Assembly: GCA_965207885.1 (NCBI GenBank)
Contig: OZ242311.1
Coordinates: forward strand, 960,001-1,024,000
Source: Candidatus Latescibacterota bacterium
GTDB lineage: Bacteria > Latescibacterota > UBA2968
DNA length: 64,000 nucleotides
Direction of reading: 5' to 3'
Part shown: one piece after another, positions 1-64,000 of the stretch
Layout of the letters: each line of letters starts with the position of its first letter
Position numbering within the stretch: the first letter of the stretch is position 1
Program-made: the position numbers and the translations under genes
Notes under the pieces: model-generated
The model's input: only the letters and a program-made list of their open reading frames with translations
Database searches by the model: none
What the model was told of the DNA's origin: nothing

Positions 1-1
1 G

Positions 2-292
2 CGCCACGGATGTGTGCGGGTGATGGGGGATGGCGAGACGCTGGAGGTGTTTTACAGCCGGAAATGGGAGGAGCCGGAATATATTATGCGTTCGACTGTG
101 GATTTGAGCGCGGGCGATTGGCAGGCGTGGCAGACGAGTTATCCCCCCGAAGATATGGTCCGCGCCGAGGAGGATTGGGAGGGGGATGTGGTGCATGATT
201 CCTATGCGTTCAAAGAAGATGGGCAGTTGTATTTGTTTTATACCTGCTGGGAAGAGGATGCGATTGCCGTGGCGAAGCTGTACCGTGAATAA
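2..292 (+). CDS. C-terminal part of a putative glycoside-hydrolase-like beta-propeller protein (runs off the window start)
   Basis: Frame is open from base 2 (RHGCVRV...LEVFYSR...DSYAFKEDGQLYLFY...IAVAKL*); the last blade resembles GH43/GH32-clan propeller repeats. Confidence 0.45.
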   Translation, partial: RHGCVRVMGDGETLEVFYSRKWEEPEYIMRSTVDLSAGDWQAWQTSYPPEDMVRAEEDWEGDVVHDSYAFKEDGQLYLFYTCWEEDAIAVAKLYRE

Positions 293-420
293 CAGGAAGA
301 TTGTATGGTACGATTTGAAGCAGCGTGGGAATCTTGACAGCAGTACAATTGCCCCCAGTGGTTTCGATTGGGTTCTGGGCACCCTGGGGGCATTCGCGTT
401 AATAAATAAGGAGAAAAAAT

Positions 421-1257
421 ATGGTACCCTCACCTACTGAATGGGAGGACTATCTTTTTGATCTTCAGGGATTTCTCGTTCTGAAGGATGTCGTTTCTCC
501 AGAATTGATTGCGGAGATTAATGAGACGGTTGATCACTGGGTTGGTTTACACGAGGCTGGACACAAATGGATCGGCCATGTTCGCGGTAGCGATCCCGAA
601 CCCGTACAGGGTCCCGATATCAAGTTTGCCAATATTATTGAGGGGGGACCAGCTTTTGAGGCGTTGATCGATAATCCCAACTGGCTCGAGTACGTGAAGC
701 GCTATGTCGATAATGATGGGTTATACATCTGGGCTAACCATTTGTCTGTCAGTCGAAAAGGCAGCTATGTACCTGTTCATTCCGGCGGGCACAACAAGAG
801 TTATCGCACCAGTTTTCGATATCATAACGATAATTTCTATTGTGGCAATTTCAATGTTTTGCTCGCGCTGAACGATATTGGTCCAGGAGATGGCGGTACT
901 ATGATTGTGCCTGGATCGCATAAATGCAATGTGGTTAATCCTCTGGTTTTTGAGCAGGAGAATGGGCGACATAAGAATGTGGTTGAGCAGACGAAACTGA
1001 CGCCCTATTTAAAGGAAATGCACCTCAATGCAGGCGACGCTGTTATTTTTACCGATGCCTGTACACACGGTGCCAGTGTGCGGACCAATGACGGCGAGCG
1101 CAGGATACTGATCTACCGATATACTGCATTTTGGATGAAAAATGCTACTGGTTTTGAGCCGTCAGAAGAATTGCTCGCCAGGCTTACACCCGAGCGCAGA
1201 AAAATTGTGCGGCCCGTTGTGCCGATAAGACCGCCTGTTCAATCTGTGACTGCATGA
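421..1257 (+). CDS. PhyH-family Fe(II)/2OG oxygenase, H-x-G variant
   Basis: YLFDLQGFLVLKDV N-terminus, LNDIGPGDGGTMIVPGSH, GDAVIFTDACTHG, RR; AGGAG RBS; iron motif reads VHSGG. Confidence 0.88.
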   Translation: MVPSPTEWEDYLFDLQGFLVLKDVVSPELIAEINETVDHWVGLHEAGHKWIGHVRGSDPEPVQGPDIKFANIIEGGPAFEALIDNPNWLEYVKRYVDNDGLYIWANHLSVSRKGSYVPVHSGGHNKSYRTSFRYHNDNFYCGNFNVLLALNDIGPGDGGTMIVPGSHKCNVVNPLVFEQENGRHKNVVEQTKLTPYLKEMHLNAGDAVIFTDACTHGASVRTNDGERRILIYRYTAFWMKNATGFEPSEELLARLTPERRKIVRPVVPIRPPVQSVTA

Positions 1258-1277
1258 GTTAAAGAAGGGATGGGAAT

Positions 1278-2138
1278 ATGATATCGACACCGAATGAATG
1301 GGATGATTATCGATTTGATCTTGAGGGTTTTCTCATTTTAAAGAATGCTGTGCAGCCGGAACTCATTGCCGAGATCAATGAGAAGGTTGATGAATGGCTT
1401 GTTTTGAGCGACGCTGGTGAGGAATGGTTGGGTAATGTTCATGTTGTGAAGAATGAAAGTACCAATAGTCACAGTGTGAGTTTCAGGAATGTTATCGAAG
1501 GGGGTTCGTGTTTTGAGGCGTTGATCGACAATCCCAACTGGATTGAGTTTGTCAAGCGGTACGTGGATAACCACGGTTTGCATATTTGGATGAATTTTCT
1601 TCCGATCATCCGTCGTGGGAGCCATGTGAGGTTGCATGCTGGCGGTCACAATAAGATGTATCGCACGAGTTTTGAATATCACGACAATAAATTTTTCTGT
1701 GGCAATTTGAACATTCTCCTGGCACTGAATGATATTGGTCCAGGGGATGGTGGGACACTGGTCGTTCCCGGGTCCCATAAGTCCAATATTCCAAATCCGC
1801 TGGTGCATCAGAAAAGGCAGGGCAGGAAGGATTATGTTCTCGAGCCTGGTGATATGGCTCCCCTTCTCAAGGAGGTGCATCTCAAGGCGGGAGATGCCGT
1901 TGTGTTTACAGATGCACTTATTCACGGTGCCAGCGTGAGGACCAATGAAGGGGAACGCCGCGCATTGATTTATCGGTATTCGTCTTTTTGGACCAGGGAT
2001 CGTTTGGGGTATGAATACTCTGATGAGTTGGTGGCGAGATTAACGCCTGCACGGCGAAAGATTATTCGGCCTATTGAGCTATCAAAACCACCGATTACGC
2101 AGATGGATGCTGGTCATTTAGCGCCTGTATCGTTTTGA
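1278..2138 (+). CDS. PhyH-family Fe(II)/2OG oxygenase, H-x-G variant; close tandem paralogue of 421-1257
   Basis: Shares long blocks with the previous gene (FEALIDNPNW, LALNDIGPGDGGT); motifs LHAGG and FTDALIHG. Confidence 0.88.
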   Translation: MISTPNEWDDYRFDLEGFLILKNAVQPELIAEINEKVDEWLVLSDAGEEWLGNVHVVKNESTNSHSVSFRNVIEGGSCFEALIDNPNWIEFVKRYVDNHGLHIWMNFLPIIRRGSHVRLHAGGHNKMYRTSFEYHDNKFFCGNLNILLALNDIGPGDGGTLVVPGSHKSNIPNPLVHQKRQGRKDYVLEPGDMAPLLKEVHLKAGDAVVFTDALIHGASVRTNEGERRALIYRYSSFWTRDRLGYEYSDELVARLTPARRKIIRPIELSKPPITQMDAGHLAPVSF

Positions 2139-2201
2139 TTCGCAGGTACGAAGGCAAAGCTGGGAAGTACGCCGGAAGAGTGCCCATAAGGAGATAACCC
2201 G

Positions 2202-3086
2202 ATGATGACAGATCAGGAAAAGTACCTGTTCGATCTGAACGGCTATCTGGTCGTGGAAGATGTGCTGACGCCCGAACAGGTGCATGCGATGAACGAAGCG
2301 ATCGATCACAATCGCGAGTATATCCGCATTCGCAATCATGACAGTCTGTCCGGAGCGGCTGACCGTCACGGCGGGAAGGCTTCGGACGCCCTGGCTGGCG
2401 AACACGGTCGAGGGGATATGAAGGGTTTTCTGAATTGGCCGAAGCCGTGGTGCGAGCCGTTTCGGGACTTGCTGATTCATCCCGCGATTTTGCGCTATAT
2501 GGTTGACCTTCTGGGTGATGATTTTCGGTATTCGAATGCCAATGGAATTACGATGACGGCAGGCAATGAAGGCCACGTCTTCCACGGAGGTGGGGCTCCC
2601 ATGCGGCATCACTCCTTCTACCGGTTTCAGGATGGCAGGATGTGGAATGGTCTCACAGCAGTGTGCTATCAGCTCGCCGATGTAAATCCGGGTGATGGCG
2701 GATTTGCGTGCCTTCCAGGAAGCCATAAGTCCAACTATTCCTGTCCAAGAGAAATCCGTCGCCTGGAAGCCGCGATGGATAACGTACGTCATATTCCGGT
2801 CAGGGCGGGATCTGCGATTATCTTCACCGAAGCACTGATGCACGGTGCCCTGCCTTGGAAGGCTTCACACGAGCGCCGAACGCTTCTTTACCGCTATATT
2901 CCGGCATGTATGGCCTATGGAAGAAAGTATGAGCCGGACGAATATGAGTCCTTCGCAGATGAACTTTCACCTCTCCATCGTGCCCTTATCGAGCCGCCCT
3001 ATTACAGCGGGCGCCAAAGCATTGCGGAATTGCTCGAAGCAGAGGATGAACCGGAGCCTTCCGAGACGCAGGTGAATCATGGTTGA
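2202..3086 (+). CDS. PhyH-family Fe(II)/2OG oxygenase, H-x-G variant
   Basis: EKYLFDLNGYLVVEDVL, DGGFACLPGSH, FHGGG, FTEALMHG; AGGAG RBS. Confidence 0.88.
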   Translation: MMTDQEKYLFDLNGYLVVEDVLTPEQVHAMNEAIDHNREYIRIRNHDSLSGAADRHGGKASDALAGEHGRGDMKGFLNWPKPWCEPFRDLLIHPAILRYMVDLLGDDFRYSNANGITMTAGNEGHVFHGGGAPMRHHSFYRFQDGRMWNGLTAVCYQLADVNPGDGGFACLPGSHKSNYSCPREIRRLEAAMDNVRHIPVRAGSAIIFTEALMHGALPWKASHERRTLLYRYIPACMAYGRKYEPDEYESFADELSPLHRALIEPPYYSGRQSIAELLEAEDEPEPSETQVNHG

Positions 3087-3798
3087 TGAATATCTAAAGG
3101 AAGAAAAAGACACTCGGATTCGGATCGCTGTATATGAGGGCGAAGGTGCTGGTCCAAGTTGCGCGGAACTTCTCGAAGTGCTCGGCAAGGCAAAGGGAAA
3201 GCCGGATTTCGAGATTTTCAGGATGGACGCTCTGGCAATTCGTGGGGGTAAGCTCTCGGAGGTGGATGTTCTCATCCAACCCGGTGGTAGCGGAGGAAAG
3301 CAGGGGCGTGCCCTGAAATCAAAGGGAAGAGAAGCAGTGCGGGAATTTGTAAAAGAGGGAGGCGGTTTTATCGGGATCTGTGCCGGAGCCTATCTTGCGA
3401 CCAATGACTACCCGTGGTCTCTCGACTTGATAGATGCAAAGGTGATAGACCGAGAACACTGGGCGCGGGGCACTGGCATTGTGACGATTGAACTGTCTTT
3501 GGCTGCCCAGGATTTTTTTGGGATTGAGGAGAAAACTCTTCAGATTTTCTATGGTCAGGGACCGCTGATAGGGCGCCGTGAATCGGATGATCCACTCGTT
3601 CCGGATTACGAAAGTCTTGCTCTATACCGCACTGAGATCGCAAAAAAAGGTGCGCCCAAAGGCGTTATGCCAGGCACTTCAGCCATCGTTCGCACGCAGT
3701 TTGAAAAAGGCCGTGTGTTTTGTTTTAGCGCGCATCCCGAAAAGACAGACGCACTGGGTTATCTGGTGGAAAAGGCGGTAAGATGGGCGGCTAGGTGA
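3079..3798 (+). CDS. BPL-N / class I glutamine amidotransferase-like protein
   Basis: DVLIQPGGSG, GGGFIGICAGAY nucleophile elbow, terminal HPE. Confidence 0.8.
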   Translation: MVDEYLKEEKDTRIRIAVYEGEGAGPSCAELLEVLGKAKGKPDFEIFRMDALAIRGGKLSEVDVLIQPGGSGGKQGRALKSKGREAVREFVKEGGGFIGICAGAYLATNDYPWSLDLIDAKVIDREHWARGTGIVTIELSLAAQDFFGIEEKTLQIFYGQGPLIGRRESDDPLVPDYESLALYRTEIAKKGAPKGVMPGTSAIVRTQFEKGRVFCFSAHPEKTDALGYLVEKAVRWAAR

Positions 3799-3816
3799 AG
3801 GAATAAGGAGATCCGT

Positions 3817-5220
3817 ATGACATCACCCAATATTGTCTTTATTATCATATCAGACATGGGATGGCGCAATGTTGGCTTTCTGGGTTGTAAGACGCATGAG
3901 ACGCCGAATATCGATCGCCTTGCTCACGGTGGCATGATTTTTCCGCAGACGTATTCTTGTGGGCCTAATTGCGCGCCTTCCCGTGCCAGTATTATGTCGG
4001 GCATGTACACACCTCGTCATGAGATCTATACACCTGGTGGTGCATCTAAAGGCGATGTTCGTCTGATGAAATTGATAACGCCTGCTCGCGATGCCGATTT
4101 AGAACGCTTTCCTTCTAAATATCCAATAGCCCTCAAGCCCGATGTCACTTGCATACCACAAGTGCTCAAATCTGCGGGATATACTTGTGGTTCTATCGGC
4201 AAATGGCAACTTGGCAATGATCCTGAAGCGGGACCCATATCTAAAGGCTTTGACCACAACGTTGGTGGTCACCAGCGCATGGGACGCCATTTTAGTCCTT
4301 ATAAAAATCCTGCTATGCGCGATGGTCCCGAAGGTGAGTATCTCACAGATCGGCTGACCGACGAAGCGGTTCAATTTATTCAAGACAATCGGGATGGCCC
4401 TTTTTTTTTATATCTCGCCCACTGGGCACTGCACGCCCCCATTTTAGCCAAAGCTGGTAAAATTGCCGCCTACGAAAAAGTCGGGCATCCCAACCCGCCT
4501 TATGGTGCCATGGTTGAAAGCGTTGATGAAAGCGTAGGGCGCGTGATGCAAACGCTCGACGATCTTGATCTTGCAGACAATACTCTTGTCATCTTCTCAG
4601 CCGATCATGGCGGCATAGCCAAATACACCAATATGGATCCGTTACGCGGTGGCAAAGGCGCGCTTTACGAAGGCGGTATCCGCGTATCTACCTGCATGCG
4701 TTGGCCCGGTGTCATTCCTGCGGGCACGACATGCGATGTGCCGATCTACGGTATCGACTTTATGCCTACTCTGGCCGAAGTCACCTCTGGTACACTTCCT
4801 GAGCATCAACCTGTTGATGGTGAAAGCCTAATTCCTCTCTTTTCTGGCGCAACATCCCTTGAACGCGATACCCTGTACTGGCACTTCCCTCTGTATCTTG
4901 CGGGATCTGATTGCCAAAATATCACGCCCTTGCGGGGTGGTCGCGCAGGCCAGGGTACGGGTTGGCGCACTGTGCCTTCGGGAGCTATCCGCAAGGGTGA
5001 TTGGAAACTGATTGAGCAGTTTGACACCGGGAGTGTGGAACTTTACAATATTGCTCGTGATATTGGTGAAAAAAATGACCTTGCCACACGTCACACCGAA
5101 AAAGCCACTGAACTTTTGAAGGAGCTCAAAAATTGGCAACGCGATACAAAAGCCATTATCCCCAACGAACCCAATCCGTATTATGATATGGAGTACGAAC
5201 GCGCTGTTGCGCAACAATAG
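3817..5220 (+). CDS. Sulfatase (S1, Cys-type)
   Basis: PNIVFI, CAPSR core motif, DHGG, YEGGIRV; first metal Asp appears replaced (ISDMG instead of xDDxG). Confidence 0.92.
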   Translation: MTSPNIVFIIISDMGWRNVGFLGCKTHETPNIDRLAHGGMIFPQTYSCGPNCAPSRASIMSGMYTPRHEIYTPGGASKGDVRLMKLITPARDADLERFPSKYPIALKPDVTCIPQVLKSAGYTCGSIGKWQLGNDPEAGPISKGFDHNVGGHQRMGRHFSPYKNPAMRDGPEGEYLTDRLTDEAVQFIQDNRDGPFFLYLAHWALHAPILAKAGKIAAYEKVGHPNPPYGAMVESVDESVGRVMQTLDDLDLADNTLVIFSADHGGIAKYTNMDPLRGGKGALYEGGIRVSTCMRWPGVIPAGTTCDVPIYGIDFMPTLAEVTSGTLPEHQPVDGESLIPLFSGATSLERDTLYWHFPLYLAGSDCQNITPLRGGRAGQGTGWRTVPSGAIRKGDWKLIEQFDTGSVELYNIARDIGEKNDLATRHTEKATELLKELKNWQRDTKAIIPNEPNPYYDMEYERAVAQQ

Positions 5221-5247
5221 ATGGATATGACAAACAGGGAGAACGAA

Positions 5248-6636
5248 ATGAGTAAGCCAAACTTGCTGATTATTCACACCGATGAACACAATTTTCGCAC
5301 ATTAGGTTGTTATCGCGATTTGATGACTGAAGATCAGGCTTTTGTCTGGGGACCGGGCGTTAAAGTAGATACGCCTCATATTGATTCGCTCGCCCGGGAT
5401 GGCGCTATTTGCGACAGTTATTATTCGTCGTCGCCTGTTTGCTCGCCTTCGCGTGCATCTTTTGTTTCCGGTCTTTATCCGATTGCCACCGATGTGTATA
5501 AAAACGATATCCCCCTGAAAGAGGGGCTGATCACTTTTGCCGAGGTGCTCAAAAATCAAGGCTATGCCACCTCATATCTCGGCAAGTGGCATCTGGGTGG
5601 AGAAGCCAAGCCCGGTTTTGCGCCAGAGCACAAATTCGGTTTTGAGGACAATCGGTATATGTGGAACCGCGGTCACTGGAAGAAACTCGGGCTGAAAGAG
5701 GATGGCACGCCCTATGTTGCGGCGAGGAACAACAGGGGTGGACCTGCCAGCAGAGTAGATGGTGCCGACGAAAAATCGTTTACAACTGATTGGTTGACTA
5801 CCCGCACCCTGGAAATTATTGAGCGCGATCAGAATCAACCCTTTTGCATTATGGTCTCTATCCCGGATCCGCACGGACCAAACACGGTTCGCGCGCCCTA
5901 CGACACGATGTACAAAGACATGGTTTTTCAAAATCCGCGCACGATGGATTTTCCCGTGGAGAAAATGCCGAAATGGCACCGGTTTGGAGACAGGAATACG
6001 GCTCGTGAACTGAATCAGAGACAGATGCAGAGGTATTTTGGAATGGTCAAATGCATCGACGATAATGTGGGGCGCATTCTGGCAGATCTGGAAGCCGGGG
6101 GGCTGGATCAGAATACGATTGTGATTTTTACTGCCGATCATGGCGACCTGATGGGCGAACATAGACGCCACAACAAGGGGATGCCCTATGAGGGCAGTGC
6201 AAAGATTCCGTTTGTGATTCGCTGGCCTGGAAAGATCGCTCCGGGGAAAGTTGTGAATACCGCCTATACGACGGTTGATTTCGGTCCGACGATTCTGGGC
6301 ATTATGGGGATTGAGGAGGAGATTCCAAATGCCCACGGGTTAAATGATGCTGCGGCATTTCTCAGTGATGAAAAGGTGGTAGATGACGATCGTATTGTCT
6401 ATATGACTACTTCAACATCGCAGACCATTATGGCCGTTAACCGACGTTATAAACTGGTTCTCTCACAGGTTGATAATCCCTGGTTGTACGATCTGCATAA
6501 GGACCCGGATGAGCTGGTCAATGTATATTCCGATCCCGAATACAAAGAGATTGCTGAGAAATTTAAAGCTGAGTTGATTGCCCAGATGGAGCGCTACAAT
6601 GAGCCTGCATTACGCAAAGGCCGGCTCATTTATTAA
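5248..6636 (+). CDS. Sulfatase (S1, Cys-type)
   Basis: PNLLIIHTDEH, CSPSR, GKWHLG, ADHGD; start placed at ATG 5248 after GGGAG (ORF track starts at 5221). Confidence 0.92.
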   Translation: MSKPNLLIIHTDEHNFRTLGCYRDLMTEDQAFVWGPGVKVDTPHIDSLARDGAICDSYYSSSPVCSPSRASFVSGLYPIATDVYKNDIPLKEGLITFAEVLKNQGYATSYLGKWHLGGEAKPGFAPEHKFGFEDNRYMWNRGHWKKLGLKEDGTPYVAARNNRGGPASRVDGADEKSFTTDWLTTRTLEIIERDQNQPFCIMVSIPDPHGPNTVRAPYDTMYKDMVFQNPRTMDFPVEKMPKWHRFGDRNTARELNQRQMQRYFGMVKCIDDNVGRILADLEAGGLDQNTIVIFTADHGDLMGEHRRHNKGMPYEGSAKIPFVIRWPGKIAPGKVVNTAYTTVDFGPTILGIMGIEEEIPNAHGLNDAAAFLSDEKVVDDDRIVYMTTSTSQTIMAVNRRYKLVLSQVDNPWLYDLHKDPDELVNVYSDPEYKEIAEKFKAELIAQMERYNEPALRKGRLIY

Positions 6637-7848
6637 GTGGAGAAACCTATGAACGATGGGAAGGACAAAGGCGCGGCGTTTTTTCCGTATGTCATGCCAA
6701 GGGAAAGACCGGATCTGCCTTTGAGCCGTGCTATGGACCGGCTTTTTGCGAACTACAGTGAGCCTTCTACCTGGTGGAATGAGTTGTATTCCCAGTTTCG
6801 GTACACGGAGCTTGAAGGACTGGATTACCGGGGAGGAGATGGCAGGCTTACGAGGCGTGACCCGAGCAAGGTAATCAAAGCCGATGGCAAGTATTACGTC
6901 TGGTACACGCGGCGAAGTACGGATGCGCCTCCGCAGGGTCCGGGACGAGGTGCGGAATCGATTCCATCGACCGACTGGGATTTGTCAGAAATCTGGTATG
7001 CTACGAGTGAAGATGGTTTTGTGTGGGAAGAGCAGGGTGTTGCGGTGCCACGACCTGCCAAACCGCACCCCGGATGGCGGTCTGTTTCCACTCCCGACAT
7101 TCTCGTTTGGAAGGATAGATATTATCTCTATTATCAGAGCTTTCTGGAGATGTCGGGTACGCGTGGCGATGATTGTCCTGTGTCGATCTCCTATGCGGAT
7201 TCGCCGAATGGGCCCTGGACACCGACACAGGAGGTCGTGATTCCCAATGGTCCAAAAGGGTCCTGGGATCAGTTCTCTATTCACGATCCCTATCCACTGG
7301 TGTACAAAGGTCGAATCTACCTGTACTATAAATCGGATATGAACGCAGCACGGAAGCAAAACATCCGATTGCAGGGATTGGCCATTGCCGACGATCCGCT
7401 GGGACCCTTTGAAAAATGTCCGCTCAATCCCGTGTTGAATTCGGGACATGAAACGGGTCTGTTTCCCTTCAAGGGAGGAATTGCCGCGCTTGCGATTCGA
7501 CATGGGAATGAGCACAATACGATTCAGTTTGCTCCAGACGGAATCAATTTCGAGATTGCTTCTACTGTCAGCCTGATGCCCATCGCCCCGGGACCCTATG
7601 TGCCGGATGCGTTTACCAATACCGAAAATGGACGTGGGATTACGTGGGGGCTTTGTCACTTTACAGGCGTTGGAAAGCACAGTATTCTGGCTCGGTTCGA
7701 CTGCGACTTGAGTCAGGACCACGATGCTCCAAACATGCGACAGACGGAGCACTGGTGGCCACCGGAATACTATTACAAAAGTGGATTGGGTGAGGCGATG
7801 CGCCGAGAGAGGGAGCAATTGGCCAGAGAAGATCTGAAAAAGACCTGA
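6637..7848 (+). CDS. GH117-family glycoside hydrolase (3,6-anhydro-galactosidase-like five-bladed propeller)
   Basis: RRDPSKVIK..YYVWYT, DWDLSEIWYATS.DG..WEEQG.AV, SVSTPD, HDPYP, NSGHE motifs typical of GH117. Confidence 0.8.
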   Translation: MEKPMNDGKDKGAAFFPYVMPRERPDLPLSRAMDRLFANYSEPSTWWNELYSQFRYTELEGLDYRGGDGRLTRRDPSKVIKADGKYYVWYTRRSTDAPPQGPGRGAESIPSTDWDLSEIWYATSEDGFVWEEQGVAVPRPAKPHPGWRSVSTPDILVWKDRYYLYYQSFLEMSGTRGDDCPVSISYADSPNGPWTPTQEVVIPNGPKGSWDQFSIHDPYPLVYKGRIYLYYKSDMNAARKQNIRLQGLAIADDPLGPFEKCPLNPVLNSGHETGLFPFKGGIAALAIRHGNEHNTIQFAPDGINFEIASTVSLMPIAPGPYVPDAFTNTENGRGITWGLCHFTGVGKHSILARFDCDLSQDHDAPNMRQTEHWWPPEYYYKSGLGEAMRREREQLAREDLKKT

Positions 7849-7852
7849 TTCA

Positions 7853-9313
7853 TTGAAAGGTGAAATTGTTTTGAAAGAGCGTGAATCATCGAGTCTGTGC
7901 CCTTCCCGCCCCAATATATTGTTCATTATGACTGATCAGCATCGCAAGGCTGCGCTTGGTTGTTACGGTGATCCGGTTATTCAAACGCCGAATATCGACC
8001 GCCTGGCGGAGGAAGGCGTGTTGTGTGAGCAGTGCTGGACCCAGCATCCGATCTGTATGCCAGCCCGGGCATCGATCTTTACGGGCCGGTACCCACAGGC
8101 ACATGGGGTGCGACATTGCGGTGTGGATCTGCCGCTGGATGAAATCACCATGGCGCAGACTTTTATGGAACAGGGCTATCGGACGGGAGGCGCGGGAAAA
8201 TTTCATTTTCAGTGTCACTTTGACCGGCCGCCTTTTGTGCATACGATACCTCGTATGGATACGCGGTCTGAGCCTTATTATGGATTTCAGGAATTTCATA
8301 TTGGGGACGATGGTCGCCGTGGCGAACAAGCGTATTGGATTGAGAAAAATTATCCGGAACACGCTGGCAAGCCGGATCATGAAATTCCGTTGGAATTGCA
8401 CAATAGTACCTGGTCGGCAGACCATACCATCCGGTTTATTCAGGACTGCCACCAGAGCGGTGATCCATTCTTTGCGTTTTGCTCTTTTGTCGATCCGCAT
8501 CACAGTTACAATCCACCTTCGCCTTATCGGGAGATGTACAATGAGGCTGATATGCCCGCGCCCATTCGCCGAGAAGGTGAATTGGATGACAAACCAGAAC
8601 CTGTTCGCAAACGAGCGCTGGCCCATGGCAAGCAGAACGAGAACGTGGCTGCCGCTCGGACCCAGTATTACGGTGAGGTGACATTGATCGATGACTCGGT
8701 GGGGCGTATTCTCGAAGTGCTTGATGACCTGGGAATCCGGGAAAGTACGATTATCGCCTTCACCTCAGATCACGGCGATCTGCTCGGTGATCATTTCGAC
8801 TGGTACAAAGGCTTTGTGCATTATGAGCAAAGTGCCAGTGTGCCGATGATTTACAACTGGGGTTCTCGTTTGCAGCAAGGTAAGCGGTTGGGCAATATTG
8901 TGCAGTCCATAGATATCTTTCCGACACTATCTGACCTGGCCGGTGTAATACTACCGTCTGGTGTGCAGGGACGATCCCAGGTGTCTGCGCTGACTACCGA
9001 GAGCACCGCTACCGGGTACGATGCGGCTTTTATCGATTCGTATGTCGATGGGATAGAGAATCCGGATATTGCCCAGACCGGCGTCCCGCAAGAACCCAGT
9101 GTATGTACACTTCGGTCGCTGAAATGGCGCTACAGCTACTACGTTGGGAAGGGGTATGGCGAATTGTACGATCTCGAATCTGACCCCAACGAATTTGTCA
9201 ATCTGTGGGATGATGCTGGCAGGGAGCAGGTCAAGCGCCAGTTGAAAGACGAACTGATGGAACGCATCATCAAAGCGCGCGATCCTCTGCCAGTGCGGAC
9301 GCATCCGTATTGA
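7853..9313 (+). CDS. Sulfatase (S1, Cys-type, choline-sulfatase-like architecture)
   Basis: RPNILFIMTDQH, CMPAR, GKFH, SDHGD; exact start uncertain. Confidence 0.9.
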   Translation: MKGEIVLKERESSSLCPSRPNILFIMTDQHRKAALGCYGDPVIQTPNIDRLAEEGVLCEQCWTQHPICMPARASIFTGRYPQAHGVRHCGVDLPLDEITMAQTFMEQGYRTGGAGKFHFQCHFDRPPFVHTIPRMDTRSEPYYGFQEFHIGDDGRRGEQAYWIEKNYPEHAGKPDHEIPLELHNSTWSADHTIRFIQDCHQSGDPFFAFCSFVDPHHSYNPPSPYREMYNEADMPAPIRREGELDDKPEPVRKRALAHGKQNENVAAARTQYYGEVTLIDDSVGRILEVLDDLGIRESTIIAFTSDHGDLLGDHFDWYKGFVHYEQSASVPMIYNWGSRLQQGKRLGNIVQSIDIFPTLSDLAGVILPSGVQGRSQVSALTTESTATGYDAAFIDSYVDGIENPDIAQTGVPQEPSVCTLRSLKWRYSYYVGKGYGELYDLESDPNEFVNLWDDAGREQVKRQLKDELMERIIKARDPLPVRTHPY

Positions 9314-9353
9314 GGATGCGGAACATTGTTTTAACAATACCGGGATAATTCTT

Positions 9354-11324
9354 ATGGGAAAGCGAATCCAACCGCAGGGCATCGTCAATAACGCGGAAAG
9401 CCCACATGTTGTGCTCAAGAGTATCAACATTGGCGACTGCCAGTGGACGGATGGATTTTGGGCGGACAAATATCGGTTATGTGAAGAGGTGATGGTGCCC
9501 TATATGGGCACGTTGCTCAAAGGCGATATCGGGCATGGCTACAATAATTTTAAAATTGCTGCTGGTCTCAAGGAAGGCGAGCATAAGGGCCACTGGTGGC
9601 ACGATGGCGATTTCTACAAGTGGATGGAGTCCGCCATGTATGTCTATGGGGTCAATAAGGATGAGAAGATTGTTGAGGAACTGGATGAGATTATTGAAGT
9701 CATCGGAAAGGCTCAGGAAGACGATGGCTATCTATCGACCCACGTTACCATCAATGGGTTCGATCGGTTTTCCAATCGCCAGTACCACGAACTTTACAAC
9801 AGTGGTCATTTGTTGACCAGTGCATGTATTCATTATCGCGTAACTGGGAAAACCAACTTCCTGGATATCGCTGTTAAACATGCAGACTATCTGTATGGGG
9901 TTTTTCAACCCCGTCCAAAGGAACTGGCGCGTTTTGGTTTTAATCCCTCTCAGATTATGGGATTGGTAGAGCTTTATCGAACGACCAGAGATGCGCGTTA
10001 TCTCGAGCTGGCCGAGATATTTGTCAACATGAGGGGAGACGGTCCCGTGCAGGCTCCGACTGTCAACCCGAGGTTCGAAGGCGATATGTGTCAGGATCGG
10101 GTTCCTATTCGCGAGGAGACGGAGGCCGTTGGTCACGCAGTTCTGGCTATGTACCTCTATGCTGGCGTTGCGGATGTGTATGCAGAAACTGGAGAGCAGG
10201 CCCTGATAGACGCTCTTGAGCGGCTGTGGGCAAATGTGACCGATAAGAAGATGTATGTAACAGGCGCTGTCGGACAGGCGCATCACGGCGCATCTTCTCG
10301 GGTGGATTTTGTCCATGAAGCATTTATTGACGAATATATGATGCCCAATTCGACGGCTTATAATGAGACGTGTGCGAATATCGGCAATGCCATGTTCAAC
10401 TGGCGTATGCTGAGTTTGAAGGGCGAAAGCAAATATGCCGATGTTGTGGAATTGGTTTTATATAACAGTGCGCTTTCTGGCATCAGCAGTGATGGCATGC
10501 ACTATTTCTACGCCAACCCGCTTCGTATGAACCATGAAGGGCGTGATTATTCAAGGACGCCTACGGAGACGGCTGTTCGGTTGCCCTATATCAAGTGTTT
10601 TTGCTGTCCGCCCAATATTGTCCGAACCATTGCCAGGTCGTCTGGATGGGCATACAGCCTGACGGAGAACGGTGTTGCGGTCGTTCTGTACGGGGGGAAT
10701 AAAATGGATGCCCAGATGCTGGACGGATCGAAGATCAGGCTGAAACAGGATTCCCAGTATCCGTGGGATGGCGCAGTGAAAATCACGATAGAGGAATGCA
10801 AGGACAAGCCCTTTGAAATGCTGCTGCGCATTCCCGAATGGGCGGTAGGCACCAGAATTACGATCAACGGGAGAGATGCTGGTGTTGAAGCGGTACCTGG
10901 AACTTTTGCCAGAATTGAACTTGCCTGGAAAGCGGGTGATGTTGTTGCACTGGAAATGCCGATGGATATTACTCTGATTGAAGGCCATCCACGTATTGAA
11001 GAAACCCGCAATCAGGCAGCGATTAAACGTGGCCCTGTGGTGTACTGCATTGAATCGCCCGACCTTCCGGAAAACACGGATATTCTGGACGTGTATCTGC
11101 CGATCTCTTTAGACTTAAAAGCAGAATACCAGCCGGAATTTCTGGGCGGTCTGACGACGATAAGCGGCAATGTTGTCTTGCGCAGAGATAAAAAAGAAGG
11201 CATGTATCGGACGCTGGTCAAACCAGAGTGGAAAACCATTCAAACCCAATTCGTTCCCTATTATTCATGGTGCAATCGGGGGCAAAGTGAAATGACGGTT
11301 TGGATGCCCATTGTGTGGAAGTAG
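9354..11324 (+). CDS. GH127 glycoside hydrolase (beta-L-arabinofuranosidase / 3,6-anhydro-D-galactosidase family)
   Basis: DGDFYKWMES, HELYNSGHL, GHAV, YNETCA, CFCCPPN, LRIPEW, RGPVVYC, VPYYSW.NRG. Confidence 0.9.
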   Translation: MGKRIQPQGIVNNAESPHVVLKSINIGDCQWTDGFWADKYRLCEEVMVPYMGTLLKGDIGHGYNNFKIAAGLKEGEHKGHWWHDGDFYKWMESAMYVYGVNKDEKIVEELDEIIEVIGKAQEDDGYLSTHVTINGFDRFSNRQYHELYNSGHLLTSACIHYRVTGKTNFLDIAVKHADYLYGVFQPRPKELARFGFNPSQIMGLVELYRTTRDARYLELAEIFVNMRGDGPVQAPTVNPRFEGDMCQDRVPIREETEAVGHAVLAMYLYAGVADVYAETGEQALIDALERLWANVTDKKMYVTGAVGQAHHGASSRVDFVHEAFIDEYMMPNSTAYNETCANIGNAMFNWRMLSLKGESKYADVVELVLYNSALSGISSDGMHYFYANPLRMNHEGRDYSRTPTETAVRLPYIKCFCCPPNIVRTIARSSGWAYSLTENGVAVVLYGGNKMDAQMLDGSKIRLKQDSQYPWDGAVKITIEECKDKPFEMLLRIPEWAVGTRITINGRDAGVEAVPGTFARIELAWKAGDVVALEMPMDITLIEGHPRIEETRNQAAIKRGPVVYCIESPDLPENTDILDVYLPISLDLKAEYQPEFLGGLTTISGNVVLRRDKKEGMYRTLVKPEWKTIQTQFVPYYSWCNRGQSEMTVWMPIVWK

Positions 11325-11388
11325 AACCGGGTGTCCGATTTTGGGTTCAAGCTGTTTGGCGAAACCCGATTAATAAAGAAAGAGACAG

Positions 11389-13155
11389 ATGAAACCCTCA
11401 CAACCCAATGTGATTTTGATCATTACCGACGACCAGGGGTATGGCGATCTGGGCTGTCATGGCAATCCTGTTGCCCGAACGCCGAATCTGGACAGCTTGC
11501 ACGGGGAAAGTATTCGGCTGATGGATTTTCACGTTGCGCCCATGTGTACGCCTACTCGCGGCCAATTGCTGAGCGGACTTGATGCGGCACGCAATGGCGC
11601 TGTAAACGTGAGTAGCGGACGCTCGCTTCTGAGACCAGATTTGCCGACCATGGCCGATATTTTTCGGTCGAACGGTTATCGAACTGGTGTGTTTGGCAAA
11701 TGGCATCTGGGCGACAACTATCCGTACCGTCCTCAGGACCGCGGTTTTGAGGAAAGTCTCTGGTTTCCATCCTCTCATATCAGTTCTGTGCCCGACTACT
11801 GGGAGAACGATTACTTCGACGATGTATATTGTCACAATGGATCTCGCGTGCGACAGGAAGGATACTGTACGGAGGTCTTTTTCGAAGCGGCAAAAGCGTG
11901 GATGCAAGCACGGATCGCGGCTTCAGAACCCTTTTTCACTTTCCTGCCGACCAATGCCCCACACGCCCCACTTTTTGTGCCTGCCGAAGATCGCGAGGCC
12001 ATTGAGGCGGCATTTGCAGAGGATGAACACCAGTTGCCTGCACTTCCCGAAAATTTGCGAGCGAATATCATTCGCTTTCTCGCTATGATTCGAAATTTGG
12101 ATACTCAGGTCGGTGCGCTTCGGCGCTTTCTGCAAGAACAGGATGTAGATAGGAATACAATCCTGATTTTTATGACTGATAATGGCAGTACTTTTGGTTC
12201 TGTCTATTACAATGCCGGGATGCGGGGTAAAAAGTGTGAGCTTTGGGAAGGTGGGCACCGGGTACCGTTTTTCTTACATTGGCCAAATGGTGATCTGGGC
12301 GAACCCCGGGAGATTGAGGGACTGACTCAGGCGCAGGATATTTTGCCGACTTTGATCGAGTTTTGTGGGCTGGAACCGCCGGCCGAATTGCGTTTGGATG
12401 GGATTAGCCTATCTCCGGTTTTTCGGGGTGCGGAGCAGGTGCCGGAAGATCGCATGTTGACGGTGAATTACAGCCGTATGCCCGGGGAGCTGGACTACCC
12501 GACGCCCGACAGCCCTTCGTTCATAAGACGCGAGGGTGCTGCTGTACTCTGGAAACGGTGGCGCTTGCTTGAAGGAACGGCACTGTATGATTTGGATAGC
12601 GACCCCGAACAGAATCTCGACGTTGCCGATCAGCACCCTGATATTGTCCGGCAGATGCAGGATTACCTGGATGCCTGGTGGCGAGAAGTGGAACCGGTCG
12701 CCAATCAAGTGCAGCGGATTACCATCGGCAGTGAGGCCGAGAATCCGATGACGCTATCGGCCTGCGAGTGGAGGGATGTCTTTGTGGATCAGCAGCGGCA
12801 GGTGAGGACGGCCGTGCGGAAGAACAGTTACTGGCACCTGATGGTTGAAGCCGCTGGCAAGTACACTTTTGAATTGCGGCGCTGGCCGAGAGAGAGCGGC
12901 CTCAAGCTGAGAGAGGCTTGCCAGGCGGCTCAATTGACCGACGGTGAATTGGAAGCGGGAATTGCGCTGCCGATTGCCAGAGCGCGTGTGCTGATCGGTG
13001 GACGCTTTTACACCAGGCCCGCTGAGCCAGACGACCAGGGTGTTGTGTTTACCGTGGATCTGGAGCCGGGTCCCACGATTTTGCACACCTGGTTCGACGA
13101 CGAGCGCAACCAGCCCATCTGCGGCGCCTACTATGTTTATGTTGCACGTCAATGA
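11389..13155 (+). CDS. Arylsulfatase (S1) with C-terminal beta-sandwich extension
   Basis: PNVILIITDDQGYGD, CTPTR, GKWHLGDNYP, TDNG, EGGHRVP. Confidence 0.92.
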   Translation: MKPSQPNVILIITDDQGYGDLGCHGNPVARTPNLDSLHGESIRLMDFHVAPMCTPTRGQLLSGLDAARNGAVNVSSGRSLLRPDLPTMADIFRSNGYRTGVFGKWHLGDNYPYRPQDRGFEESLWFPSSHISSVPDYWENDYFDDVYCHNGSRVRQEGYCTEVFFEAAKAWMQARIAASEPFFTFLPTNAPHAPLFVPAEDREAIEAAFAEDEHQLPALPENLRANIIRFLAMIRNLDTQVGALRRFLQEQDVDRNTILIFMTDNGSTFGSVYYNAGMRGKKCELWEGGHRVPFFLHWPNGDLGEPREIEGLTQAQDILPTLIEFCGLEPPAELRLDGISLSPVFRGAEQVPEDRMLTVNYSRMPGELDYPTPDSPSFIRREGAAVLWKRWRLLEGTALYDLDSDPEQNLDVADQHPDIVRQMQDYLDAWWREVEPVANQVQRITIGSEAENPMTLSACEWRDVFVDQQRQVRTAVRKNSYWHLMVEAAGKYTFELRRWPRESGLKLREACQAAQLTDGELEAGIALPIARARVLIGGRFYTRPAEPDDQGVVFTVDLEPGPTILHTWFDDERNQPICGAYYVYVARQ

Positions 13156-13166
13156 GGGGGAAAACC

Positions 13167-14450
13167 ATGAAGACCATATTGTTGATGATAACCGTGTTTG
13201 TAATGACCGCGGTTGCGGAGGGGGCATATGTGGAGACCATGGATCCAGACGGTTTGACTATGAATCTGAAGACGGATTTCGGACTGGTTGATGATGGGGC
13301 TGAGAGCAATCAGAGTGAGCGATTGCAAAAAGCGATAGATGAGGTTTCAGCAAAAGGTGGTGGACGCCTGATTGTTCCGAAAGGGGTTTATCGTTTTGGG
13401 GGCATCAACTTGAAGTCCAATGTGCACCTGTTGATCGAGAAAGACACGGTTATCAAACCCTATTGGCCCAAAGGTACGAAGACCATTGTTTTTGGATTGG
13501 GTACAGGGAGGAATGCCGAATCCATAGAGAATGTCAGTATTCGCGGGCTGGGCGGCAAGTTTATTGTCGATTATTCAGATCGCGGAAGTGTGGCGGGGGA
13601 AGGCATACGGATCGTCAACTGCAGGAAGGTCAAAAATTTCCTGCTCTCCGATATTGACGTTAGGGATAGTTTTACCACTTATTCTGCATTTATCTTTACG
13701 CCGTCCAGGGATAGGGATGTGGAGAGTGGGGGCGTCTTCAGGCCCACCGATGGTCTGGTGAAAAATCTGAGAAGCACGAATACCAGCCCGGGATACGGTT
13801 TGGTTCAGATGCATGCGGGGGAGACCATCCATTTTGAAAATCTCGAAGCCATTGGCGGTGGGGTGACTTTTAGACTGGAGACGGGTGCCGGCGGGCATAA
13901 CGGCGGAGTGCATGATATTACGGCAAAGAATCTATATTGTGAGAATGGCAGTACTGCGGTGTTGCTTGGACCACACAAAGCTCAAAATGGCGTTGTCAAG
14001 ATCGACGGTGTGACTGTGAAGAGTTGTGCTTTCGCGGTGACGATGGGACCTGGTTATGTGGAGAAACGGAATCAGGCGGATGAGCGTTATAAACCCGGTG
14101 TGTTTGCAGATGGGACTACGGTAAAGAATATCCATGCGATATTTGGGACAAACGCGGCCATTGCACTCAAGGGACTTGCGAATGTTCCGGAAGAATATCT
14201 GAAAGAGTTGAGGTTTGATGAAAATGACAGGAAGATCAAACGGGTTAGAGGTCCCTCTGTCGGGGTTGTGAGAGACCGTACGGGGGATAGTTGGCATCCG
14301 ATTATTGAGAATGTGACCAGCGAGGGTTTTAAATACAATAAAGGCATTATGAGTCTTGCCGAAAAACAGCCTCGAAACTGGAAAGCGCGGCTCAAAGGGC
14401 TGCCGCTTCTCGACGAAATTTTGCGAAACCAACAAAAGCAGGCAGACTGA
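13167..14450 (+). CDS. Secreted GH82 iota-carrageenase-like beta-helix protein
   Basis: Signal peptide MKTILLMITVFVMTAVAEG; LQKAID..GGG.L.VPKG.Y beta-helix cap; GYGLVQ...GGVTFRLETG matches the GH82 catalytic segment (GYGLIQ...GG..LRMETD). Confidence 0.72.
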   Translation: MKTILLMITVFVMTAVAEGAYVETMDPDGLTMNLKTDFGLVDDGAESNQSERLQKAIDEVSAKGGGRLIVPKGVYRFGGINLKSNVHLLIEKDTVIKPYWPKGTKTIVFGLGTGRNAESIENVSIRGLGGKFIVDYSDRGSVAGEGIRIVNCRKVKNFLLSDIDVRDSFTTYSAFIFTPSRDRDVESGGVFRPTDGLVKNLRSTNTSPGYGLVQMHAGETIHFENLEAIGGGVTFRLETGAGGHNGGVHDITAKNLYCENGSTAVLLGPHKAQNGVVKIDGVTVKSCAFAVTMGPGYVEKRNQADERYKPGVFADGTTVKNIHAIFGTNAAIALKGLANVPEEYLKELRFDENDRKIKRVRGPSVGVVRDRTGDSWHPIIENVTSEGFKYNKGIMSLAEKQPRNWKARLKGLPLLDEILRNQQKQAD

Positions 14451-14466
14451 GATAGGAGATCAGCTC

Positions 14467-15321
14467 ATGCGACAGGTCCATCCCCTCAGCGATAGCGAAC
14501 TGGACGAACACGTCGGCAATCTCGACCGCGACGGCTATACCATTATACGGAACCAGATCGCACCTGAGTACCTCAACCCTTTGCGCGACATTGCCCAGCG
14601 TGCCGCCGATGACTATATTGCCGCCTGGCGTGGCGGGATGAAGCTGTCTGAAGTGAAGATCGGCGACAGGTACGGGACTCGCAAATTTGACCTGAATCCC
14701 AATGCCCGTGCCTGTTTCTTGTGGGGTGATGCGGCGATAGAATTGCTCGACCACGATACTGTTCACGCGATCTGCGAGCCTGCCCTGGGTACCTATCACT
14801 TCTCTGACCTTGTCGCCAATACCCAACGCTACAACCCCGGAGAGCAGTCTGAAGGCATCCATCGCGATTTTCGCCCCGGCCTTACCGCCAATGGCAAGCA
14901 CAGGGGGCTGTGGTTCTTTTTTTTAATTGACGGGTACACGGCGGAAAACGGTGCGACTTCTGTGATACCGGGCACTCATCGCTTTAAGGCTGGCGAAGAT
15001 CCCGAGGTGCCGGATTCCAACCCAAATTACTACGGCAATAGAGTTCAGGTTATCGGCGATCCCGGTGATCTGCTGGTGGTCAATGCGGCCTGTCTGCACT
15101 GCGCTGGCATGAACCAGACCCGGAAGCCACGCCGTACGTTGAATGTCCGCGTGATGCAACCCGAAGGCAAATTTCACTACAATGCCTGGGAACTGGCCGG
15201 ACCAAGACGCCAGGCCAAAGCCAGTATCCGGGTTAAGCGCTTCATGCAACCACCGGCTGACCTCGCTGCCGAACTGCGCACCGATTGGGCAGTGATGCCG
15301 GGCAAGAATGAAGCGGATTAG
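14467..15321 (+). CDS. PhyH-family Fe(II)/2OG dioxygenase (canonical H-x-D)
   Basis: DGYTII, IHRD, NGATSVIPGTH, GDLLV....LH.AG.N...RR; AGGAG RBS before ATG 14467. Confidence 0.85.
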   Translation: MRQVHPLSDSELDEHVGNLDRDGYTIIRNQIAPEYLNPLRDIAQRAADDYIAAWRGGMKLSEVKIGDRYGTRKFDLNPNARACFLWGDAAIELLDHDTVHAICEPALGTYHFSDLVANTQRYNPGEQSEGIHRDFRPGLTANGKHRGLWFFFLIDGYTAENGATSVIPGTHRFKAGEDPEVPDSNPNYYGNRVQVIGDPGDLLVVNAACLHCAGMNQTRKPRRTLNVRVMQPEGKFHYNAWELAGPRRQAKASIRVKRFMQPPADLAAELRTDWAVMPGKNEAD

Positions 15322-16166
15322 ACGCCGCGCATGGGGTCGTTTTTTATTTTTCTGCACGCCATTTCAAACAGGTATTCGAACGGGGGGGCGATGAATTCGG
15401 CATTGGGATCGACGCCGCCTGCTTCGAATATTTTTTTACTGCTTTTATCAAAGAAGAGTGTTCGCCGTCTGACCAGCCAGCCGATGTTGTACACAACTGC
15501 GATCATGTGGCGGTTGTGGTCGGATGGATTTGGCACGCCGCGATGCCAGAGGCGCGAATCGCGGATCAGGATGTCGCCTTTTTGCAGGGTGGCCTGAATG
15601 GGCGGGGAAAAGTAGCGACGGTCGGCTTCTGTTTCGTCTGTTACGGGGCGCATGTCGAGGTGTGAACCCGGCCAGATCTGTGTCGATCCGTTTTTGTCAG
15701 ATGTGTCCTGGGGAAAGATGTTGATGATGAGTTGGGTTGCTGGATGGGGACGGTTTTGCTCGCCCCAGAGGTGAACGCCGTCAGCATGAAGGGGTTGAAA
15801 GGTGCTGTTTGGCGTATTGGTGTTGCCGTTATAAAAACAACAGTAAAAACCTGTACCCAGCATTTCTCGTGAGATCTGAATGGCATAAGGGTTGACGAGG
15901 ATGTCTGAGGATAGGTATGGGTCAAATGGTGGGGGTCCTTGCTGTAAATGCCCCTGTACGCCACCTGCGCCACCCCATTTTTGTGCTTCAATCAGTTTTG
16001 CAGAGTCTTCGTCCATGCGCGTTTTGAGGGCGTCGAGGATCGCGTGATTTACCACTTGCTCGATGATGACATAGCCGTCGTGCCGAATTGCCTCTATCGC
16101 ATTTGCCAATTTGTCTTTTGCCAGTTCACCAGCGTTTTGCTCTGTTGATGTGAGCGAGATGTTCAT
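15318..16166 (-). CDS. PhyH-family Fe(II)/2OG dioxygenase (canonical H-x-D)
   Basis: HDGYVII, QPLHAD, NGSTQIWPGSH, RLWHRG.PN; GGAAGGA RBS before ATG at 16166. Confidence 0.87.
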   Translation of the reverse strand: MNISLTSTEQNAGELAKDKLANAIEAIRHDGYVIIEQVVNHAILDALKTRMDEDSAKLIEAQKWGGAGGVQGHLQQGPPPFDPYLSSDILVNPYAIQISREMLGTGFYCCFYNGNTNTPNSTFQPLHADGVHLWGEQNRPHPATQLIINIFPQDTSDKNGSTQIWPGSHLDMRPVTDETEADRRYFSPPIQATLQKGDILIRDSRLWHRGVPNPSDHNRHMIAVVYNIGWLVRRRTLFFDKSSKKIFEAGGVDPNAEFIAPPFEYLFEMACRKIKNDPMRGV

Positions 16167-16224
16167 TTTGCGTCCTTCCCTTTGTTCTGCATCGTAGATT
16201 TGTTCCCTGTAATGTAGATGGTGG

Positions 16225-17391
16225 CTATGAGTGTGTAGTGCCAAAAACGCCAGCAAAGATGAGAAAATCCGCAAAGTTAATGATACCATCGTCGTTCATA
16301 TCCATACGGGCATCGTAATTGGCATCCGATGACGATAATCCGAATACGCTAATGAAGGTGAGATAATCGGAAAAGTCAACATCGCGGTCGCCATCGAAAT
16401 CGCCCGGATAAGAAATATGGATAGAGATCATGGCGTTGGACACATCTAAGGGGTCCTGGTGCCTATTGAGATCTGCCATTGAAGCGGTTTTGACGATGAG
16501 CGTTGTCTCTGCTTCAAGGGTATTGGTCACTTGTAAGTCAATTTGACCGAGATAACCAGTGGCAGGCACAGCAGGGGTAGAGAGCAATAGCGCAGACAGG
16601 ATAGGAGTACCCGGTGTCGGGAACAGGGCTGCATCGGTAAAATCCTTGCCCGATATACTACCGATGTAGTTGGAAAATGTCTTGCCCGGCAGGTCGAGTT
16701 CTATTTCGTAACCATAGGTTTGTTTGCCTGCGGCCATTGGAACAAAGAGTTGAAGTTGAATTGTATCGCCAGCTTTTTGTTCGGGAATGGTTAGCGCGTT
16801 ATTTTGTGCAGCGGGTGTTTCAATTTGTGTGTCGAGGTGGAGTTGCATGCCGGCAAATTCGCCACTTGTAGGCTCGTTAAACGATATGACATTTGTCGTT
16901 GTGATTACATCGCTCGATGCCGAGCTCTGAGCGAGTGTCACCGCCTTAATGCCAAGCGTAAACTCTTTACCCGTAATATCTGCTACGGTAGAAAACTCGG
17001 CGCGTCCTATAAAACCAGACGATGGCAATGTGACAGGTGTAGTCGTTGCGAAATTTACGCCCGTCGGTTCTGGAATAGCAAACGGAAACGCACTGTTCTC
17101 GACTTTATCAAGTTTCAAAACAGAAGCATCGAATTCAAATATGATGACTACACCAGCGAGAGGTGTGGTCACACCTTTTGCGAAGACTTCAACGGCAATT
17201 TTTGTGTCCTGTCCAGAGACTGTGCCTGAAGTAACGCGGTTATCTATTTGATTACCTGCTCCACCATCGGAGATCAGGTCAAGCGACACCGTCGCATTGG
17301 CATTGGGGCCAGCAGAGGCTTGACCCGCGAAAGCCAGTAATGCAAGGGTGATAGTAAACAAAAGCCCTTTTTTTAATAACATTTGCAACAA
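16225..17391 (-). CDS. Secreted/surface protein with cohesin-like beta-sandwich domains and a C-terminal dockerin-like double EF-hand
   Basis: N-terminal signal peptide ending AGQASA; C-terminal DFDGDRDVDFSDYL...DMNDDGIINFADFL Ca-binding repeats. Confidence 0.7.
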   Translation of the reverse strand: MLQMLLKKGLLFTITLALLAFAGQASAGPNANATVSLDLISDGGAGNQIDNRVTSGTVSGQDTKIAVEVFAKGVTTPLAGVVIIFEFDASVLKLDKVENSAFPFAIPEPTGVNFATTTPVTLPSSGFIGRAEFSTVADITGKEFTLGIKAVTLAQSSASSDVITTTNVISFNEPTSGEFAGMQLHLDTQIETPAAQNNALTIPEQKAGDTIQLQLFVPMAAGKQTYGYEIELDLPGKTFSNYIGSISGKDFTDAALFPTPGTPILSALLLSTPAVPATGYLGQIDLQVTNTLEAETTLIVKTASMADLNRHQDPLDVSNAMISIHISYPGDFDGDRDVDFSDYLTFISVFGLSSSDANYDARMDMNDDGIINFADFLIFAGVFGTTHS

Positions 17392-17678
17392 TCCTCAATA
17401 TATTGAATGATTGGCGATCATTTTGAGCCTATCGAGCGAGGGATGACCTGCTGTGCAGTTCTTCAACTTCTCTACGCTTCGCCCAGCATGCGTAGCCCTT
17501 GTCGCCCAGTTATCTCTTTATGTTGTGCAAAGATAAGTAGAAAATCAATCAGATAATAGTGTTACTTTTCGCCCTTTCAAAGATATATATACTGATTTTT
17601 TTAAAAGTGGACTGTGATCTATTGAAGGTATATTTTAGTTGTCCCGAAATGAATAGAATTATTCCCGGTGAGGAGCGT

Positions 17679-18941
17679 ATGGCGAGACCAAATGTTGTGT
17701 TAATTATGGCAGATGACATGGGGTTTGAGTGTTTGAGTTGTTATGGGAGTACGACATATAAAACGCCGGTGTTGGATGATCTGGCATCGCGGGGAATTCG
17801 CTTTTCCCATTGTTATTCGACGCCGTTGTGTACGCCTTCTCGCGTGGAGATTATGACGGGGCAGTACAATTTTCGGAATTACGACAGGTTCGCCTATTTG
17901 AATCCCAAAGAAAAGACGTTTGGCAATTTGTTAAAGGATGCGGGGTATGCTACGTGTGTTGCGGGCAAGTGGCAGTTGAGCAGGGACAATAAGATGCCGG
18001 CGCATTTTGGGTTTGACGAGCATTGTTTGTGGAACATGACGCCGCTTCCAGAAGATCCTGCACGCGTTGCAAAGGGGCGATATGCAAATCCGCAAATTGA
18101 ACGTAATGGCGAATGGTTGCCAGACGATTATATCGAAGATCGGTATGGTCCCGATATTTGTTGTGATTATTTGCTGGATTTTATTGAGCGACATCGGGAT
18201 GTGCCTTTTTTTGCTTATTATCCGATGATTCTGGTTCACGCGCCTTTTGTTCCCACGCCCGATAGTCCGGAATGGCGGGATAGAGGTCGCAGAGATGAGC
18301 AGGATACGCGCTATTTTGCCGATATGGTGGCGTATGCGGATAAGCTGGTGGGGCGGATTGTGGAGAAGCTCGAGGCGCTCGATTTGCTCGAGAATACACT
18401 GGTGATGTTTACGAGTGATAATGGTACGCATCGCACGATTACGTCCCAGCTTGAGGGTGGTGTTGATATTGTGGGCGGTAAAGGCACGATGCCCGATGCG
18501 GGGACACATGTGCCTTTTATTGCTTTTTGGAAGGGTGTGGTGCCAGAGGGCGTGGTGTTAGATGATCTGGTGGATTTTAGCGATTTTTTGCCGACGCTGA
18601 TGGATTTGGCAGATGCGCCTATTCCAGAGGGGATGCCGTGTGATGGGCGGAGTTTTTTGCCGCAGTTGCGAGGCGAACGGGGCGATCCGAGGGATTGGAT
18701 TTTTTGTCATTACAACCCGCGTTTTGGTTTTGGCCAGGATCACGCGGGACAGTTTGCGCGGGAACATCGGTTTAAAATTTATCACGATGGGCGGTTTTAC
18801 GATGTGCCTGCAGATCGGCTGGAAGAGCACGATATTGTTTTGGGGCAAGGCGATGCCGATTCTGAAGAGGCGCGCGAACGCTTGCAAAAGGTGTTGAATA
18901 TGATGCCGGAATTTATTGATGATTATGTTCCGGAGCGGTGA
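17679..18941 (+). CDS. Sulfatase (S1, Cys-type)
   Basis: RPNVVLIMADDMG, CTPSR, GKWQL, SDNG; GAGGAG RBS. Confidence 0.92.
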   Translation: MARPNVVLIMADDMGFECLSCYGSTTYKTPVLDDLASRGIRFSHCYSTPLCTPSRVEIMTGQYNFRNYDRFAYLNPKEKTFGNLLKDAGYATCVAGKWQLSRDNKMPAHFGFDEHCLWNMTPLPEDPARVAKGRYANPQIERNGEWLPDDYIEDRYGPDICCDYLLDFIERHRDVPFFAYYPMILVHAPFVPTPDSPEWRDRGRRDEQDTRYFADMVAYADKLVGRIVEKLEALDLLENTLVMFTSDNGTHRTITSQLEGGVDIVGGKGTMPDAGTHVPFIAFWKGVVPEGVVLDDLVDFSDFLPTLMDLADAPIPEGMPCDGRSFLPQLRGERGDPRDWIFCHYNPRFGFGQDHAGQFAREHRFKIYHDGRFYDVPADRLEEHDIVLGQGDADSEEARERLQKVLNMMPEFIDDYVPER

Positions 18942-18964
18942 TATTTTTTTTAAAGGAGGGTTTA

Positions 18965-20341
18965 ATGTCTGATTCGCGTCCCAATATTCTCTACATTATG
19001 TCTGATGATCATACTGTGAATGCCATCAGTTGTTATAACGGATGGCTGAATGAGGTGGTGGATACACCGAATATTGACCGCATCGCTCGTGAGGGGATGC
19101 GGTTTGACAATTGTATTTGCAATAATGCGCTGTGTTCGCCGAGCAGGGCGAGTATTATTACGGGGCAATATAGCCATAAAAATGGGGTGTTGCGGTTGAA
19201 TCAACCGCTGAGTGACGATCACCCCAATTTTGTGCGGCAGTTGCAGGCTTCTGGATATCAAACGGGTATTGCGGGTAAGTGGCATTTGGGGTCTGATCCG
19301 GATGGGTTTGATTATTGGGAGGTGTTGCCGGGGCAGGGGGCTTATTTTGATCCGTCGTTTACGCGCAATGGCGAGCCGACGCAGTACGAGGGGTACGCGA
19401 CGGATATTATTACGGATTTATCGCTCAACTGGTTGAGGGCGCGCGATCCGGATAAGCCTTTTTTGATGCTGTGCCATCACAAAGCACCCCATGGTTTGTG
19501 GGAGTACGCGCCCCGTCATGCGGATTTGTTCACGGATGGGGATTTGCCCGAGCCGTCGAATTTGTATAAGCCGTTTGACAAGGTGTCCAGCGCGTTGGAG
19601 AATCACCACCGCACGATGCTCTCGCAGGCCGAGCGGATGGATGAGGGCGTCCGGGGAAGAGCGTGGCCTACGGGGCGGTTGGATACGACGGGGATGAATA
19701 CGACGGAGAAGATTCAGGCGGCTTATCAGAAGTATGTGAAGGATTATTTGCGGTGTATTGTGGCGATTGATGAGGGTGTGGGGCGGTTGCTGGATTTTCT
19801 GGATGAGGAGGGGTTGACGGAGAATACGATTGTGGTATATACTTCTGACCAGGGTATGTTTTTGGGCGAGCATTCGTATTTTGACAAGCGGTTGATTTTG
19901 GAAGAGTCACTGCTCATGCCTTATGTGATGCGGTATCCGAGAGCGATTGCACCGGGTTCGGTGAATGAGGATATTGTGGTGAATGTGGATTTTGGTGCGA
20001 CGTATCTCGATTTTGCAGGGTTGCAACCCGATGCAGAGGTGCAGGGCAGAAGTTTTCGCGCGCTGTGCGAAGGGGATACGCCAGAAGATTGGCGGCAGTC
20101 GGCTTTTTATGCGTATTGGGATGGGCCGACAAAGCACTATGGCGTGCGTACGCAAGACTATACGCTCGCAGTACATCGAACGGGCGAGCGCGATTTGTTC
20201 GATTTGGAAAAGGATCCCTGGGAGATGACGAGTGTGTACGGCGATCCGGCGTATGCCGATGTGCAGGCAGAGGTAGAAGCAGATCTGGCGCGGTTGATCG
20301 AGGAGATCGATATTAGTGCGGAGGAGTTGCCGCAGGAGTGA
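18965..20341 (+). CDS. Sulfatase (S1, N-acetylglucosamine-6-sulfatase-like)
   Basis: RPNILYIMSDDH, CSPSR, GKWHLG, HHKAPH, TSDQG.FLGEH..FDKR; AAGGAGG RBS. Confidence 0.92.
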   Translation: MSDSRPNILYIMSDDHTVNAISCYNGWLNEVVDTPNIDRIAREGMRFDNCICNNALCSPSRASIITGQYSHKNGVLRLNQPLSDDHPNFVRQLQASGYQTGIAGKWHLGSDPDGFDYWEVLPGQGAYFDPSFTRNGEPTQYEGYATDIITDLSLNWLRARDPDKPFLMLCHHKAPHGLWEYAPRHADLFTDGDLPEPSNLYKPFDKVSSALENHHRTMLSQAERMDEGVRGRAWPTGRLDTTGMNTTEKIQAAYQKYVKDYLRCIVAIDEGVGRLLDFLDEEGLTENTIVVYTSDQGMFLGEHSYFDKRLILEESLLMPYVMRYPRAIAPGSVNEDIVVNVDFGATYLDFAGLQPDAEVQGRSFRALCEGDTPEDWRQSAFYAYWDGPTKHYGVRTQDYTLAVHRTGERDLFDLEKDPWEMTSVYGDPAYADVQAEVEADLARLIEEIDISAEELPQE

Positions 20342-20343
20342 AG

Positions 20344-20586
20344 ATGTCGGATGAACGGGATATTGTGATAGCAGATGAATGGGATGCGGGACACATGGGG
20401 TGCGGCGAGGTTATTATTTTGCTCAGGATGCGGATGCAAAAGCTCGAGGAGGGCGAGGTTTTGAAGCTTACGGCGTATGATCCTGGCGCGCCTGTTGATT
20501 TGCCCGCCTGGTGTCGCCTGACTGGACGGCGGATGGTTCGCGCGGCTCACCCGTTTTACTGGATAGAACAGAAACCAAAAAAGTAA
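20344..20586 (+). CDS. TusA/SirA-like sulfur carrier protein
   Basis: WDAGHMGCGE...GEVLKLTAYDPGAPVDLPAWCRLTG, TusA fold pattern with CG in place of CPxP. Confidence 0.85.
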   Translation: MSDERDIVIADEWDAGHMGCGEVIILLRMRMQKLEEGEVLKLTAYDPGAPVDLPAWCRLTGRRMVRAAHPFYWIEQKPKK

Positions 20587-20596
20587 AGGAGTAAAA

Positions 20597-20959
20597 GTGG
20601 CTGGAAAATTCTGTGTTAGTTTGACTTGTGCGAAGGATGATACCGATAAAGCGACTGTGGCTTTTGTGGTTGCCAATGCCGCGCTGGGGTCGGAGAAGGA
20701 GACGCTCGTTTTTATGACTACGGAGGGGGTTCGTCTTTCTCAGAAGGGCTATGCCGACGATGTGGCGGAGGATGGCTTTTTGCCGTTGAAGGATCTCATG
20801 GATTTGTTTGTGGGTGGTGGGGGAACGATTTACGTGTGTGCGCCGTGTTTTAAGAAGCGCGGTTTGGATGAGAATAATCTGGTCGATGGGGCGATTATGG
20901 TTGGGGGCGCTGCGCTGGTGGAGTTTCTTTCCGATGGGACGCCCTGTATTACGTATTAG
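20597..20959 (+). CDS. DsrE/F-like protein
   Basis: ATVAFVVANAA, VFMTTEGV, GGTIYVCAPCFKKRG; AAGGAG RBS. Confidence 0.87.
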   Translation: MAGKFCVSLTCAKDDTDKATVAFVVANAALGSEKETLVFMTTEGVRLSQKGYADDVAEDGFLPLKDLMDLFVGGGGTIYVCAPCFKKRGLDENNLVDGAIMVGGAALVEFLSDGTPCITY

Positions 20960-20967
20960 GAGGTACG

Positions 20968-22464
20968 TTGGAGCCGATAGTACGACACGAATACGCGCCC
21001 GATGTCAGTTTTGATGGTGGGGATTTGGATTGTGGCGGCGGTTTGTTGCTGCTGATTCGCCGACATATCGATCCGCTGGCGCGCGGTGGGTTGTTAGAGA
21101 TTTTATCGACGGATGCGACGGTAGAGATCGAGTTGCCCGCATGGTGTCGGTTGACGAGCAATGAACTGGTATCGTGGACAAAGGTGGGGCGGCAGCGCAG
21201 TTATCTCGTTTGCAAGGGGCCGTTTGAGGACCGCGGGCGGGCTGTGGCTTCTGTTGGGGAGCAACTTCGGGTGGCGGTGACGATTCCCGATTCGCTGCCG
21301 GGGCCTGCGCCCGCGCCGGGGATTGCGCCGTTGTCTGTTATGGGTATTGGGAGTTGGCCGCGTCCCCGTTGGATGCTGCAGGCGGTGCACGATCGGCTCG
21401 AGGGCAGGCTGGATGACGCGGCGTTTCAGGCGACGGCGGATGATGCGGTGCGGCTTTGTATTGGCGCGCAGTCTCGCGCTGGGGTTGATGTGCTGACGGA
21501 TGGGGAGCAGCGTCGGGATAGTTATGCGAGTTTTGTGGGTGGGTTGCTGGATAATTGCCAGCTTATTCCGCTGAGCGATTTGACGGCGATGGTGGATGAT
21601 TCGGAGAAGTTTGAGCGGGAGTTGCGCGCGCTGGATGTTCCGGCGGCTGAGGTGCGGCATCCGGTGGTGTACGGGAAGTTGGGGAGGAGCCGTCCGCTGG
21701 CGGTTCACGAGTTTGAGTTTGCGAGTTCTTGTGTGGATAAGCCGGTGAAGGTGGCGCTGCCCGGGCCTTATTTGCTGACGCGTACGATGTGGCTGGATTG
21801 TCTCAGGGAGCGTCCGTACGAGTCGCGGGATGAACTGGCACGGGATGTGGTGCGGGTTTTGCGGGAGGAAGTTCATTTTTTGCTGGCGGCGGGTGTTGCG
21901 CTGGTGCAGTTCGATGAGCCGGTTTTGACAGAAGTGGTTTTTGGGGGTGCGACCGGGAATCGCAGTTTTATGTGTGGGGCTTTGAGCGAGAAGTTAGAGG
22001 CGTCGATGGAGCTTGACTTTGCGGTCGGTTTGTTGAATGAGGTTGTGCGGGGTCTGCCGGGGGAGCGGCTGGGACTGCATATTTGCCGGGGCAATTGGAC
22101 GCGGGATGAGTCCGCGGCGCTTTCCGGGGGGTATGGTGCGCTGATGGATGTGCTGAAGCGGGTGGATGTGGGGGCGCTGTTTCTGGAGCTTTGCACTGAG
22201 CGGGCTGGTGATGTGGATGTGTTGAAAGCGGTTCCGGAAGATAAGCGCGTGGGTGTTGGTGTGGTGAATCAGAAGCTGGATTCGGTGGAGTTGGTGGAAG
22301 ATATTCGGCGGCGAATTTCAGCGGCGATCAATCTGTTTGGAGAAGCGCGCGTTTTGCTGACACCGGATTGCGGTTTTGCCACGTTCGCCGATAATCCCGT
22401 GGCTTCGGCACATGTGGCGGAGGCAAAGTTGAAAGCGATTGTCGATGCACGCGATTTGATTTAA
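20968..22464 (+). CDS. Fusion: N-terminal TusA-like domain plus cobalamin-independent methionine synthase C-terminal (MetE-II-like) Zn barrel
   Basis: N-terminal FDGGDLDCGGGLLLLIR...LPAWCRLT; then IGSWPRP, TDGEQRR, PGP, VQFDEP, LHICRGN, LE, PDCGF Zn ligands; AGGAGG RBS. Confidence 0.87.
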   Translation: MEPIVRHEYAPDVSFDGGDLDCGGGLLLLIRRHIDPLARGGLLEILSTDATVEIELPAWCRLTSNELVSWTKVGRQRSYLVCKGPFEDRGRAVASVGEQLRVAVTIPDSLPGPAPAPGIAPLSVMGIGSWPRPRWMLQAVHDRLEGRLDDAAFQATADDAVRLCIGAQSRAGVDVLTDGEQRRDSYASFVGGLLDNCQLIPLSDLTAMVDDSEKFERELRALDVPAAEVRHPVVYGKLGRSRPLAVHEFEFASSCVDKPVKVALPGPYLLTRTMWLDCLRERPYESRDELARDVVRVLREEVHFLLAAGVALVQFDEPVLTEVVFGGATGNRSFMCGALSEKLEASMELDFAVGLLNEVVRGLPGERLGLHICRGNWTRDESAALSGGYGALMDVLKRVDVGALFLELCTERAGDVDVLKAVPEDKRVGVGVVNQKLDSVELVEDIRRRISAAINLFGEARVLLTPDCGFATFADNPVASAHVAEAKLKAIVDARDLI

Positions 22465-22536
22465 GAAAATCGAGACTTCATATCCGATTGCCGTTCTTTT
22501 GCTGTTTTTGTATTTCTGCATGAGAACCTCCTTTAG

Positions 22537-22565
22537 ACGCACAGGACAACCTGTGCGTTTTTTTT
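22537..22565 (+). terminator. Rho-independent terminator
   Basis: ACGCACAGG-acaa-CCTGTGCGT perfect 9-bp stem followed by a T run. Confidence 0.8.
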
Positions 22566-22593
22566 GTTATCACGCACTTTTACAGGGTATAAT
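22564..22593 (+). promoter_or_regulatory. Candidate sigma70 promoter reading into the defence island
   Basis: TTGTTA-N18-TATAAT directly after the terminator. Confidence 0.4.
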
Positions 22594-22890
22594 AGAGTGT
22601 AAGCATCGAGAAAATTAAAAACCATTAAAAACCCTAATGATATGTGTGGCGTCTATGCCAAAGGAAAATGTAACCGGCTTGTCCTATGTTGATTACGGAG
22701 TTCATTATATTTGCCGGAATGATCGTGAGATATTATTTTACGCGGGCGTCATGACTATTGTATATAGGTACCTCCGGGGTGATGTCAAAATCAAGCTACA
22801 TAGCGTATGACTTACACCACGATGCAGTAGCAAGTTGCCCCACCACAATTCAGTACCTATACTACCTGCAGCTGTAAGGAGGAAAACGCG

Positions 22891-24642
22891 ATGCGAGCAA
22901 CATTTGACAGCACAAAGAACGGTATTGGAGATATACTTAGTAAAGTGGACAATGGGAAGATGCAACTTCCTGACTTTCAGCGAGGCTGGGTCTGGGATGA
23001 CCATCACATCCGGGATCTCATAGCCAGCGTGTCGCTATCTTTTCCTATTGGAGCAGTGATGACGCTTGAAAATGGTGGCAAAGATGTGCGTTTCAATCCT
23101 CGGCCCATAGAAGGCACTGACGAATCAGTTAAACAGGTGCAACCTGAAACACTCATACTGGATGGACAGCAGCGACTCACCTCTCTTTTTCAAGCTCTCA
23201 AGGCTGAAAAAAAGCCTGTCGAGACAAGAGACTCTAAAGGAGAGAGAATTCAGCGGTGGTACTATTTGGATATGGAGAAGTGCGTTACAGACGATACTGA
23301 TCGCGAAGATGCGATTATTTCTATTCCGGAAGACCGACACTTAAAGGCATTTGGTAGAGAAGTAGTTCTTGACCTCTCTTCACCTGAAAGAGAATATGCT
23401 GAATCTATGTTCCCATTGTGTCAGATTTTCAACGCTGATGAATGGATGCAAGGTTACATTGAATACTGGGAATTAGATCGCGATAAATGGAATTTGTACA
23501 GACAGTTTAACGGTCAAGTTATTAAACGCTTTGAGCAGTATCAAGTCCCCGTGATTGAGCTTGACAAGGAAACTCCTAAGGAGGCAGTTTGTATCGTCTT
23601 TGAGAAGGTGAACACCGGAGGTGTAACACTTACCGTTTTTGAATTGCTTACCGCATCTTTTGCTGCGGACAATTTCCAACTTCGTGAAGACTGGGATAAA
23701 CGAAAGGTGCGATTGAAGGAAAAACATCCAGTATTATCCAATATCGAAAGCACCTCTTTTCTGCAAGCACTTACTCTGATTTCTACTAAAGAGAAGGGAA
23801 ACGCTGTTAGTTGCAAGCGCCGGGACATCCTACGTCTAACCGTCGATGATTACAAGAAATGGGCTAACCGCGTTGAAGACGGATTTGCCCGGGCTGCCAA
23901 ATTCATACATAGGCAAAAAATATTTAGCTTCAGGGATTTGCCATACAGGACTCAGCTAGTTCCTCTTGCGGCAATTCTTACAGACTTGGGAGATGTTGAT
24001 GATAAAGAAGGTCTAAATAAAAGAATCGCACGTTGGTACTGGTGTGGTGTGCTCGGCGAGATGTACAGTGGAGCTACAGAAACCCGCTTCGCTAACGACC
24101 TCGTGGAAGTAACGGAATGGATACGTGGTGGGACGGAAGAGCCGAGAACAATTCAGGATGCAAACTTCCAAGCGATCCGTCTGCTTACACTGAAGACTCG
24201 CAATAGTGCTGCGTATAAGGGTGTCTATGCGCTACTTATGAGCGATGGCAGCCGAGATTTCCGATCTGGTGTGACCATAGAAGAGGCGACCTTTTTTGAC
24301 GACAATATTGATATACATCACATATTTCCCAAAGCGTGGTGCAAAGGTCATAACATAGATAGCGATAAAGTTGATAGCATAATAAACAAAACGGCAATTT
24401 CCTCAAAAACGAATCGGAGTATTGGTGGACACGCACCTTCTGAATATCTACTTACCCTTGAGAAGGACGCAGGAATTGACGCTACTTCTATGGATTCGAT
24501 ACTTGCATCCCACTGTATCCCCGCCCAAGCATTGCGTAGTAATAACTTTGATCAGTTTTTTGCTCATCGCACAGAAGAATTAATTCAGAGGATTGAGAAA
24601 GCTATGGAAAAACAGGTAGTTCGTGATGAGGGCGAGTTTTAG
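22891..24642 (+). CDS. GmrSD-like (DUF262 + DUF1524/HNH) modification-dependent restriction endonuclease
   Basis: PDFQRGWVW, FPIG, LDGQQRLT, FEKVNTGG; C-terminal DIHHIFP...N......TN; AAGGAGG RBS. Confidence 0.87.
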   Translation: MRATFDSTKNGIGDILSKVDNGKMQLPDFQRGWVWDDHHIRDLIASVSLSFPIGAVMTLENGGKDVRFNPRPIEGTDESVKQVQPETLILDGQQRLTSLFQALKAEKKPVETRDSKGERIQRWYYLDMEKCVTDDTDREDAIISIPEDRHLKAFGREVVLDLSSPEREYAESMFPLCQIFNADEWMQGYIEYWELDRDKWNLYRQFNGQVIKRFEQYQVPVIELDKETPKEAVCIVFEKVNTGGVTLTVFELLTASFAADNFQLREDWDKRKVRLKEKHPVLSNIESTSFLQALTLISTKEKGNAVSCKRRDILRLTVDDYKKWANRVEDGFARAAKFIHRQKIFSFRDLPYRTQLVPLAAILTDLGDVDDKEGLNKRIARWYWCGVLGEMYSGATETRFANDLVEVTEWIRGGTEEPRTIQDANFQAIRLLTLKTRNSAAYKGVYALLMSDGSRDFRSGVTIEEATFFDDNIDIHHIFPKAWCKGHNIDSDKVDSIINKTAISSKTNRSIGGHAPSEYLLTLEKDAGIDATSMDSILASHCIPAQALRSNNFDQFFAHRTEELIQRIEKAMEKQVVRDEGEF

Positions 24643-24714
24643 TATTGTGAGTCAGTTAAATATTACGAATGACAGTTCCAAAGACAAAATAAAAGTATAG
24701 ATTAAAAACCACCC

Positions 24715-24821
24715 TCAAGGCACACACTACAGGGAGATAACCCTGTCAGATATGCTTAAATTTATCACACAAGACGACATGCATGTGAATGAATTGCCTC
24801 GGAAACCGCATGAGTGGATCA
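24715..24821 (+). pseudogene. Degenerate duplicate of the RBS and first ~26 codons of the cupin gene at 29213
   Basis: Ungapped alignment to 29185-29291, about 81/107 identical by hand count; translates LSDMLKFITQDDMHVNELPRKPHEWI versus MSDVLRFIRHDDVQVEELPWGPHEWI. Confidence 0.85.
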
Positions 24822-24852
24822 AGATTAGACGATACACTGCGAAGATTTGTCT

Positions 24853-26247
24853 ATGACCCTTGAGTACATCACATCTCTAATTGCAACTGGCGAGTCTGAG
24901 ACGCTGGAGTTCAAGCAGACGGCAGGAAGACGCCGCGAGGCTACTCAAACCATGTGTGCTATGCTCAATCACCGGGGAGGGCACGTCCTGTTTGGCGTTA
25001 CGCCGGAAGGAAATGTGACTGGCCAGCAGGTGAGTGATCGTACGGTTGAGGAGGTGAGTGAGGAGATCCAGAGGCTCGACCCGCCAGCCTTTCCCACAAT
25101 TGAGCGGGTTCCTGTAGAAGAAGGTCGGGAGGTGATTATGGTGAGCGTTAGTCAAGGTCAGATGAAGCCTTATAGCTACAAAGGCGTTGCCTATCGCCGG
25201 GTTGGAAATACCAATTTGAGTATGTCGCGCGACGAGTACAATCAAATGTTGTTCGAACGGATGCACAGCGAGCAGCGTTGGGAGAATCAGCCTGCCCCTG
25301 GCTGGTCAGTTGACGATCTCGACATAGCTGAGATCCATCGCTTGGTTGATGAAGCAATCCGCCGAGGACGCGCCGAGGATCCGGGGACACGCGAGCCAGA
25401 GGCATTGTTGCGAGGTCTTGGGTTAATCAAAGACGGCGCACTATTGCGTGCCGCGGTCGTGCTATTTGGAACTACCGAACGGATTGAGGCTGAGATGCCT
25501 CAGTGCCTGCTCCGGGTTGCTCGTTTTCGTGGCGTTGATCGCACGGATTTTCTCGACAACCGACAGTTTCGCGGCAACGCTTTCACCTTGCTTACAAGGG
25601 CAGAGCGTTTTATGATCGAAAATTTACCTATAGCCGGGCGCATCATCCCAAATCTCTTCGAGCGGGTAGATGAGCCGCTCTATCCGCCAGTCGCGCTACG
25701 CGAGGCATTGGCGAACGCACTATGCCATCGGGATTACTCAATCGGCGGTGGCTCGGTGGCCGTGGCGATATACGACGACCGCCTCGAGGTGACTTCGTCC
25801 GGTTCGCTGCATTTTGGGTTGACTGCGGAGAAATTGTTTGAGACGCACGAGTCGCTGCCCTGGAATCCCTTGATCGCTGGTGTATTCTACCGACGGGGCA
25901 TTATTGAGCAATGGGGACGCGGTACTATCAAGATGGCGGAACTGACGACATCTGCCGGTTTGCCGCAGCCTGAGATTGAGGATGTGTCCGGTTGTGTGAC
26001 GGTGCGCTTTCGCCCCAGCCAATATGTACCCCCCCAGCGCGTGGGACGAGATTTGACCGAGCGGCAACAGGCGATTCTCGCTATGCTGGATCCGGCAGGA
26101 CAGGGTCTGGCACTGCGCGAGATATACGCCCAGATGAAGTTGCAGGCCACCGAGCGGCAGGTGCGTGAAGACTTGGCTATTCTTAAGATGCTCGGGCTGG
26201 CTGTACCTACAGGCCGTGGGCGAGGAGCAAGGTGGAATCGTTTGTAA
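24853..26247 (+). CDS. AlbA_2 (Schlafen-like) + HATPase_c_4 + C-terminal wHTH protein
   Basis: ESETLEFK, AMLNHRGG.VLFGV, LREALANALCHRDY, DDRLEVTSSG, NPLIA, EQWGRG, C-terminal HTH. Confidence 0.87.
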   Translation: MTLEYITSLIATGESETLEFKQTAGRRREATQTMCAMLNHRGGHVLFGVTPEGNVTGQQVSDRTVEEVSEEIQRLDPPAFPTIERVPVEEGREVIMVSVSQGQMKPYSYKGVAYRRVGNTNLSMSRDEYNQMLFERMHSEQRWENQPAPGWSVDDLDIAEIHRLVDEAIRRGRAEDPGTREPEALLRGLGLIKDGALLRAAVVLFGTTERIEAEMPQCLLRVARFRGVDRTDFLDNRQFRGNAFTLLTRAERFMIENLPIAGRIIPNLFERVDEPLYPPVALREALANALCHRDYSIGGGSVAVAIYDDRLEVTSSGSLHFGLTAEKLFETHESLPWNPLIAGVFYRRGIIEQWGRGTIKMAELTTSAGLPQPEIEDVSGCVTVRFRPSQYVPPQRVGRDLTERQQAILAMLDPAGQGLALREIYAQMKLQATERQVREDLAILKMLGLAVPTGRGRGARWNRL

Positions 26248-26327
26248 CTTGAGATGTTGGCTCAAGTCTGGCTCATTAAGGGCTTATTCTCAAACTTTCT
26301 GATGAAACTACTTGTAAATAAAAGGTT

Positions 26328-26366
26328 TGGCTAATTCTGGCTAATTCTGGCTAATTCTGGCTAATT
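26328..26366 (+). repeat. Tandem 10-bp repeat (TGGCTAATTC)x~4
   Basis: tggctaattc tggctaattc tggctaattc tggctaatt; related half-copies at ~26258-26290. Confidence 0.9.
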
Positions 26367-26556
26367 AGAGGCTTATTTGAGGAAGGCAGGACGTGACACT
26401 CTTTTAACACTGTTGCGTCAGGTGTTAAAATCAATGCCTCATACACCCTGCACATCGCTGTCAAAGATGCCAGAAATATCCCGAGAGGTAGTTTCAGGTA
26501 ATCTTCAACACCGCAGTTGCACACTAAATACATGATAGATCGAAAGGTATAAAGGT

Positions 26557-29178
26557 ATGTATGAAACGATTCGCAGTCTTCTCAACGACACTGAATTTTC
26601 AGTTATCGAGTCTTTTGAGATTCCTGGGCGGTCTGCCCAATACTCAAAAATTCCTCAGTTCTTGTTCGACTCTGAGATAGGCAACTATCTCAGCCAAGAA
26701 TATCGTGAACCCGGTTCGAAAACCCCCGGTCTATGGGCCCATCAAGCACAAGCTTTAGAAGCACTTGGAAACAGTGATAATGTTGTAATATCTACCGGAA
26801 CTGCGTCTGGTAAGAGCCTCGTGTTTCGTGCGCTCGCTCTGCACAAGGTACTTCTCGATCCTTTGAGCCGCGTGGTTGTCTTTTACCCTCTCAGAGCACT
26901 TGTCGCAGACCAACTTCGTGGATGGCGAGAAATGGCAGGAAAGGTCGGTCTTAATGAGAATATTGTTGGACAGATAGATGGCTCTGTGGATTTCAATGAG
27001 AGAGAAGATATATTACAACAGGCACGTATCGTCGTTATGACGCCCGATGTATGTCAGGCGTGGCTTATGCCGCGTTTGGCAATGCCTGTGGTCAGGAAAT
27101 TCATAAGTTCACTCTCAACTCTGGTCATGGATGAGGCGCATACATTAGAGGGGGTTTTTGGAAGCAACTTTGCATTTTTAATTCGACGAATACTTGCTGC
27201 ACGTAATCATCTGCTTGGTAACAAATCTAGATCTGAGAAGCTCCAACTCGTTGCAGCCACTGCTACGATCTCTAATCCCGGAGAACATCTGAAGCAACTT
27301 ACCGGCACAGAATTCACGGTCATTGACCATGAAGCTGATGGCGCGCCGCACTATAAGCGAATCGTGGCGCATATCGCGTGTCCAGAGGGAGAAGAACTCA
27401 AAATTGCTCAAGAATTGCAACAACGCGTACTTGTCAACGGATGTAAAGGGGCATTTATCACATTCATGGATTCCCGAAAAGGCGTCGAAACCTTGGCTAT
27501 GTCCACTCAGAATGAACTGGACGAACTTTTTGACGATCCGGCAATAGCTTCGTATCGCGGAGGGTTTACATCTGAAGCTCGGCAGCACATAGAAGAACAA
27601 TTAAGGTCGGGAAATTACCGTGGCGTTGTGTCAACATCCGCGCTTGAAATGGGAATTGACTTTCCCAATTTACGCGGAGGGTTCAATGTAGGTTTGCCTC
27701 CAACTCGTAAGGCGTACCGGCAGCGACTGGGACGAATTGGTCGCAGTGGACCGGGAGCATTTGTGGTGATTGGACCCTCCAATGCGTTTCGGCGATACGG
27801 CACATCTTTTCAGGAGTATCACAATATGTCGGTGGAGCCTTCTTACCTGTATCTTGACAATCGTTTCATGCAGTTTGCTCATGGGCGATGCCTCGCTGAT
27901 GAACGCGATGCACTTGCTGCTCCCACGAGCCTTCCGACTCATGTACGGTGGCCAAGCCATTTTAGAGATGTTTACTCAGCGGCCCGTCCCGGAGGGCGTC
28001 GCCCTCCCGAATTTGATGCCATCGCAGAGCTTGGAGGTGATACTCCGCAAAGGAATTATCCACTCCGCAATGTGGGTGAAGTGAATTTGCAGATAAAGCG
28101 CTATGAAAATACTGATAGTTTAGGTGATGTAACACAATCTCAAGCCTTGCGAGAGTGTTATCCGGGTGCCTCCTACTTCCACATGATGCAATCATATGAG
28201 GTTGCAGCTTGGCGCACTGCCACTATCAATTCATTTATCCAAGTAAAACCTGGAATACCAGGCCGTTCAACTCGCCCTCAAATCACAACATGGATTAAAA
28301 CTGGAATTACGGCAACGGAACTCATTGAAGGCCACTTGCTCAAGGGTGATAACGGTTTTCTAGCCGAATGTCAGATGCTTATCACTGAGCGAGTTAATGG
28401 ATATGTAGATGGAAGAACTGGCGACTCTTATCTGTACCGAGACCTTCAGCAACGTAATCCCAACATGAAGGCTCGCTCTCGGAATTTTCGCACTAGTGGA
28501 ATCGTGCTCTGTATAGAAAAAGACTGGTTCAAAAAGTTGGCTGTGAAACGGATGATTTCCGATGTGTTACGTGAAGTATTCGGACATGAATATAGCATTC
28601 TACCACAAGATATAGGTTCTGCAGCAACCAATATTTCGGTTCGAGATAGCGATGGCAAGGAATGGCAGGGTGGATGTGTGGCGGTGTTTGACGAGACCTA
28701 TGGCAGTCTGCGTCTTACCGAACAACTGTTTATTGAATTCAATCATATTCTCGAACGTTTGGCCATGGCTGCAAAGACCGATGCATCGCCAGAGGCAAAG
28801 AGCTTCCTACACATCATCACTAAAATTCAAAAGACGGTTTCCGGTTTTTCTTCCAGCAATCCCTTTGTATCAGGCCCAAAAGTCGAACTACATAGAGGTT
28901 ATGTGCAGGTATTTAAGAAAGATTCTCGTGTATGTTACAGGGAGAGTGGCTCCATTGCTGTCGATGTAGAGATTATCCAGCCGACTATCATGGATGGAGA
29001 ACTCAGGTATCAAGTGCGAACTCCACAAAGGATGGGACAGCCGCCTCTACTTCGTTGGGTTTCCGAATCGTCTGTTGAACCATCCGCAGATGCAGATGCT
29101 TGGGAATATGCTTGGTGGAACCGTGAAACAGAGACTTATGAAAATCCGCCAGACTACAATGAGGAATCGGAGTTTTAG
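26557..29178 (+). CDS. SF2 DEAD/DEAH-box helicase, Hrq1/YprA(MrfA)-like
   Basis: LWAHQ, TGTASGKS, YPLRAL..DQ, TPD, DEAH, ATISNP, STSALEMGID, QRLGRIGR. Confidence 0.9.
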   Translation: MYETIRSLLNDTEFSVIESFEIPGRSAQYSKIPQFLFDSEIGNYLSQEYREPGSKTPGLWAHQAQALEALGNSDNVVISTGTASGKSLVFRALALHKVLLDPLSRVVVFYPLRALVADQLRGWREMAGKVGLNENIVGQIDGSVDFNEREDILQQARIVVMTPDVCQAWLMPRLAMPVVRKFISSLSTLVMDEAHTLEGVFGSNFAFLIRRILAARNHLLGNKSRSEKLQLVAATATISNPGEHLKQLTGTEFTVIDHEADGAPHYKRIVAHIACPEGEELKIAQELQQRVLVNGCKGAFITFMDSRKGVETLAMSTQNELDELFDDPAIASYRGGFTSEARQHIEEQLRSGNYRGVVSTSALEMGIDFPNLRGGFNVGLPPTRKAYRQRLGRIGRSGPGAFVVIGPSNAFRRYGTSFQEYHNMSVEPSYLYLDNRFMQFAHGRCLADERDALAAPTSLPTHVRWPSHFRDVYSAARPGGRRPPEFDAIAELGGDTPQRNYPLRNVGEVNLQIKRYENTDSLGDVTQSQALRECYPGASYFHMMQSYEVAAWRTATINSFIQVKPGIPGRSTRPQITTWIKTGITATELIEGHLLKGDNGFLAECQMLITERVNGYVDGRTGDSYLYRDLQQRNPNMKARSRNFRTSGIVLCIEKDWFKKLAVKRMISDVLREVFGHEYSILPQDIGSAATNISVRDSDGKEWQGGCVAVFDETYGSLRLTEQLFIEFNHILERLAMAAKTDASPEAKSFLHIITKIQKTVSGFSSSNPFVSGPKVELHRGYVQVFKKDSRVCYRESGSIAVDVEIIQPTIMDGELRYQVRTPQRMGQPPLLRWVSESSVEPSADADAWEYAWWNRETETYENPPDYNEESEF

Positions 29179-29212
29179 TCGTTTTCAAGACACATTCCCC
29201 AAGGAGATAACC

Positions 29213-29617
29213 ATGTCAGATGTGTTGAGGTTTATCAGGCATGACGATGTGCAGGTGGAGGAATTGCCGTGGGGTCCGCACGAGTGGATCAGTCGGGAGG
29301 GGTTGACCGAGGCGGATCATTTGTTGCTGGTGCGGGTGACGATGCCGCCGGGCAAGGCGCACGCGTTTCATCGCCATCCGTGTATGGAAGAGATTATTTA
29401 TGTGATTGCGGGAACGGCGGAACAGTGGGTGGATAGGGATTCGCGAATTCTGGGTCCGGGAGATGCGGCGCATATTCCGATGGATATGGTGCATGGGACG
29501 TATAATGCCGGGGATGAGGATCTGGTTTTTCTGGCGATTTTGTCTCCCGCTAAGTTCGATGGTGAGGTGCTGGTCGATGTGTCGGGGGATGAACCGTGGA
29601 TCAATATGAGGGATTAG
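29213..29617 (+). CDS. Cupin domain protein
   Basis: HAFHRHP..EEIIYVIAG, GD..HIP....HGTYN; AAGGAG RBS. Confidence 0.9.
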   Translation: MSDVLRFIRHDDVQVEELPWGPHEWISREGLTEADHLLLVRVTMPPGKAHAFHRHPCMEEIIYVIAGTAEQWVDRDSRILGPGDAAHIPMDMVHGTYNAGDEDLVFLAILSPAKFDGEVLVDVSGDEPWINMRD

Positions 29618-29619
29618 AG

Positions 29620-31074
29620 ATGTCTAATACACGTCCGAATATTGTTTATATCCTCGCCGATGATATGGGCTATGGCGATGTGGGGTGCTATAATCCGCAG
29701 TCGAAGATCCCCACGCCGTATATGGATCGGTTGGCGCGCGAGGGGATGCGGTTTACAGATGCACATTCGCCTTCGGCTGTGTGTACGCCCACGCGATATG
29801 GGATTTTGACCGGGCGTTATTGCTGGCGCACAGAGTTGAAGGCCCATGTGTTGTTCAATTACGAATTGCCGTTGATTGAGCCTGAGCGTGTGACGGTGGC
29901 TTCTTTGTTGAAGAATTGTGGATATCACACGGGGTGTTTTGGCAAGTGGCATTTGGGTTTGGGTTGGGGGGTGAAGGATGGTGAGGTGTTTGATTTTGAT
30001 CAGCCCCTGCCGTGGCCGGGTGGATCACCCGATCCTGTGGAGGAAGATAAGATCGATTTTTCAAAGCCGATTGCGGGCGGACCGATTGAACTGGGGTTTG
30101 ACAGGTTTTACGGGACATCGGGTTGTTCGACGGCGCAACCGCCTTATTGTTTTATCGATCAGGATCAGACGGTGGGTATTCCGAGTGTGCAAAAGCCGGT
30201 TGAGATGGCGGGTGGTCGGCGCGGTTTGATGGTTCCGGATTGGGACCACAAGGAAGCGGATCCGGCTTTTACAGAGAAGGCAGTGGCGTATATTGAGGAG
30301 CGGGCAGGGGATGCGGATACGCCTTTTTTTCTCTATCTGGCGGCTTCTGCGCCGCACGAACCGTGTACGGTCGCGTGTGTGCCGGAGTTTTTGCGCGGTG
30401 CGAGTGAGGCGGGTCCCCGGGGAGATATGGTCGCGCTGGTTGACTGGATGGTGGGGCAGGTGATGGATGCTCTGGATCGCTGTGGGTTGGCGGATGATAC
30501 GCTGGTTATTGTGACGAGTGACAATGGGGCTTTGCCTGGCTGTAATGGTCGCACGTATGGTCACAAGTCCTGCGGTGATTGGCGCGGTTTTAAGGGGTTT
30601 ATCTGGGAGGGGGGGCACAGAGAGCCGTTTATCGCGCGCTGGCCGGGTGTTGTTGCGCCCAATTCGGTTTGCGATGCGCTGGTCGGGTTGCAGGATTTTA
30701 TGGCGACGGTGGCGGATATTGTGGGGGAGACGCTTCCAGAAGATGCGGGGGAAGATAGTGCGAGTTTTTTGCCCGCGTTGATGGGGGAGAACGAGTCTGT
30801 TCGGGATGATTTGATACACCATTCCTGCATGGGGGTGTTTTCGATTCGGCGAGGGGATTGGAAGTTGATTGTCGATTGTGATAATTCCGGAGATATGGGG
30901 CGCGGCGTGGATGGATGTGTGGGCACGGGTCCTGTGCCGGGGTCAAGGGGTCAGCTTTATCATATGGAAGATGATCCGTTTGAGTCGTATAATCAGTTTG
31001 GCAGAGAACCGGGTATTGTGCGCGAGTTCAGGGAGATGGTCGAGCGGTATATCGCTGATGGAAGGAGCGTGTGA
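29620..31074 (+). CDS. Arylsulfatase (S1, Cys-type)
   Basis: RPNIVYILADDMGYGD, CTPTRYGILTGRY, GKWHLG, SDNG, EGGHR.P. Confidence 0.93.
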   Translation: MSNTRPNIVYILADDMGYGDVGCYNPQSKIPTPYMDRLAREGMRFTDAHSPSAVCTPTRYGILTGRYCWRTELKAHVLFNYELPLIEPERVTVASLLKNCGYHTGCFGKWHLGLGWGVKDGEVFDFDQPLPWPGGSPDPVEEDKIDFSKPIAGGPIELGFDRFYGTSGCSTAQPPYCFIDQDQTVGIPSVQKPVEMAGGRRGLMVPDWDHKEADPAFTEKAVAYIEERAGDADTPFFLYLAASAPHEPCTVACVPEFLRGASEAGPRGDMVALVDWMVGQVMDALDRCGLADDTLVIVTSDNGALPGCNGRTYGHKSCGDWRGFKGFIWEGGHREPFIARWPGVVAPNSVCDALVGLQDFMATVADIVGETLPEDAGEDSASFLPALMGENESVRDDLIHHSCMGVFSIRRGDWKLIVDCDNSGDMGRGVDGCVGTGPVPGSRGQLYHMEDDPFESYNQFGREPGIVREFREMVERYIADGRSV

Positions 31075-31850
31075 TGGCTTATTTGACGGTTGATGATAAA
31101 GAGGCGTTTCGAGAGAAGGGCTATGTGATTAAACGCGATGTGGTGACGCCCGAACAGATGGAAGCCGCGCGAGATGTGATTTGGGATCATTTGCCTGTGG
31201 ATCGCAATGATCCTTCTACGTGGGTTGGGAAAGAGGGGTCTCAGGGGATGGATGGTCATGCGGCGTTTCACGCGTTGGTTTACGATTCGCCGCTGTACAG
31301 TATGGTTGAAGAGTTGGCTGGTAAGGGGCGTTTGGCGCCTTTGCATCCACCAGTTACGTCGGCAAATTTGCGGTTTCCGCAGGGTGGGGAGTGGGAAGAA
31401 CCCAGGGGTAATCACATGGATGGGCACGGGCTTGGCAGCGGTGTTGTGAATAATTGGACGGTGGGTATTACGCTGTATCTCAATGATGTGAAGCCCCAGG
31501 GCGGGGGTACCTGCGTGTGGCCGGGGACGCATAAACACATGGCGGATTATTTTAAGACCCATTCGCGGGTGAGTCTGGGTAAGAAGTTTTACGATTTGCC
31601 GATTTACGAGGGCGAACCGCGTTCGACGAGGCCGCTGGAGATTCTCGATTGGGATGAGGAGGATTATGAGGAGATTTCTGGGCCAGCGGGGTCCGCGATG
31701 CTCTGGCACAGTCATTTGATTCACAGCGCGAGTATGAATTGTAGCGATGAGATTCGCATGGCAATTATTACGCGTTTTCGATGGACGAATTGGGATGATC
31801 TCAAGTTTGAAGATCCGGATGATATGTGGGCGTATTGGGAGGGGATGTAG
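31071..31850 (+). CDS. PhyH-family dioxygenase (canonical H-x-D)
   Basis: FREKGYVI, HMDG, YLNDV...GGGT.VWPGTH, LIHSAS.N. Confidence 0.85.
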   Translation: MMAYLTVDDKEAFREKGYVIKRDVVTPEQMEAARDVIWDHLPVDRNDPSTWVGKEGSQGMDGHAAFHALVYDSPLYSMVEELAGKGRLAPLHPPVTSANLRFPQGGEWEEPRGNHMDGHGLGSGVVNNWTVGITLYLNDVKPQGGGTCVWPGTHKHMADYFKTHSRVSLGKKFYDLPIYEGEPRSTRPLEILDWDEEDYEEISGPAGSAMLWHSHLIHSASMNCSDEIRMAIITRFRWTNWDDLKFEDPDDMWAYWEGM

Positions 31851-31888
31851 AAGTGTGAAGTGTGAAGGAGGAAGTGGGAAGTAAGATT

Positions 31889-31920
31889 GTCATTGCGGCA
31901 TGCTTAAAGCCGCAATCCAG
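31889..31920 (+). repeat. REP-like palindrome, GTCA...TCCAG family (copy 1)
   Basis: gtcATTGCGGC-atgcttaaa-GCCGCAATccag. Confidence 0.8.
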
Positions 31921-31945
31921 GGGATTTTTAGCTGATCGCTAAGAA

Positions 31946-32623
31946 GTGAGGAGGCTTATTTTGCGTTTGTGTTTTGATCCTGTTATGTGTCCAAAAGCTG
32001 TGTTGCCCGCTGCCTTGAAGATTGCAAAGGCAGCGGGTTTTGATGCTATGGTGTTGCATTGTGCGTTTACGGCGAGTTCGCCTTTTCATCCAGATGCGTC
32101 GGTGCGGATGATTCGCGATTATTTCGATGATGCGGGCGTGGCGTTGATGGGGTTACATGTGCGCGATGATCCAGGTTCTAATTTGCGGCAGGTTGAGTGG
32201 GATGTTCATCTGGCGCGGGCTCTTCGCTTGCAATGTGCGAGTTTTCTCTGTGGTGCGCGTTCCCGCGAGGCGCGCGAGGCTCTGGTGAGGGGTGTGCATG
32301 CGTTGCTTGAAAGTATTCCCGATGTGACGCTGAATATCGGGAATGGGGTGGATACGTGTTTGGAAAGTGCGGCGGATTTTGATGTTTTGATGCCCGATCT
32401 GCCCGAGCGCGCGCATGTCTGGCTCAATGCGATGGATGTTGATAATGCTGTTGGGATTGTGGATAAGTATGTGGAGCGCATGGGTATGGTGACGATTGGG
32501 GAGGATGATATGGATGTGGTCCGCGCGCTTAAGGCGAATGGGTATGCTGGTCCTGTGGTGCTCAATGCCGTGGGTGGTTCTGTGGCGGATCTGCGGGTGA
32601 GGGTAGAAGAAGTTTTAACATGA
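31946..32623 (+). CDS. Xylose-isomerase-like (AP endonuclease 2) TIM-barrel protein, divergent
   Basis: AKAAGFDAM, ALKANGYAGPVVL pattern; usual metal ligands poorly conserved. Confidence 0.6.
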   Translation: MRRLILRLCFDPVMCPKAVLPAALKIAKAAGFDAMVLHCAFTASSPFHPDASVRMIRDYFDDAGVALMGLHVRDDPGSNLRQVEWDVHLARALRLQCASFLCGARSREAREALVRGVHALLESIPDVTLNIGNGVDTCLESAADFDVLMPDLPERAHVWLNAMDVDNAVGIVDKYVERMGMVTIGEDDMDVVRALKANGYAGPVVLNAVGGSVADLRVRVEEVLT

Positions 32624-32633
32624 GGAGTTTTCT

Positions 32634-34094
32634 ATGAATGTTATTCTGATTGTGCTGGATACCTGGCGCCGAGATCACGTGGGGTGTTATGACAATTCTC
32701 GAATTCACACGCCGAATATAGATCGTTTTGCCGAGCGGGGCGCGGTTTTTGAGAATGCGTATTTGGCTTCGTATCCCACGCTGCCGTGTCGCCGGGATAT
32801 TGCGACGGGGCGATACGAGTTTCCGTGGCGGGGATGGGGCGGTATAGAGCCTGATGATGTGACGCTGGGTGGGACGGTGCATGAGGCGGGTAAGGTGTCC
32901 TATTTTTTTACGGATGTGTATCACCACTGGACGAGCAATCCGGGCAGTGGGTACTGGCGTCCGTTTTCGGGGTTTGATTTTGTGCGCGGGCAGGAGCGGG
33001 ACCGATATGTGACGGATTCGGATATTGTTTTTGAGAATCGGACGCTGGATTATCCGCCGCATAACAGGCCCGAGCAACCGCATTTTCGAAATGCGCAATA
33101 TATCCGTAAAGAGGAACGCGATTGGTTTTCGCCGCAGTTGTTTTCGAGGGCGGCGCGGTGGCTTCAGCACAATGCCGATCAGGAGTTCTTTTTGATGATT
33201 GATTCTTTTGATCCGCACGAGCCTTGGGATCCGCCACGCCACTATGTGAAGTTGTACGATGATTCTGAAGACGATGTGATGGAGTATCCGGTGGCGCCTT
33301 ACGATTGGGTGGATGGCAATTTGACGGAGGCGGAGTTGAAGCGGGTGCAGGCGATTTATGCGGGTGAGGTGACGATGGTGGATCGCTGGGTGGGGCATTT
33401 TCTCGATCAGGTTGAGAGTATGGGGCTGATGAATAATACGATGATTATTCTCGCGTCGGATCACGGGACGCACAATGGCGATCACGGGCGTACGGGAAAG
33501 AACTGGGTGCTCTGGAATGAGATTACGCGGATTCCGATGATTGTTGTCTGGCATCCCGAGTTTGGTCACGGTGCGCGACCCGTGCAGTTTGTGCAGCCGG
33601 TTGATTATTTTCCGACTGTGGTGGAGGCGATGGGGTTGGCGGTGCCCGATGGGGTGAATTTGCACGGGCAGAGTTTGATTCCTTTTCTCCGGGATGAGGA
33701 TGCGCCCGGGCGCGATGCAATTTTGTACGGTCAGTTTTCGGGGACGTGCAATATTACCGATGGGGAGTATGTGCTGTTGCAGGGGGTGGATGAGTCCAAT
33801 CCGCCGGTGTATGCGTATTCGAGTATTATTGCGAATCGGAATCAGTTTGATTGGGGTGCCGATGTGCTTCGGAGCAAGCAGACGCCTGCGCGACATCCCG
33901 AGAAGCACAAGACGCGGTTTTATCACATGCCTTCGGATCCCGAGCAGGAGAATGATCTCGCCGATGGTGAATCAGATGCACTGTCCCGTATGCAGAGTTT
34001 GATGGTTGAGAAATTGCGCGCTATTGGTGCGCCGCCAGAGTTGTTGGTGCGATTGGGGCTGCAAAAGGAGGGGCTATGGAACCGAATATTTTGA
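32634..34094 (+). CDS. Sulfatase-like hydrolase with Thr at the nucleophile position
   Basis: NVILIVLDTWRRD, TPNID, SYPTLPCR, FDPHEPW, SDHG. Confidence 0.85.
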   Translation: MNVILIVLDTWRRDHVGCYDNSRIHTPNIDRFAERGAVFENAYLASYPTLPCRRDIATGRYEFPWRGWGGIEPDDVTLGGTVHEAGKVSYFFTDVYHHWTSNPGSGYWRPFSGFDFVRGQERDRYVTDSDIVFENRTLDYPPHNRPEQPHFRNAQYIRKEERDWFSPQLFSRAARWLQHNADQEFFLMIDSFDPHEPWDPPRHYVKLYDDSEDDVMEYPVAPYDWVDGNLTEAELKRVQAIYAGEVTMVDRWVGHFLDQVESMGLMNNTMIILASDHGTHNGDHGRTGKNWVLWNEITRIPMIVVWHPEFGHGARPVQFVQPVDYFPTVVEAMGLAVPDGVNLHGQSLIPFLRDEDAPGRDAILYGQFSGTCNITDGEYVLLQGVDESNPPVYAYSSIIANRNQFDWGADVLRSKQTPARHPEKHKTRFYHMPSDPEQENDLADGESDALSRMQSLMVEKLRAIGAPPELLVRLGLQKEGLWNRIF

Positions 34095-35419
34095 TCGTGA
34101 TCGCAGATGATGCGACGTATCTCGATTTGTCGCTTTACGGTGGACAGAATGTGGATACGCCGAATATTGACGGTTTGGCGCGGGATGGTCTGGTTTTTAA
34201 TCGGGCGTATTTGCCTATGGCGATGTGCAATCCATGCCGTACGGCGCTTTATACGGGTTTGTATCCGGCGCGCAATGGTTCGTGCTGGAACCATTCTGCT
34301 GCGCGTCCGGGGACGAGGAGTCTTCCGCATTTTCTGGGGGATCTGGGTTATCGCGTGGGGCTGTGTGGGAAGAAGCACGTGGGTCCCAATAAGAGTTTTC
34401 CTTTTGAATATGTGCCGGGTATTGAGGGGGGATGCACACATCCCGATCCCGAGTTTGGCGTTGCGGGGATTCGCGCGTTTGTGGAGCAAGATCGGGATGC
34501 GCCTTTTTGTCTTGTGGCGGGTCTTTTTGAGCCGCATGCGCCGTGGACGCTGGGCAATCCCGAGCATTTTGATCTGGATGCGTTGCAGTTGCCTCCGTAT
34601 CTGGCAGATACGGAGGAGACGCGGAGTGATTATGCCAGGTATTTGGCGGAGATCGAGGTGCTGGATCAGGAGGTCGGTGAGATTCTCGCGGTACTGGACG
34701 AGACCGGACAGGCGGATAATACGCTGGTGATTTTTACGTCTGAGCAGGGGTCGCAGTTTCCCGGGTGCAAGTGGACGAATTGGAATACGGGTGTTCATAC
34801 GGGTTTTATTGTGCGCTGGCCCGGCGTGGTGAAGCCGGGATATACCGATGCGGTTATTCAGTATGAGGATGTCACGCCCACGCTGATTGAGTCTGCGGGT
34901 GGCGATCCCGATGCGATTGATTTTGATGGGTCGAGTTTTATGTCTGTGCTGTTGGGAGAGGCAGATGCGCATCGGGAGTTCGCGTATTTTATGCATAATA
35001 ATATTCCCGAGGGTCCGCCCTATCCTATCCGCGCGGTGACGGATGGTACGTATCACTATATTCGCAATTTGACGCCCGAGGCGATCTATATTGAGAAGCA
35101 TCTGATGGGGCAGTTTCGATGGCACCAGTACTGGCCGACGTGGGTTTTTGATACGACGTTTAATGAGCATACGCGGTTTTTGGTGGATCGGTACATGCGC
35201 CGTCCCCCCGAGCAGTTGTATCGCATGGATGAGGATCCCTGTGAGTTGAATAATCTATCTGATGATCCTGCACACGCAGAGGCGAAGAAACGCCTGTCTG
35301 CCGAGCTTGATTGCTGGATGAAACAACAGGGCGATCCCGGTGCTGAGATCGATACAGAAGACCAATGGCAAGCGGCTAAAGAAGGTAGGCATTTTGAACG
35401 TTTGAGTCAGGATACATAA
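34076..35419 (+). CDS. Sulfatase (N-sulfoglucosamine sulfohydrolase-like)
   Basis: PNILIVIADD, CNPCRTALYTG, GKKHVGP, EPHAPW, TSEQG..FP..KW. Confidence 0.88.
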   Translation: MEPNILIVIADDATYLDLSLYGGQNVDTPNIDGLARDGLVFNRAYLPMAMCNPCRTALYTGLYPARNGSCWNHSAARPGTRSLPHFLGDLGYRVGLCGKKHVGPNKSFPFEYVPGIEGGCTHPDPEFGVAGIRAFVEQDRDAPFCLVAGLFEPHAPWTLGNPEHFDLDALQLPPYLADTEETRSDYARYLAEIEVLDQEVGEILAVLDETGQADNTLVIFTSEQGSQFPGCKWTNWNTGVHTGFIVRWPGVVKPGYTDAVIQYEDVTPTLIESAGGDPDAIDFDGSSFMSVLLGEADAHREFAYFMHNNIPEGPPYPIRAVTDGTYHYIRNLTPEAIYIEKHLMGQFRWHQYWPTWVFDTTFNEHTRFLVDRYMRRPPEQLYRMDEDPCELNNLSDDPAHAEAKKRLSAELDCWMKQQGDPGAEIDTEDQWQAAKEGRHFERLSQDT

Positions 35420-35439
35420 AAAAAAGCTGTCCATATTTC

Positions 35440-35471
35440 GTCATCGCGGCAGGGTTTTAGCCGCGATCCAG
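35440..35471 (+). repeat. REP-like palindrome (copy 2), at the left edge of the second island
   Basis: gtcATCGCGGC-agggtttta-GCCGCGATccag. Confidence 0.85.
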
Positions 35472-35581
35472 TCTATTTTCTGCTGAGAAGATTCGTTACA
35501 CAGCGTGTAGCAATTTGAGCAGGAGAAGTTTCTCTTGGAACAAATGGATTAAACCATATTGCAAAAAGCGTTTACATTAGC

Positions 35582-36481
35582 ATGAATGATCTGAATAAGC
35601 AAGCTGCTGAAAGTATAGTTCAAATGATAGAGCATCATGATCCGATCATTTTTATTGGAGCGGGGTTATCCATACCGCCTTACAAATCATGGATGGTCTT
35701 GTTGGATCAATTGTCAAAAAAAATGAAGATCAAGATTAAAAATACGCAAGACCCTATTCTTGCTGCTCAAGAATTATACGAGAACGATCCCGAAAAATAT
35801 TTGAATGCACTTAAGCGTATTTTTGCCGAAGTACCGAAAAGTTGTCGTGATGCTCTACGAGATATTGCAACTATCAATTTTAAAGCGTTTCTTACTACAA
35901 ATTTTGACCGGACCATTGAATTTGCATTTCATTGGGCAAATCGCAACTTTTCTCCTCCATTGGTATACCCAAATCTTCAAGTGTCTCTATGCCGTGATCA
36001 AAACATCCACTTTGTTCATGGTCGACTTTCAGAAGATAGTAAGGAAGCGAATGAAATAGTTTTTCATAAGGAAACATATTATAACGCTTATTACTCCGAA
36101 AATAAGCTTCTCGCTCGCTATTTTTTTGATGTTCTTGCTGACAACGATGTGCTTTTTACAGGATTTAGGCTGTCAGAATCTGAACCATTAAATCATGTCT
36201 TTCAATCTATTATTAGAACTAGGGAAATCATATACAATACTCCCATTCCAGGCAGAAGTTGGAAAATTCTATTACCGAAAGGTCATTCAGACTCGAATCT
36301 TGAAAAAAGGCTTAATAAGTTAAAGATTGAAGTCATTCGCTATAATAAAATGAATGATGACTATGAAGGTCTTGATGAGGTATGGAGAGATGTATCAATG
36401 AAAGTCAAAAGCGAAATGTTTTCAAAACAGGCCGAAGAGTTAGATCCTTTACAATTAATGGAAAAGCCAGATTGGGAATGA
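35582..36481 (+). CDS. SIR2-like (SIR2_2) NAD-binding domain protein, putative defence effector
   Basis: IFIGAGLS....SW, LTTNFD, FVHG, VLFTGF; low GC. Confidence 0.85.
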   Translation: MNDLNKQAAESIVQMIEHHDPIIFIGAGLSIPPYKSWMVLLDQLSKKMKIKIKNTQDPILAAQELYENDPEKYLNALKRIFAEVPKSCRDALRDIATINFKAFLTTNFDRTIEFAFHWANRNFSPPLVYPNLQVSLCRDQNIHFVHGRLSEDSKEANEIVFHKETYYNAYYSENKLLARYFFDVLADNDVLFTGFRLSESEPLNHVFQSIIRTREIIYNTPIPGRSWKILLPKGHSDSNLEKRLNKLKIEVIRYNKMNDDYEGLDEVWRDVSMKVKSEMFSKQAEELDPLQLMEKPDWE

Positions 36482-39402
36482 CTATGAAAACTTCAGAAAT
36501 ATTATTCGAACTCAGACGAATTTCCTCTACGGAGTCTCCCTCTCCTGAGGAGTGTAAATTTGTCCAAAACCGAATCACGGATGAAAAATTCGCACGGTTC
36601 TTTTTTCAACACGCTAAAGGGTCTCAATGGATAGAAGAGTTACGTGATTTTTTTGAATCTAACCGGCCTGACAATCCCTCATCGGGATATCCATATCTTT
36701 TCCATTTGTCCGAGAATAATTATGGGGATTTCGTAAATTTTGTCCAAATGATTAAGGCAAATTTGAATTATTATGGTTTCAGCCAAATAATTAAGGTAGC
36801 TACTTCTGTTCAACCTAAGGACGCAGTAAAATTAAGTCCGGTAGTGGAATCCTATTTGTCATCCGGCACGAAAAAATCAGCAGGTGGGATTAGCGATTAT
36901 CTGAAGCATATTTTCATACCTGGATTATACAATAATCAGCTTTGGAGTATATTGAATAAGATACTCTATTTCCTTCCAGATCCAGAATCTGAGGATAAGC
37001 AGGAAAAACAAAAAAATAGTGAGGGTAGTCCTGATTATTGGACAACAGCACTGGAGCCAGTGACAAGAATTGATGCTTATGAATATCAACAAATTCTCGA
37101 GCAGGGCATACGTCCTCTATGCGAAAAAGACCCATATCAAATAGCTCGCATTCTTATCAATGCCACGGAAAGAATGATTCGCCTGAGCAAGCATCAAGAA
37201 GACCTCGATAAAGAAGGGGATGAAGATTCCTCGGAAATCTGGTGCCGACGGCTCAATGCATTAGATAACCTTGGTTACAGCAAGTCAAAAGAAATGCTTG
37301 TTCATACACTGACCTTTGCCTGTAGAAAGGTCTATGAAAAATTTCCGGAATCAGTTGAGGAATTGGATCAGATACTAAGAAAAAAACGATGGAAGGTCTT
37401 CAAGCGGTTACGCCAGCACCTATACTCACTAAACCCAACTGAACAGACCCTACCCTGGATTCGCGAGTTCATTCTTGAACACAAAGACTATGCCAAATGG
37501 GAACACCATTACGAGTTTCAACTCATGATTCGCAAGGCTTGCGATCACTTTGGCACAAGCCTGCTTAGCGAGGAAGAACGAACGACGATATTTGACACCA
37601 TTCTGAGCGGTCCATCGAAAAAAGATTTCCGACAATGGATGGGTGAGAAAGTCACCGAAGAAGGATTCCAGAAACTACAGCATGATTTTCACAGAATGCA
37701 ACTCCGACCATTTGAATACTTGCTGACTGGAAAATATCAGAACTATTTCCAGGAATTGGAAGACGCATCCGACGAAGATTTCCCTTCGGATGAAGACTAT
37801 TCACCTATTAGTAAGGTAGAAGGCGGAATAGTATCCTATCGTAGCCCACGTTCACCCGAAGAACTGGCGGAGTTTGGTGACGAGGGATTGCTCACGTACA
37901 TCAACACATGGCAAGAAGGACGTCCATGGTACGAAGAACATAGATACGAGGATGACCAGTGGATTGAAATCAACATTGGAGCATTGGCGGATGCATTTCA
38001 AACAATGTTCAAAGATACGATTATCTCCGACGAGAAACGATTGACATTCTGGCTGGAGAATCGTGATGGCATAGAGCGACCCGTTTACATCAGAGCAATT
38101 GTCCGGGCGATACAGGAGCATGTAAAAGAACAAAATTATGAGCGGCTTGATCTATGGTTTGAATTCTGCGAGTGGGTGCTATCGCATCCCGATGCAGAAA
38201 GGGATCAAGGAGAGAGGGGCGATGAGTCGCGGGAACATCCAGACTGGGGAAGTTCACGGCGAGCAGTGGGAGATTTCATTGGTGAGTGTCTAAAAGAGGA
38301 AACGAGCGTCCCATTCACTGAACGAGAATCACTGGAAAATATCCTCAGACTACTATGCACACAATTTGACAGACGATTAGATCTTGATGAGCCGGTTTTA
38401 CTGAATCGTAACGATCAAATTACCGAGGCCATCAACAACACCCGGAGCCGTGCTTTGGAAGATCTGGTGAAGTTCGGTTTTTGGGTACGCAGACACAATG
38501 ATACGGACAATGTTCCAGAAGTCACCGCAATACTTGAAGAGCGTTTTAAGGATGATGCGAATTACTCTCTTACGATGCCGGAACATGCGCAATTGGGCAG
38601 GTATTACATTCAACTTTGGGACATGAACCAAAGATGGGCAGTCGAACACAAAGCGGTCTTTTTTCCCCAAGATAATCTACCCATATGGGTAGAGGCATTT
38701 GGAAGTTTCTTGCGCTTCACTCGGCCGTTTAAGCCGATCTTTGAAATTCTGAGGGATGATTTTGTATTCGCACTTGACCACTTGCCCAAAATTGAGGACA
38801 ATGAAATAGTCGACACGCAGGCACAACGTCTTTTTACCTATTATTTGTGGGAAGTCTATCCGCTCAAGGGCGAAGATAGTCTGCTGGAAAGATTCTACGA
38901 GAAGACCAAAAACGATCCACAGCGGTGGGCGAGCTTATCCAATTATGTCGCGTGGGCTGTGGGAAATCGTAGTGAGGATTTGGAACAAGGCTTGATAGAC
39001 CGTATAGTCGCATTCTTTGACTGGCGGCTTGAACAGAAAGAACCGGAAGAACTGCAAAAAATCGCGTACTGTCTGGAAGCGGAATGCTTTGACCCGGATT
39101 GGCGATTGGATACTTACGCTAAAATTCTCGATGTAGGCCAACTAGGTCACATAGGTAGCTCAAGTATTCTGAATGTATTGAACGAAATGCTCGAAAGCCA
39201 CACTGAAAAAGTCGTTGGATGCTTCGTAAAAATTACTGATACACTTAATCAAGGCGAAAGCATCTATATTGGCACAGACGAAGAAGCGAAGGCTATTCTG
39301 AGAACAGGATTGGACAGCGAGAATGAGAGCATACGCGAAAATGCGGAGCAGGCACAAGAAAACCTTTTGAACGCTGGACGCTACGGTTTTTTAGATATTT
39401 AA
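36478..39402 (+). CDS. Large (~970 aa) predicted alpha-helical protein coupled to the SIR2 gene
   Basis: Long uninterrupted ORF; ATG 36478 overlaps the SIR2 stop (ATGA); no Walker A or other catalytic motif recognised. Confidence 0.75.
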   Translation: MTMKTSEILFELRRISSTESPSPEECKFVQNRITDEKFARFFFQHAKGSQWIEELRDFFESNRPDNPSSGYPYLFHLSENNYGDFVNFVQMIKANLNYYGFSQIIKVATSVQPKDAVKLSPVVESYLSSGTKKSAGGISDYLKHIFIPGLYNNQLWSILNKILYFLPDPESEDKQEKQKNSEGSPDYWTTALEPVTRIDAYEYQQILEQGIRPLCEKDPYQIARILINATERMIRLSKHQEDLDKEGDEDSSEIWCRRLNALDNLGYSKSKEMLVHTLTFACRKVYEKFPESVEELDQILRKKRWKVFKRLRQHLYSLNPTEQTLPWIREFILEHKDYAKWEHHYEFQLMIRKACDHFGTSLLSEEERTTIFDTILSGPSKKDFRQWMGEKVTEEGFQKLQHDFHRMQLRPFEYLLTGKYQNYFQELEDASDEDFPSDEDYSPISKVEGGIVSYRSPRSPEELAEFGDEGLLTYINTWQEGRPWYEEHRYEDDQWIEINIGALADAFQTMFKDTIISDEKRLTFWLENRDGIERPVYIRAIVRAIQEHVKEQNYERLDLWFEFCEWVLSHPDAERDQGERGDESREHPDWGSSRRAVGDFIGECLKEETSVPFTERESLENILRLLCTQFDRRLDLDEPVLLNRNDQITEAINNTRSRALEDLVKFGFWVRRHNDTDNVPEVTAILEERFKDDANYSLTMPEHAQLGRYYIQLWDMNQRWAVEHKAVFFPQDNLPIWVEAFGSFLRFTRPFKPIFEILRDDFVFALDHLPKIEDNEIVDTQAQRLFTYYLWEVYPLKGEDSLLERFYEKTKNDPQRWASLSNYVAWAVGNRSEDLEQGLIDRIVAFFDWRLEQKEPEELQKIAYCLEAECFDPDWRLDTYAKILDVGQLGHIGSSSILNVLNEMLESHTEKVVGCFVKITDTLNQGESIYIGTDEEAKAILRTGLDSENESIRENAEQAQENLLNAGRYGFLDI

Positions 39403-39576
39403 GATAGTTGGTATTCGGGATTTTGACACCGCTACTGTATATTATTTGGACGCGGGAGCATTCACCAAAACTTCCGCGTTGTCAAATGTAAGGTCTTAAA
39501 AAAGGACAGATAATGGGGAGGAACATCAAGGCCAGATTTTCAAAGAGCGGACTCATATCGCAGGAGAAGCATAGTC

Positions 39577-39987
39577 GTGTTACCGTTTGAATTTGTGATT
39601 GATGGGCCTCCTGTTTCTCAACAAACAAGGCGCGCAGAAAAACGGCGAGATTGGATCAGTAAAGTTAAAGATGAAGCGAAAAGTCATTGGCCAGAGGATG
39701 AGTTGCCGGTTGCCAGTTCAATTATGGTAAAAATTGCCTATTTCTATGAAGAAGAATCTCCCAAAATAGATGTAGATAACATAAGCAAACCCATTTTAGA
39801 TGCTTTGAAAGAAACGATTTTTACAGATGATACTCAGGTAACGGATCTGTTGTGTCAAAAACGAAGGTTGGAGGATATAAGAGTCGAAATTTCCTCTACT
39901 ATTTTACTTGAACGATTGATCCAAAAAGACGAATTTTTATTCATTGTCGTTCAAGATGCTCCTGACCAGGAGGTGTTCAATGGCTGA
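39577..39987 (+). CDS. RusA-family endodeoxyribonuclease-like protein
   Basis: EFVIDGPPVS, DVDNISKPILDAL...F.DDTQV; AGGAG RBS. Confidence 0.82.
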   Translation: MLPFEFVIDGPPVSQQTRRAEKRRDWISKVKDEAKSHWPEDELPVASSIMVKIAYFYEEESPKIDVDNISKPILDALKETIFTDDTQVTDLLCQKRRLEDIRVEISSTILLERLIQKDEFLFIVVQDAPDQEVFNG

Positions 39988-40657
39988 CTTAACTGCTCAT
40001 GAGAGCGAAAGCCAGCGTGTCCAGAAAGTTGGGCAAGTATATCGCGACAAAGGCTATGATGTGTTGATTGAACCTCAGGGTGATCAATTGCCTGATTTTT
40101 TACAGGCATTTCGGCCAGATTTGATTGTACATAAAGGCGATGAGCATATTGTGGTCGAAGTAAGAACGCGTGGGCAGGTTTCTGATTTTCCTCAAGTGAA
40201 TGAATTGGCAAAAGTTGTTAGAAACGAGGTTGGATGGAAATTTGAGTTGTTTTTATTAGGGCCAGAAAATTCATTTTTTTTGAATGGAGCTTCGCTATTT
40301 ACTGTCGAAGAAATCCGCTTAAAAATTAAGGAAGTGGCTTTCTTTATGGAGAATGGGCATTTAGAGGCTGCATTTCTTATGGGGTGGTCTTTGGTGGAAG
40401 CGACTTTGAGGATCCTGGCGGTTAAAGAGGGAATAGAGGGTGAAACTGCAACGCCCGATTATCTGCTTAAGCAAATGACTTTTGAAGGGATTATTGCGCG
40501 AGAAACATATCACGATCTAAAACACGCACAGCAAACGCGAGATGCGATTGCTCATGGTTTTAAGTCGTCGCAACTCACTGTTGAGACGGTGCAAGAATTG
40601 ATTGATTTGATTGATGGGGTGCTGTTACAAGAATTGGATAATGTGGTAGAGGATTAG
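39980..40657 (+). CDS. REase (AHJR-like PD-(D/E)xK) domain plus helical HEPN-like C-terminus
   Basis: YRDKGYDV..P....LPDFL..FRPDLI.....IVVEVR; C-terminal AAFL..W...EA.LR and RDAIAHG (R-x4-H); AGGAGG RBS. Confidence 0.7.
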   Translation: MADLTAHESESQRVQKVGQVYRDKGYDVLIEPQGDQLPDFLQAFRPDLIVHKGDEHIVVEVRTRGQVSDFPQVNELAKVVRNEVGWKFELFLLGPENSFFLNGASLFTVEEIRLKIKEVAFFMENGHLEAAFLMGWSLVEATLRILAVKEGIEGETATPDYLLKQMTFEGIIARETYHDLKHAQQTRDAIAHGFKSSQLTVETVQELIDLIDGVLLQELDNVVED

Positions 40658-40689
40658 TACACGCCAGCTGGGGATCTGACTCCAACCTA

Positions 40690-41626
40690 GGTAGTGTCTG
40701 AAAAGTCGTAAAGTATGTATTTTAGTTGCAGCATACGCCCTAAACCAAGGAGTATGATATGCAACGGAGATATGAACTGCGCGACGAGGCTTGGCATCTG
40801 ATCCAAGACCTGTTCCCACCGCCGAAGAAGATGGGTCGTCCCCGTCGGGATGATCGTACATTATTCAACGGGATCTTCTGGATATTGTGTTCAGGTGCAG
40901 CTTGGCGCGACCTGCCAGAACGATATGGTCCTTGGCAGACAGCCTTTGACCGATTCTGCAAATGGAAACAGGATGGCACCTTTGATCGCATTGTAGAAAA
41001 GCTACATCTCAAATTGGGTGAAGATGGTCTTTTAGATTATGCGACCTGGATGATGGATGCAACCCATATTCGAGCCACACAAGCCGCGGCAGGAGCGAAA
41101 AAAAAAGGGCAAAAAGGGTGAAGAAGAGCCCCCAGATCACGCTTTAGGACGCTCTCGTGGCGGTTTGACCACGAAAATCCATCTTCTTTGCGATGCAGTC
41201 GGGCATCCTTTAGCAGTGGATCTTCTCCCTGGTAACCAGTCAGAATCCACACAGGCTGAAAGGCTACTGTCAAAGGTATGCATACCCACCAAACGAGGGC
41301 GTCCAAGAAACCGACCCAAGTATCTGGTAGCTGATAAATCTTATGATGTCTCACGCATCAGAGTCTATCTACGCAAACGGGGTATCAAGGCTGCTATCCC
41401 AAACAAGGCGATTCCCAAAGGCAGAAAACGGCGTAAGAGAGGACCACGGCCTAAGTGTGATAAAAGATTATATGCCAAACGCAATATCGTGGAGCGTCTC
41501 TTTGGTTGGCTTAAACACTGCCGACGGATTGTGACCCGATTTGAAAAAAAGGCGACTCATTTTCTCACTATGGTCAAGCTGGCCTGTATCAGACAACTCT
41601 TCAAAGCTTACTTTTCAGACACTACC
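40690..41626 (+). mobile_element. IS5-family (IS427-group-like) insertion sequence, 937 bp
   Basis: Perfect 17-bp terminal inverted repeats GGTAGTGTCTGAAAAGT (40690-40706) and ACTTTTCAGACACTACC (41610-41626), flanked by TA on both sides. Confidence 0.93.
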
Positions 41627-41629
41627 TAA
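40759..41629 (+). CDS. IS5-family transposase in two frames (orfA 40759-41121, orfB to 41629)
   Basis: orfA GIFWILCSGAAWRDLPERYGPW...DATHIRA; orfB GRSRGGLTTKIH, ADKSYD, RNIVERLFG.LK..RR; junction at the A9 run 41098-41106. Confidence 0.9.
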
Positions 41630-41713
41630 TAAAGAAATATAAACCTCTGCTGATCTTCCTACATTGGGGAATTTTTCCTTGATATCTATCTTTTCCAGAG
41701 TATCTTAAATTAA

Positions 41714-42097
41714 TTGGTCAAATTGCGGAGTATTCCGATGAGTTTGCTTCAAAAAATAAAGTCTGATGACTTCATTTTTTCTATCGGTTATGAAATGCCA
41801 CCCAAAGCGATGCGATATGTTCTTGTAAGGACCGAAGAGTGCAAGCAGCTTCGAGATGCATATTGGAGTGGGGATTTATCAGAGGCAGAATTGCGTGGAT
41901 ATATACAGAGTTTACTGGCAGTATTTGTGTCTGGTGAAAAGTTTTACTATGATATGACATTATCGTTGATAGCAGTTGCTCTGGAGCCTTTTAACACGCC
42001 TTTTGCTGATGAGTATATCACCACATTGGCTAACCTGGAGCTATCGGAGATGCCTTTGAGTATCCGAGTAGCGAAAATCTGCAAATATCAAAATTGA
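41714..42097 (+). CDS. Hypothetical protein (~120 aa)
   Basis: ORF fills the gap between the IS and a terminator; GGAG precedes an internal ATG (MSLLQK). Confidence 0.55.
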   Translation: MVKLRSIPMSLLQKIKSDDFIFSIGYEMPPKAMRYVLVRTEECKQLRDAYWSGDLSEAELRGYIQSLLAVFVSGEKFYYDMTLSLIAVALEPFNTPFADEYITTLANLELSEMPLSIRVAKICKYQN

Positions 42098-42145
42098 GTG
42101 AAATCGCTATCGTCTTTTTTGGGAATTCGTAAATATACAGAATCG

Positions 42146-42180
42146 AAAGATCTCGCCTGATTTTTGCGAGGTCTTTTTTT
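42146..42180. terminator. Terminator hairpin between convergent genes
   Basis: AAAGATCTCGC-loop-GCGAGGTCTTT followed by a T run. Confidence 0.65.
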
Positions 42181-42529
42181 AGCGCGTTACATATCTGGGA
42201 CGATTGATTGCTTCTGCGACCTGGATATGTGCTACATCTTCGGTTTTGGGACGTACGACGATGTCGATGTCCCGGTCCAATGCCCGTAAGAAAGACAACA
42301 GACGCTCGATGGAAAATCCGCCCAGTCGCCCGTTTTTGAGTGCGGATACTTTGGGTTGGTCGATGCCGAGAATACCTGCGGCTTTTTTTTGCGTCCAACC
42401 TTTTTGTTGGATGATTTTACTGATTTGAATTGCCAGGTCTGATTTTGCCAACTCTTCATCAGGACGATCAAATCCCAGGTCCTTAAAAACGTTGCCGGAC
42501 CCTACGGTGTAGTTTGCTTTTTCGCTCAT
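42179..42529 (-). CDS. Xre/HigA-like HTH antitoxin
   Basis: GSGNVFKDLG, WTQKKAAGILGIDQPKVSAL..G....FS.ERL. Confidence 0.88.
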   Translation of the reverse strand: MSEKANYTVGSGNVFKDLGFDRPDEELAKSDLAIQISKIIQQKGWTQKKAAGILGIDQPKVSALKNGRLGGFSIERLLSFLRALDRDIDIVVRPKTEDVAHIQVAEAINRPRYVTR

Positions 42530-42885
42530 GTTTTGTTTTCCTTTACGATTTGTTCTGCCATTTGCAAACGTCTTTTTATGGTATCCAGATCGCGTTTTGT
42601 GGTTGCAATACCGCGTTTTGATTTTTTTTGAAAGACGTGCAAGACATAAATGTTGTCGTCAATTTTGATTGCATAAACTGCTCGATAGGTGTTGGTTGCA
42701 TAGTTGATAACAATTTCAATGACGCCAGAGAAGCCTTTTAACATTTTTGCTTTGTGAGATCTTTCTCCGATTTCCTCCATGTGAAGTGCGTGTCCGATTT
42801 CTCGTTTGACTTCATCTGGGAGTTTCCGCAGGTCTCTTAGCGATGAACCGATCCAGATAACAGGTTTTTGCGGTTTTTCATACAT
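42526..42885 (-). CDS. RelE/ParE-superfamily (Gp49/DUF891-like) toxin
   Basis: VIWIGSSLRDL, TYRAVY, IYVLHVFQKKS; toxin-first order, 4-nt overlap with the antitoxin. Confidence 0.88.
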   Translation of the reverse strand: MYEKPQKPVIWIGSSLRDLRKLPDEVKREIGHALHMEEIGERSHKAKMLKGFSGVIEIVINYATNTYRAVYAIKIDDNIYVLHVFQKKSKRGIATTKRDLDTIKRRLQMAEQIVKENKT

Positions 42886-42892
42886 AAGATAT

Positions 42893-42914
42893 AATATGCT
42901 AAATCCAGCATATT
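42893..42914. promoter_or_regulatory. Palindromic operator upstream of the toxin-antitoxin operon
   Basis: AATATGCT-N6-AGCATATT perfect inverted repeat 8 nt before the toxin ATG, next to a TTGCAT -35-like box on the - strand. Confidence 0.6.
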
Positions 42915-42946
42915 TATGCAAGTTCATTTTTTAGGGGGGATTCGCA

Positions 42947-44335
42947 GTGTCTCGTCAACCCAATATAGTAGTTATTATCACAGATCAGCAGCGCACGGAT
43001 ACGATGGCGTGTTATGGCAATGAGTGGATTCAGTCGCCGCATCATGACGCGTTGGCTGCGCGGAGTTTTGTTTTTGAGAATGCCTATGTGACGCAGGCGG
43101 TTTGTACGCCGGCGCGGGGGTCGCTGATTACCGGGCTTTATCCGCATTCGCATGGGTGTGTGGTCAATGGGATCCCGCTGAGGGAGGAGACGTTATCCAT
43201 TGCGGAGATGATGCCCGATACGTACCGCAAGGGGTATGTGGGCAAGTGGCATTTGGGAGATGATGGCAACTGTCAGCACGGGTTTGACGAGTGGTGCAGT
43301 ATTGCGGATGGGTGTGGGTATCAACAGTGGTTGCTGGATCAGGGCTTTGTTCCGGATGTGCCCAACAGGTTTACGCCCCAACAACGCGCGGAGATGCCGG
43401 CTTCCGCGCAGATTGGGGCTTATGTGGGCGCGGAGTCCGAGCGGTTTATTCGCGAGAATACGGAGCGGCCATGGCTGCTCGTTGCCAGTACGTTTGAGCC
43501 GCATCCGCCTTATCGGGGACCTTATGACGGGTTGTACGATCCGGAGGAGATTCCGGTGGGACCGACGTTTTTGAAGCATCCGGAAGGGCATTCGCTGTTT
43601 AATCGCGTGCGTTCGGATTTTTATCGCAATACCACGGATGCGCGGGTTGTGGCAGAAGATATGACGCGGGATGAGAATTGGCGGAAGTTGCGGGCGCAGT
43701 ATTTGGGCAATGTGAAAATTGTGGATGATGCCATTGGCAAGATGGTGCTGGCACTGGATGAGACGGGTCAGATGGAGAATACGATTTTTGTGTTTACGAG
43801 TGATCACGGCGAGATGGCGGGCGATCACCGCATGTGGGAGAAACGGGCGTTTTACGAGGAGTCGGCGCGGGTTCCGTTTTTGATGCATGTGCCGTGGTTG
43901 AGTGCGGAACAGACGCGGGTGGATGGGGTGTTTGGTCACGCGGATCTGGTTCCGACGCTTTTGGATCTGGCAGGACTGCCGATTCCAGACCAGTGTCAGG
44001 GTGAGAGTGTGGCGGGTGCGTTGACGGGTGAGCGCGATTTGAGGGAGCACATGGCGTTTATGGAGTGGAATGGGATTGGTGACCGCAATTTGGGGAATCC
44101 CGATATCAATTTGGTGGCGACGCTGCCGTGGCGCTGTGTTGTGACGGGCGACCGGTGGAAGTTGAACTTGTGTGCGGGCGATCAGTGCGAGTTATTCGAT
44201 TTGAATACGGATCCTTTTGAGGAGAATAATTTGTTCGATGCGCCCGAGTACCGGGATCGCGTTCGCAGTATGGCGGCGGCGATTCGCTTGTGGCAGCACG
44301 AGACGGGCGATACGGCACCTTTGCCGAGTATTTGA
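42947..44335 (+). CDS. Sulfatase (S1, Cys-type)
   Basis: QPNIVVIITDQQR, CTPARGSLITG, GKWHLG, SDHGE. Confidence 0.92.
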   Translation: MSRQPNIVVIITDQQRTDTMACYGNEWIQSPHHDALAARSFVFENAYVTQAVCTPARGSLITGLYPHSHGCVVNGIPLREETLSIAEMMPDTYRKGYVGKWHLGDDGNCQHGFDEWCSIADGCGYQQWLLDQGFVPDVPNRFTPQQRAEMPASAQIGAYVGAESERFIRENTERPWLLVASTFEPHPPYRGPYDGLYDPEEIPVGPTFLKHPEGHSLFNRVRSDFYRNTTDARVVAEDMTRDENWRKLRAQYLGNVKIVDDAIGKMVLALDETGQMENTIFVFTSDHGEMAGDHRMWEKRAFYEESARVPFLMHVPWLSAEQTRVDGVFGHADLVPTLLDLAGLPIPDQCQGESVAGALTGERDLREHMAFMEWNGIGDRNLGNPDINLVATLPWRCVVTGDRWKLNLCAGDQCELFDLNTDPFEENNLFDAPEYRDRVRSMAAAIRLWQHETGDTAPLPSI

Positions 44336-44346
44336 GGAGAATAAAA

Positions 44347-45168
44347 ATGGGTTTTTCGTATTGTTTGAATACCAGCACGATTCGCAATGAGGGTGTTTCG
44401 GTGGTCGATGCCATCGATATTGCGGCGGATGCGGGTTATGATGGGATTGAGCCGTGGGTGGCAGAAATTGATGCGTGGGTTGTGGGGGGTGGTTCGCTGT
44501 CTGAGATACGCGATAAGGCAGCGGATAGGGGGATTCAGATTGTCAATTTGATCGCGTTTTTTGAGTGGTCAGTGCCAGAGGATGAGGAGCGGGCAAAGGG
44601 GCTTGAAGAGGCGCATCGCTGTTTTGAGATGGCCGATGCGCTCAATTGCACGTATGTCGCGGCACCGCCTTTTGGGATTCGAGACCGGGATGTGGATTTG
44701 TTTTCTGTGGCGCGTCGCTACGGTGAGTTGATGGATGAGGTTGCCGGGTTTCAGGCGAAACCTCTGTTGGAGTTTTGGGGTATTGCGCAGACTCTGGGTA
44801 CGTTGGGCGAGGCTTTGCTCGTGGCGGCTGAATGCGGGCGGCCCAATACGGTGTTGCTGGCGGATGTTTATCATATGTACAAGGGGAGTGGACATTTTCA
44901 CGGGCTGGAACATCTGGGTCCGGGCAAGTTGGGGTTGGTGCATGTGAATGATTATCCAGCGTCGCCCGGCAGGGATACCATAACAGATGCGGATCGGGTT
45001 TATCCGGGGGATGGTTTGGCGCCCTGGGCAGAGATTGTGGCGGGGTTTGAGAGTGCGGGGTATGAGGGGATGTTGTCTCTGGAGTTGTTTAATCCGGGTT
45101 ATTGGGAGAAGGGGTCTGTTGTGGTTGCTGAAGAGGGTCTGGCAAAGCTCAAGGCGTGTGTGGAATGA
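44347..45168 (+). CDS. Sugar phosphate isomerase/epimerase (TIM barrel)
   Basis: AGYDGIEPW, LEFWG, DVYH, VHVND, R.YPGDG, SLELFN; GAGGAG RBS. Confidence 0.87.
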   Translation: MGFSYCLNTSTIRNEGVSVVDAIDIAADAGYDGIEPWVAEIDAWVVGGGSLSEIRDKAADRGIQIVNLIAFFEWSVPEDEERAKGLEEAHRCFEMADALNCTYVAAPPFGIRDRDVDLFSVARRYGELMDEVAGFQAKPLLEFWGIAQTLGTLGEALLVAAECGRPNTVLLADVYHMYKGSGHFHGLEHLGPGKLGLVHVNDYPASPGRDTITDADRVYPGDGLAPWAEIVAGFESAGYEGMLSLELFNPGYWEKGSVVVAEEGLAKLKACVE

Positions 45169-46433
45169 GTTCGAAAAATATTTTTGGCAATGCGCTGCCC
45201 GCGCGCGTGCCGTTTTATTACGGATGGGTGGTTCTGATTTTTGCGGCGGTTGCGATGGTGGCGACGCTGCCGGGCAGAAGTGTTGGTATTGGTTTGATTA
45301 CAGAGCCTTTGATCGCGGATCTGGGGATTTCCCGGCTCGATTTTGCCGGGATGAATTTCTGGGCGACTATTTTTGGGGCGTTGTTCAATTTGATCTGCGG
45401 TGTAAGTATTGATCGCTTTGGGGTTCGCGCTGTTGTGACGTCGGTGCTATCTGTTCTGAGTCTGGTGGTTTTGGGTTTTAGTCAGGTGGCGGGTGGTGGT
45501 ATTGTTTTGCTTTTGTTGCTGGTTTTGATGCGGGGTGTGGGGCAGAGCGCGCTGTCTGTAGTTAGTTTGACGATGGTTGGCAAGTGGTTTGTGCGGCGGT
45601 TGAGTGTTGCGATGGGTATTTTTGCCGTGCTTATGAGTCTGGGTTTTGCGGTTGCTATTGTTGTTGCTGGCGATGTTGTGCTCAAGCAGGGTTGGCGGGT
45701 TATGTGGTCGGGGCTGGGGTGGATTTTGATGGTTCTATCTGGTTTGTGTCTGTTATTTGTTCGTCGAGATCCGGAGGCGGTTGGGCTGGATACCGAGGTT
45801 GTGAAAGGTGATGAGGCACAGGAGCCGGTGATTGGGTTTACGCTCGTACAGGCGTTGATGACACCGGCTTTTTATGTGTTTGCTATTGGTAGTGCGCTTT
45901 ACAATCTGGTTATTGCGGGGGTGATGCTGTTCAATCAGTCTATATTGGGCGAGTTGGGGTTTGATGAGACGGTGTTTCAATACGCGATGGCGGTGTTTAT
46001 GGCGACGGGGTTATTGGGGAATTTTACAGCGGGGTGGGCGGCGCGCCGATGGTCTTTGGGCAGGCTGATGACGATTGCGATGCTGGCGGTTGGCGTTTAT
46101 TTGCTCGCGTTTCCGGAGCTTAAAACATCGGGGCAAGCTCTGGTACATGCGGGGTTGTTGGGGTTTTCAGGCGGTGTGGTTTCGGTGATTTTTTTTACGG
46201 CGTGGGCAGATATTTTTGGCCGTCTTCATCTGGGTAAGATTCAGGGCGCAGCACAGGTGTTTGCGGTTTTGGCTTCTGCAACAGGTCCGTGGTTTATTGA
46301 ATCTGTTTTTAGTTCTGCGGGGTCTTATGCACCCGCGTTTTACGCGCTGGCGCCAGCGGTGTTGATAGTTGCCGTTTTTGCCTGGTTTGTGAATATTCCC
46401 AGGCCAGAAGATGCGCCGGTATTAGGCCAGTAA
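45165..46433 (+). CDS. MFS transporter
   Basis: About 12 hydrophobic segments, FYYGWVV, G..IDRFG.R motif A, FGR.HLGKIQG. Confidence 0.9.
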   Translation: MSSKNIFGNALPARVPFYYGWVVLIFAAVAMVATLPGRSVGIGLITEPLIADLGISRLDFAGMNFWATIFGALFNLICGVSIDRFGVRAVVTSVLSVLSLVVLGFSQVAGGGIVLLLLLVLMRGVGQSALSVVSLTMVGKWFVRRLSVAMGIFAVLMSLGFAVAIVVAGDVVLKQGWRVMWSGLGWILMVLSGLCLLFVRRDPEAVGLDTEVVKGDEAQEPVIGFTLVQALMTPAFYVFAIGSALYNLVIAGVMLFNQSILGELGFDETVFQYAMAVFMATGLLGNFTAGWAARRWSLGRLMTIAMLAVGVYLLAFPELKTSGQALVHAGLLGFSGGVVSVIFFTAWADIFGRLHLGKIQGAAQVFAVLASATGPWFIESVFSSAGSYAPAFYALAPAVLIVAVFAWFVNIPRPEDAPVLGQ

Positions 46434-46450
46434 TTCAGAAGATTTTGGTT

Positions 46451-46482
46451 GTCATCGCGGCAGGGTTTTAGCCGCGATCCAG
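46451..46482 (+). repeat. REP-like palindrome (copy 3, identical to copy 2)
   Basis: gtcatcgcggcagggttttagccgcgatccag. Confidence 0.85.
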
Positions 46483-46509
46483 TCTCAAATAGTTTTTAGA
46501 GGGGTGTGT

Positions 46510-49500
46510 ATGAAGTGGATCTTTATTTTTGCTGTTGGTATGGCCAGTGCGGCGATGGCGCAGGATATGCCCTGGCGCTATGATTTTGAGGAGAGGTCTG
46601 GATCCTATCGGGCAGATGCGGGTAGCGAGGTGTCGCTTTCGACGAGACGTTATAAAGAGGGACAGCACTCCTTGAAGTGGTCATGGCAGAATAACGGGCG
46701 GCTTTTGTTCACGGATCCCGCGCCGGGACGCAATAAGGCGCTGACCGGGTTTCGGGCGTGGGTGTATAACGAGGTGGCGCTCGATGAGGTGCTGACGTTT
46801 CGGTTTGGGACAGAGTCTGAATTGGCTGCAAATAATCCGCGTTATCAGTTTGAGTTTGGCTTGAATTTTACGGGCTGGCGGGCGATGTGGATCCATTTGC
46901 GGGATGATGCGCGGAACAGATCTTATGAGGGGTCGCGAAGTGGACGGGCGACGGCGTTTGAAATCAGGGCACCGAATAGCGGGGCTGTTTATCTGGATCT
47001 GGTGGAGTTGGTGGAGAGGATTCACCCCAGGCGGTCTCCAGATGCACAGGTTCCTTATGTCAATGCAGATAGAGCAGATAGGAGCCGCGAATATCGGTGG
47101 AGTCTGAATACATTGCCGGGTCCGCTTCCTACAGAGATAACTGATGATGAGAGACAGGCGTTTGAGACGATTGCGGCGCGATATGAGGCCTGGGTGCTGG
47201 GCAATGGGGTGAAGGATGACCAGCGGGAGCCTATGAAAATTAGGCTCAATGAGCTTGAAGCCTACATAAGGCGCGGGTATCGCAGTCTGGCGGATTACGA
47301 GATTCGACGCGAGGGTGATCGCATTTTGGGGAAGCCTCTGTTTGCCGAGTTGTCGCCCTATGAACCCCTTTTTCAGAGTGTTTTTCAGGGTGTTTTGTTG
47401 CGTCTGGTGCTGGATTATCGGTTGAATGGCAATGAGGAGGCCAGAGATCGGACACTGGATGTGTTCGATTATTTGCACGATCAGGGTTGGGCAGATGGCA
47501 GTGGTGTTGGGGCGATGCACCACGAGTTTTTGCGGGTTGCTGGCTATGCCCACGCGGTGTATTTGATGCGGGATGTTTTGCAGAGCAAGGGGATACTGGC
47601 GCGAGAGTTGGCGACGCTGAAATGGTTCAGTATGTTTGGCGAGTTGTATGAGGATCCGCAAGTGCTGGGCGCGAATGCGGATTTTATACGTTCGGTGGCG
47701 ATGTATCGGCTGTTGTGCATTTTGATGATGGACGATTCGCCCGAGAAGGTGGCGAATATGCGTTGCTATATCGCGTGGCTCAATAATGCACTATCTATTG
47801 CGCCTGGGTGGCTGGATACGATTAAGCCGGATTACACGGGATTTCACCATCGGGGTATTTACGCGGGTGGGTATGCGCCAAATGCTTTTCATGTGGCTTC
47901 TGTGCTGGTGTATTTGTTGTATGATACGCCTTTTGCAGTTGCGGATGATAAGCGCGATAATTTGAAGCAGGCGCTGTTGACGTCCAGGATTATGGCGAAT
48001 ACGTACGATATTTCAATGGCTGTTAATGGTCGTTTTCCGCGGAATACAGCGGTGGCTACCAAACTGTTGCCGGCGTATATGTATGTGGCTTTGAGCTATT
48101 CTCCGGTGGATGCGGAATTATCGGGCGCGTTTATGCAGCTTTGGAAACCGGATTCGCAGTTGCTGATAGAAGATATGTTTGAGCGGGTATCGGTGCGGCT
48201 GATGTATTTGCACACGCCGGGTGCGATGCAGATGATGGCAGATTTTGCAGAGGCGGGGTACGCACCTGCCGCTCCGCCGTCCGGGCACTGGACTCTGCCT
48301 TATGGCGCGCTGTCCATTCATCGGCGTGGGGACTGGATGGTGAGTATGAAGGGGTGGGGTAAATATGTGTGGGATTACGAGTCGTCGGGGAGGAATAATC
48401 CGCTCGGTCGTTATTTGAGCTATGGTTCGATGCTGGTTTACGCGAATGGCGATCCTGTTGGCCGGGAGGCGAGTGGGATTGTGCGAGATGGATGGGATTG
48501 GAGTATGTGGCCCGGTACGACGGCGATTCGCCTGAGTCATGAGCAGCTCAAACACGAGGGACGCGATCGCAATTTTTCAGATGAGACTTTTGTGGGTGGG
48601 GTGAATCTGAAAGGGCAAGATGGCGTGTTCGCGCTGAAGTTGCACGATACGAGATTCAATACGAGTTTTCGGGCGGTTAAGACGGTGTTCTGTTTTGACG
48701 ATGTGCTGGTTTGTCTGGGGTCGGATATTGAGAATGATGATGGTGGGCCTGCGACGGTGACGCCGCTGTTTCAGGCGGCTATTTCTGAGGACCGTTCTAC
48801 GGAGGTGAATGGGGAGCGTGTGGGTGCGATTCCTTATGCGTTTTCGGGGATGGCGGGGCAGACGACATGGCTAATGGATTCTCTGGGCAATGGGTATGTG
48901 GTTCCAGATGGGGGCGATTTGCGGGTGCAGCGCCAGGTGCAGATTTCTAAAAATTATGGCAGGGATAGCGGCGGTACAGGGGCTTTTGAACTGGCGTATC
49001 TGGATCACGGTCCTATGCCTCAGGGTGCGTCGTATCACTATGCCGTGCTGGTTCAGAGGTCGCCGGATAGGGTGCGTGCGTTTGCGAGTTCACCGGAATA
49101 CGATGTGTGGCGGCAAGATGGTCAGGCACATATTGTGCATCACCGGGGGATGAAGGCGACGGGTTACGCGCTATTCGATAAGGATGCGAGGCCGACAGAT
49201 GGTCCGGTTGAGGGTGTGTCTTTGCCGAGTTTGGTGATGGTTCGAGAAGTGGATGATGGGTTATTGCTTTCGATGGCTGATCCGGATTTTGGGTGGAACT
49301 GGGAGATCCAGACGCCGCATCGGCAGGATGGTACGCTGGTTGTCAATCAGGCGAGTGAGCCTCGGAAGGTAGAGGTGACTGTGCGGGGGACATGGCGTCT
49401 GGATGGCAGATATGATCTGGCGAACGCAAGGGTTCAGTCGGATCAGACGGTTGTGGCGTTTACGTGTCAGGATGGCAAGGGCGTAGAGGTGAAGTTGGTG

Positions 49501-49533
49501 AGGGCGGATAGGCGTTTGGAGATAAAAAATTAA
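46510..49533 (+). CDS. PL8 chondroitin-sulfate ABC lyase-like secreted polysaccharide lyase
   Basis: Signal peptide; G.HSLKWSW, LNFTGWR, DQGWA.GS, IKPD.TGFHH...Y..GY, GRYLSYGS, GWDW..WPGTT, K.VFCFD. Confidence 0.87.
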   Translation: MKWIFIFAVGMASAAMAQDMPWRYDFEERSGSYRADAGSEVSLSTRRYKEGQHSLKWSWQNNGRLLFTDPAPGRNKALTGFRAWVYNEVALDEVLTFRFGTESELAANNPRYQFEFGLNFTGWRAMWIHLRDDARNRSYEGSRSGRATAFEIRAPNSGAVYLDLVELVERIHPRRSPDAQVPYVNADRADRSREYRWSLNTLPGPLPTEITDDERQAFETIAARYEAWVLGNGVKDDQREPMKIRLNELEAYIRRGYRSLADYEIRREGDRILGKPLFAELSPYEPLFQSVFQGVLLRLVLDYRLNGNEEARDRTLDVFDYLHDQGWADGSGVGAMHHEFLRVAGYAHAVYLMRDVLQSKGILARELATLKWFSMFGELYEDPQVLGANADFIRSVAMYRLLCILMMDDSPEKVANMRCYIAWLNNALSIAPGWLDTIKPDYTGFHHRGIYAGGYAPNAFHVASVLVYLLYDTPFAVADDKRDNLKQALLTSRIMANTYDISMAVNGRFPRNTAVATKLLPAYMYVALSYSPVDAELSGAFMQLWKPDSQLLIEDMFERVSVRLMYLHTPGAMQMMADFAEAGYAPAAPPSGHWTLPYGALSIHRRGDWMVSMKGWGKYVWDYESSGRNNPLGRYLSYGSMLVYANGDPVGREASGIVRDGWDWSMWPGTTAIRLSHEQLKHEGRDRNFSDETFVGGVNLKGQDGVFALKLHDTRFNTSFRAVKTVFCFDDVLVCLGSDIENDDGGPATVTPLFQAAISEDRSTEVNGERVGAIPYAFSGMAGQTTWLMDSLGNGYVVPDGGDLRVQRQVQISKNYGRDSGGTGAFELAYLDHGPMPQGASYHYAVLVQRSPDRVRAFASSPEYDVWRQDGQAHIVHHRGMKATGYALFDKDARPTDGPVEGVSLPSLVMVREVDDGLLLSMADPDFGWNWEIQTPHRQDGTLVVNQASEPRKVEVTVRGTWRLDGRYDLANARVQSDQTVVAFTCQDGKGVEVKLVRADRRLEIKN

Positions 49534-49572
49534 TGGCATGGCTCTTGACTCAAATGGGGATATGGGATAAAT

Positions 49573-49755
49573 TGGATCGCGGCCCCGTATTACAACCTAC
49601 GGGACATGCTTTAATCATGCCGCGATGACTATCGCTTGGGAGCCTGCCCCGTAGTGCTTGCCGTATAGAATCATTACGGCACATGCTTATACGGGGTCAC
49701 GCCCCTGCTTAAGGCATACAGGGGCAGGCTCTGCATGTCTTAAGCAGGCGTCCAG
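49573..49755. repeat. Cluster of nested REP-like palindromes
   Basis: Inverted family copy TGGATCGCGGC...GCCGCGATGAC carrying an inserted CCCGTA..TACGGG hairpin; GAGCCTGCCCC...GGGGCAGGCTC; GTCACGCC...GGCGTCCAG. Confidence 0.75.
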
Positions 49756-49785
49756 GATGGTCGTATTTATCGTTGTTTCTATTTT

Positions 49786-50409
49786 TTGGAGGATTGGATG
49801 ATTTTTGAGGACGATGTGATCCTCGAGGATGAGGATAAAGAGGAAGACGGCGCGTCGAAGAACGGTATTTTGAACAAGGGACTGATAGATGCGCGTACGA
49901 TTTTGATTTCCGATTCCGTGGATCACAAATTGACGGCTAAGGTGACGGCGCAGTTGCTGTTTTTGGATCATGAAGATCCAGAAAAACCGATTAAAATTTT
50001 TATTAATTCGCCCGGCGGTAGCGTGTACGATGGGTTTGCGATTTACGATATGATCCGATTTATCCGCCCCAGAGTGAAGATTATCAGTGCGGGTCTGTCA
50101 GCCAGTGCAGCGACGGTGATTATGATGGCGGCAGATAAGGCAGATCGGTTGGCTTTGCCAAATTCTCGTCTTATGATTCACCAGCCTTCGATGCGGTTTC
50201 AAGGGGTGGCTGAAGATGTGCGACGCACGGCTGAGGAGGTCGTGAAGATTAAGAAGAAGATTAACGAGATGTATGCCGATGAGACCGGTCAGCCACTTGA
50301 AAAGATTGAGGAAGATACGGATCGAGATTATTGGATGAGTCCCGATGAGGCTGTGGAATACGGGTTGATCAGTCGGGTTGTGAATGGGTTTGATGAGATA
50401 GATGGGTGA
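49786..50409 (+). CDS. clpP: ATP-dependent Clp protease proteolytic subunit
   Basis: AQLLFL, FINSPGGSV..G.AIYD, GLSASAA (Ser), MIHQP (His), DRDYWM (Asp); true start may be ATG 49798. Confidence 0.93.
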   Translation: MEDWMIFEDDVILEDEDKEEDGASKNGILNKGLIDARTILISDSVDHKLTAKVTAQLLFLDHEDPEKPIKIFINSPGGSVYDGFAIYDMIRFIRPRVKIISAGLSASAATVIMMAADKADRLALPNSRLMIHQPSMRFQGVAEDVRRTAEEVVKIKKKINEMYADETGQPLEKIEEDTDRDYWMSPDEAVEYGLISRVVNGFDEIDG

Positions 50410-50683
50410 AGTCAATTAAAAATTAGGAATTGATATGCACAGCGCGTAAGTCCGTCTCGCAGCGGACATCCGTTGTCCATCCAAACTTGAAAGGCCACCT
50501 TCTTTTGTGTTTGCATACAAACGATTTGCGCTGTGCAAGCCCCCCGCAGGGGCGCCCTTTTTTTGCTTCATTTTTTTGGGCGCGCAAAAAAATGAAGTCG
50601 CCGAAGGCATGAAAAGGAAATATATAGAAAAACTCTATTTATACCACAACAGTAGGAATTATGCACACCGCATCTATTTTTTT

Positions 50684-50718
50684 GAAAAGTCTCCTGAGCA
50701 AGGGGGCTTTTCTTTTTT
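50684..50718 (+). terminator. Terminator-like hairpin
   Basis: GAAAAGTCTCC-loop-GGGGCTTTTC followed by T6. Confidence 0.55.
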
Positions 50719-50730
50719 GAGAATTGGTGA

Positions 50731-53637
50731 ATGAATACACTTAAAAACAAAAGTATTACCCCGCATTGGATGATGCGTCTTTTGGGCACGCGGAAGGCGA
50801 CTATTTTAATTTCATCTGATGGGTTGATTTTGGAGAGGGCCGGGGGCAAACGCTTTGCGGTATGTACTGAAAAATTGACGCGAGAAGATGTATTACACCG
50901 GGGAAGGCTGTTTTTTGAGCTGGTGTTGCCGACGGATCGCGGCGTGCAGCAGCTGAAGGGTTTGCGCAAGGCAGAGGTGGAGGGATTTTTCGACTGGTTG
51001 GAGGATTATTGGTATTGGTTGGAGGAGAATCAAAAGTTCGCGTCAGAGGTGCGGCGGTGTGCCGCGGAGATTGATAGATTGCTGAATACGGGTTATTTGC
51101 GTAGTTCCCGCTGGTTGAAGATAAAAGCGATGGCACGGGAAATGCTCGATCAGTTTCGCATGGTGCCGGCGGTGGGCTATCTGGATCGCAATCGCCATGC
51201 TGATTTCACGCTGGTGCAGGAGGTGGCACACTGGGGTGATCAAGAGGTGGAAGATTTTCGCGCGCAATATGTCAGTCGCCTCAAAGAATCGTTTTCGACC
51301 TTTTTTGATGGGGTGGAGAGCAATCCGCTGAGCGAGAGCCAGCGCGATGCCTGTGTGATAGATGAGGATAATAATCTGGTGCTGGCTGGTGCGGGTACTG
51401 GCAAGACGAGTGCGATGGTGGGACGCGCGGGTTTTTTGGTTGAGAGCGGGCAGGCACAGCCCGATGAGGTTCTCATGCTGGCTTTTGCGAATAAGGCGGC
51501 ACGAGAGATGCAGGAGCGGCTGGATGAGCGCGTGGACAAAAAAGGCGTTGTTGCGAGTACGTTTCACAAACTGGGTAAGGATATTATTGCTTGGGTTGAA
51601 AAGGCGCAGCCTTCGATTTCACCTCTGGCAACAGATGGCGCGTTGCTGGAGAAGCATGTGGATCAGTGGTTTGAGAAGTTGCTTGAGATCTCGACCTATA
51701 GACAATGGGTTCTGGATTATCTGGGTTATTACAGGTATCAAGAGGTCAATCCTTTTGATTTTAAAACCCAGGGGGAGTACTTTGAATATATTTTTGCCAA
51801 TGAGATTCGCACGTTGAAGGGGGAGATGGTAAAGGGTTTGGGTGAGTGCTGGATCGCCAATCATCTGTTTATGCTGGGTGTGGCGTATGAATACGAGGCG
51901 GATTATGAGCATGAGACGAGGGGACAGGATTATCGGCAATACCAACCCGATTTTTATCTTCCGTATTGCGGTATTTATCTGGAGCACTGGGGTATAGACC
52001 GCGATGGCAATACCGCACCTTTTGTGGGGAAGAAGAAGTATCACGCGGGGATGGATTGGAAACGCAGAGTTCACGAGAAGTACGGGACGCGCTTGATTGA
52101 GACGTTTCACTACGAATATACCGACGGTCGCTTGCTGACGGGTTTGCAGGAGAAATTAATACAGGCTGGGGTGCAATTTAATCCGCGTTCGCCGGATGAG
52201 ATGCTGGATACGCTGAGGGAGTTTGGTGCGATTCGCGATTTGACGCCGTTGCTCGCGGATTTGTTGAGGCGGTATAAGAGCCATTTGCCTCGTCCAGATC
52301 AACCGTGGAAGGAGATTGTCCAGGGCGATGACCTGAGTTTGGTTCAGCAACAGGCTTTGAAAATTGTGGTGCCGATTTATGAGAAGTATGAAGCGTTTTT
52401 GAAAGAGAACCGGCATATCGATTTTGACGATATGATTGGCAGGGCAATCGCGTATGTGAAATGTGGTCGTTTTGTTTCGCCCTGGCGATATATTCTGGTG
52501 GATGAGTTTCAGGATATATCCGAGCCGCGTGCGCGGTTGGTTAAGACTTTGAGAGAATCTGTTGATGTGTGTTCTCTGTTTTGCGTGGGCGATGATTGGC
52601 AGGCGATTTATCGCTTTACGGGTAGCGATATTCGGTTTACTACGGATTTTGAAGAGAGATTTGGGGCGACTAAAATTACGGTTCTGGATAAGACTTTTCG
52701 GTTCAATAATAGTATTTGCGATGTTGCATCCCTGTTTGTGACTGAGAATCCGGCGCAGGTTAAAAAGTCGTTGATTACACATGCGATGGTCAATCATTCC
52801 GCGGTTTCACTGTTGCGCGAGAAGAAGCATCGCGGTTCAGAGGTGGATCTTGACGATCGGCTGAATCGTGTGCTGGCGCATGTCGCCGCGCGGGCGGAAG
52901 AGGGGAGTTCGGTTTATTTGTTGGGCAGGTTTCGTTTTAACTTGCCCAATGACACGCAGATGATGATGTTGAGGAAGCGGTTTCCCTCTTTGTCTATTGC
53001 GTGTAATACCGTTCACGGTGCGAAGGGTTTGGAGGCGGATTATGTGGTGGTGCTGGGGCTTGAACGCGGTCAGTACGGTTTTCCTTCGCAGAAGACGTCT
53101 CATTCTTTGCTCGAGGCGCTGTTGCCCGCGTTAGATCCCTTTCCATATTCGGAGGAGCGCCGTTTGTTTTATGTCGCGCTGACGCGCGCCAAACAGCGCG
53201 TGTATTTGATTGGGGATATGACAAATGCGTCTGAGTTTTTGGTCGAGTTGTTGAAGAATAAATATCCGCTGGCGCTGGACGATTTTGAGACCAGTTTGGA
53301 ACAAGCGTCTTTTGAGCGTATTCGCTGTGTGAAGTGCAAGACGGGTACGCTTGTTGCCGTGCAGGGAAAGTCGTTTTACGGTTGTAGTAATTATCCGTTG
53401 TGCAATCATACTGAGAGCGGATGTCAAGCGTGTGGCAATCCGATGCAGCGCGTTGGGCGATTTAAAATATGTCTGGATCCCGATTGTGATTCATGGTTGC
53501 CTGTTTGTCCGAAGTGTGGTGCGGATATGGTTCAGCGCAAGGGGCGCTATGGGGCTTTCTGGGGGTGTAGGAATTTTCGCGGGGATGATGATATTTCTTG
53601 CCGGCATACGGAGAATAATATTTCTTTTTCTTCGTGA
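50731..53637 (+). CDS. UvrD/helicase IV-like SF1 helicase with nuclease-like insertion and C-terminal C4 zinc ribbons
   Basis: LAGAGTGKT, LAF, TFH, DFDDMI, VDEFQD, VGDDWQAIY.F.G, TVHGAKGLE, EERRLFYVALTRA; C-terminal CxxC repeats and FWGC. Confidence 0.9.
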   Translation: MNTLKNKSITPHWMMRLLGTRKATILISSDGLILERAGGKRFAVCTEKLTREDVLHRGRLFFELVLPTDRGVQQLKGLRKAEVEGFFDWLEDYWYWLEENQKFASEVRRCAAEIDRLLNTGYLRSSRWLKIKAMAREMLDQFRMVPAVGYLDRNRHADFTLVQEVAHWGDQEVEDFRAQYVSRLKESFSTFFDGVESNPLSESQRDACVIDEDNNLVLAGAGTGKTSAMVGRAGFLVESGQAQPDEVLMLAFANKAAREMQERLDERVDKKGVVASTFHKLGKDIIAWVEKAQPSISPLATDGALLEKHVDQWFEKLLEISTYRQWVLDYLGYYRYQEVNPFDFKTQGEYFEYIFANEIRTLKGEMVKGLGECWIANHLFMLGVAYEYEADYEHETRGQDYRQYQPDFYLPYCGIYLEHWGIDRDGNTAPFVGKKKYHAGMDWKRRVHEKYGTRLIETFHYEYTDGRLLTGLQEKLIQAGVQFNPRSPDEMLDTLREFGAIRDLTPLLADLLRRYKSHLPRPDQPWKEIVQGDDLSLVQQQALKIVVPIYEKYEAFLKENRHIDFDDMIGRAIAYVKCGRFVSPWRYILVDEFQDISEPRARLVKTLRESVDVCSLFCVGDDWQAIYRFTGSDIRFTTDFEERFGATKITVLDKTFRFNNSICDVASLFVTENPAQVKKSLITHAMVNHSAVSLLREKKHRGSEVDLDDRLNRVLAHVAARAEEGSSVYLLGRFRFNLPNDTQMMMLRKRFPSLSIACNTVHGAKGLEADYVVVLGLERGQYGFPSQKTSHSLLEALLPALDPFPYSEERRLFYVALTRAKQRVYLIGDMTNASEFLVELLKNKYPLALDDFETSLEQASFERIRCVKCKTGTLVAVQGKSFYGCSNYPLCNHTESGCQACGNPMQRVGRFKICLDPDCDSWLPVCPKCGADMVQRKGRYGAFWGCRNFRGDDDISCRHTENNISFSS

Positions 53638-54422
53638 AAGGAGTGGGCGTGATGGTTTTGCCCAGTATGCGATTGGATGATAAGGTTGTGCTGGTGACGG
53701 GCGCGGGTTCGGGTATTGGGCGGGCGATTGCGCTGGCGGTGGCTGAGGTGGGTGCCGATGTGGCGGTGTGTGAGGTGCCACAGAAGGTTGATGCGCTGGA
53801 TGAGGTGTGCAAAGCGGTTGGAGATTTGGAGCAACGGGCATTGCCATTGGCGTTGCAATTGCCGGATCAGGAAAGTATTGATGCGGCGGTGAGCCGGGTT
53901 ATCGATACGTATGGCAGGGTTGATATTCTGGTGAATAATGCGGGTGTGAATATTCCCAGGGACGCGCTCGAGGTGACAGAGGCAGATTGGGATGGGGTGC
54001 TGGATGTGAATTTGAAGGGGTTGTTTTTTATGTCGCAGCGCGTGGCGCGGTCGATGATTGAGACGGGTGGTGGCAAAATTGTCAATATTGCGTCGCAAAA
54101 TGGGGTGGTGGGTTATTACAAGCGCGCGGCTTATTGTTCGAGCAAGGCCGGTGTGATAAATCTGACGCGGGTGTTGGCTGTGGAGTGGGCATCCCATCAG
54201 ATTACGGTGAATGCCGTGGGTCCGACGTTTATTTTGACGCCGTTGACACAATCGACGTTTGACAATGAGGCGTTGCGCGAGGATTTGCTTTCTCGCATTC
54301 CTCTTGGGCGCGTGGGAAAGCCCGAAGATGTGGTGGGTGCGGTGGTGTTTTTGGCCAGTCCGGCTGCGGATCTTATTACGGGGCATACGCTGCTGGTGGA
54401 TGGCGGCTGGACAGCGCTGTGA
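53634..54422 (+). CDS. SDR oxidoreductase (KduD/gluconate 5-dehydrogenase-like)
   Basis: TGAGSGIG, NNAG, YCSSK, VDGG. Confidence 0.9.
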   Translation: MKGVGVMVLPSMRLDDKVVLVTGAGSGIGRAIALAVAEVGADVAVCEVPQKVDALDEVCKAVGDLEQRALPLALQLPDQESIDAAVSRVIDTYGRVDILVNNAGVNIPRDALEVTEADWDGVLDVNLKGLFFMSQRVARSMIETGGGKIVNIASQNGVVGYYKRAAYCSSKAGVINLTRVLAVEWASHQITVNAVGPTFILTPLTQSTFDNEALREDLLSRIPLGRVGKPEDVVGAVVFLASPAADLITGHTLLVDGGWTAL

Positions 54423-54464
54423 AGTGAGAAATGAGAAGGATGAAGTGTGAAGTTAAAGGCACCT

Positions 54465-54497
54465 GTCATCGCGGCATGGTGTTGAGCCGCGATCCAG
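54465..54497 (+). repeat. REP-like palindrome (copy 5)
   Basis: gtcATCGCGGC-atggtgttga-GCCGCGATccag. Confidence 0.85.
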
Positions 54498-54531
54498 AAG
54501 GTTTTTAGTTGATGGTTAAAGGCGAATTGCT

Positions 54532-55539
54532 ATGAAGAGTTCTAAAAATACAGGCCGGGGACCGCTGTTTACAGATCCCGATCCAGATGTTGCACGGGCG
54601 TTTTTTCGAGAGAAGAAGGGCGCGTTGACAGATAAGCTGATGTCTGTGTCTGATGCTGTTGCCGAGTTTGTGCACGATGGCGATTATTTGGCTTCTGGCG
54701 GGTTTGGTGGGAACAGGATTGCGACGGCTCTTTTGCACGAGGTTGTGCGGCAAGAGAGAACAAATCTGGGGTTTGCCGGTCATACGGCGACGCACGATTT
54801 TCAGATTTTGGCAGCGGGTACGCGCACGGGGAAGCAGATTTTTTCGCGGTTGGATGCGGCATATATTTTGGGGTTGGAAGCGCGCGGTTTGTCGGCACAG
54901 GCGCGGCGGTTGATGGAGAGCGGAGAGGTTGAGGTGTGTGAGTGGACAAATTACGCGCTGGCATGTCGGTTTCGGGCGGCGGCGACGGGTGTGCCTTTTG
55001 TGCCGATTCGCAGTATGTTGGGGACCGATACGTTTCGGGAGAGTGCAGCAAAAGAAATCGAGTGTCCTTTTACGGGTAAATCGCTGACGGCTGTGCCCGC
55101 TCTGTATCCCGATGTGGCGCTTATCCATGTGCACGAGAGTGATTTGTTCGGGAATTGCCGCATTCGGGGTATTACGGTGGCTGATTGGGATTTGTCGCGT
55201 GCATCCAAACATGTGATTGTGAGTGCGGAGCGCATTGTGAGTACAGATGAGATTCGCAGCGATCCAAATGCGACCGCGATTCCTGCTTTTTGTGTTGATG
55301 CGGTGTGTCATGTGCCTTATGGATCGTTTCCCGGCAATATGGCTGGGGAGTATTTCTCGGATGAAGAGCATCTCAGAGCGTGGTTGGACGCTGAGCGAGA
55401 TGTGGAGGCATATCGCGCGTTTCTGGATAAGTATTTGTATGGTGTTGATTGTTTTGAGGCTTATCTGGAGATTTGCGGTGGGGAAGAGCGGCTGGCGGAG
55501 TTGCGGCGGTTGGAAGGTAAGGGTACAGGTTATGTCTGA
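54532..55539 (+). CDS. Family I CoA-transferase subunit A (glutaconate CoA-transferase-like)
   Basis: KLMS..DAV..FVHDGD....GGF, RFRAAATGVPF.P, CPFTG, PDVALIHV. Confidence 0.87.
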   Translation: MKSSKNTGRGPLFTDPDPDVARAFFREKKGALTDKLMSVSDAVAEFVHDGDYLASGGFGGNRIATALLHEVVRQERTNLGFAGHTATHDFQILAAGTRTGKQIFSRLDAAYILGLEARGLSAQARRLMESGEVEVCEWTNYALACRFRAAATGVPFVPIRSMLGTDTFRESAAKEIECPFTGKSLTAVPALYPDVALIHVHESDLFGNCRIRGITVADWDLSRASKHVIVSAERIVSTDEIRSDPNATAIPAFCVDAVCHVPYGSFPGNMAGEYFSDEEHLRAWLDAERDVEAYRAFLDKYLYGVDCFEAYLEICGGEERLAELRRLEGKGTGYV

Positions 55540-56299
55540 TTATAATGAAGTTGAAATGGCGATTTGTGTGGCGTCCCGGTTGCTGGAGGATGGGGCGACT
55601 GTTGGGGTGGGTACAGGGGCGCCGTGTGCTGCGGCGATGCTGGCGCAAAAGACGCATGCGCCGGGGCTTTTGGTGGCTTTTGAGGCGGGTGGTTTGGCGC
55701 CGATGTTGCCCGCGATGCCCATTTCTGTGGGCGATTCGCGCACGACACATCGGGCTCTTATGGCGACGAGTATGTGTGATATTATGGAGACGTGTCAGCG
55801 GGGTGTGATGGATTACGCGTTTTTGGGTGGTGCCCAGATCGATGCGTATGGAAATTTAAATTCTACGGTTATTGGCGATTACAAAAAGCCGCGCGTGCGT
55901 TTTCCGGGTAGCGGAGGTGCCAATGATTTTGCGAGTTTTTGCTGGCGCACGCTGATTATTACACAGCACGATCGCCGTCGTTTTGTGGAAGAGATCGATT
56001 TTTTGACGACGCCGGGTTTTCTGACCGGGTCGGGCGCGCGCGAGGCTGCGGGGTTGCCCATAGGTGGGGGACCCTATCGCGTGATTACGGATCTGGGTGT
56101 GATGAGTTTTGATGAAGATACATGTCGGATGCAGGTCGAGAGTTTGCACCCCGGCGTGACGTTTGATGAGGTGAAGATAAATACCGGGTTTGAATTGGGT
56201 CGGGTAGATTCTCTTGAAGAGACTGTGCCGCCCACGGAAGCGGAGTTGTGCATTTTACGCGATGAGGTCGATCCCGATGGGTTAATTATTGGGAGATGA
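55532..56299 (+). CDS. Family I CoA-transferase subunit B
   Basis: VGTG.P, FEAG, FLGGAQIDAYGN.NST, PGSGGAND, VITDLG, LHPGV. Confidence 0.87.
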   Translation: MSDYNEVEMAICVASRLLEDGATVGVGTGAPCAAAMLAQKTHAPGLLVAFEAGGLAPMLPAMPISVGDSRTTHRALMATSMCDIMETCQRGVMDYAFLGGAQIDAYGNLNSTVIGDYKKPRVRFPGSGGANDFASFCWRTLIITQHDRRRFVEEIDFLTTPGFLTGSGAREAAGLPIGGGPYRVITDLGVMSFDEDTCRMQVESLHPGVTFDEVKINTGFELGRVDSLEETVPPTEAELCILRDEVDPDGLIIGR

Positions 56300-56323
56300 T
56301 GCCAACAATTTCAAAACAAAGCC

Positions 56324-56356
56324 GTCATCGCGGCATGGTGTTGAGCCGCGATCCAG
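56324..56356 (+). repeat. REP-like palindrome (copy 6, identical to copy 5)
   Basis: gtcatcgcggcatggtgttgagccgcgatccag. Confidence 0.85.
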
Positions 56357-56370
56357 TGCGCTTGAATAAC

Positions 56371-58680
56371 TTATACCCCGAGCGCAATATTGTAGCTTTT
56401 TCCTTTTTCAGTTTGGAACGCTATTTCCCCCTGTCCTTCTGCGATGACCGTCCGGTCGTCATTGACAGCGCGCATAGATCCATTGTATAGCAGGCGGATG
56501 GGATTGCCCAATAGGGAAGTTATGTGCGCGGTTTTCCCCCCGTTTTTCCATTGTAAATCTACAATAAATCCACCCCTTGCCCGCAGGCCTTCTGCGTTGC
56601 CTTCTGTCCATGCGTCTGGCAGTGCGGGAAATAGTTCGACGGCGTTGTGATGGCTTTGTAATATCATTTCCACAATACCCGCGGCACCGCCCATGTTGCC
56701 GTCCATCTGAAACGGGGGATGGTTGTCGAATAGGTTGGGCAGTGTCGAGCGTATGAGCAGTTGTCGCACATCTTCCCAGGCGCGATCCGCGTCTTTCAGG
56801 CGCGCCCACACGTTGATGAGCCAGGCTCTGCTCCAGCCCGTGTGTCCGCCGCCATGCGCGAGGCGGTGTTCAATGCTTTTGCGCGTGGCAGCCAAGAAGT
56901 CGGGTTGATCGACGAGTTGGAAGCCGGGATATACGCCGTAGATGTGTGAAATATGCCGGTGCCCCGGTTCTGGTTCTTCAAATTCTTCCGTCCATTCCAT
57001 CAGGCGTCCATCGGAACCGATTTGTGGTTCCGCGAGACGGGATAATGCGTTTTTTATGTCGTCGATAATGGGGTCGTCGAGAGATAGGATCTCGGCACAG
57101 CGCAGACAATTTGTGAATGTTTCCCAGATGATCTGCTGGTCCATGCTCGGTCCCATGACGAGGTTGCATACGTCCTGCGTGCCCGGCGCGAGGAAGCGAT
57201 TTTCCGGTGAAGAGGAGGGACCGGATACGAGTTTGCCGGTTTTTGGATCTTCTGCCAACCAGTCGAGGAAGAACAGGGCGGCATCCCGCACAACCGGCCA
57301 GGCCTGGTCTCGCAGAAATGTTTCTGAGCCGTTAAAATCCCAGTGTTCCATAAAGTGCCTGCTGTTCCATCCGCAGCCCATGGGCCACATGCCGTATTGG
57401 ACCTTTCCCAATGGGTCGGTGAATCGCCACGCATCTGTTGTGTGATGCGCTGCGGTTCCGCGACAGCCATAGACTTCTTTTGCTGTTTGGCGGGCTGTTG
57501 TGCGCAGGGCGTTTGAAAACTCCAAATACGGTTCATGGCATTCGGGCAGGCCGACGAGTTCACAGAGCCAGTAGATCATCTGGATATTGATGTTGATGTG
57601 GTAGTCGCTGTTCCACGGGGCTTCGTATTCCTGGTTCCAGATGCCCTGTAGGTTGGCGCATAAACTGCCCGGGCGCGAGCAACAGATTGTCAGGTAACGT
57701 CCGAAGTTGAAGTAGAGTGCGACGAGCGCGCGGTCTGATGTGTGTTCGAATTCGGCGAGGCGGCGGTCTGTGGGTATGTTGTCATTTTTGTCTTCTCCGA
57801 GGGAGAAGGCGCATCGGTTAAAGTAATTGTTGTGATCCCGAACGTGTTCGCGTTTTATGCGGGGATATGGACGCGCACTATCGATTGTGGATATCGCGGA
57901 GGCTTTCAGGTCGTGTGTCAGGGATGTGTAGGGGTCGTCAAAGTTGTAGTCTGTGTCGGCGCAGACGACTATGGTGACTGCGTCTGCTTTTTCGACGATG
58001 AGGGCGTCGTTGGCACACTGGACGCGCCCGTTTTCGGCAATTGCTTTGATGCCTGCAGAGAATTTTACGCCGGGATGGGTTTCTCCGTGTCCCGCACGGC
58101 CGGTTATGAGGAGTGTGTTTTCAGATATGCCCGACCACTGCGCGTTTTCTTCCCGATGAAAAGATATCCGACACGATATTGCGCCTGTTTTGTCCGATGC
58201 GATGCGACAGATTATTGCCCGGTCGATTGCTGTGGCAAATACTTCCCGATGATATGCGATCCCATTTGCAACCCATCGCGTTGTGGCGATTGCAGAGTTT
58301 AGTGAGAGTTCGCGGCGGTAATCGGTGTGTTGTTCGCCGCCGCTTTGCTCGATGAGCAAGTCACCCAATGTCTGATAGCTGCGCGGTGCAATGCGTTCTC
58401 CCATGACGCCTTCTTGCACGAGGTCCTGCGCTTCGGTGTATTGGCCTTCAAAGAGCAGTTGACGCGCGCGTGCGACGACCTGTTGCGCGCCCGGTGGTGA
58501 TTTGGGTACGGGAGGTCCCGCCCAGATCGAGTCTTCGTTCATTTGTATGCGTTCATTACTCACCCCGCCAAATACCATGGCGCCGAGTTTTCCAGCCCCC
58601 ACGGGCAAGGCGTGATTCCAATTTTCCGCTGGTTCGTCATACCAGAGTTTCATTATATTCCTCCGCTGTTTTAGTTCCAT
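56371..58680 (-). CDS. GH95 alpha-L-fucosidase/alpha-L-galactosidase
   Basis: [66 protein letters not shown]; start may be the second Met. Confidence 0.93.
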
Positions 58681-58841
58681 AAATTCTCTGGTAAAATAGC
58701 AGGTGAATTCGGTTCTCGCAACTGTCTATTACATCGTATCAAAAAAGGCTGTTTATATTTGTGACTCAGGGTTCGTTGACACCCTTTTGGCTTTCGGATA
58801 TATTGATTAAAAGATCACTATAATTTTTTAGGAGACATGCT

Positions 58842-59117
58842 ATGGCCAAAACAGAAAAGAATCCAATCTGGCAAGATCGCATCGTCACTGACCCGTTGAT
58901 TCTGGCAGGAAAACCAACAATAAAAGGTACTCGGATTTCAGTGGAACTGATCATGGAATTGCTGGACGGAGGGCGTAGCGAAGCCGATATCATTCGCAGA
59001 TATTCGCATATTACCCTGAAAGATATCCAGGCCTGTCGGGAGTACGCCGCCACTGGTGCAAAGTTGTCCAATGTGACCTGGGAGGATATTGACGCGATTA
59101 TGGATGGCAAACGGTGA
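58842..59117 (+). CDS. DUF433 domain protein (antitoxin-like)
   Basis: RIVTDP.IL.GKP.IKGTRISV..I...L; AGGAG RBS; TTGACA and TATATT boxes upstream. Confidence 0.87.
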   Translation: MAKTEKNPIWQDRIVTDPLILAGKPTIKGTRISVELIMELLDGGRSEADIIRRYSHITLKDIQACREYAATGAKLSNVTWEDIDAIMDGKR

Positions 59118-60145
59118 TGGACAGAATGAATCGTCCACAGGTGCAAATCGAGTCTGAGAATAAGATCTCCACGCTTCGACATCATTTGGAAAAGATGTTG
59201 CCGGAGTTTGAAGCGTTGCCGGGTGTCATAGGCTTAACTTTGAATGGCGGGCTGTCACGGGGTTATGCAGATCATCTTTCAGAGATCGATGTAACCATCT
59301 ATTTGACTTCAGAAGCTTTTGTGGACTGGCAATCGAGTAAGCCTCCGATTGCTGTTGGGATTACCAAATTGGCGGGGCAACTCTATGATATCAAGTATGT
59401 AGATTTTAGGGCTGAAAGCGCGCGCGATTGGGATGATACGGAACTGTGGGATGCATCGTATGCGGAGATTCTGTTTGACCCTGAGGATCTTCTCCATTCA
59501 GTTTTTTCTGAGAAATTGGCTGAGCGACCTGAACCCGGTAAGGCGGGAAATTTGCTGATGAGTTGCTGGTGGTATTTCCGGCTTGCGGGCGATAGTTGGA
59601 TTCATCGGGGGGATGTTCTACAGGGTCATCATATATTCAATCAGGCTGTGACTGCGTTGGTTCAAGCACTTTTTGTAGCCAACCGGGAGTATATTCCACA
59701 TGAGAAGTGGTTGCTGCATTTGAGCCGCAGTCTTGGGTGGACGCCAGAGAATTGGGCGGAGCGCTTACAGGCTGCGATGAGTACGGGAGATTTGACTGTG
59801 GAGAGTTTGAAGTCCCGGCAAATTACAATCGCGAGTCTGTGGCGGGAAATAGATAGGTATATTATTGAAAAGTATTATCCATATCTGCCTGTTCACATGA
59901 TGCAAAAGACGAGTTACGAGAGGTTAAAATTACTGGCGAAAGAAGGGTCCATATCGAAAGGCGAATGGCAAATGAGAACGGGTTCGGGCGTTCCCGGTGG
60001 AGATCCATTTTATCCAATTTTTAAATTTGAGGACGATGAGCTGATTTTTGATCTGCAGGCATTGCTCGCAATTGATGAAGACGATATGTATAATTGGCAC
60101 TATGAAGTTCTGTTGGCTGTGAAAGAGGATCTTCAGGAGGAGTAG
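59114..60145 (+). CDS. Pol-beta-type nucleotidyltransferase-domain protein (DUF4037-like)
   Basis: GG.SRG.AD..SEID NTase motif; LF..NREYIPHEKW helical domain. Confidence 0.7.
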   Translation: MMDRMNRPQVQIESENKISTLRHHLEKMLPEFEALPGVIGLTLNGGLSRGYADHLSEIDVTIYLTSEAFVDWQSSKPPIAVGITKLAGQLYDIKYVDFRAESARDWDDTELWDASYAEILFDPEDLLHSVFSEKLAERPEPGKAGNLLMSCWWYFRLAGDSWIHRGDVLQGHHIFNQAVTALVQALFVANREYIPHEKWLLHLSRSLGWTPENWAERLQAAMSTGDLTVESLKSRQITIASLWREIDRYIIEKYYPYLPVHMMQKTSYERLKLLAKEGSISKGEWQMRTGSGVPGGDPFYPIFKFEDDELIFDLQALLAIDEDDMYNWHYEVLLAVKEDLQEE

Positions 60146-60149
60146 TACG

Positions 60150-60204
60150 GGGAAGGGGAGAGTATGTCTCCCCTTCCCTGTACGGGGAGAGGCCGGGGGA
60201 GGGT
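60150..60204. repeat. GC-rich palindromic intergenic element between convergent genes
   Basis: GGGAAGGGGGAG-agtatgt-CTCCCCTTCCC hairpin continuing into a purine-rich arm. Confidence 0.5.
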
Positions 60205-60207
60205 TAG

Positions 60208-61359
60208 CTATAGTGAATTTACAGATTTGTAAACGTCGAGTATTGGTACCTGTTTTTCGCGTGCAATACGGGCGCAGTCGTCGTATTCGGGGGTGATGCG
60301 TTGTTTGCCGCCGATGTCGGCGATTTTGACGCGGATGGGACCGTACGGGGTTTGGACGGTGTCTGTGCGGCGTTCGAGGATGTGGCGTTGAACGGGCAGG
60401 CGGCGGATGCCGAGGGTGGTGGTTTCTGAAAAGATGAGTTCGGTGAGTTCGGTTTCTTTGTTGGGGTCGGCCAGGACAGTGAGTTGAATGCCTGGGCGGC
60501 CTTTTTTCATGATGACGGGGGTGAGGAAGGCGTCGCGCGCACCGGCTTCGAGCAGGCGGTCGATGAGGTAGCCGTAAATTTCAGGAGTCATGTCGTCGAT
60601 ATTTGTTTCGAGCAGGACGGGTAAATCTGTCCGGGGATCTGCGACGAGTTCACCGATTTCGACGCGGAGGAGGTTGGGTACCTGTTCGACATCGCGCGTG
60701 CCAGCACCATAACCCGTGCTTTCTGTGCGTAGCTGAATTGTTTCGCCAATATTAGCGGCGAGTGCCGTGAGGAGAGCCGCACCGGTGGGGGTGACGAGTT
60801 CATACGGGATGTCTGTGCGTTCGGATGGAAAGCCTTTTGTCATTTCTACGACCGCGGGAACCGGGACGGGCATCGCCCCGTGTGCGCCCCGCGTGTGACC
60901 CGAGCCAAATCGGAATTTGGAGGCGTAGATCGCTTCGATTTCGAGGAGTTCGAGGCCGACGATAGCGCCGACGACATCGACGATGGCATCTACTGCGCCT
61001 ACTTCGTGGAAGTGGACCGCTTCAATGGTGGTGCCGTGGATTTTTGCTTCGGCTTCGGCGAGTTTTTGAAAGACGCGCGCGGCTTTTTCTTTTGCAGAGG
61101 CCGATATCTCGCTGTTGTTGATGATTTCAAGAACGTCTTTCAGGTGCCGGTGGACGTGGCCTTCCCGAGCGTTGACGTCTATTTTTGTGCCGGCAATGCC
61201 GTGTTTTTCCACGCGACGCTGGGAGAGGGTGAATTCGCGCACACTGAGTTTGTCGAGTTCAGATTTCAGGACGGAAAAAGACAAGCCCGCATCGACGAGC
61301 GCGCCGAGGGTCATGTCGCCGCTGATGCCGGCAAAGCAGTCGAAATAGGCGACTTTCAT
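60208..61359 (-). CDS. larC: Nickel pincer cofactor biosynthesis protein LarC
   Basis: YFDCFAGISGDM.LGAL.D.G, VHFHEVGA.DAI.D, TPTGAA, ETNIDD, MKKGRP, ETTT.G.R, PEYDDC. Confidence 0.93.
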   Translation of the reverse strand: MKVAYFDCFAGISGDMTLGALVDAGLSFSVLKSELDKLSVREFTLSQRRVEKHGIAGTKIDVNAREGHVHRHLKDVLEIINNSEISASAKEKAARVFQKLAEAEAKIHGTTIEAVHFHEVGAVDAIVDVVGAIVGLELLEIEAIYASKFRFGSGHTRGAHGAMPVPVPAVVEMTKGFPSERTDIPYELVTPTGAALLTALAANIGETIQLRTESTGYGAGTRDVEQVPNLLRVEIGELVADPRTDLPVLLETNIDDMTPEIYGYLIDRLLEAGARDAFLTPVIMKKGRPGIQLTVLADPNKETELTELIFSETTTLGIRRLPVQRHILERRTDTVQTPYGPIRVKIADIGGKQRITPEYDDCARIAREKQVPILDVYKSVNSL

Positions 61360-61370
61360 GAGATAATCCT

Positions 61371-61397
61371 AAAAAAAAGACCGTGAGTATTCACGGT
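61371..61397 (-). terminator. Terminator after the M23 peptidase gene
   Basis: ACCGTGA-loop-TCACGGT with a T8 tail on the - strand. Confidence 0.6.
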
Positions 61398-61433
61398 TAT
61401 AGAACTTGTTTATCCGGGAGGTGAGAAAAGAAT

Positions 61434-62873
61434 CTACTCTGCTACTACCCCTACCGGCAATGCAGTTGTGACGATTGAACCGTTTTTGCGATCTAAGAGC
61501 GCGAGATACTGGTCGCGCTGCTGGTGAAAATACGCCATGTATTTTTCGGGGATGGGTTGACCTGCGGGGCGATTGATTTTCCGCGTTGGGTTGATCAGTT
61601 TGTATTTGCCATTTACTGTGGCGTAAAAGTTGAAGTGCAAGTGTGGGCCTGTGGAGCGTCCGGTTGAACCTACATAACCGATGGTTTGTTTTTGGTTGAC
61701 GCGCTGTCCCTTTCTCAGGCCCCGCGCAAATCCCCTTAGATGGCCATAGCCGGTTTTATAGCCGTTGCTGTGTTCGATTTCGATATAGTTGCCAAGCGGA
61801 CCTTTGCGTCCGACAAAAGAAACCTTGCCATTGGCAACGGCCCAGACTTTTGTGCCGTATGGCGCGGCGTAATCCACGCCGTGATGCCGCGTGTATTTTT
61901 TTAGTATGGGATGAAATCTACGGTTGGTAAATGGGGAACTGATGCGGGTAAAGTTCAGGGGTTTACGCAGGAAGAGTGCCTGGAGTGTGCGACCTTTTGC
62001 GTCGTAGTAATTTCTGTTTCCTCTGGGGTCGGTGTAGAGAAATGCTTGAAAAGATTCTTTATCGCCTTCGTATTGGGCTGAGAGAATATCGCCATAGCGG
62101 ACAAAGGCACCGGATTTGCCGTAGAGTTTTTCAACGACGAGCGTAAATTCGTCGCCTGTTCTGCAGTCGTTGTAAAAGTCGATATAGTATTCAAATACGT
62201 ATTCGAGTTTGTCGCACAGAAGAGCCGGATTTTCACCGGTTTTTTGAAGCGCGCTCCAGATGTTGTCTTTTATGCGGCCGGATACGATAATGGCCTCTCG
62301 CTTCAATGGCAGGTTTTCTTGCCTGGCTTTGAGTTGGCCATTTATTCGTTCGACGATAAATTGCGTTTCGTGGTTGTTCTGCCTGGTGTATTTGAGGTGC
62401 TGAATGGTTGAACGGCTGTCGAGCACCAGTTCATAGCGATCCCCACGCCGAACGATATTGGGATTGAATGACGCGCGTTTAATATCTCTGTGTAGCACAT
62501 CGATAAGTTCGAGAACTTCGGTGCGCGAGATATTTTCGCTCGTGAGGGCTTCGGTGAGATTTTCTTTGTTGGCGATATAGCCCACAATTCTGGTGGTTTT
62601 GGATTCTGGAGGAAGGGTAAGTGGGAGGATGAGATCTGCTTCAACTGGATCTGGTTTTGCGGGACTTTCTTCAGTCATTTTTGCGACGGGTTCATCTTTT
62701 GCCGGTTCTTTGCCAAGACCAAAGAGCATACTGACGGATATTAGTAAGCAGAAGAAGATCCATCTTTTGCGTGGCTTGGGGGATTTGGGCTGACCTTTAT
62801 AAGCGCGAACCGGCATGTGGGGAGGGACCCTCGTGAACTTTGATGTGTTGCTGACTGAATGTGCGCCAAACAA
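61434..62873 (-). CDS. M23-family peptidoglycan DD-endopeptidase (MepM-like)
   Basis: N-terminal TM anchor; RISS.F..RRFHPI, H.GVDYAAP.GT, YGHL, STGPHLHF; start uncertain. Confidence 0.9.
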   Translation of the reverse strand: MFGAHSVSNTSKFTRVPPHMPVRAYKGQPKSPKPRKRWIFFCLLISVSMLFGLGKEPAKDEPVAKMTEESPAKPDPVEADLILPLTLPPESKTTRIVGYIANKENLTEALTSENISRTEVLELIDVLHRDIKRASFNPNIVRRGDRYELVLDSRSTIQHLKYTRQNNHETQFIVERINGQLKARQENLPLKREAIIVSGRIKDNIWSALQKTGENPALLCDKLEYVFEYYIDFYNDCRTGDEFTLVVEKLYGKSGAFVRYGDILSAQYEGDKESFQAFLYTDPRGNRNYYDAKGRTLQALFLRKPLNFTRISSPFTNRRFHPILKKYTRHHGVDYAAPYGTKVWAVANGKVSFVGRKGPLGNYIEIEHSNGYKTGYGHLRGFARGLRKGQRVNQKQTIGYVGSTGRSTGPHLHFNFYATVNGKYKLINPTRKINRPAGQPIPEKYMAYFHQQRDQYLALLDRKNGSIVTTALPVGVVAE

Positions 62874-63039
62874 TAAACCATCTTGCTGTGTACGTCAACC
62901 GCATTATATTGGGGTCGCAAAATTGTGTCTGCTATATGTTGTAATTCGCGCGCTGTGACCTTGACGTTATCTGCAAGCCTGGGTAAATTGAGTTGTTGAA
63001 GATCAGGTGGGCCGATCAATAGCGAGGATATAATATACA

Positions 63040-64000
63040 ATGAATGCTGAGAAAATAGAACTCAAAGGTTTGTTTCCCGAAGAATTGGCACAGCATGTGT
63101 CCGATATGGGCCTGGAGCGGTACAGAACCCGACAGTTGGTTGACTGGCTCTACAACAAGGGTGTCACGGATTTTGAGTTGATGACGAATTTGTCCAAAAC
63201 CGTGCGCGCGCAGTTCGATGAGCAATTTACGCTTTTGAGATTAAATTGCGTTGGTGAATTGAGGTCTTCGTCAACAGATACGGTGAAGTTTTTGTTTGAG
63301 TTGCCCGATAAGCGGCTTATCGAGAGTGTTTTGATGTGGGATGGCAAGCGTCGCACGCTGTGTGTGTCGTCGCAGGTGGGGTGTCCGCTCGATTGCCAGT
63401 TCTGCGCGACTGCGCGCATGGGGTTGATTCGCAATTTGACGGCGGCAGAGATTGTCGAGCAGGTGTTGTACGCACAGCGTTTTTTGCGTGCAGAGGGCGA
63501 TGAGTTGACGCATGTGGTGATGATGGGGATGGGAGAACCTTTGCTGAATTTCGATCAGGTGATTCGAGCTATTCGATTGATCAATCTGGATTATGGGGCG
63601 GCTGTGGGCATACGTCGCATTACGTTGTCAACGGTTGGCCATGTGCCGGGTATTGCAAAACTGGCAAGAGCAAAACTCAAAATTGGATTGGCTGTATCGC
63701 TCAATGCGACGACCGATGAGCAGCGGTCAGAGATTATGCCGATCAATCGCAAGTGGCCTATTGCAGAACTCCTGTCCGCTGTGCGGGCTTATTACGATCA
63801 GGTCAGACGGTGGGTGACATTTGAATATGTGTTGTTGCACGGGTTTAATGATACAGCCGAAGATGCATACAGGCTGATTGACCTGATGCGAGATATTCCA
63901 TGTAAAATCAATGTGATACCGTGGAATCCCATTGAAGATGCGCGCTATGAACGCCCCCCGCAGAAAGCAATTGATCGGTTTGTCGATATTTTGTCTCAGG
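63040..64000 (+). CDS. rlmN: 23S rRNA (adenine2503-C2)-methyltransferase RlmN, truncated by the window end (absent from the ORF track)
   Basis: Hand translation from ATG 63040: MNAEKIELKGL...IESV...TLCVSSQVGCPLDCQFCAT (CxxxCxxC)...MGMGEPLLN...FEYVLL.GFND...NVIPWN. Confidence 0.93.
   Translation, partial: MNAEKIELKGLFPEELAQHVSDMGLERYRTRQLVDWLYNKGVTDFELMTNLSKTVRAQFDEQFTLLRLNCVGELRSSSTDTVKFLFELPDKRLIESVLMWDGKRRTLCVSSQVGCPLDCQFCATARMGLIRNLTAAEIVEQVLYAQRFLRAEGDELTHVVMMGMGEPLLNFDQVIRAIRLINLDYGAAVGIRRITLSTVGHVPGIAKLARAKLKIGLAVSLNATTDEQRSEIMPINRKWPIAELLSAVRAYYDQVRRWVTFEYVLLHGFNDTAEDAYRLIDLMRDIPCKINVIPWNPIEDARYERPPQKAIDRFVDILSQ

What the first reader, a model, noticed from the sequence alone, without database searches (positions are those of the whole stretch)
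20344..22464. TusA + DsrE + TusA::MetE-like operon: candidate undescribed sulfur-relay/thiol-alkylation system
Seen: three tightly linked genes closed by a terminator. They encode a stand-alone TusA-like protein (DAGHMGCGE), a DsrE protein (CAPC), and a single-barrel MetE-type Zn enzyme (HIC...E...PDCG ligands intact) fused to a second TusA-like domain (DGGDLDCGG). Both TusA domains have CG rather than CPxP and share LPAWCRLT. The folate-binding N-terminal barrel of full MetE is absent. Established: TusA and DsrE proteins carry persulfide sulfur; single-barrel MetE homologues use Zn to activate a thiol for alkyl transfer (folate-independent methionine synthases, epoxyalkane:CoM transferase). 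Inference: the Zn barrel may alkylate, or be fed by, a protein-bound Cys/persulfide. This could be a new methionine or thioether synthesis route, or an electrophile-detoxification route. I know of no characterised system with this architecture.
Basis: partly seen in the sequence, partly recalled or inferred. Interest (0 to 1): 0.78.

Follow-up and report, generated by a model that had tools for sequence, protein, structure and literature searches.

The report
Sulfur-carrier trio feeding a MetE-type zinc enzyme
Three tightly linked genes, two small sulfur-carrier proteins and a zinc enzyme of the methionine-synthase type fused to a third carrier domain, form a widely conserved and uncharacterised module that probably joins protein-bound sulfur to a homocysteine-like amino acid.

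Summary
TusA-like (20344-20586), DsrE-like (20597-20959) and TusA::core-MetE (20968-22464) genes lie 8-10 nt apart and end at a terminator (22535-22560). In this genome they follow two sulfatase genes.

- **Conservation:** 74 of 80 fetched loci from at least seven phyla hold all three genes. In 251 sampled Dehalococcoidia genomes, the same 25 carry both fusion and DsrE, always adjacent.
- **Active site:** all four zinc ligands and all three homocysteine-binding residues of E. coli MetE are invariant. So are the TusA cysteines, the DsrE CAPC motif, and an extra cysteine (C336) on an inserted loop.
- **Sister family:** the closest unfused barrels keep C336. They pair with a one-Cys OsmC-like protein (16/18 loci) and a tandem rhodanese (11/18).
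- **Genome context:** the cassette's TusA and DsrE are the only members of those families in this genome, which also has MetH.
- **Literature:** no paper describing the module was found.

Best reading (inferred, not shown): a dedicated persulfide relay ends at a MetE-type zinc site that holds a homocysteine skeleton. The exact reaction is open; it could be homocysteine synthesis, a fifth core methionine synthase, or sulfur mobilisation.

The parts
17559..18941 (+). Sulfatase 1, Cys-type (CTPSR). The coordinates give the longest ORF. The likely start is an internal ATG at 17649 or 17679, and no signal peptide is evident. It is the first gene of the apparent operon in this genome.
   Evidence: PF00884 scores 177 bits. 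Its stop overlaps the start of the next gene. Homologues at 93-94% identity hold the same position in L004-L006.
18938..20341 (+). Sulfatase 2, Cys-type (CSPSR), with an SGSH_C domain. Its stop codon TGA at 20339-20341 lies 2 nt before the TusA ATG.
   Evidence: PF00884 scores 164.5 bits and PF16347 scores 141 bits. The junction sequence was read.
20344..20586 (+). Stand-alone TusA-like carrier. The ORF is also open from GTG 20338, and the residue numbers used here count from 20338. Invariant residues are Cys22-Gly23 (codon 20401-20403) and Cys59 within LPAWC.
   Evidence: PF01206 scores 32.4 bits against a 28.6 cut-off. It aligns to E. coli TusA (1DCJ/3LVJ), with Cys22 opposite the Cys of the ..LRCPEP.. 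motif. C22, G23 and C59 are invariant in 51 of 51 sequences.
20597..20959 (+). DsrE-like carrier of 120 aa. The CAPC motif is invariant: C81 at codon 20837-20839 and C84 at 20846-20848.
   Evidence: PF02635 scores 49.3 bits. The closest solved chain is 3MC3, with E 3.7e-8, and C81 lies opposite its YVC cysteine. PMC11094781 describes 3MC3 as the S. solfataricus SSO1125 trimer and compares its rings with DsrE3A crystals. C81, P83 and C84 are invariant in 57 of 57 sequences.
20968..21237 (+). N-terminal TusA-like domain of the fusion, residues 1-90. Cys22 lies at codon 21031-21033 and Cys60 within LPAWC.
   Evidence: PF01206 E-value is 3e-4 here, and the domain passes the cut-off in relatives. 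The AF2 model shows a beta-alpha-beta-alpha-beta-beta pattern over residues 13-82. C22 is kept in 68 of 68 sequences and C60 in 61 of 69.
21238..21279 (+). Linker between the TusA domain and the barrel, residues about 91-104.
   Evidence: pLDDT is below 50 for residues 91-99. The consensus is variable here.
21280..22464 (+). Core MetE-type (beta/alpha)8 Zn barrel, residues 105-498.
- Homocysteine site: S129 (21352-21354), E180 (21505-21507), D316 (21913-21915).
- Zn ligands: H371 (22078-22080), C373 (22084-22086), E407 (22186-22188), C468 (22369-22371).
- Clade-specific loop Cys: C336 (21973-21975).
- Fusion-family Cys: C278.
   Evidence: PF01717 scores 106.6 bits. The closest solved chain is 3RPD (MesD), by phmmer at 2.9e-20 and by Foldseek at TM 0.81 on the target with 22% identity. 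The residue mapping onto E. coli MetE is. Invariance in 69 of 69 sequences is. C336 is shared with the sister family, 12 of 12.
22535..22570 (+). Intrinsic terminator-like hairpin followed by a T-run. It closes the operon.
   Evidence: One search finds an 11-pair stem with 6 G-C pairs. The sequence was read.

Best explanation
The three genes form one self-contained functional unit: a dedicated cysteine-based sulfur relay that ends inside a MetE-type zinc enzyme.

**Shown.**
- The trio is conserved as a block across phyla.
- The barrel keeps MetE's complete Zn site and its complete homocysteine-binding triad.
- Every carrier cysteine is invariant.
- The barrel clade carries an additional invariant cysteine (C336) on an inserted, poorly ordered loop.

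**Inferred.**
- Sulfane sulfur, perhaps derived from thiosulfate, is loaded onto the free TusA or DsrE.
- It then passes from TusA to DsrE (CAPC), to the fused TusA domain (C22), to the loop Cys336.
- At the end it is presented as a persulfide to the zinc ion.
- There it is joined to a four-carbon amino-acid skeleton held by S129, E180 and D316.
- This would give homocysteine, probably first as a mixed disulfide that a second carrier cysteine resolves.

On this reading the module is a PLP-independent, protein-persulfide-dependent entry of sulfur into the homocysteine/methionine pool. It would run as an accessory route beside the normal pathway. The sister modules (barrel, one-Cys OsmC-like protein, rhodanese) would do the same with a different carrier set.
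For: 1. **Block conservation.**
 - All three genes are present in 74 of 80 loci, on one strand in 73 and in the order TusA-DsrE-fusion (a transporter is inserted in four loci). In L047 the TusA lies downstream on the opposite strand.
 - Four of the six exceptions are cut by a contig end.
 - No fourth gene is conserved.
2. **Co-occurrence.** In 251 sampled Dehalococcoidia genomes, the 25 with the fusion (at least 68% identity) are exactly the 25 with the DsrE (at least 63%), at adjacent coordinates.
3. **No other client.** The cassette's TusA and DsrE are the only PF01206 and PF02635 matches in the 6.2-Mb genome, which is 97% complete.
4. **Active site.** S129, E180, D316, H371, C373, E407 and C468 align with E. 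coli MetE S433, E484, D599, H641, C643, E665 and C726. The residue roles are taken from PMC7857596. All seven are invariant in 69 of 69 sequences.
5. **Carrier cysteines.** All are invariant.
6. **Sister family.**
 - C336 sits in an insertion absent from E. coli MetE, where the model has low pLDDT.
 - It is shared with the unfused sister family at 40-46% identity.
 - That family lies next to a one-Cys OsmC-like protein in 16 of 18 loci and a tandem rhodanese with a CRTGPRA active site in 11 of 18.
 - So there are two different sets of sulfur-carrier partners for one barrel clade.
7. **Linked importer.**
 - A PhnCDE-type ABC importer is linked to the cassette in at least 8 of 80 loci, from Burkholderiales and Rokuibacteriota, and lies between DsrE and the fusion in four of them. 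The substrate-binding protein (TIGR01098, 158 bits against a 112 cut-off) was found in five of the eight; in the other three only the ATPase gene was found.
 - A TusA-like protein working with a thiosulfate importer has a precedent in YeeE/YeeD (PMC11073785, abstract only).
8. **Transcript-library contig.** One contig from a metatranscriptome library spans TusA, DsrE and most of the fusion (20362-22167). This is weak evidence, because DNA can be present in such libraries.
Against: - No chemistry was tested. The electrophilic amino-acid partner, an activated homoserine or similar, is a guess, and no gene for making it is linked.
- All known homocysteine-forming enzymes that use activated homoserine use PLP (recalled, not from a call).
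- Conservation of the MetE homocysteine triad is exactly what Price et al. used to argue for methionine-synthase function in MesA-D. It therefore fits the rival reading equally well.
- The window's genome already has two strong Cys/Met PLP enzymes, a sulfite/nitrite reductase-family protein (NIR_SIR) and MetH, so no pathway gap calls for this function.
- The pathway-gap test did not discriminate. PF01053 was found in 9 of 25 carriers and 61 of 226 non-carriers (p = 0.35).
- No SAM, cobalamin or other riboswitch was found in the window or in 11 loci.
Confidence: 0.35

Rival explanations
1. This is a fifth family of core (folate-independent) methionine synthase. The barrel methylates Zn-bound homocysteine as MetE and MesA-D do. 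The TusA/DsrE proteins play the accessory part that corrinoid proteins play for MesA-C and MesX plays for MesD. They might generate or deliver an unusual methyl donor, or keep the extra cysteines and the Zn site reduced.
For: - All seven functional residues of MetE are invariant. PMC7857596 used this criterion to call MesA-D methionine synthases.
- The closest solved structure is MesD, 3RPD. MesD needs a partner protein of unknown role and often coexists with MetH or MetE, as this module does here.
- In one Dehalococcoidia lineage, the sister barrels lie next to another PF01717 gene and near a PF02574 homocysteine S-methyltransferase.
- Four of the five complete carrier chromosomes searched have no full-length MetH.
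Against: - TusA, DsrE, rhodanese and OsmC-like proteins are cysteine and sulfur carriers. None is known to carry or make a methyl group (recalled).
- No methyl-generating enzyme is linked to the module.
- The module falls below every curated methionine-synthase equivalog cut-off, for example PRK04326 at 151 bits against 406.
- No SAM or B12 riboswitch was found.
- The extra invariant loop cysteine and the covalently fused carrier are unexplained by simple methyl transfer.
Confidence: 0.25
2. The module mobilises or buffers sulfur, running in the opposite direction. The Zn site binds a low-molecular-weight thiol or persulfide shaped like homocysteine. Candidates are homocysteine itself or cysteine persulfide, which has the same chain length. 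The terminal sulfur is exchanged with Cys336 and handed outward through the TusA domain, DsrE and TusA. The purpose would be assimilation or detoxification of reactive sulfur species.
For: - The carrier and cysteine evidence is the same as for the best explanation.
- Persulfide exchange between thiols needs no extra activated substrate, which fits the absence of any further conserved gene.
- DsrE4-type proteins have been proposed to detoxify reactive sulfur species (PMC11094781, passage).
- The distribution is accessory and patchy: 25 of 251 sampled Dehalococcoidia genomes.
Against: - No downstream client for the sulfur is linked or evident. These are the genome's only TusA and DsrE.
- A zinc site and a full amino-acid-binding triad are elaborate for plain persulfide exchange.
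- The isostere argument for cysteine persulfide is my inference only.
Confidence: 0.15
3. This is thiol alkylation or electrophile detoxification, one of the first reader's options. Like epoxyalkane:CoM transferase, the barrel would use Zn to activate a protein cysteine or persulfide, which then attacks an exogenous electrophile.
For: - The barrel has the MetE-superfamily Zn-thiolate site.
- A carrier cysteine is tethered to it.
- An importer is linked in some lineages.
- The epoxyalkane:CoM transferase precedent is recalled, not tested here.
Against: - The homocysteine-binding S, E and D residues are invariant. That points to an alpha-amino-acid ligand rather than a generic electrophile.
- A stoichiometric protein nucleophile would be consumed.
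- No linked gene would release or recycle an adduct.
Confidence: 0.07
4. The function is tied to sulfatases: maturation of Cys-type sulfatases, or handling of a product of sulfate-ester hydrolysis. The basis is that the cassette is co-oriented and translationally coupled with two sulfatase genes here.
For: - The stop and start codons are coupled with sulfatase 2.
- L004-L006 have the same arrangement, and five Dehalococcoidia loci have a sulfatase directly downstream.
- Among the flanking genes scanned, 3 of 83 upstream and 5 of 80 downstream are sulfatases, and 2 are FGE-sulfatase proteins.
Against: - 72 of 80 loci have no sulfatase in the flanks.
- The window itself holds at least 7 sulfatase genes in 64 kb, so adjacency is expected in such genomes.
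- Burkholderiales, Bdellovibrionota and other carriers show quite different contexts.
Confidence: 0.04

Closest known systems
MesD/MesX core methionine synthase (Price et al. 2021, PMC7857596; structure 3RPD)
   Same: - It is a single MetE-type barrel without the folate domain.
- It has the same Zn ligands and homocysteine triad.
- It is the closest solved structure.
- It depends on a dedicated partner protein and usually coexists with MetH or MetE.
   Different: - Identity to 3RPD is only about 22%.
- The partner here is TusA/DsrE, not DUF1852, which was not found in this genome (the control genomes did not match this family either).
- This barrel has a fused TusA domain and an inserted loop with an invariant Cys.
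Full-length MetE (E. coli b3829)
   Same: - The catalytic-domain fold is shared.
- All seven functional residues are identical in the alignment.
   Different: - There is no N-terminal folate-binding barrel.
- There is an insertion of roughly 12 residues, in the pairwise alignment, carrying Cys336.
- There is an N-terminal TusA domain.
DsrE3-TusA sulfur or thiosulfonate relays of sulfur oxidisers (Liu et al. 2014 as cited in, and Tanabe et al. 2024 = PMC11094781)
   Same: - A small DsrE3-like protein is paired with TusA.
- The active-site Cys aligns with that of 3MC3.
- In those systems sulfur moves between DsrE3 and TusA cysteines (passages).
   Different: - There is no sHdr, Dsr or lipoate-binding-protein context.
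- The TusA motif is C-G rather than CPxP.
- DsrE has a CxxC motif.
- The relay ends in a MetE-type Zn enzyme, and the organisms are heterotrophs.
Sister module found here: unfused barrel + one-Cys OsmC-like protein + tandem rhodanese (Dehalococcoidia loci L092-L109). Public records name it only 'cobalamin-independent methionine synthase II family protein'.
   Same: - The barrel clade is the same, at 40-46% identity.
- The Zn site, the homocysteine site and the FMC-loop Cys are identical.
- The partners are cysteine-based sulfur proteins.
   Different: - There is no TusA fusion, and the carrier families differ.
- It is itself uncharacterised, so it adds context but no function.
YeeE/YeeD (TsuA/TsuB) thiosulfate uptake (PMC11073785, abstract only)
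   Same: A TusA-like protein works directly with an importer of a sulfur oxyanion. Here a PhnCDE-type importer is embedded in the cassette in some lineages.
   Different: - The transporter family is different.
- The importer's ligand here is unknown.
- YeeE/YeeD has no Zn barrel.

Membership tests
MetE catalytic-domain superfamily (Pfam PF01717 Meth_synt_2) | Profile match above the curated cut-off | tested here: met
   106.6 bits against a cut-off of 21.
MetE catalytic-domain superfamily (Pfam PF01717 Meth_synt_2) | Zn ligands His-Cys-Glu-Cys (E. coli H641, C643, E665, C726) | tested here: met
   H371, C373, E407 and C468 align with them and are invariant in 69 of 69 sequences.
MetE catalytic-domain superfamily (Pfam PF01717 Meth_synt_2) | Homocysteine-binding Ser/Glu/Asp (E. 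coli S433, E484, D599) | tested here: met
   S129, E180 and D316 align with them and are invariant in 69 of 69 sequences.
MetE catalytic-domain superfamily (Pfam PF01717 Meth_synt_2) | (beta/alpha)8 barrel fold like solved MetE and MesD | tested here: met
   The AF2 model has pLDDT 82.4. Foldseek finds 3RPD at TM 0.81 on the target and T. maritima MetE at E 1e-19.
Full-length MetE (TIGR01371, 5-methyl-THF-triglutamate:homocysteine methyltransferase) | N-terminal folate-binding barrel, and a score above the equivalog cut-off | tested here: not met
   TIGR01371 scores 74.6 bits against 929.95. PF08267 scores 16.7 bits against 27.
MesD (Price 2021) | Close similarity to ACIAD3523-type MesD (about 55% identity or more), and adjacency to MesX (DUF1852) | tested here: not met
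   Identity to MesD 3RPD is 22%. PF08908 has no match in the genome, though this family matched none of the control genomes either, so the negative is weak. No such neighbour occurs in the 80 loci.
MesA/MesB/MesC (corrinoid-dependent core synthases) | Family-level similarity, and linkage to corrinoid or Wood-Ljungdahl proteins | tested here: inconclusive
   Only the archaeal and other 'methionine synthase' NCBIfam equivalogs were scored, and all fall below cut-off (best PRK04326, 151 bits against 406). No corrinoid-protein family appears among the top 25 families listed for the flanking genes. No MesA, MesB or MesC sequences were compared directly.
Methionine synthase activity (any family) | Methyl transfer to homocysteine | not testable with these tools
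   This needs an enzyme assay or complementation.
TusA (PF01206) | Profile match, and the conserved active-site Cys at the E. coli Cys19 position | tested here: met
   The stand-alone protein scores 32.4 bits against 28.6, with Cys22 opposite the Cys of ..LRCPEP.. in 1DCJ/3LVJ. The fused domain scores 21.0 bits here, below cut-off, but 28.8-34.9 bits in relatives.
TusA (PF01206) | CPxP active-site motif (described as characteristic in PMC11094781) | tested here: not met
   Both copies have C-G. C22 and G23 are invariant in 51 of 51 stand-alone proteins, and D21-C22-G23 is at least 90% conserved in the fusions.
TusA (PF01206) | Carries persulfide sulfur on the active-site Cys | not testable with these tools
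   This needs mass spectrometry of the protein.
DsrE family (PF02635), DsrE3-like | Profile match, and the active-site Cys aligned with a solved DsrE3-type protein | tested here: met
   49.3 bits against 22.7. 3MC3 matches at E 3.7e-8, with C81 opposite its YVC cysteine. No subgroup tree was built, so the assignment to DsrE3A, B or C is open.
DsrE family (PF02635), DsrE3-like | Homotrimer that exchanges sulfur with TusA | not tested
   The oligomeric state and the transfer were not examined.

The most novel reading that the evidence does not exclude
The module is the first case of a protein-persulfide relay feeding a MetE-type zinc enzyme. It would be a PLP-independent route that builds homocysteine or methionine directly from carrier-bound sulfane sulfur, perhaps from imported thiosulfate. 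It would define, together with the OsmC-like/rhodanese-linked sister family, a new clade of 'FMC-loop' Zn barrels. That clade is found in many species from at least seven phyla.
Probability: 0.3. Interest if true: 0.85.

Novelty: new variant of a known kind. Interest (0 to 1): 0.7.

Why it matters
- Core MetE-like enzymes are annotated everywhere as ordinary methionine synthase, including this family. Each family that has been examined, MesA to MesD, turned out to use a different partner and chemistry.
- This clade has two independent sets of sulfur-carrier partners and an extra catalytic-looking cysteine.
- It is spread through soil, freshwater and marine or sponge-associated bacteria.
- If the relay really feeds sulfur, or an unusual methyl group, into a homocysteine site, that would add a new entry point to sulfur amino-acid metabolism.
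- It would also give TusA/DsrE proteins a role outside sulfur oxidation and tRNA or cofactor thiolation.
- It would correct a widespread misannotation.
- The homologues in cultured Burkholderia and Paraburkholderia isolates (L061, L064) make the question directly testable.

Tried and rejected
- **Complex prediction.** Fusion plus DsrE gave 'no answer' (score 0.02, mark 0.32). This is no evidence either way.
- **Cys-to-Zn distance.** The AF2 model returns no coordinates, and none appeared in /data.
- **Riboswitch search.** Nothing was found in the window or in 11 diverse loci, apart from three tRNAs.
- **Pathway-gap test.**
 - Three of five complete carrier chromosomes lack PF01053 at E ≤ 1e-20, and none of the five has PF01837.
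 - This looked promising, but the class-wide sample showed that PF01053 is equally rare in non-carriers: 9 of 25 against 61 of 226. I rejected it as evidence.
- **Methionine-synthase gap.**
 - Carriers hold many PF01717 paralogues, with 23 and 22 matches in two genomes. Only 1 of 5 has a full MetH. This was not decisive.
- **Horizontal-transfer signal.** Cassette GC is 0.57 and GC3 is 0.59, within the range of neighbouring genes. There is no signal.
- **Extra domains.**
 - Long 'TusA' ORFs in four loci contain only TusA.
 - P0097, at 702 aa, shows no added domain.
 - The 150 best library representatives gave only TusA fusions, a MobA-like fusion at 33% identity, and an intein-bearing barrel.
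- **ESM Atlas.** It returned only generic names.
- **Literature.**
 - Six term combinations found nothing relevant.
 - Two key papers contain no mention of TusA or DsrE.
 - Supplementary files were not opened, so S1-type tables in PMC7857596 could list this family without my knowing.
- **Read laying.** Parts of the stretch without cover in the four RNA-library runs are not interpreted.
- **Chance adjacency** was rejected.
- **Counting note.** An interim note said rhodanese occurred in 12 of 18 sister loci. A recount gives 11 of 18, and nine of those come from one closely related lineage.

Full report
**What is there.** One search lists five same-strand ORFs.
- Two sulfatases: 17559-18941 and 18938-20341.
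- An 80-82-aa TusA-like protein: 20338/20344-20586.
- A 120-aa DsrE-like protein: 20597-20959.
- A 498-aa fusion protein: 20968-22464.

Pfam confirms each call:
- Sulfatase: 177 and 164 bits.
- TusA: 32.4 bits against a 28.6 cut-off.
- DsrE: 49.3 bits against 22.7.
- Fusion, Meth_synt_2: 106.6 bits against 21.
- Fusion, N-terminal TusA: 21.0 bits, below cut-off here but above it in more distant fusion homologues (28.8-34.9 bits).

The folate-binding barrel of full-length MetE is missing. PF08267 scores 16.7 bits against 27, and TIGR01371 scores 74.6 against 929.95.

The three genes are 10 and 8 nt apart, each behind a GGAG-type site. An 11-pair hairpin with a T-run follows at 22535-22560.

The stop codon of sulfatase 2 lies 2 nt before the TusA ATG. 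In this genome the transcription unit therefore probably has five genes.

**Is the association real?**

A scan of one genome per species returned 80 loci with a fusion homologue at 62-96% identity. By their record titles these come from:
- Latescibacterota;
- Dehalococcoidia and other Chloroflexota;
- Terriglobia and other Acidobacteriota;
- Burkholderiales;
- Planctomycetota;
- Rokuibacteriota;
- Binatota;
- Bdellovibrionota;
- a Pedosphaera MAG.

Of the 80 loci, 514 stretches had passed the confirmation step and the best 80 were kept.

BLAST of the window's proteins against all ORFs of these loci gave these counts:
- a DsrE homologue (62-98% identity) in 76 of 80;
- a free TusA (39-94%) in 74 of 80.

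The order is TusA-DsrE-fusion on one strand, with these exceptions:
- L047 has the TusA downstream on the other strand.
- Four loci have a transporter inserted.
- Of the six loci lacking TusA, four (L020, L074, L080, L081) end within about 1.1 kb upstream of the fusion.
- Only L050 and L073 lack TusA and DsrE despite full flanks.

No fourth gene is conserved.
- All-against-all clustering found nothing in more than 12 of the 80 loci apart from overlapping-frame ORFs.
- Pfam tallies of the 83 upstream or intervening genes and the 80 downstream genes are scattered. Sulfatase appears in 3 and 5, ABC_tran in 4, MFS in 5 and FUR in 3.

I also took the reciprocal view in 251 genomes sampled from the class Dehalococcoidia.
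- The DsrE (at least 63% identity) occurs in 25.
- The fusion (at least 68%) occurs in the same 25, always at adjacent coordinates.
- Fisher's p is 5e-35. The genomes are related, so this is an index, not a probability.

In the window's own genome (6.23 Mb, one contig, 97% complete), the cassette's two TusA modules and its DsrE are the only matches to PF01206 and PF02635. The carriers have no other evident client.

**Anatomy.**

I aligned the barrel with E. coli MetE, fetched. The window residues fall exactly on the MetE residues listed by Price et al. (PMC7857596, passages read):
- S129, E180 and D316 on the homocysteine-binding S433, E484 and D599;
- H371, C373, E407 and C468 on the zinc ligands H641, C643, E665 and C726.

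All seven are invariant in an alignment of 69 family members.

The closest solved chain is MesD from Shewanella, 3RPD.
- phmmer gives E 2.9e-20.
- An AF2 model (pLDDT 82.4, pTM 0.75) matches it by Foldseek with TM 0.81 on the target and 22% identity.

The N-terminal 90 residues are modelled as beta-alpha-beta-alpha-beta-beta.

Cysteine conservation is strict.

| Protein | Residue | Conserved in |
|---|---|---|
| Fusion | C22 | 68 of 68 |
| Fusion | C60 | 61 of 69 |
| Fusion | C278, C336, C373, C468 | 69 of 69 |
| Free TusA | C22, G23, C59 | 51 of 51 |
| DsrE | C81, P83, C84 | 57 of 57 |

- Both TusA modules have C-G where canonical TusA has CPxP. PMC11094781 calls that motif characteristic.
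- TusA C22 aligns with the active-site Cys of E. coli TusA.
- DsrE C81 aligns with the YVC cysteine of 3MC3. PMC11094781 describes 3MC3 as the trimeric S. solfataricus protein and compares it with DsrE3A.
- C336 lies in an insertion relative to E. coli MetE, where the model is poorly ordered (pLDDT below 50 at residues 336-338).

**A sister family with other sulfur carriers.**

The class-wide search also turned up unfused barrels. They are about 387-404 aa and 40-46% identical over residues 118-497. I fetched 18 such loci.
- These barrels keep the Zn tetrad, the homocysteine triad and Cys336, within the shared loop motif R/E-S/T-F-M-C. This holds in 12 of 12 aligned sequences. They lack C278 and C197.
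- In 14 of 18 loci the next gene downstream is an OsmC-like protein (PF02566). In two more it lies about 570 nt upstream. One match is weak, and one contig ends.
- The OsmC-like protein keeps one conserved Cys. The second OsmC cysteine position reads SPV (the usual position of that Cys is recalled).
- In 11 of 18 loci a tandem rhodanese with a CRTGPRA active site follows. Nine of these 11 come from one closely related lineage, so about three independent lineages show it.
- This family is itself highly conserved, with the top 120 hits at 84-92% identity. Public records name it only 'cobalamin-independent methionine synthase II family protein'.

So one clade of MetE-type barrels is marked by an extra loop cysteine. 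It has twice been coupled to cysteine-based sulfur proteins: once TusA plus DsrE, and once OsmC-like plus rhodanese. To me this is the strongest argument that the co-substrate is protein-bound sulfur.

**Other links.**

A PhnCDE-type ABC importer accompanies the cassette in at least 8 of 80 loci.
- Its substrate-binding protein matches TIGR01098 at 158 bits against a 112 cut-off.
- In L054, L061, L062 and L068 it lies between DsrE and the fusion.
- In L056 (Rokuibacteriota) it lies directly upstream of TusA.
- Only its ATPase gene was found in L050, L073 and L080.
- Its ligand is unknown.
- A TusA-like protein working with a thiosulfate importer has a precedent in YeeE/YeeD (PMC11073785, abstract only).

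Sulfatases flank the cassette in 8 of 80 loci. The window itself has at least seven sulfatase genes and a PL8-type lyase, so adjacency in such genomes is unsurprising.

One Bdellovibrionales locus has a 2-thiouracil-desulfurase-family gene directly upstream.

**Genome and expression context.**
- The genome encodes a full-length MetH, two strong Cys/Met PLP enzymes and a sulfite/nitrite reductase-family protein. The module is therefore accessory.
- No MesX was found. The controls did not match this family either, so that negative is weak.
- No riboswitch was found.
- The stretch is listed in sponge and marine metagenome runs of several studies at 0.44-0.58 of its sampled words.
- In four metatranscriptome-library runs from three studies, contigs 90-99% alike cover the cassette.
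 - One 1911-nt contig spans 20362-22167, which is TusA, DsrE and most of the fusion.
 - An 18.5-kb contig bridges the junction of sulfatase 2 and TusA.
 - Such libraries can contain DNA, so this is only a weak hint of co-transcription.

**How it most likely works.**

The following is shown:
- a conserved, closed three-protein unit;
- a complete MetE-type Zn and homocysteine site;
- invariant carrier cysteines;
- a clade-specific loop cysteine;
- two alternative sulfur-carrier partner sets.

The following is inferred.
- Sulfane sulfur travels from TusA to DsrE, to the fused TusA domain, to Cys336, to the Zn site.
- There it meets an amino acid with the homocysteine skeleton.

I favour C-S bond formation giving homocysteine from an activated four-carbon amino acid. 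The persulfide would take the place of MetE's thiolate nucleophile, and a second carrier cysteine would resolve the mixed disulfide. Zn-thiolate alkylations with other electrophiles are established for MetE, epoxyalkane:CoM transferase and protein farnesyltransferase (recalled, not tested here).

The main rival is a fifth core methionine synthase, with the carriers in an accessory role. The residue evidence fits it equally well. It is weakened by the nature of the partners and by the lack of any linked methyl-generating gene.

A third reading reverses the flow, taking sulfur from homocysteine persulfide or the isosteric cysteine persulfide.

I could not separate these readings.
- The pathway-gap test failed to discriminate.
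- The complex prediction gave no answer.

**Comparison and novelty.**
- The barrel is a member of the MetE catalytic-domain superfamily.
- It is not full-length MetE or MesD. MesA, MesB and MesC were not compared directly (see the membership rows).
- The carriers belong to the TusA and DsrE families, but both TusA modules lack the CPxP motif.
- The closest analogue in logic is MesD/MesX: a core barrel that depends on a dedicated partner of unknown chemistry.
- Six literature searches found no description of a TusA/DsrE-MetE or an OsmC/rhodanese-MetE module.
- Neither Price 2021 nor GapMind 2026 mentions TusA or DsrE.
- Databases name the protein as ordinary MetE.
- Supplements were closed, and subscription journals are not in the library, so a prior description cannot be excluded.

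I rate this a new variant of a known kind, and of high interest because it is widespread, misannotated and directly testable.

Noticed in passing
Loci L092-L109 (e.g. L093:3851-6369, minus strand): There is an unfused sister family of MetE-type barrels, 40-46% identical to the fusion's barrel, with the same Zn and homocysteine residues and the same extra loop Cys. It is followed by a one-Cys OsmC-like gene (16/18 loci) and a tandem rhodanese (11/18). The family is uncharacterised and annotated only as 'methionine synthase II family'.
   Followed up: yes
L062:3399-6004, L068:3417-6004, L061:3384-6001, L054:3489-5932, L056:3804-5950: A PhnCDE-type ABC importer is inserted within or directly beside the TusA-DsrE-fusion cassette in Burkholderiales and a Rokuibacteriota MAG. 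Its binding protein belongs to the phosphate/phosphite/phosphonate family TIGR01098, and its ligand is unknown. L062 and L068 also have a second DsrE-like gene and a 123-aa gene without a Pfam or NCBIfam match upstream of TusA.
   Followed up: partly
window 11389-13155, 17559-20341, 29596-31074, 32634-35419, 42947-44335, 46504-49533: The window is a sulfated-glycan utilisation region. It holds at least seven sulfatase genes, several without an obvious signal peptide, and a PL8/chondroitin-lyase-type gene of 1009 aa.
   Followed up: partly
window 22891-29178: Directly downstream of the terminator lies a lower-GC stretch (GmrSD gene GC 0.44). It holds a GmrSD-type restriction endonuclease (22891-24642), a Schlafen/AlbA_2 + HATPase_c_4 protein (24847-26247) and a DEAD/DEAH helicase (26557-29178). 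It looks like a small defence island.
   Followed up: no
window 14356-15321 (+), 15318-16289 (-), 16225-17391 (-): Two convergent PhyH-type dioxygenase genes and a 388-aa protein with a C-terminal dockerin domain lie upstream of the sulfatase operon.
   Followed up: no
G001 and G002 (genomes of L007 and L008): These roughly 2.8-Mb Dehalococcoidia chromosomes give 23 and 22 matches to the MetE catalytic domain PF01717. This is a large paralogue expansion of core MetE-like barrels, and neither genome has a full-length MetH.
   Followed up: no
L083:6574-8157: In a Binatota MAG the fusion gene is read as two ORFs, 6574-7488 and 7513-8157. This could be a frameshift, an assembly error or a genuinely split form.
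   Followed up: no
Protein P0373 (736 aa): This is a distant MetE-type barrel (33% identity) interrupted by Hint and homing-endonuclease domains, which makes it an intein-bearing core MetE.
   Followed up: no
window 1-64000: GC skew is positive in nearly every 2-kb bin and the cumulative skew rises steadily. Almost all long ORFs lie on the + strand. Both fit a leading-strand segment far from the replication origin or terminus.
   Followed up: no
L078:5145-5723: A 2-thiouracil-desulfurase-family gene (PF04463) sits directly upstream of the cassette in a Bdellovibrionales MAG. It is another sulfur-handling neighbour, seen in 1 of 80 loci.
   Followed up: no
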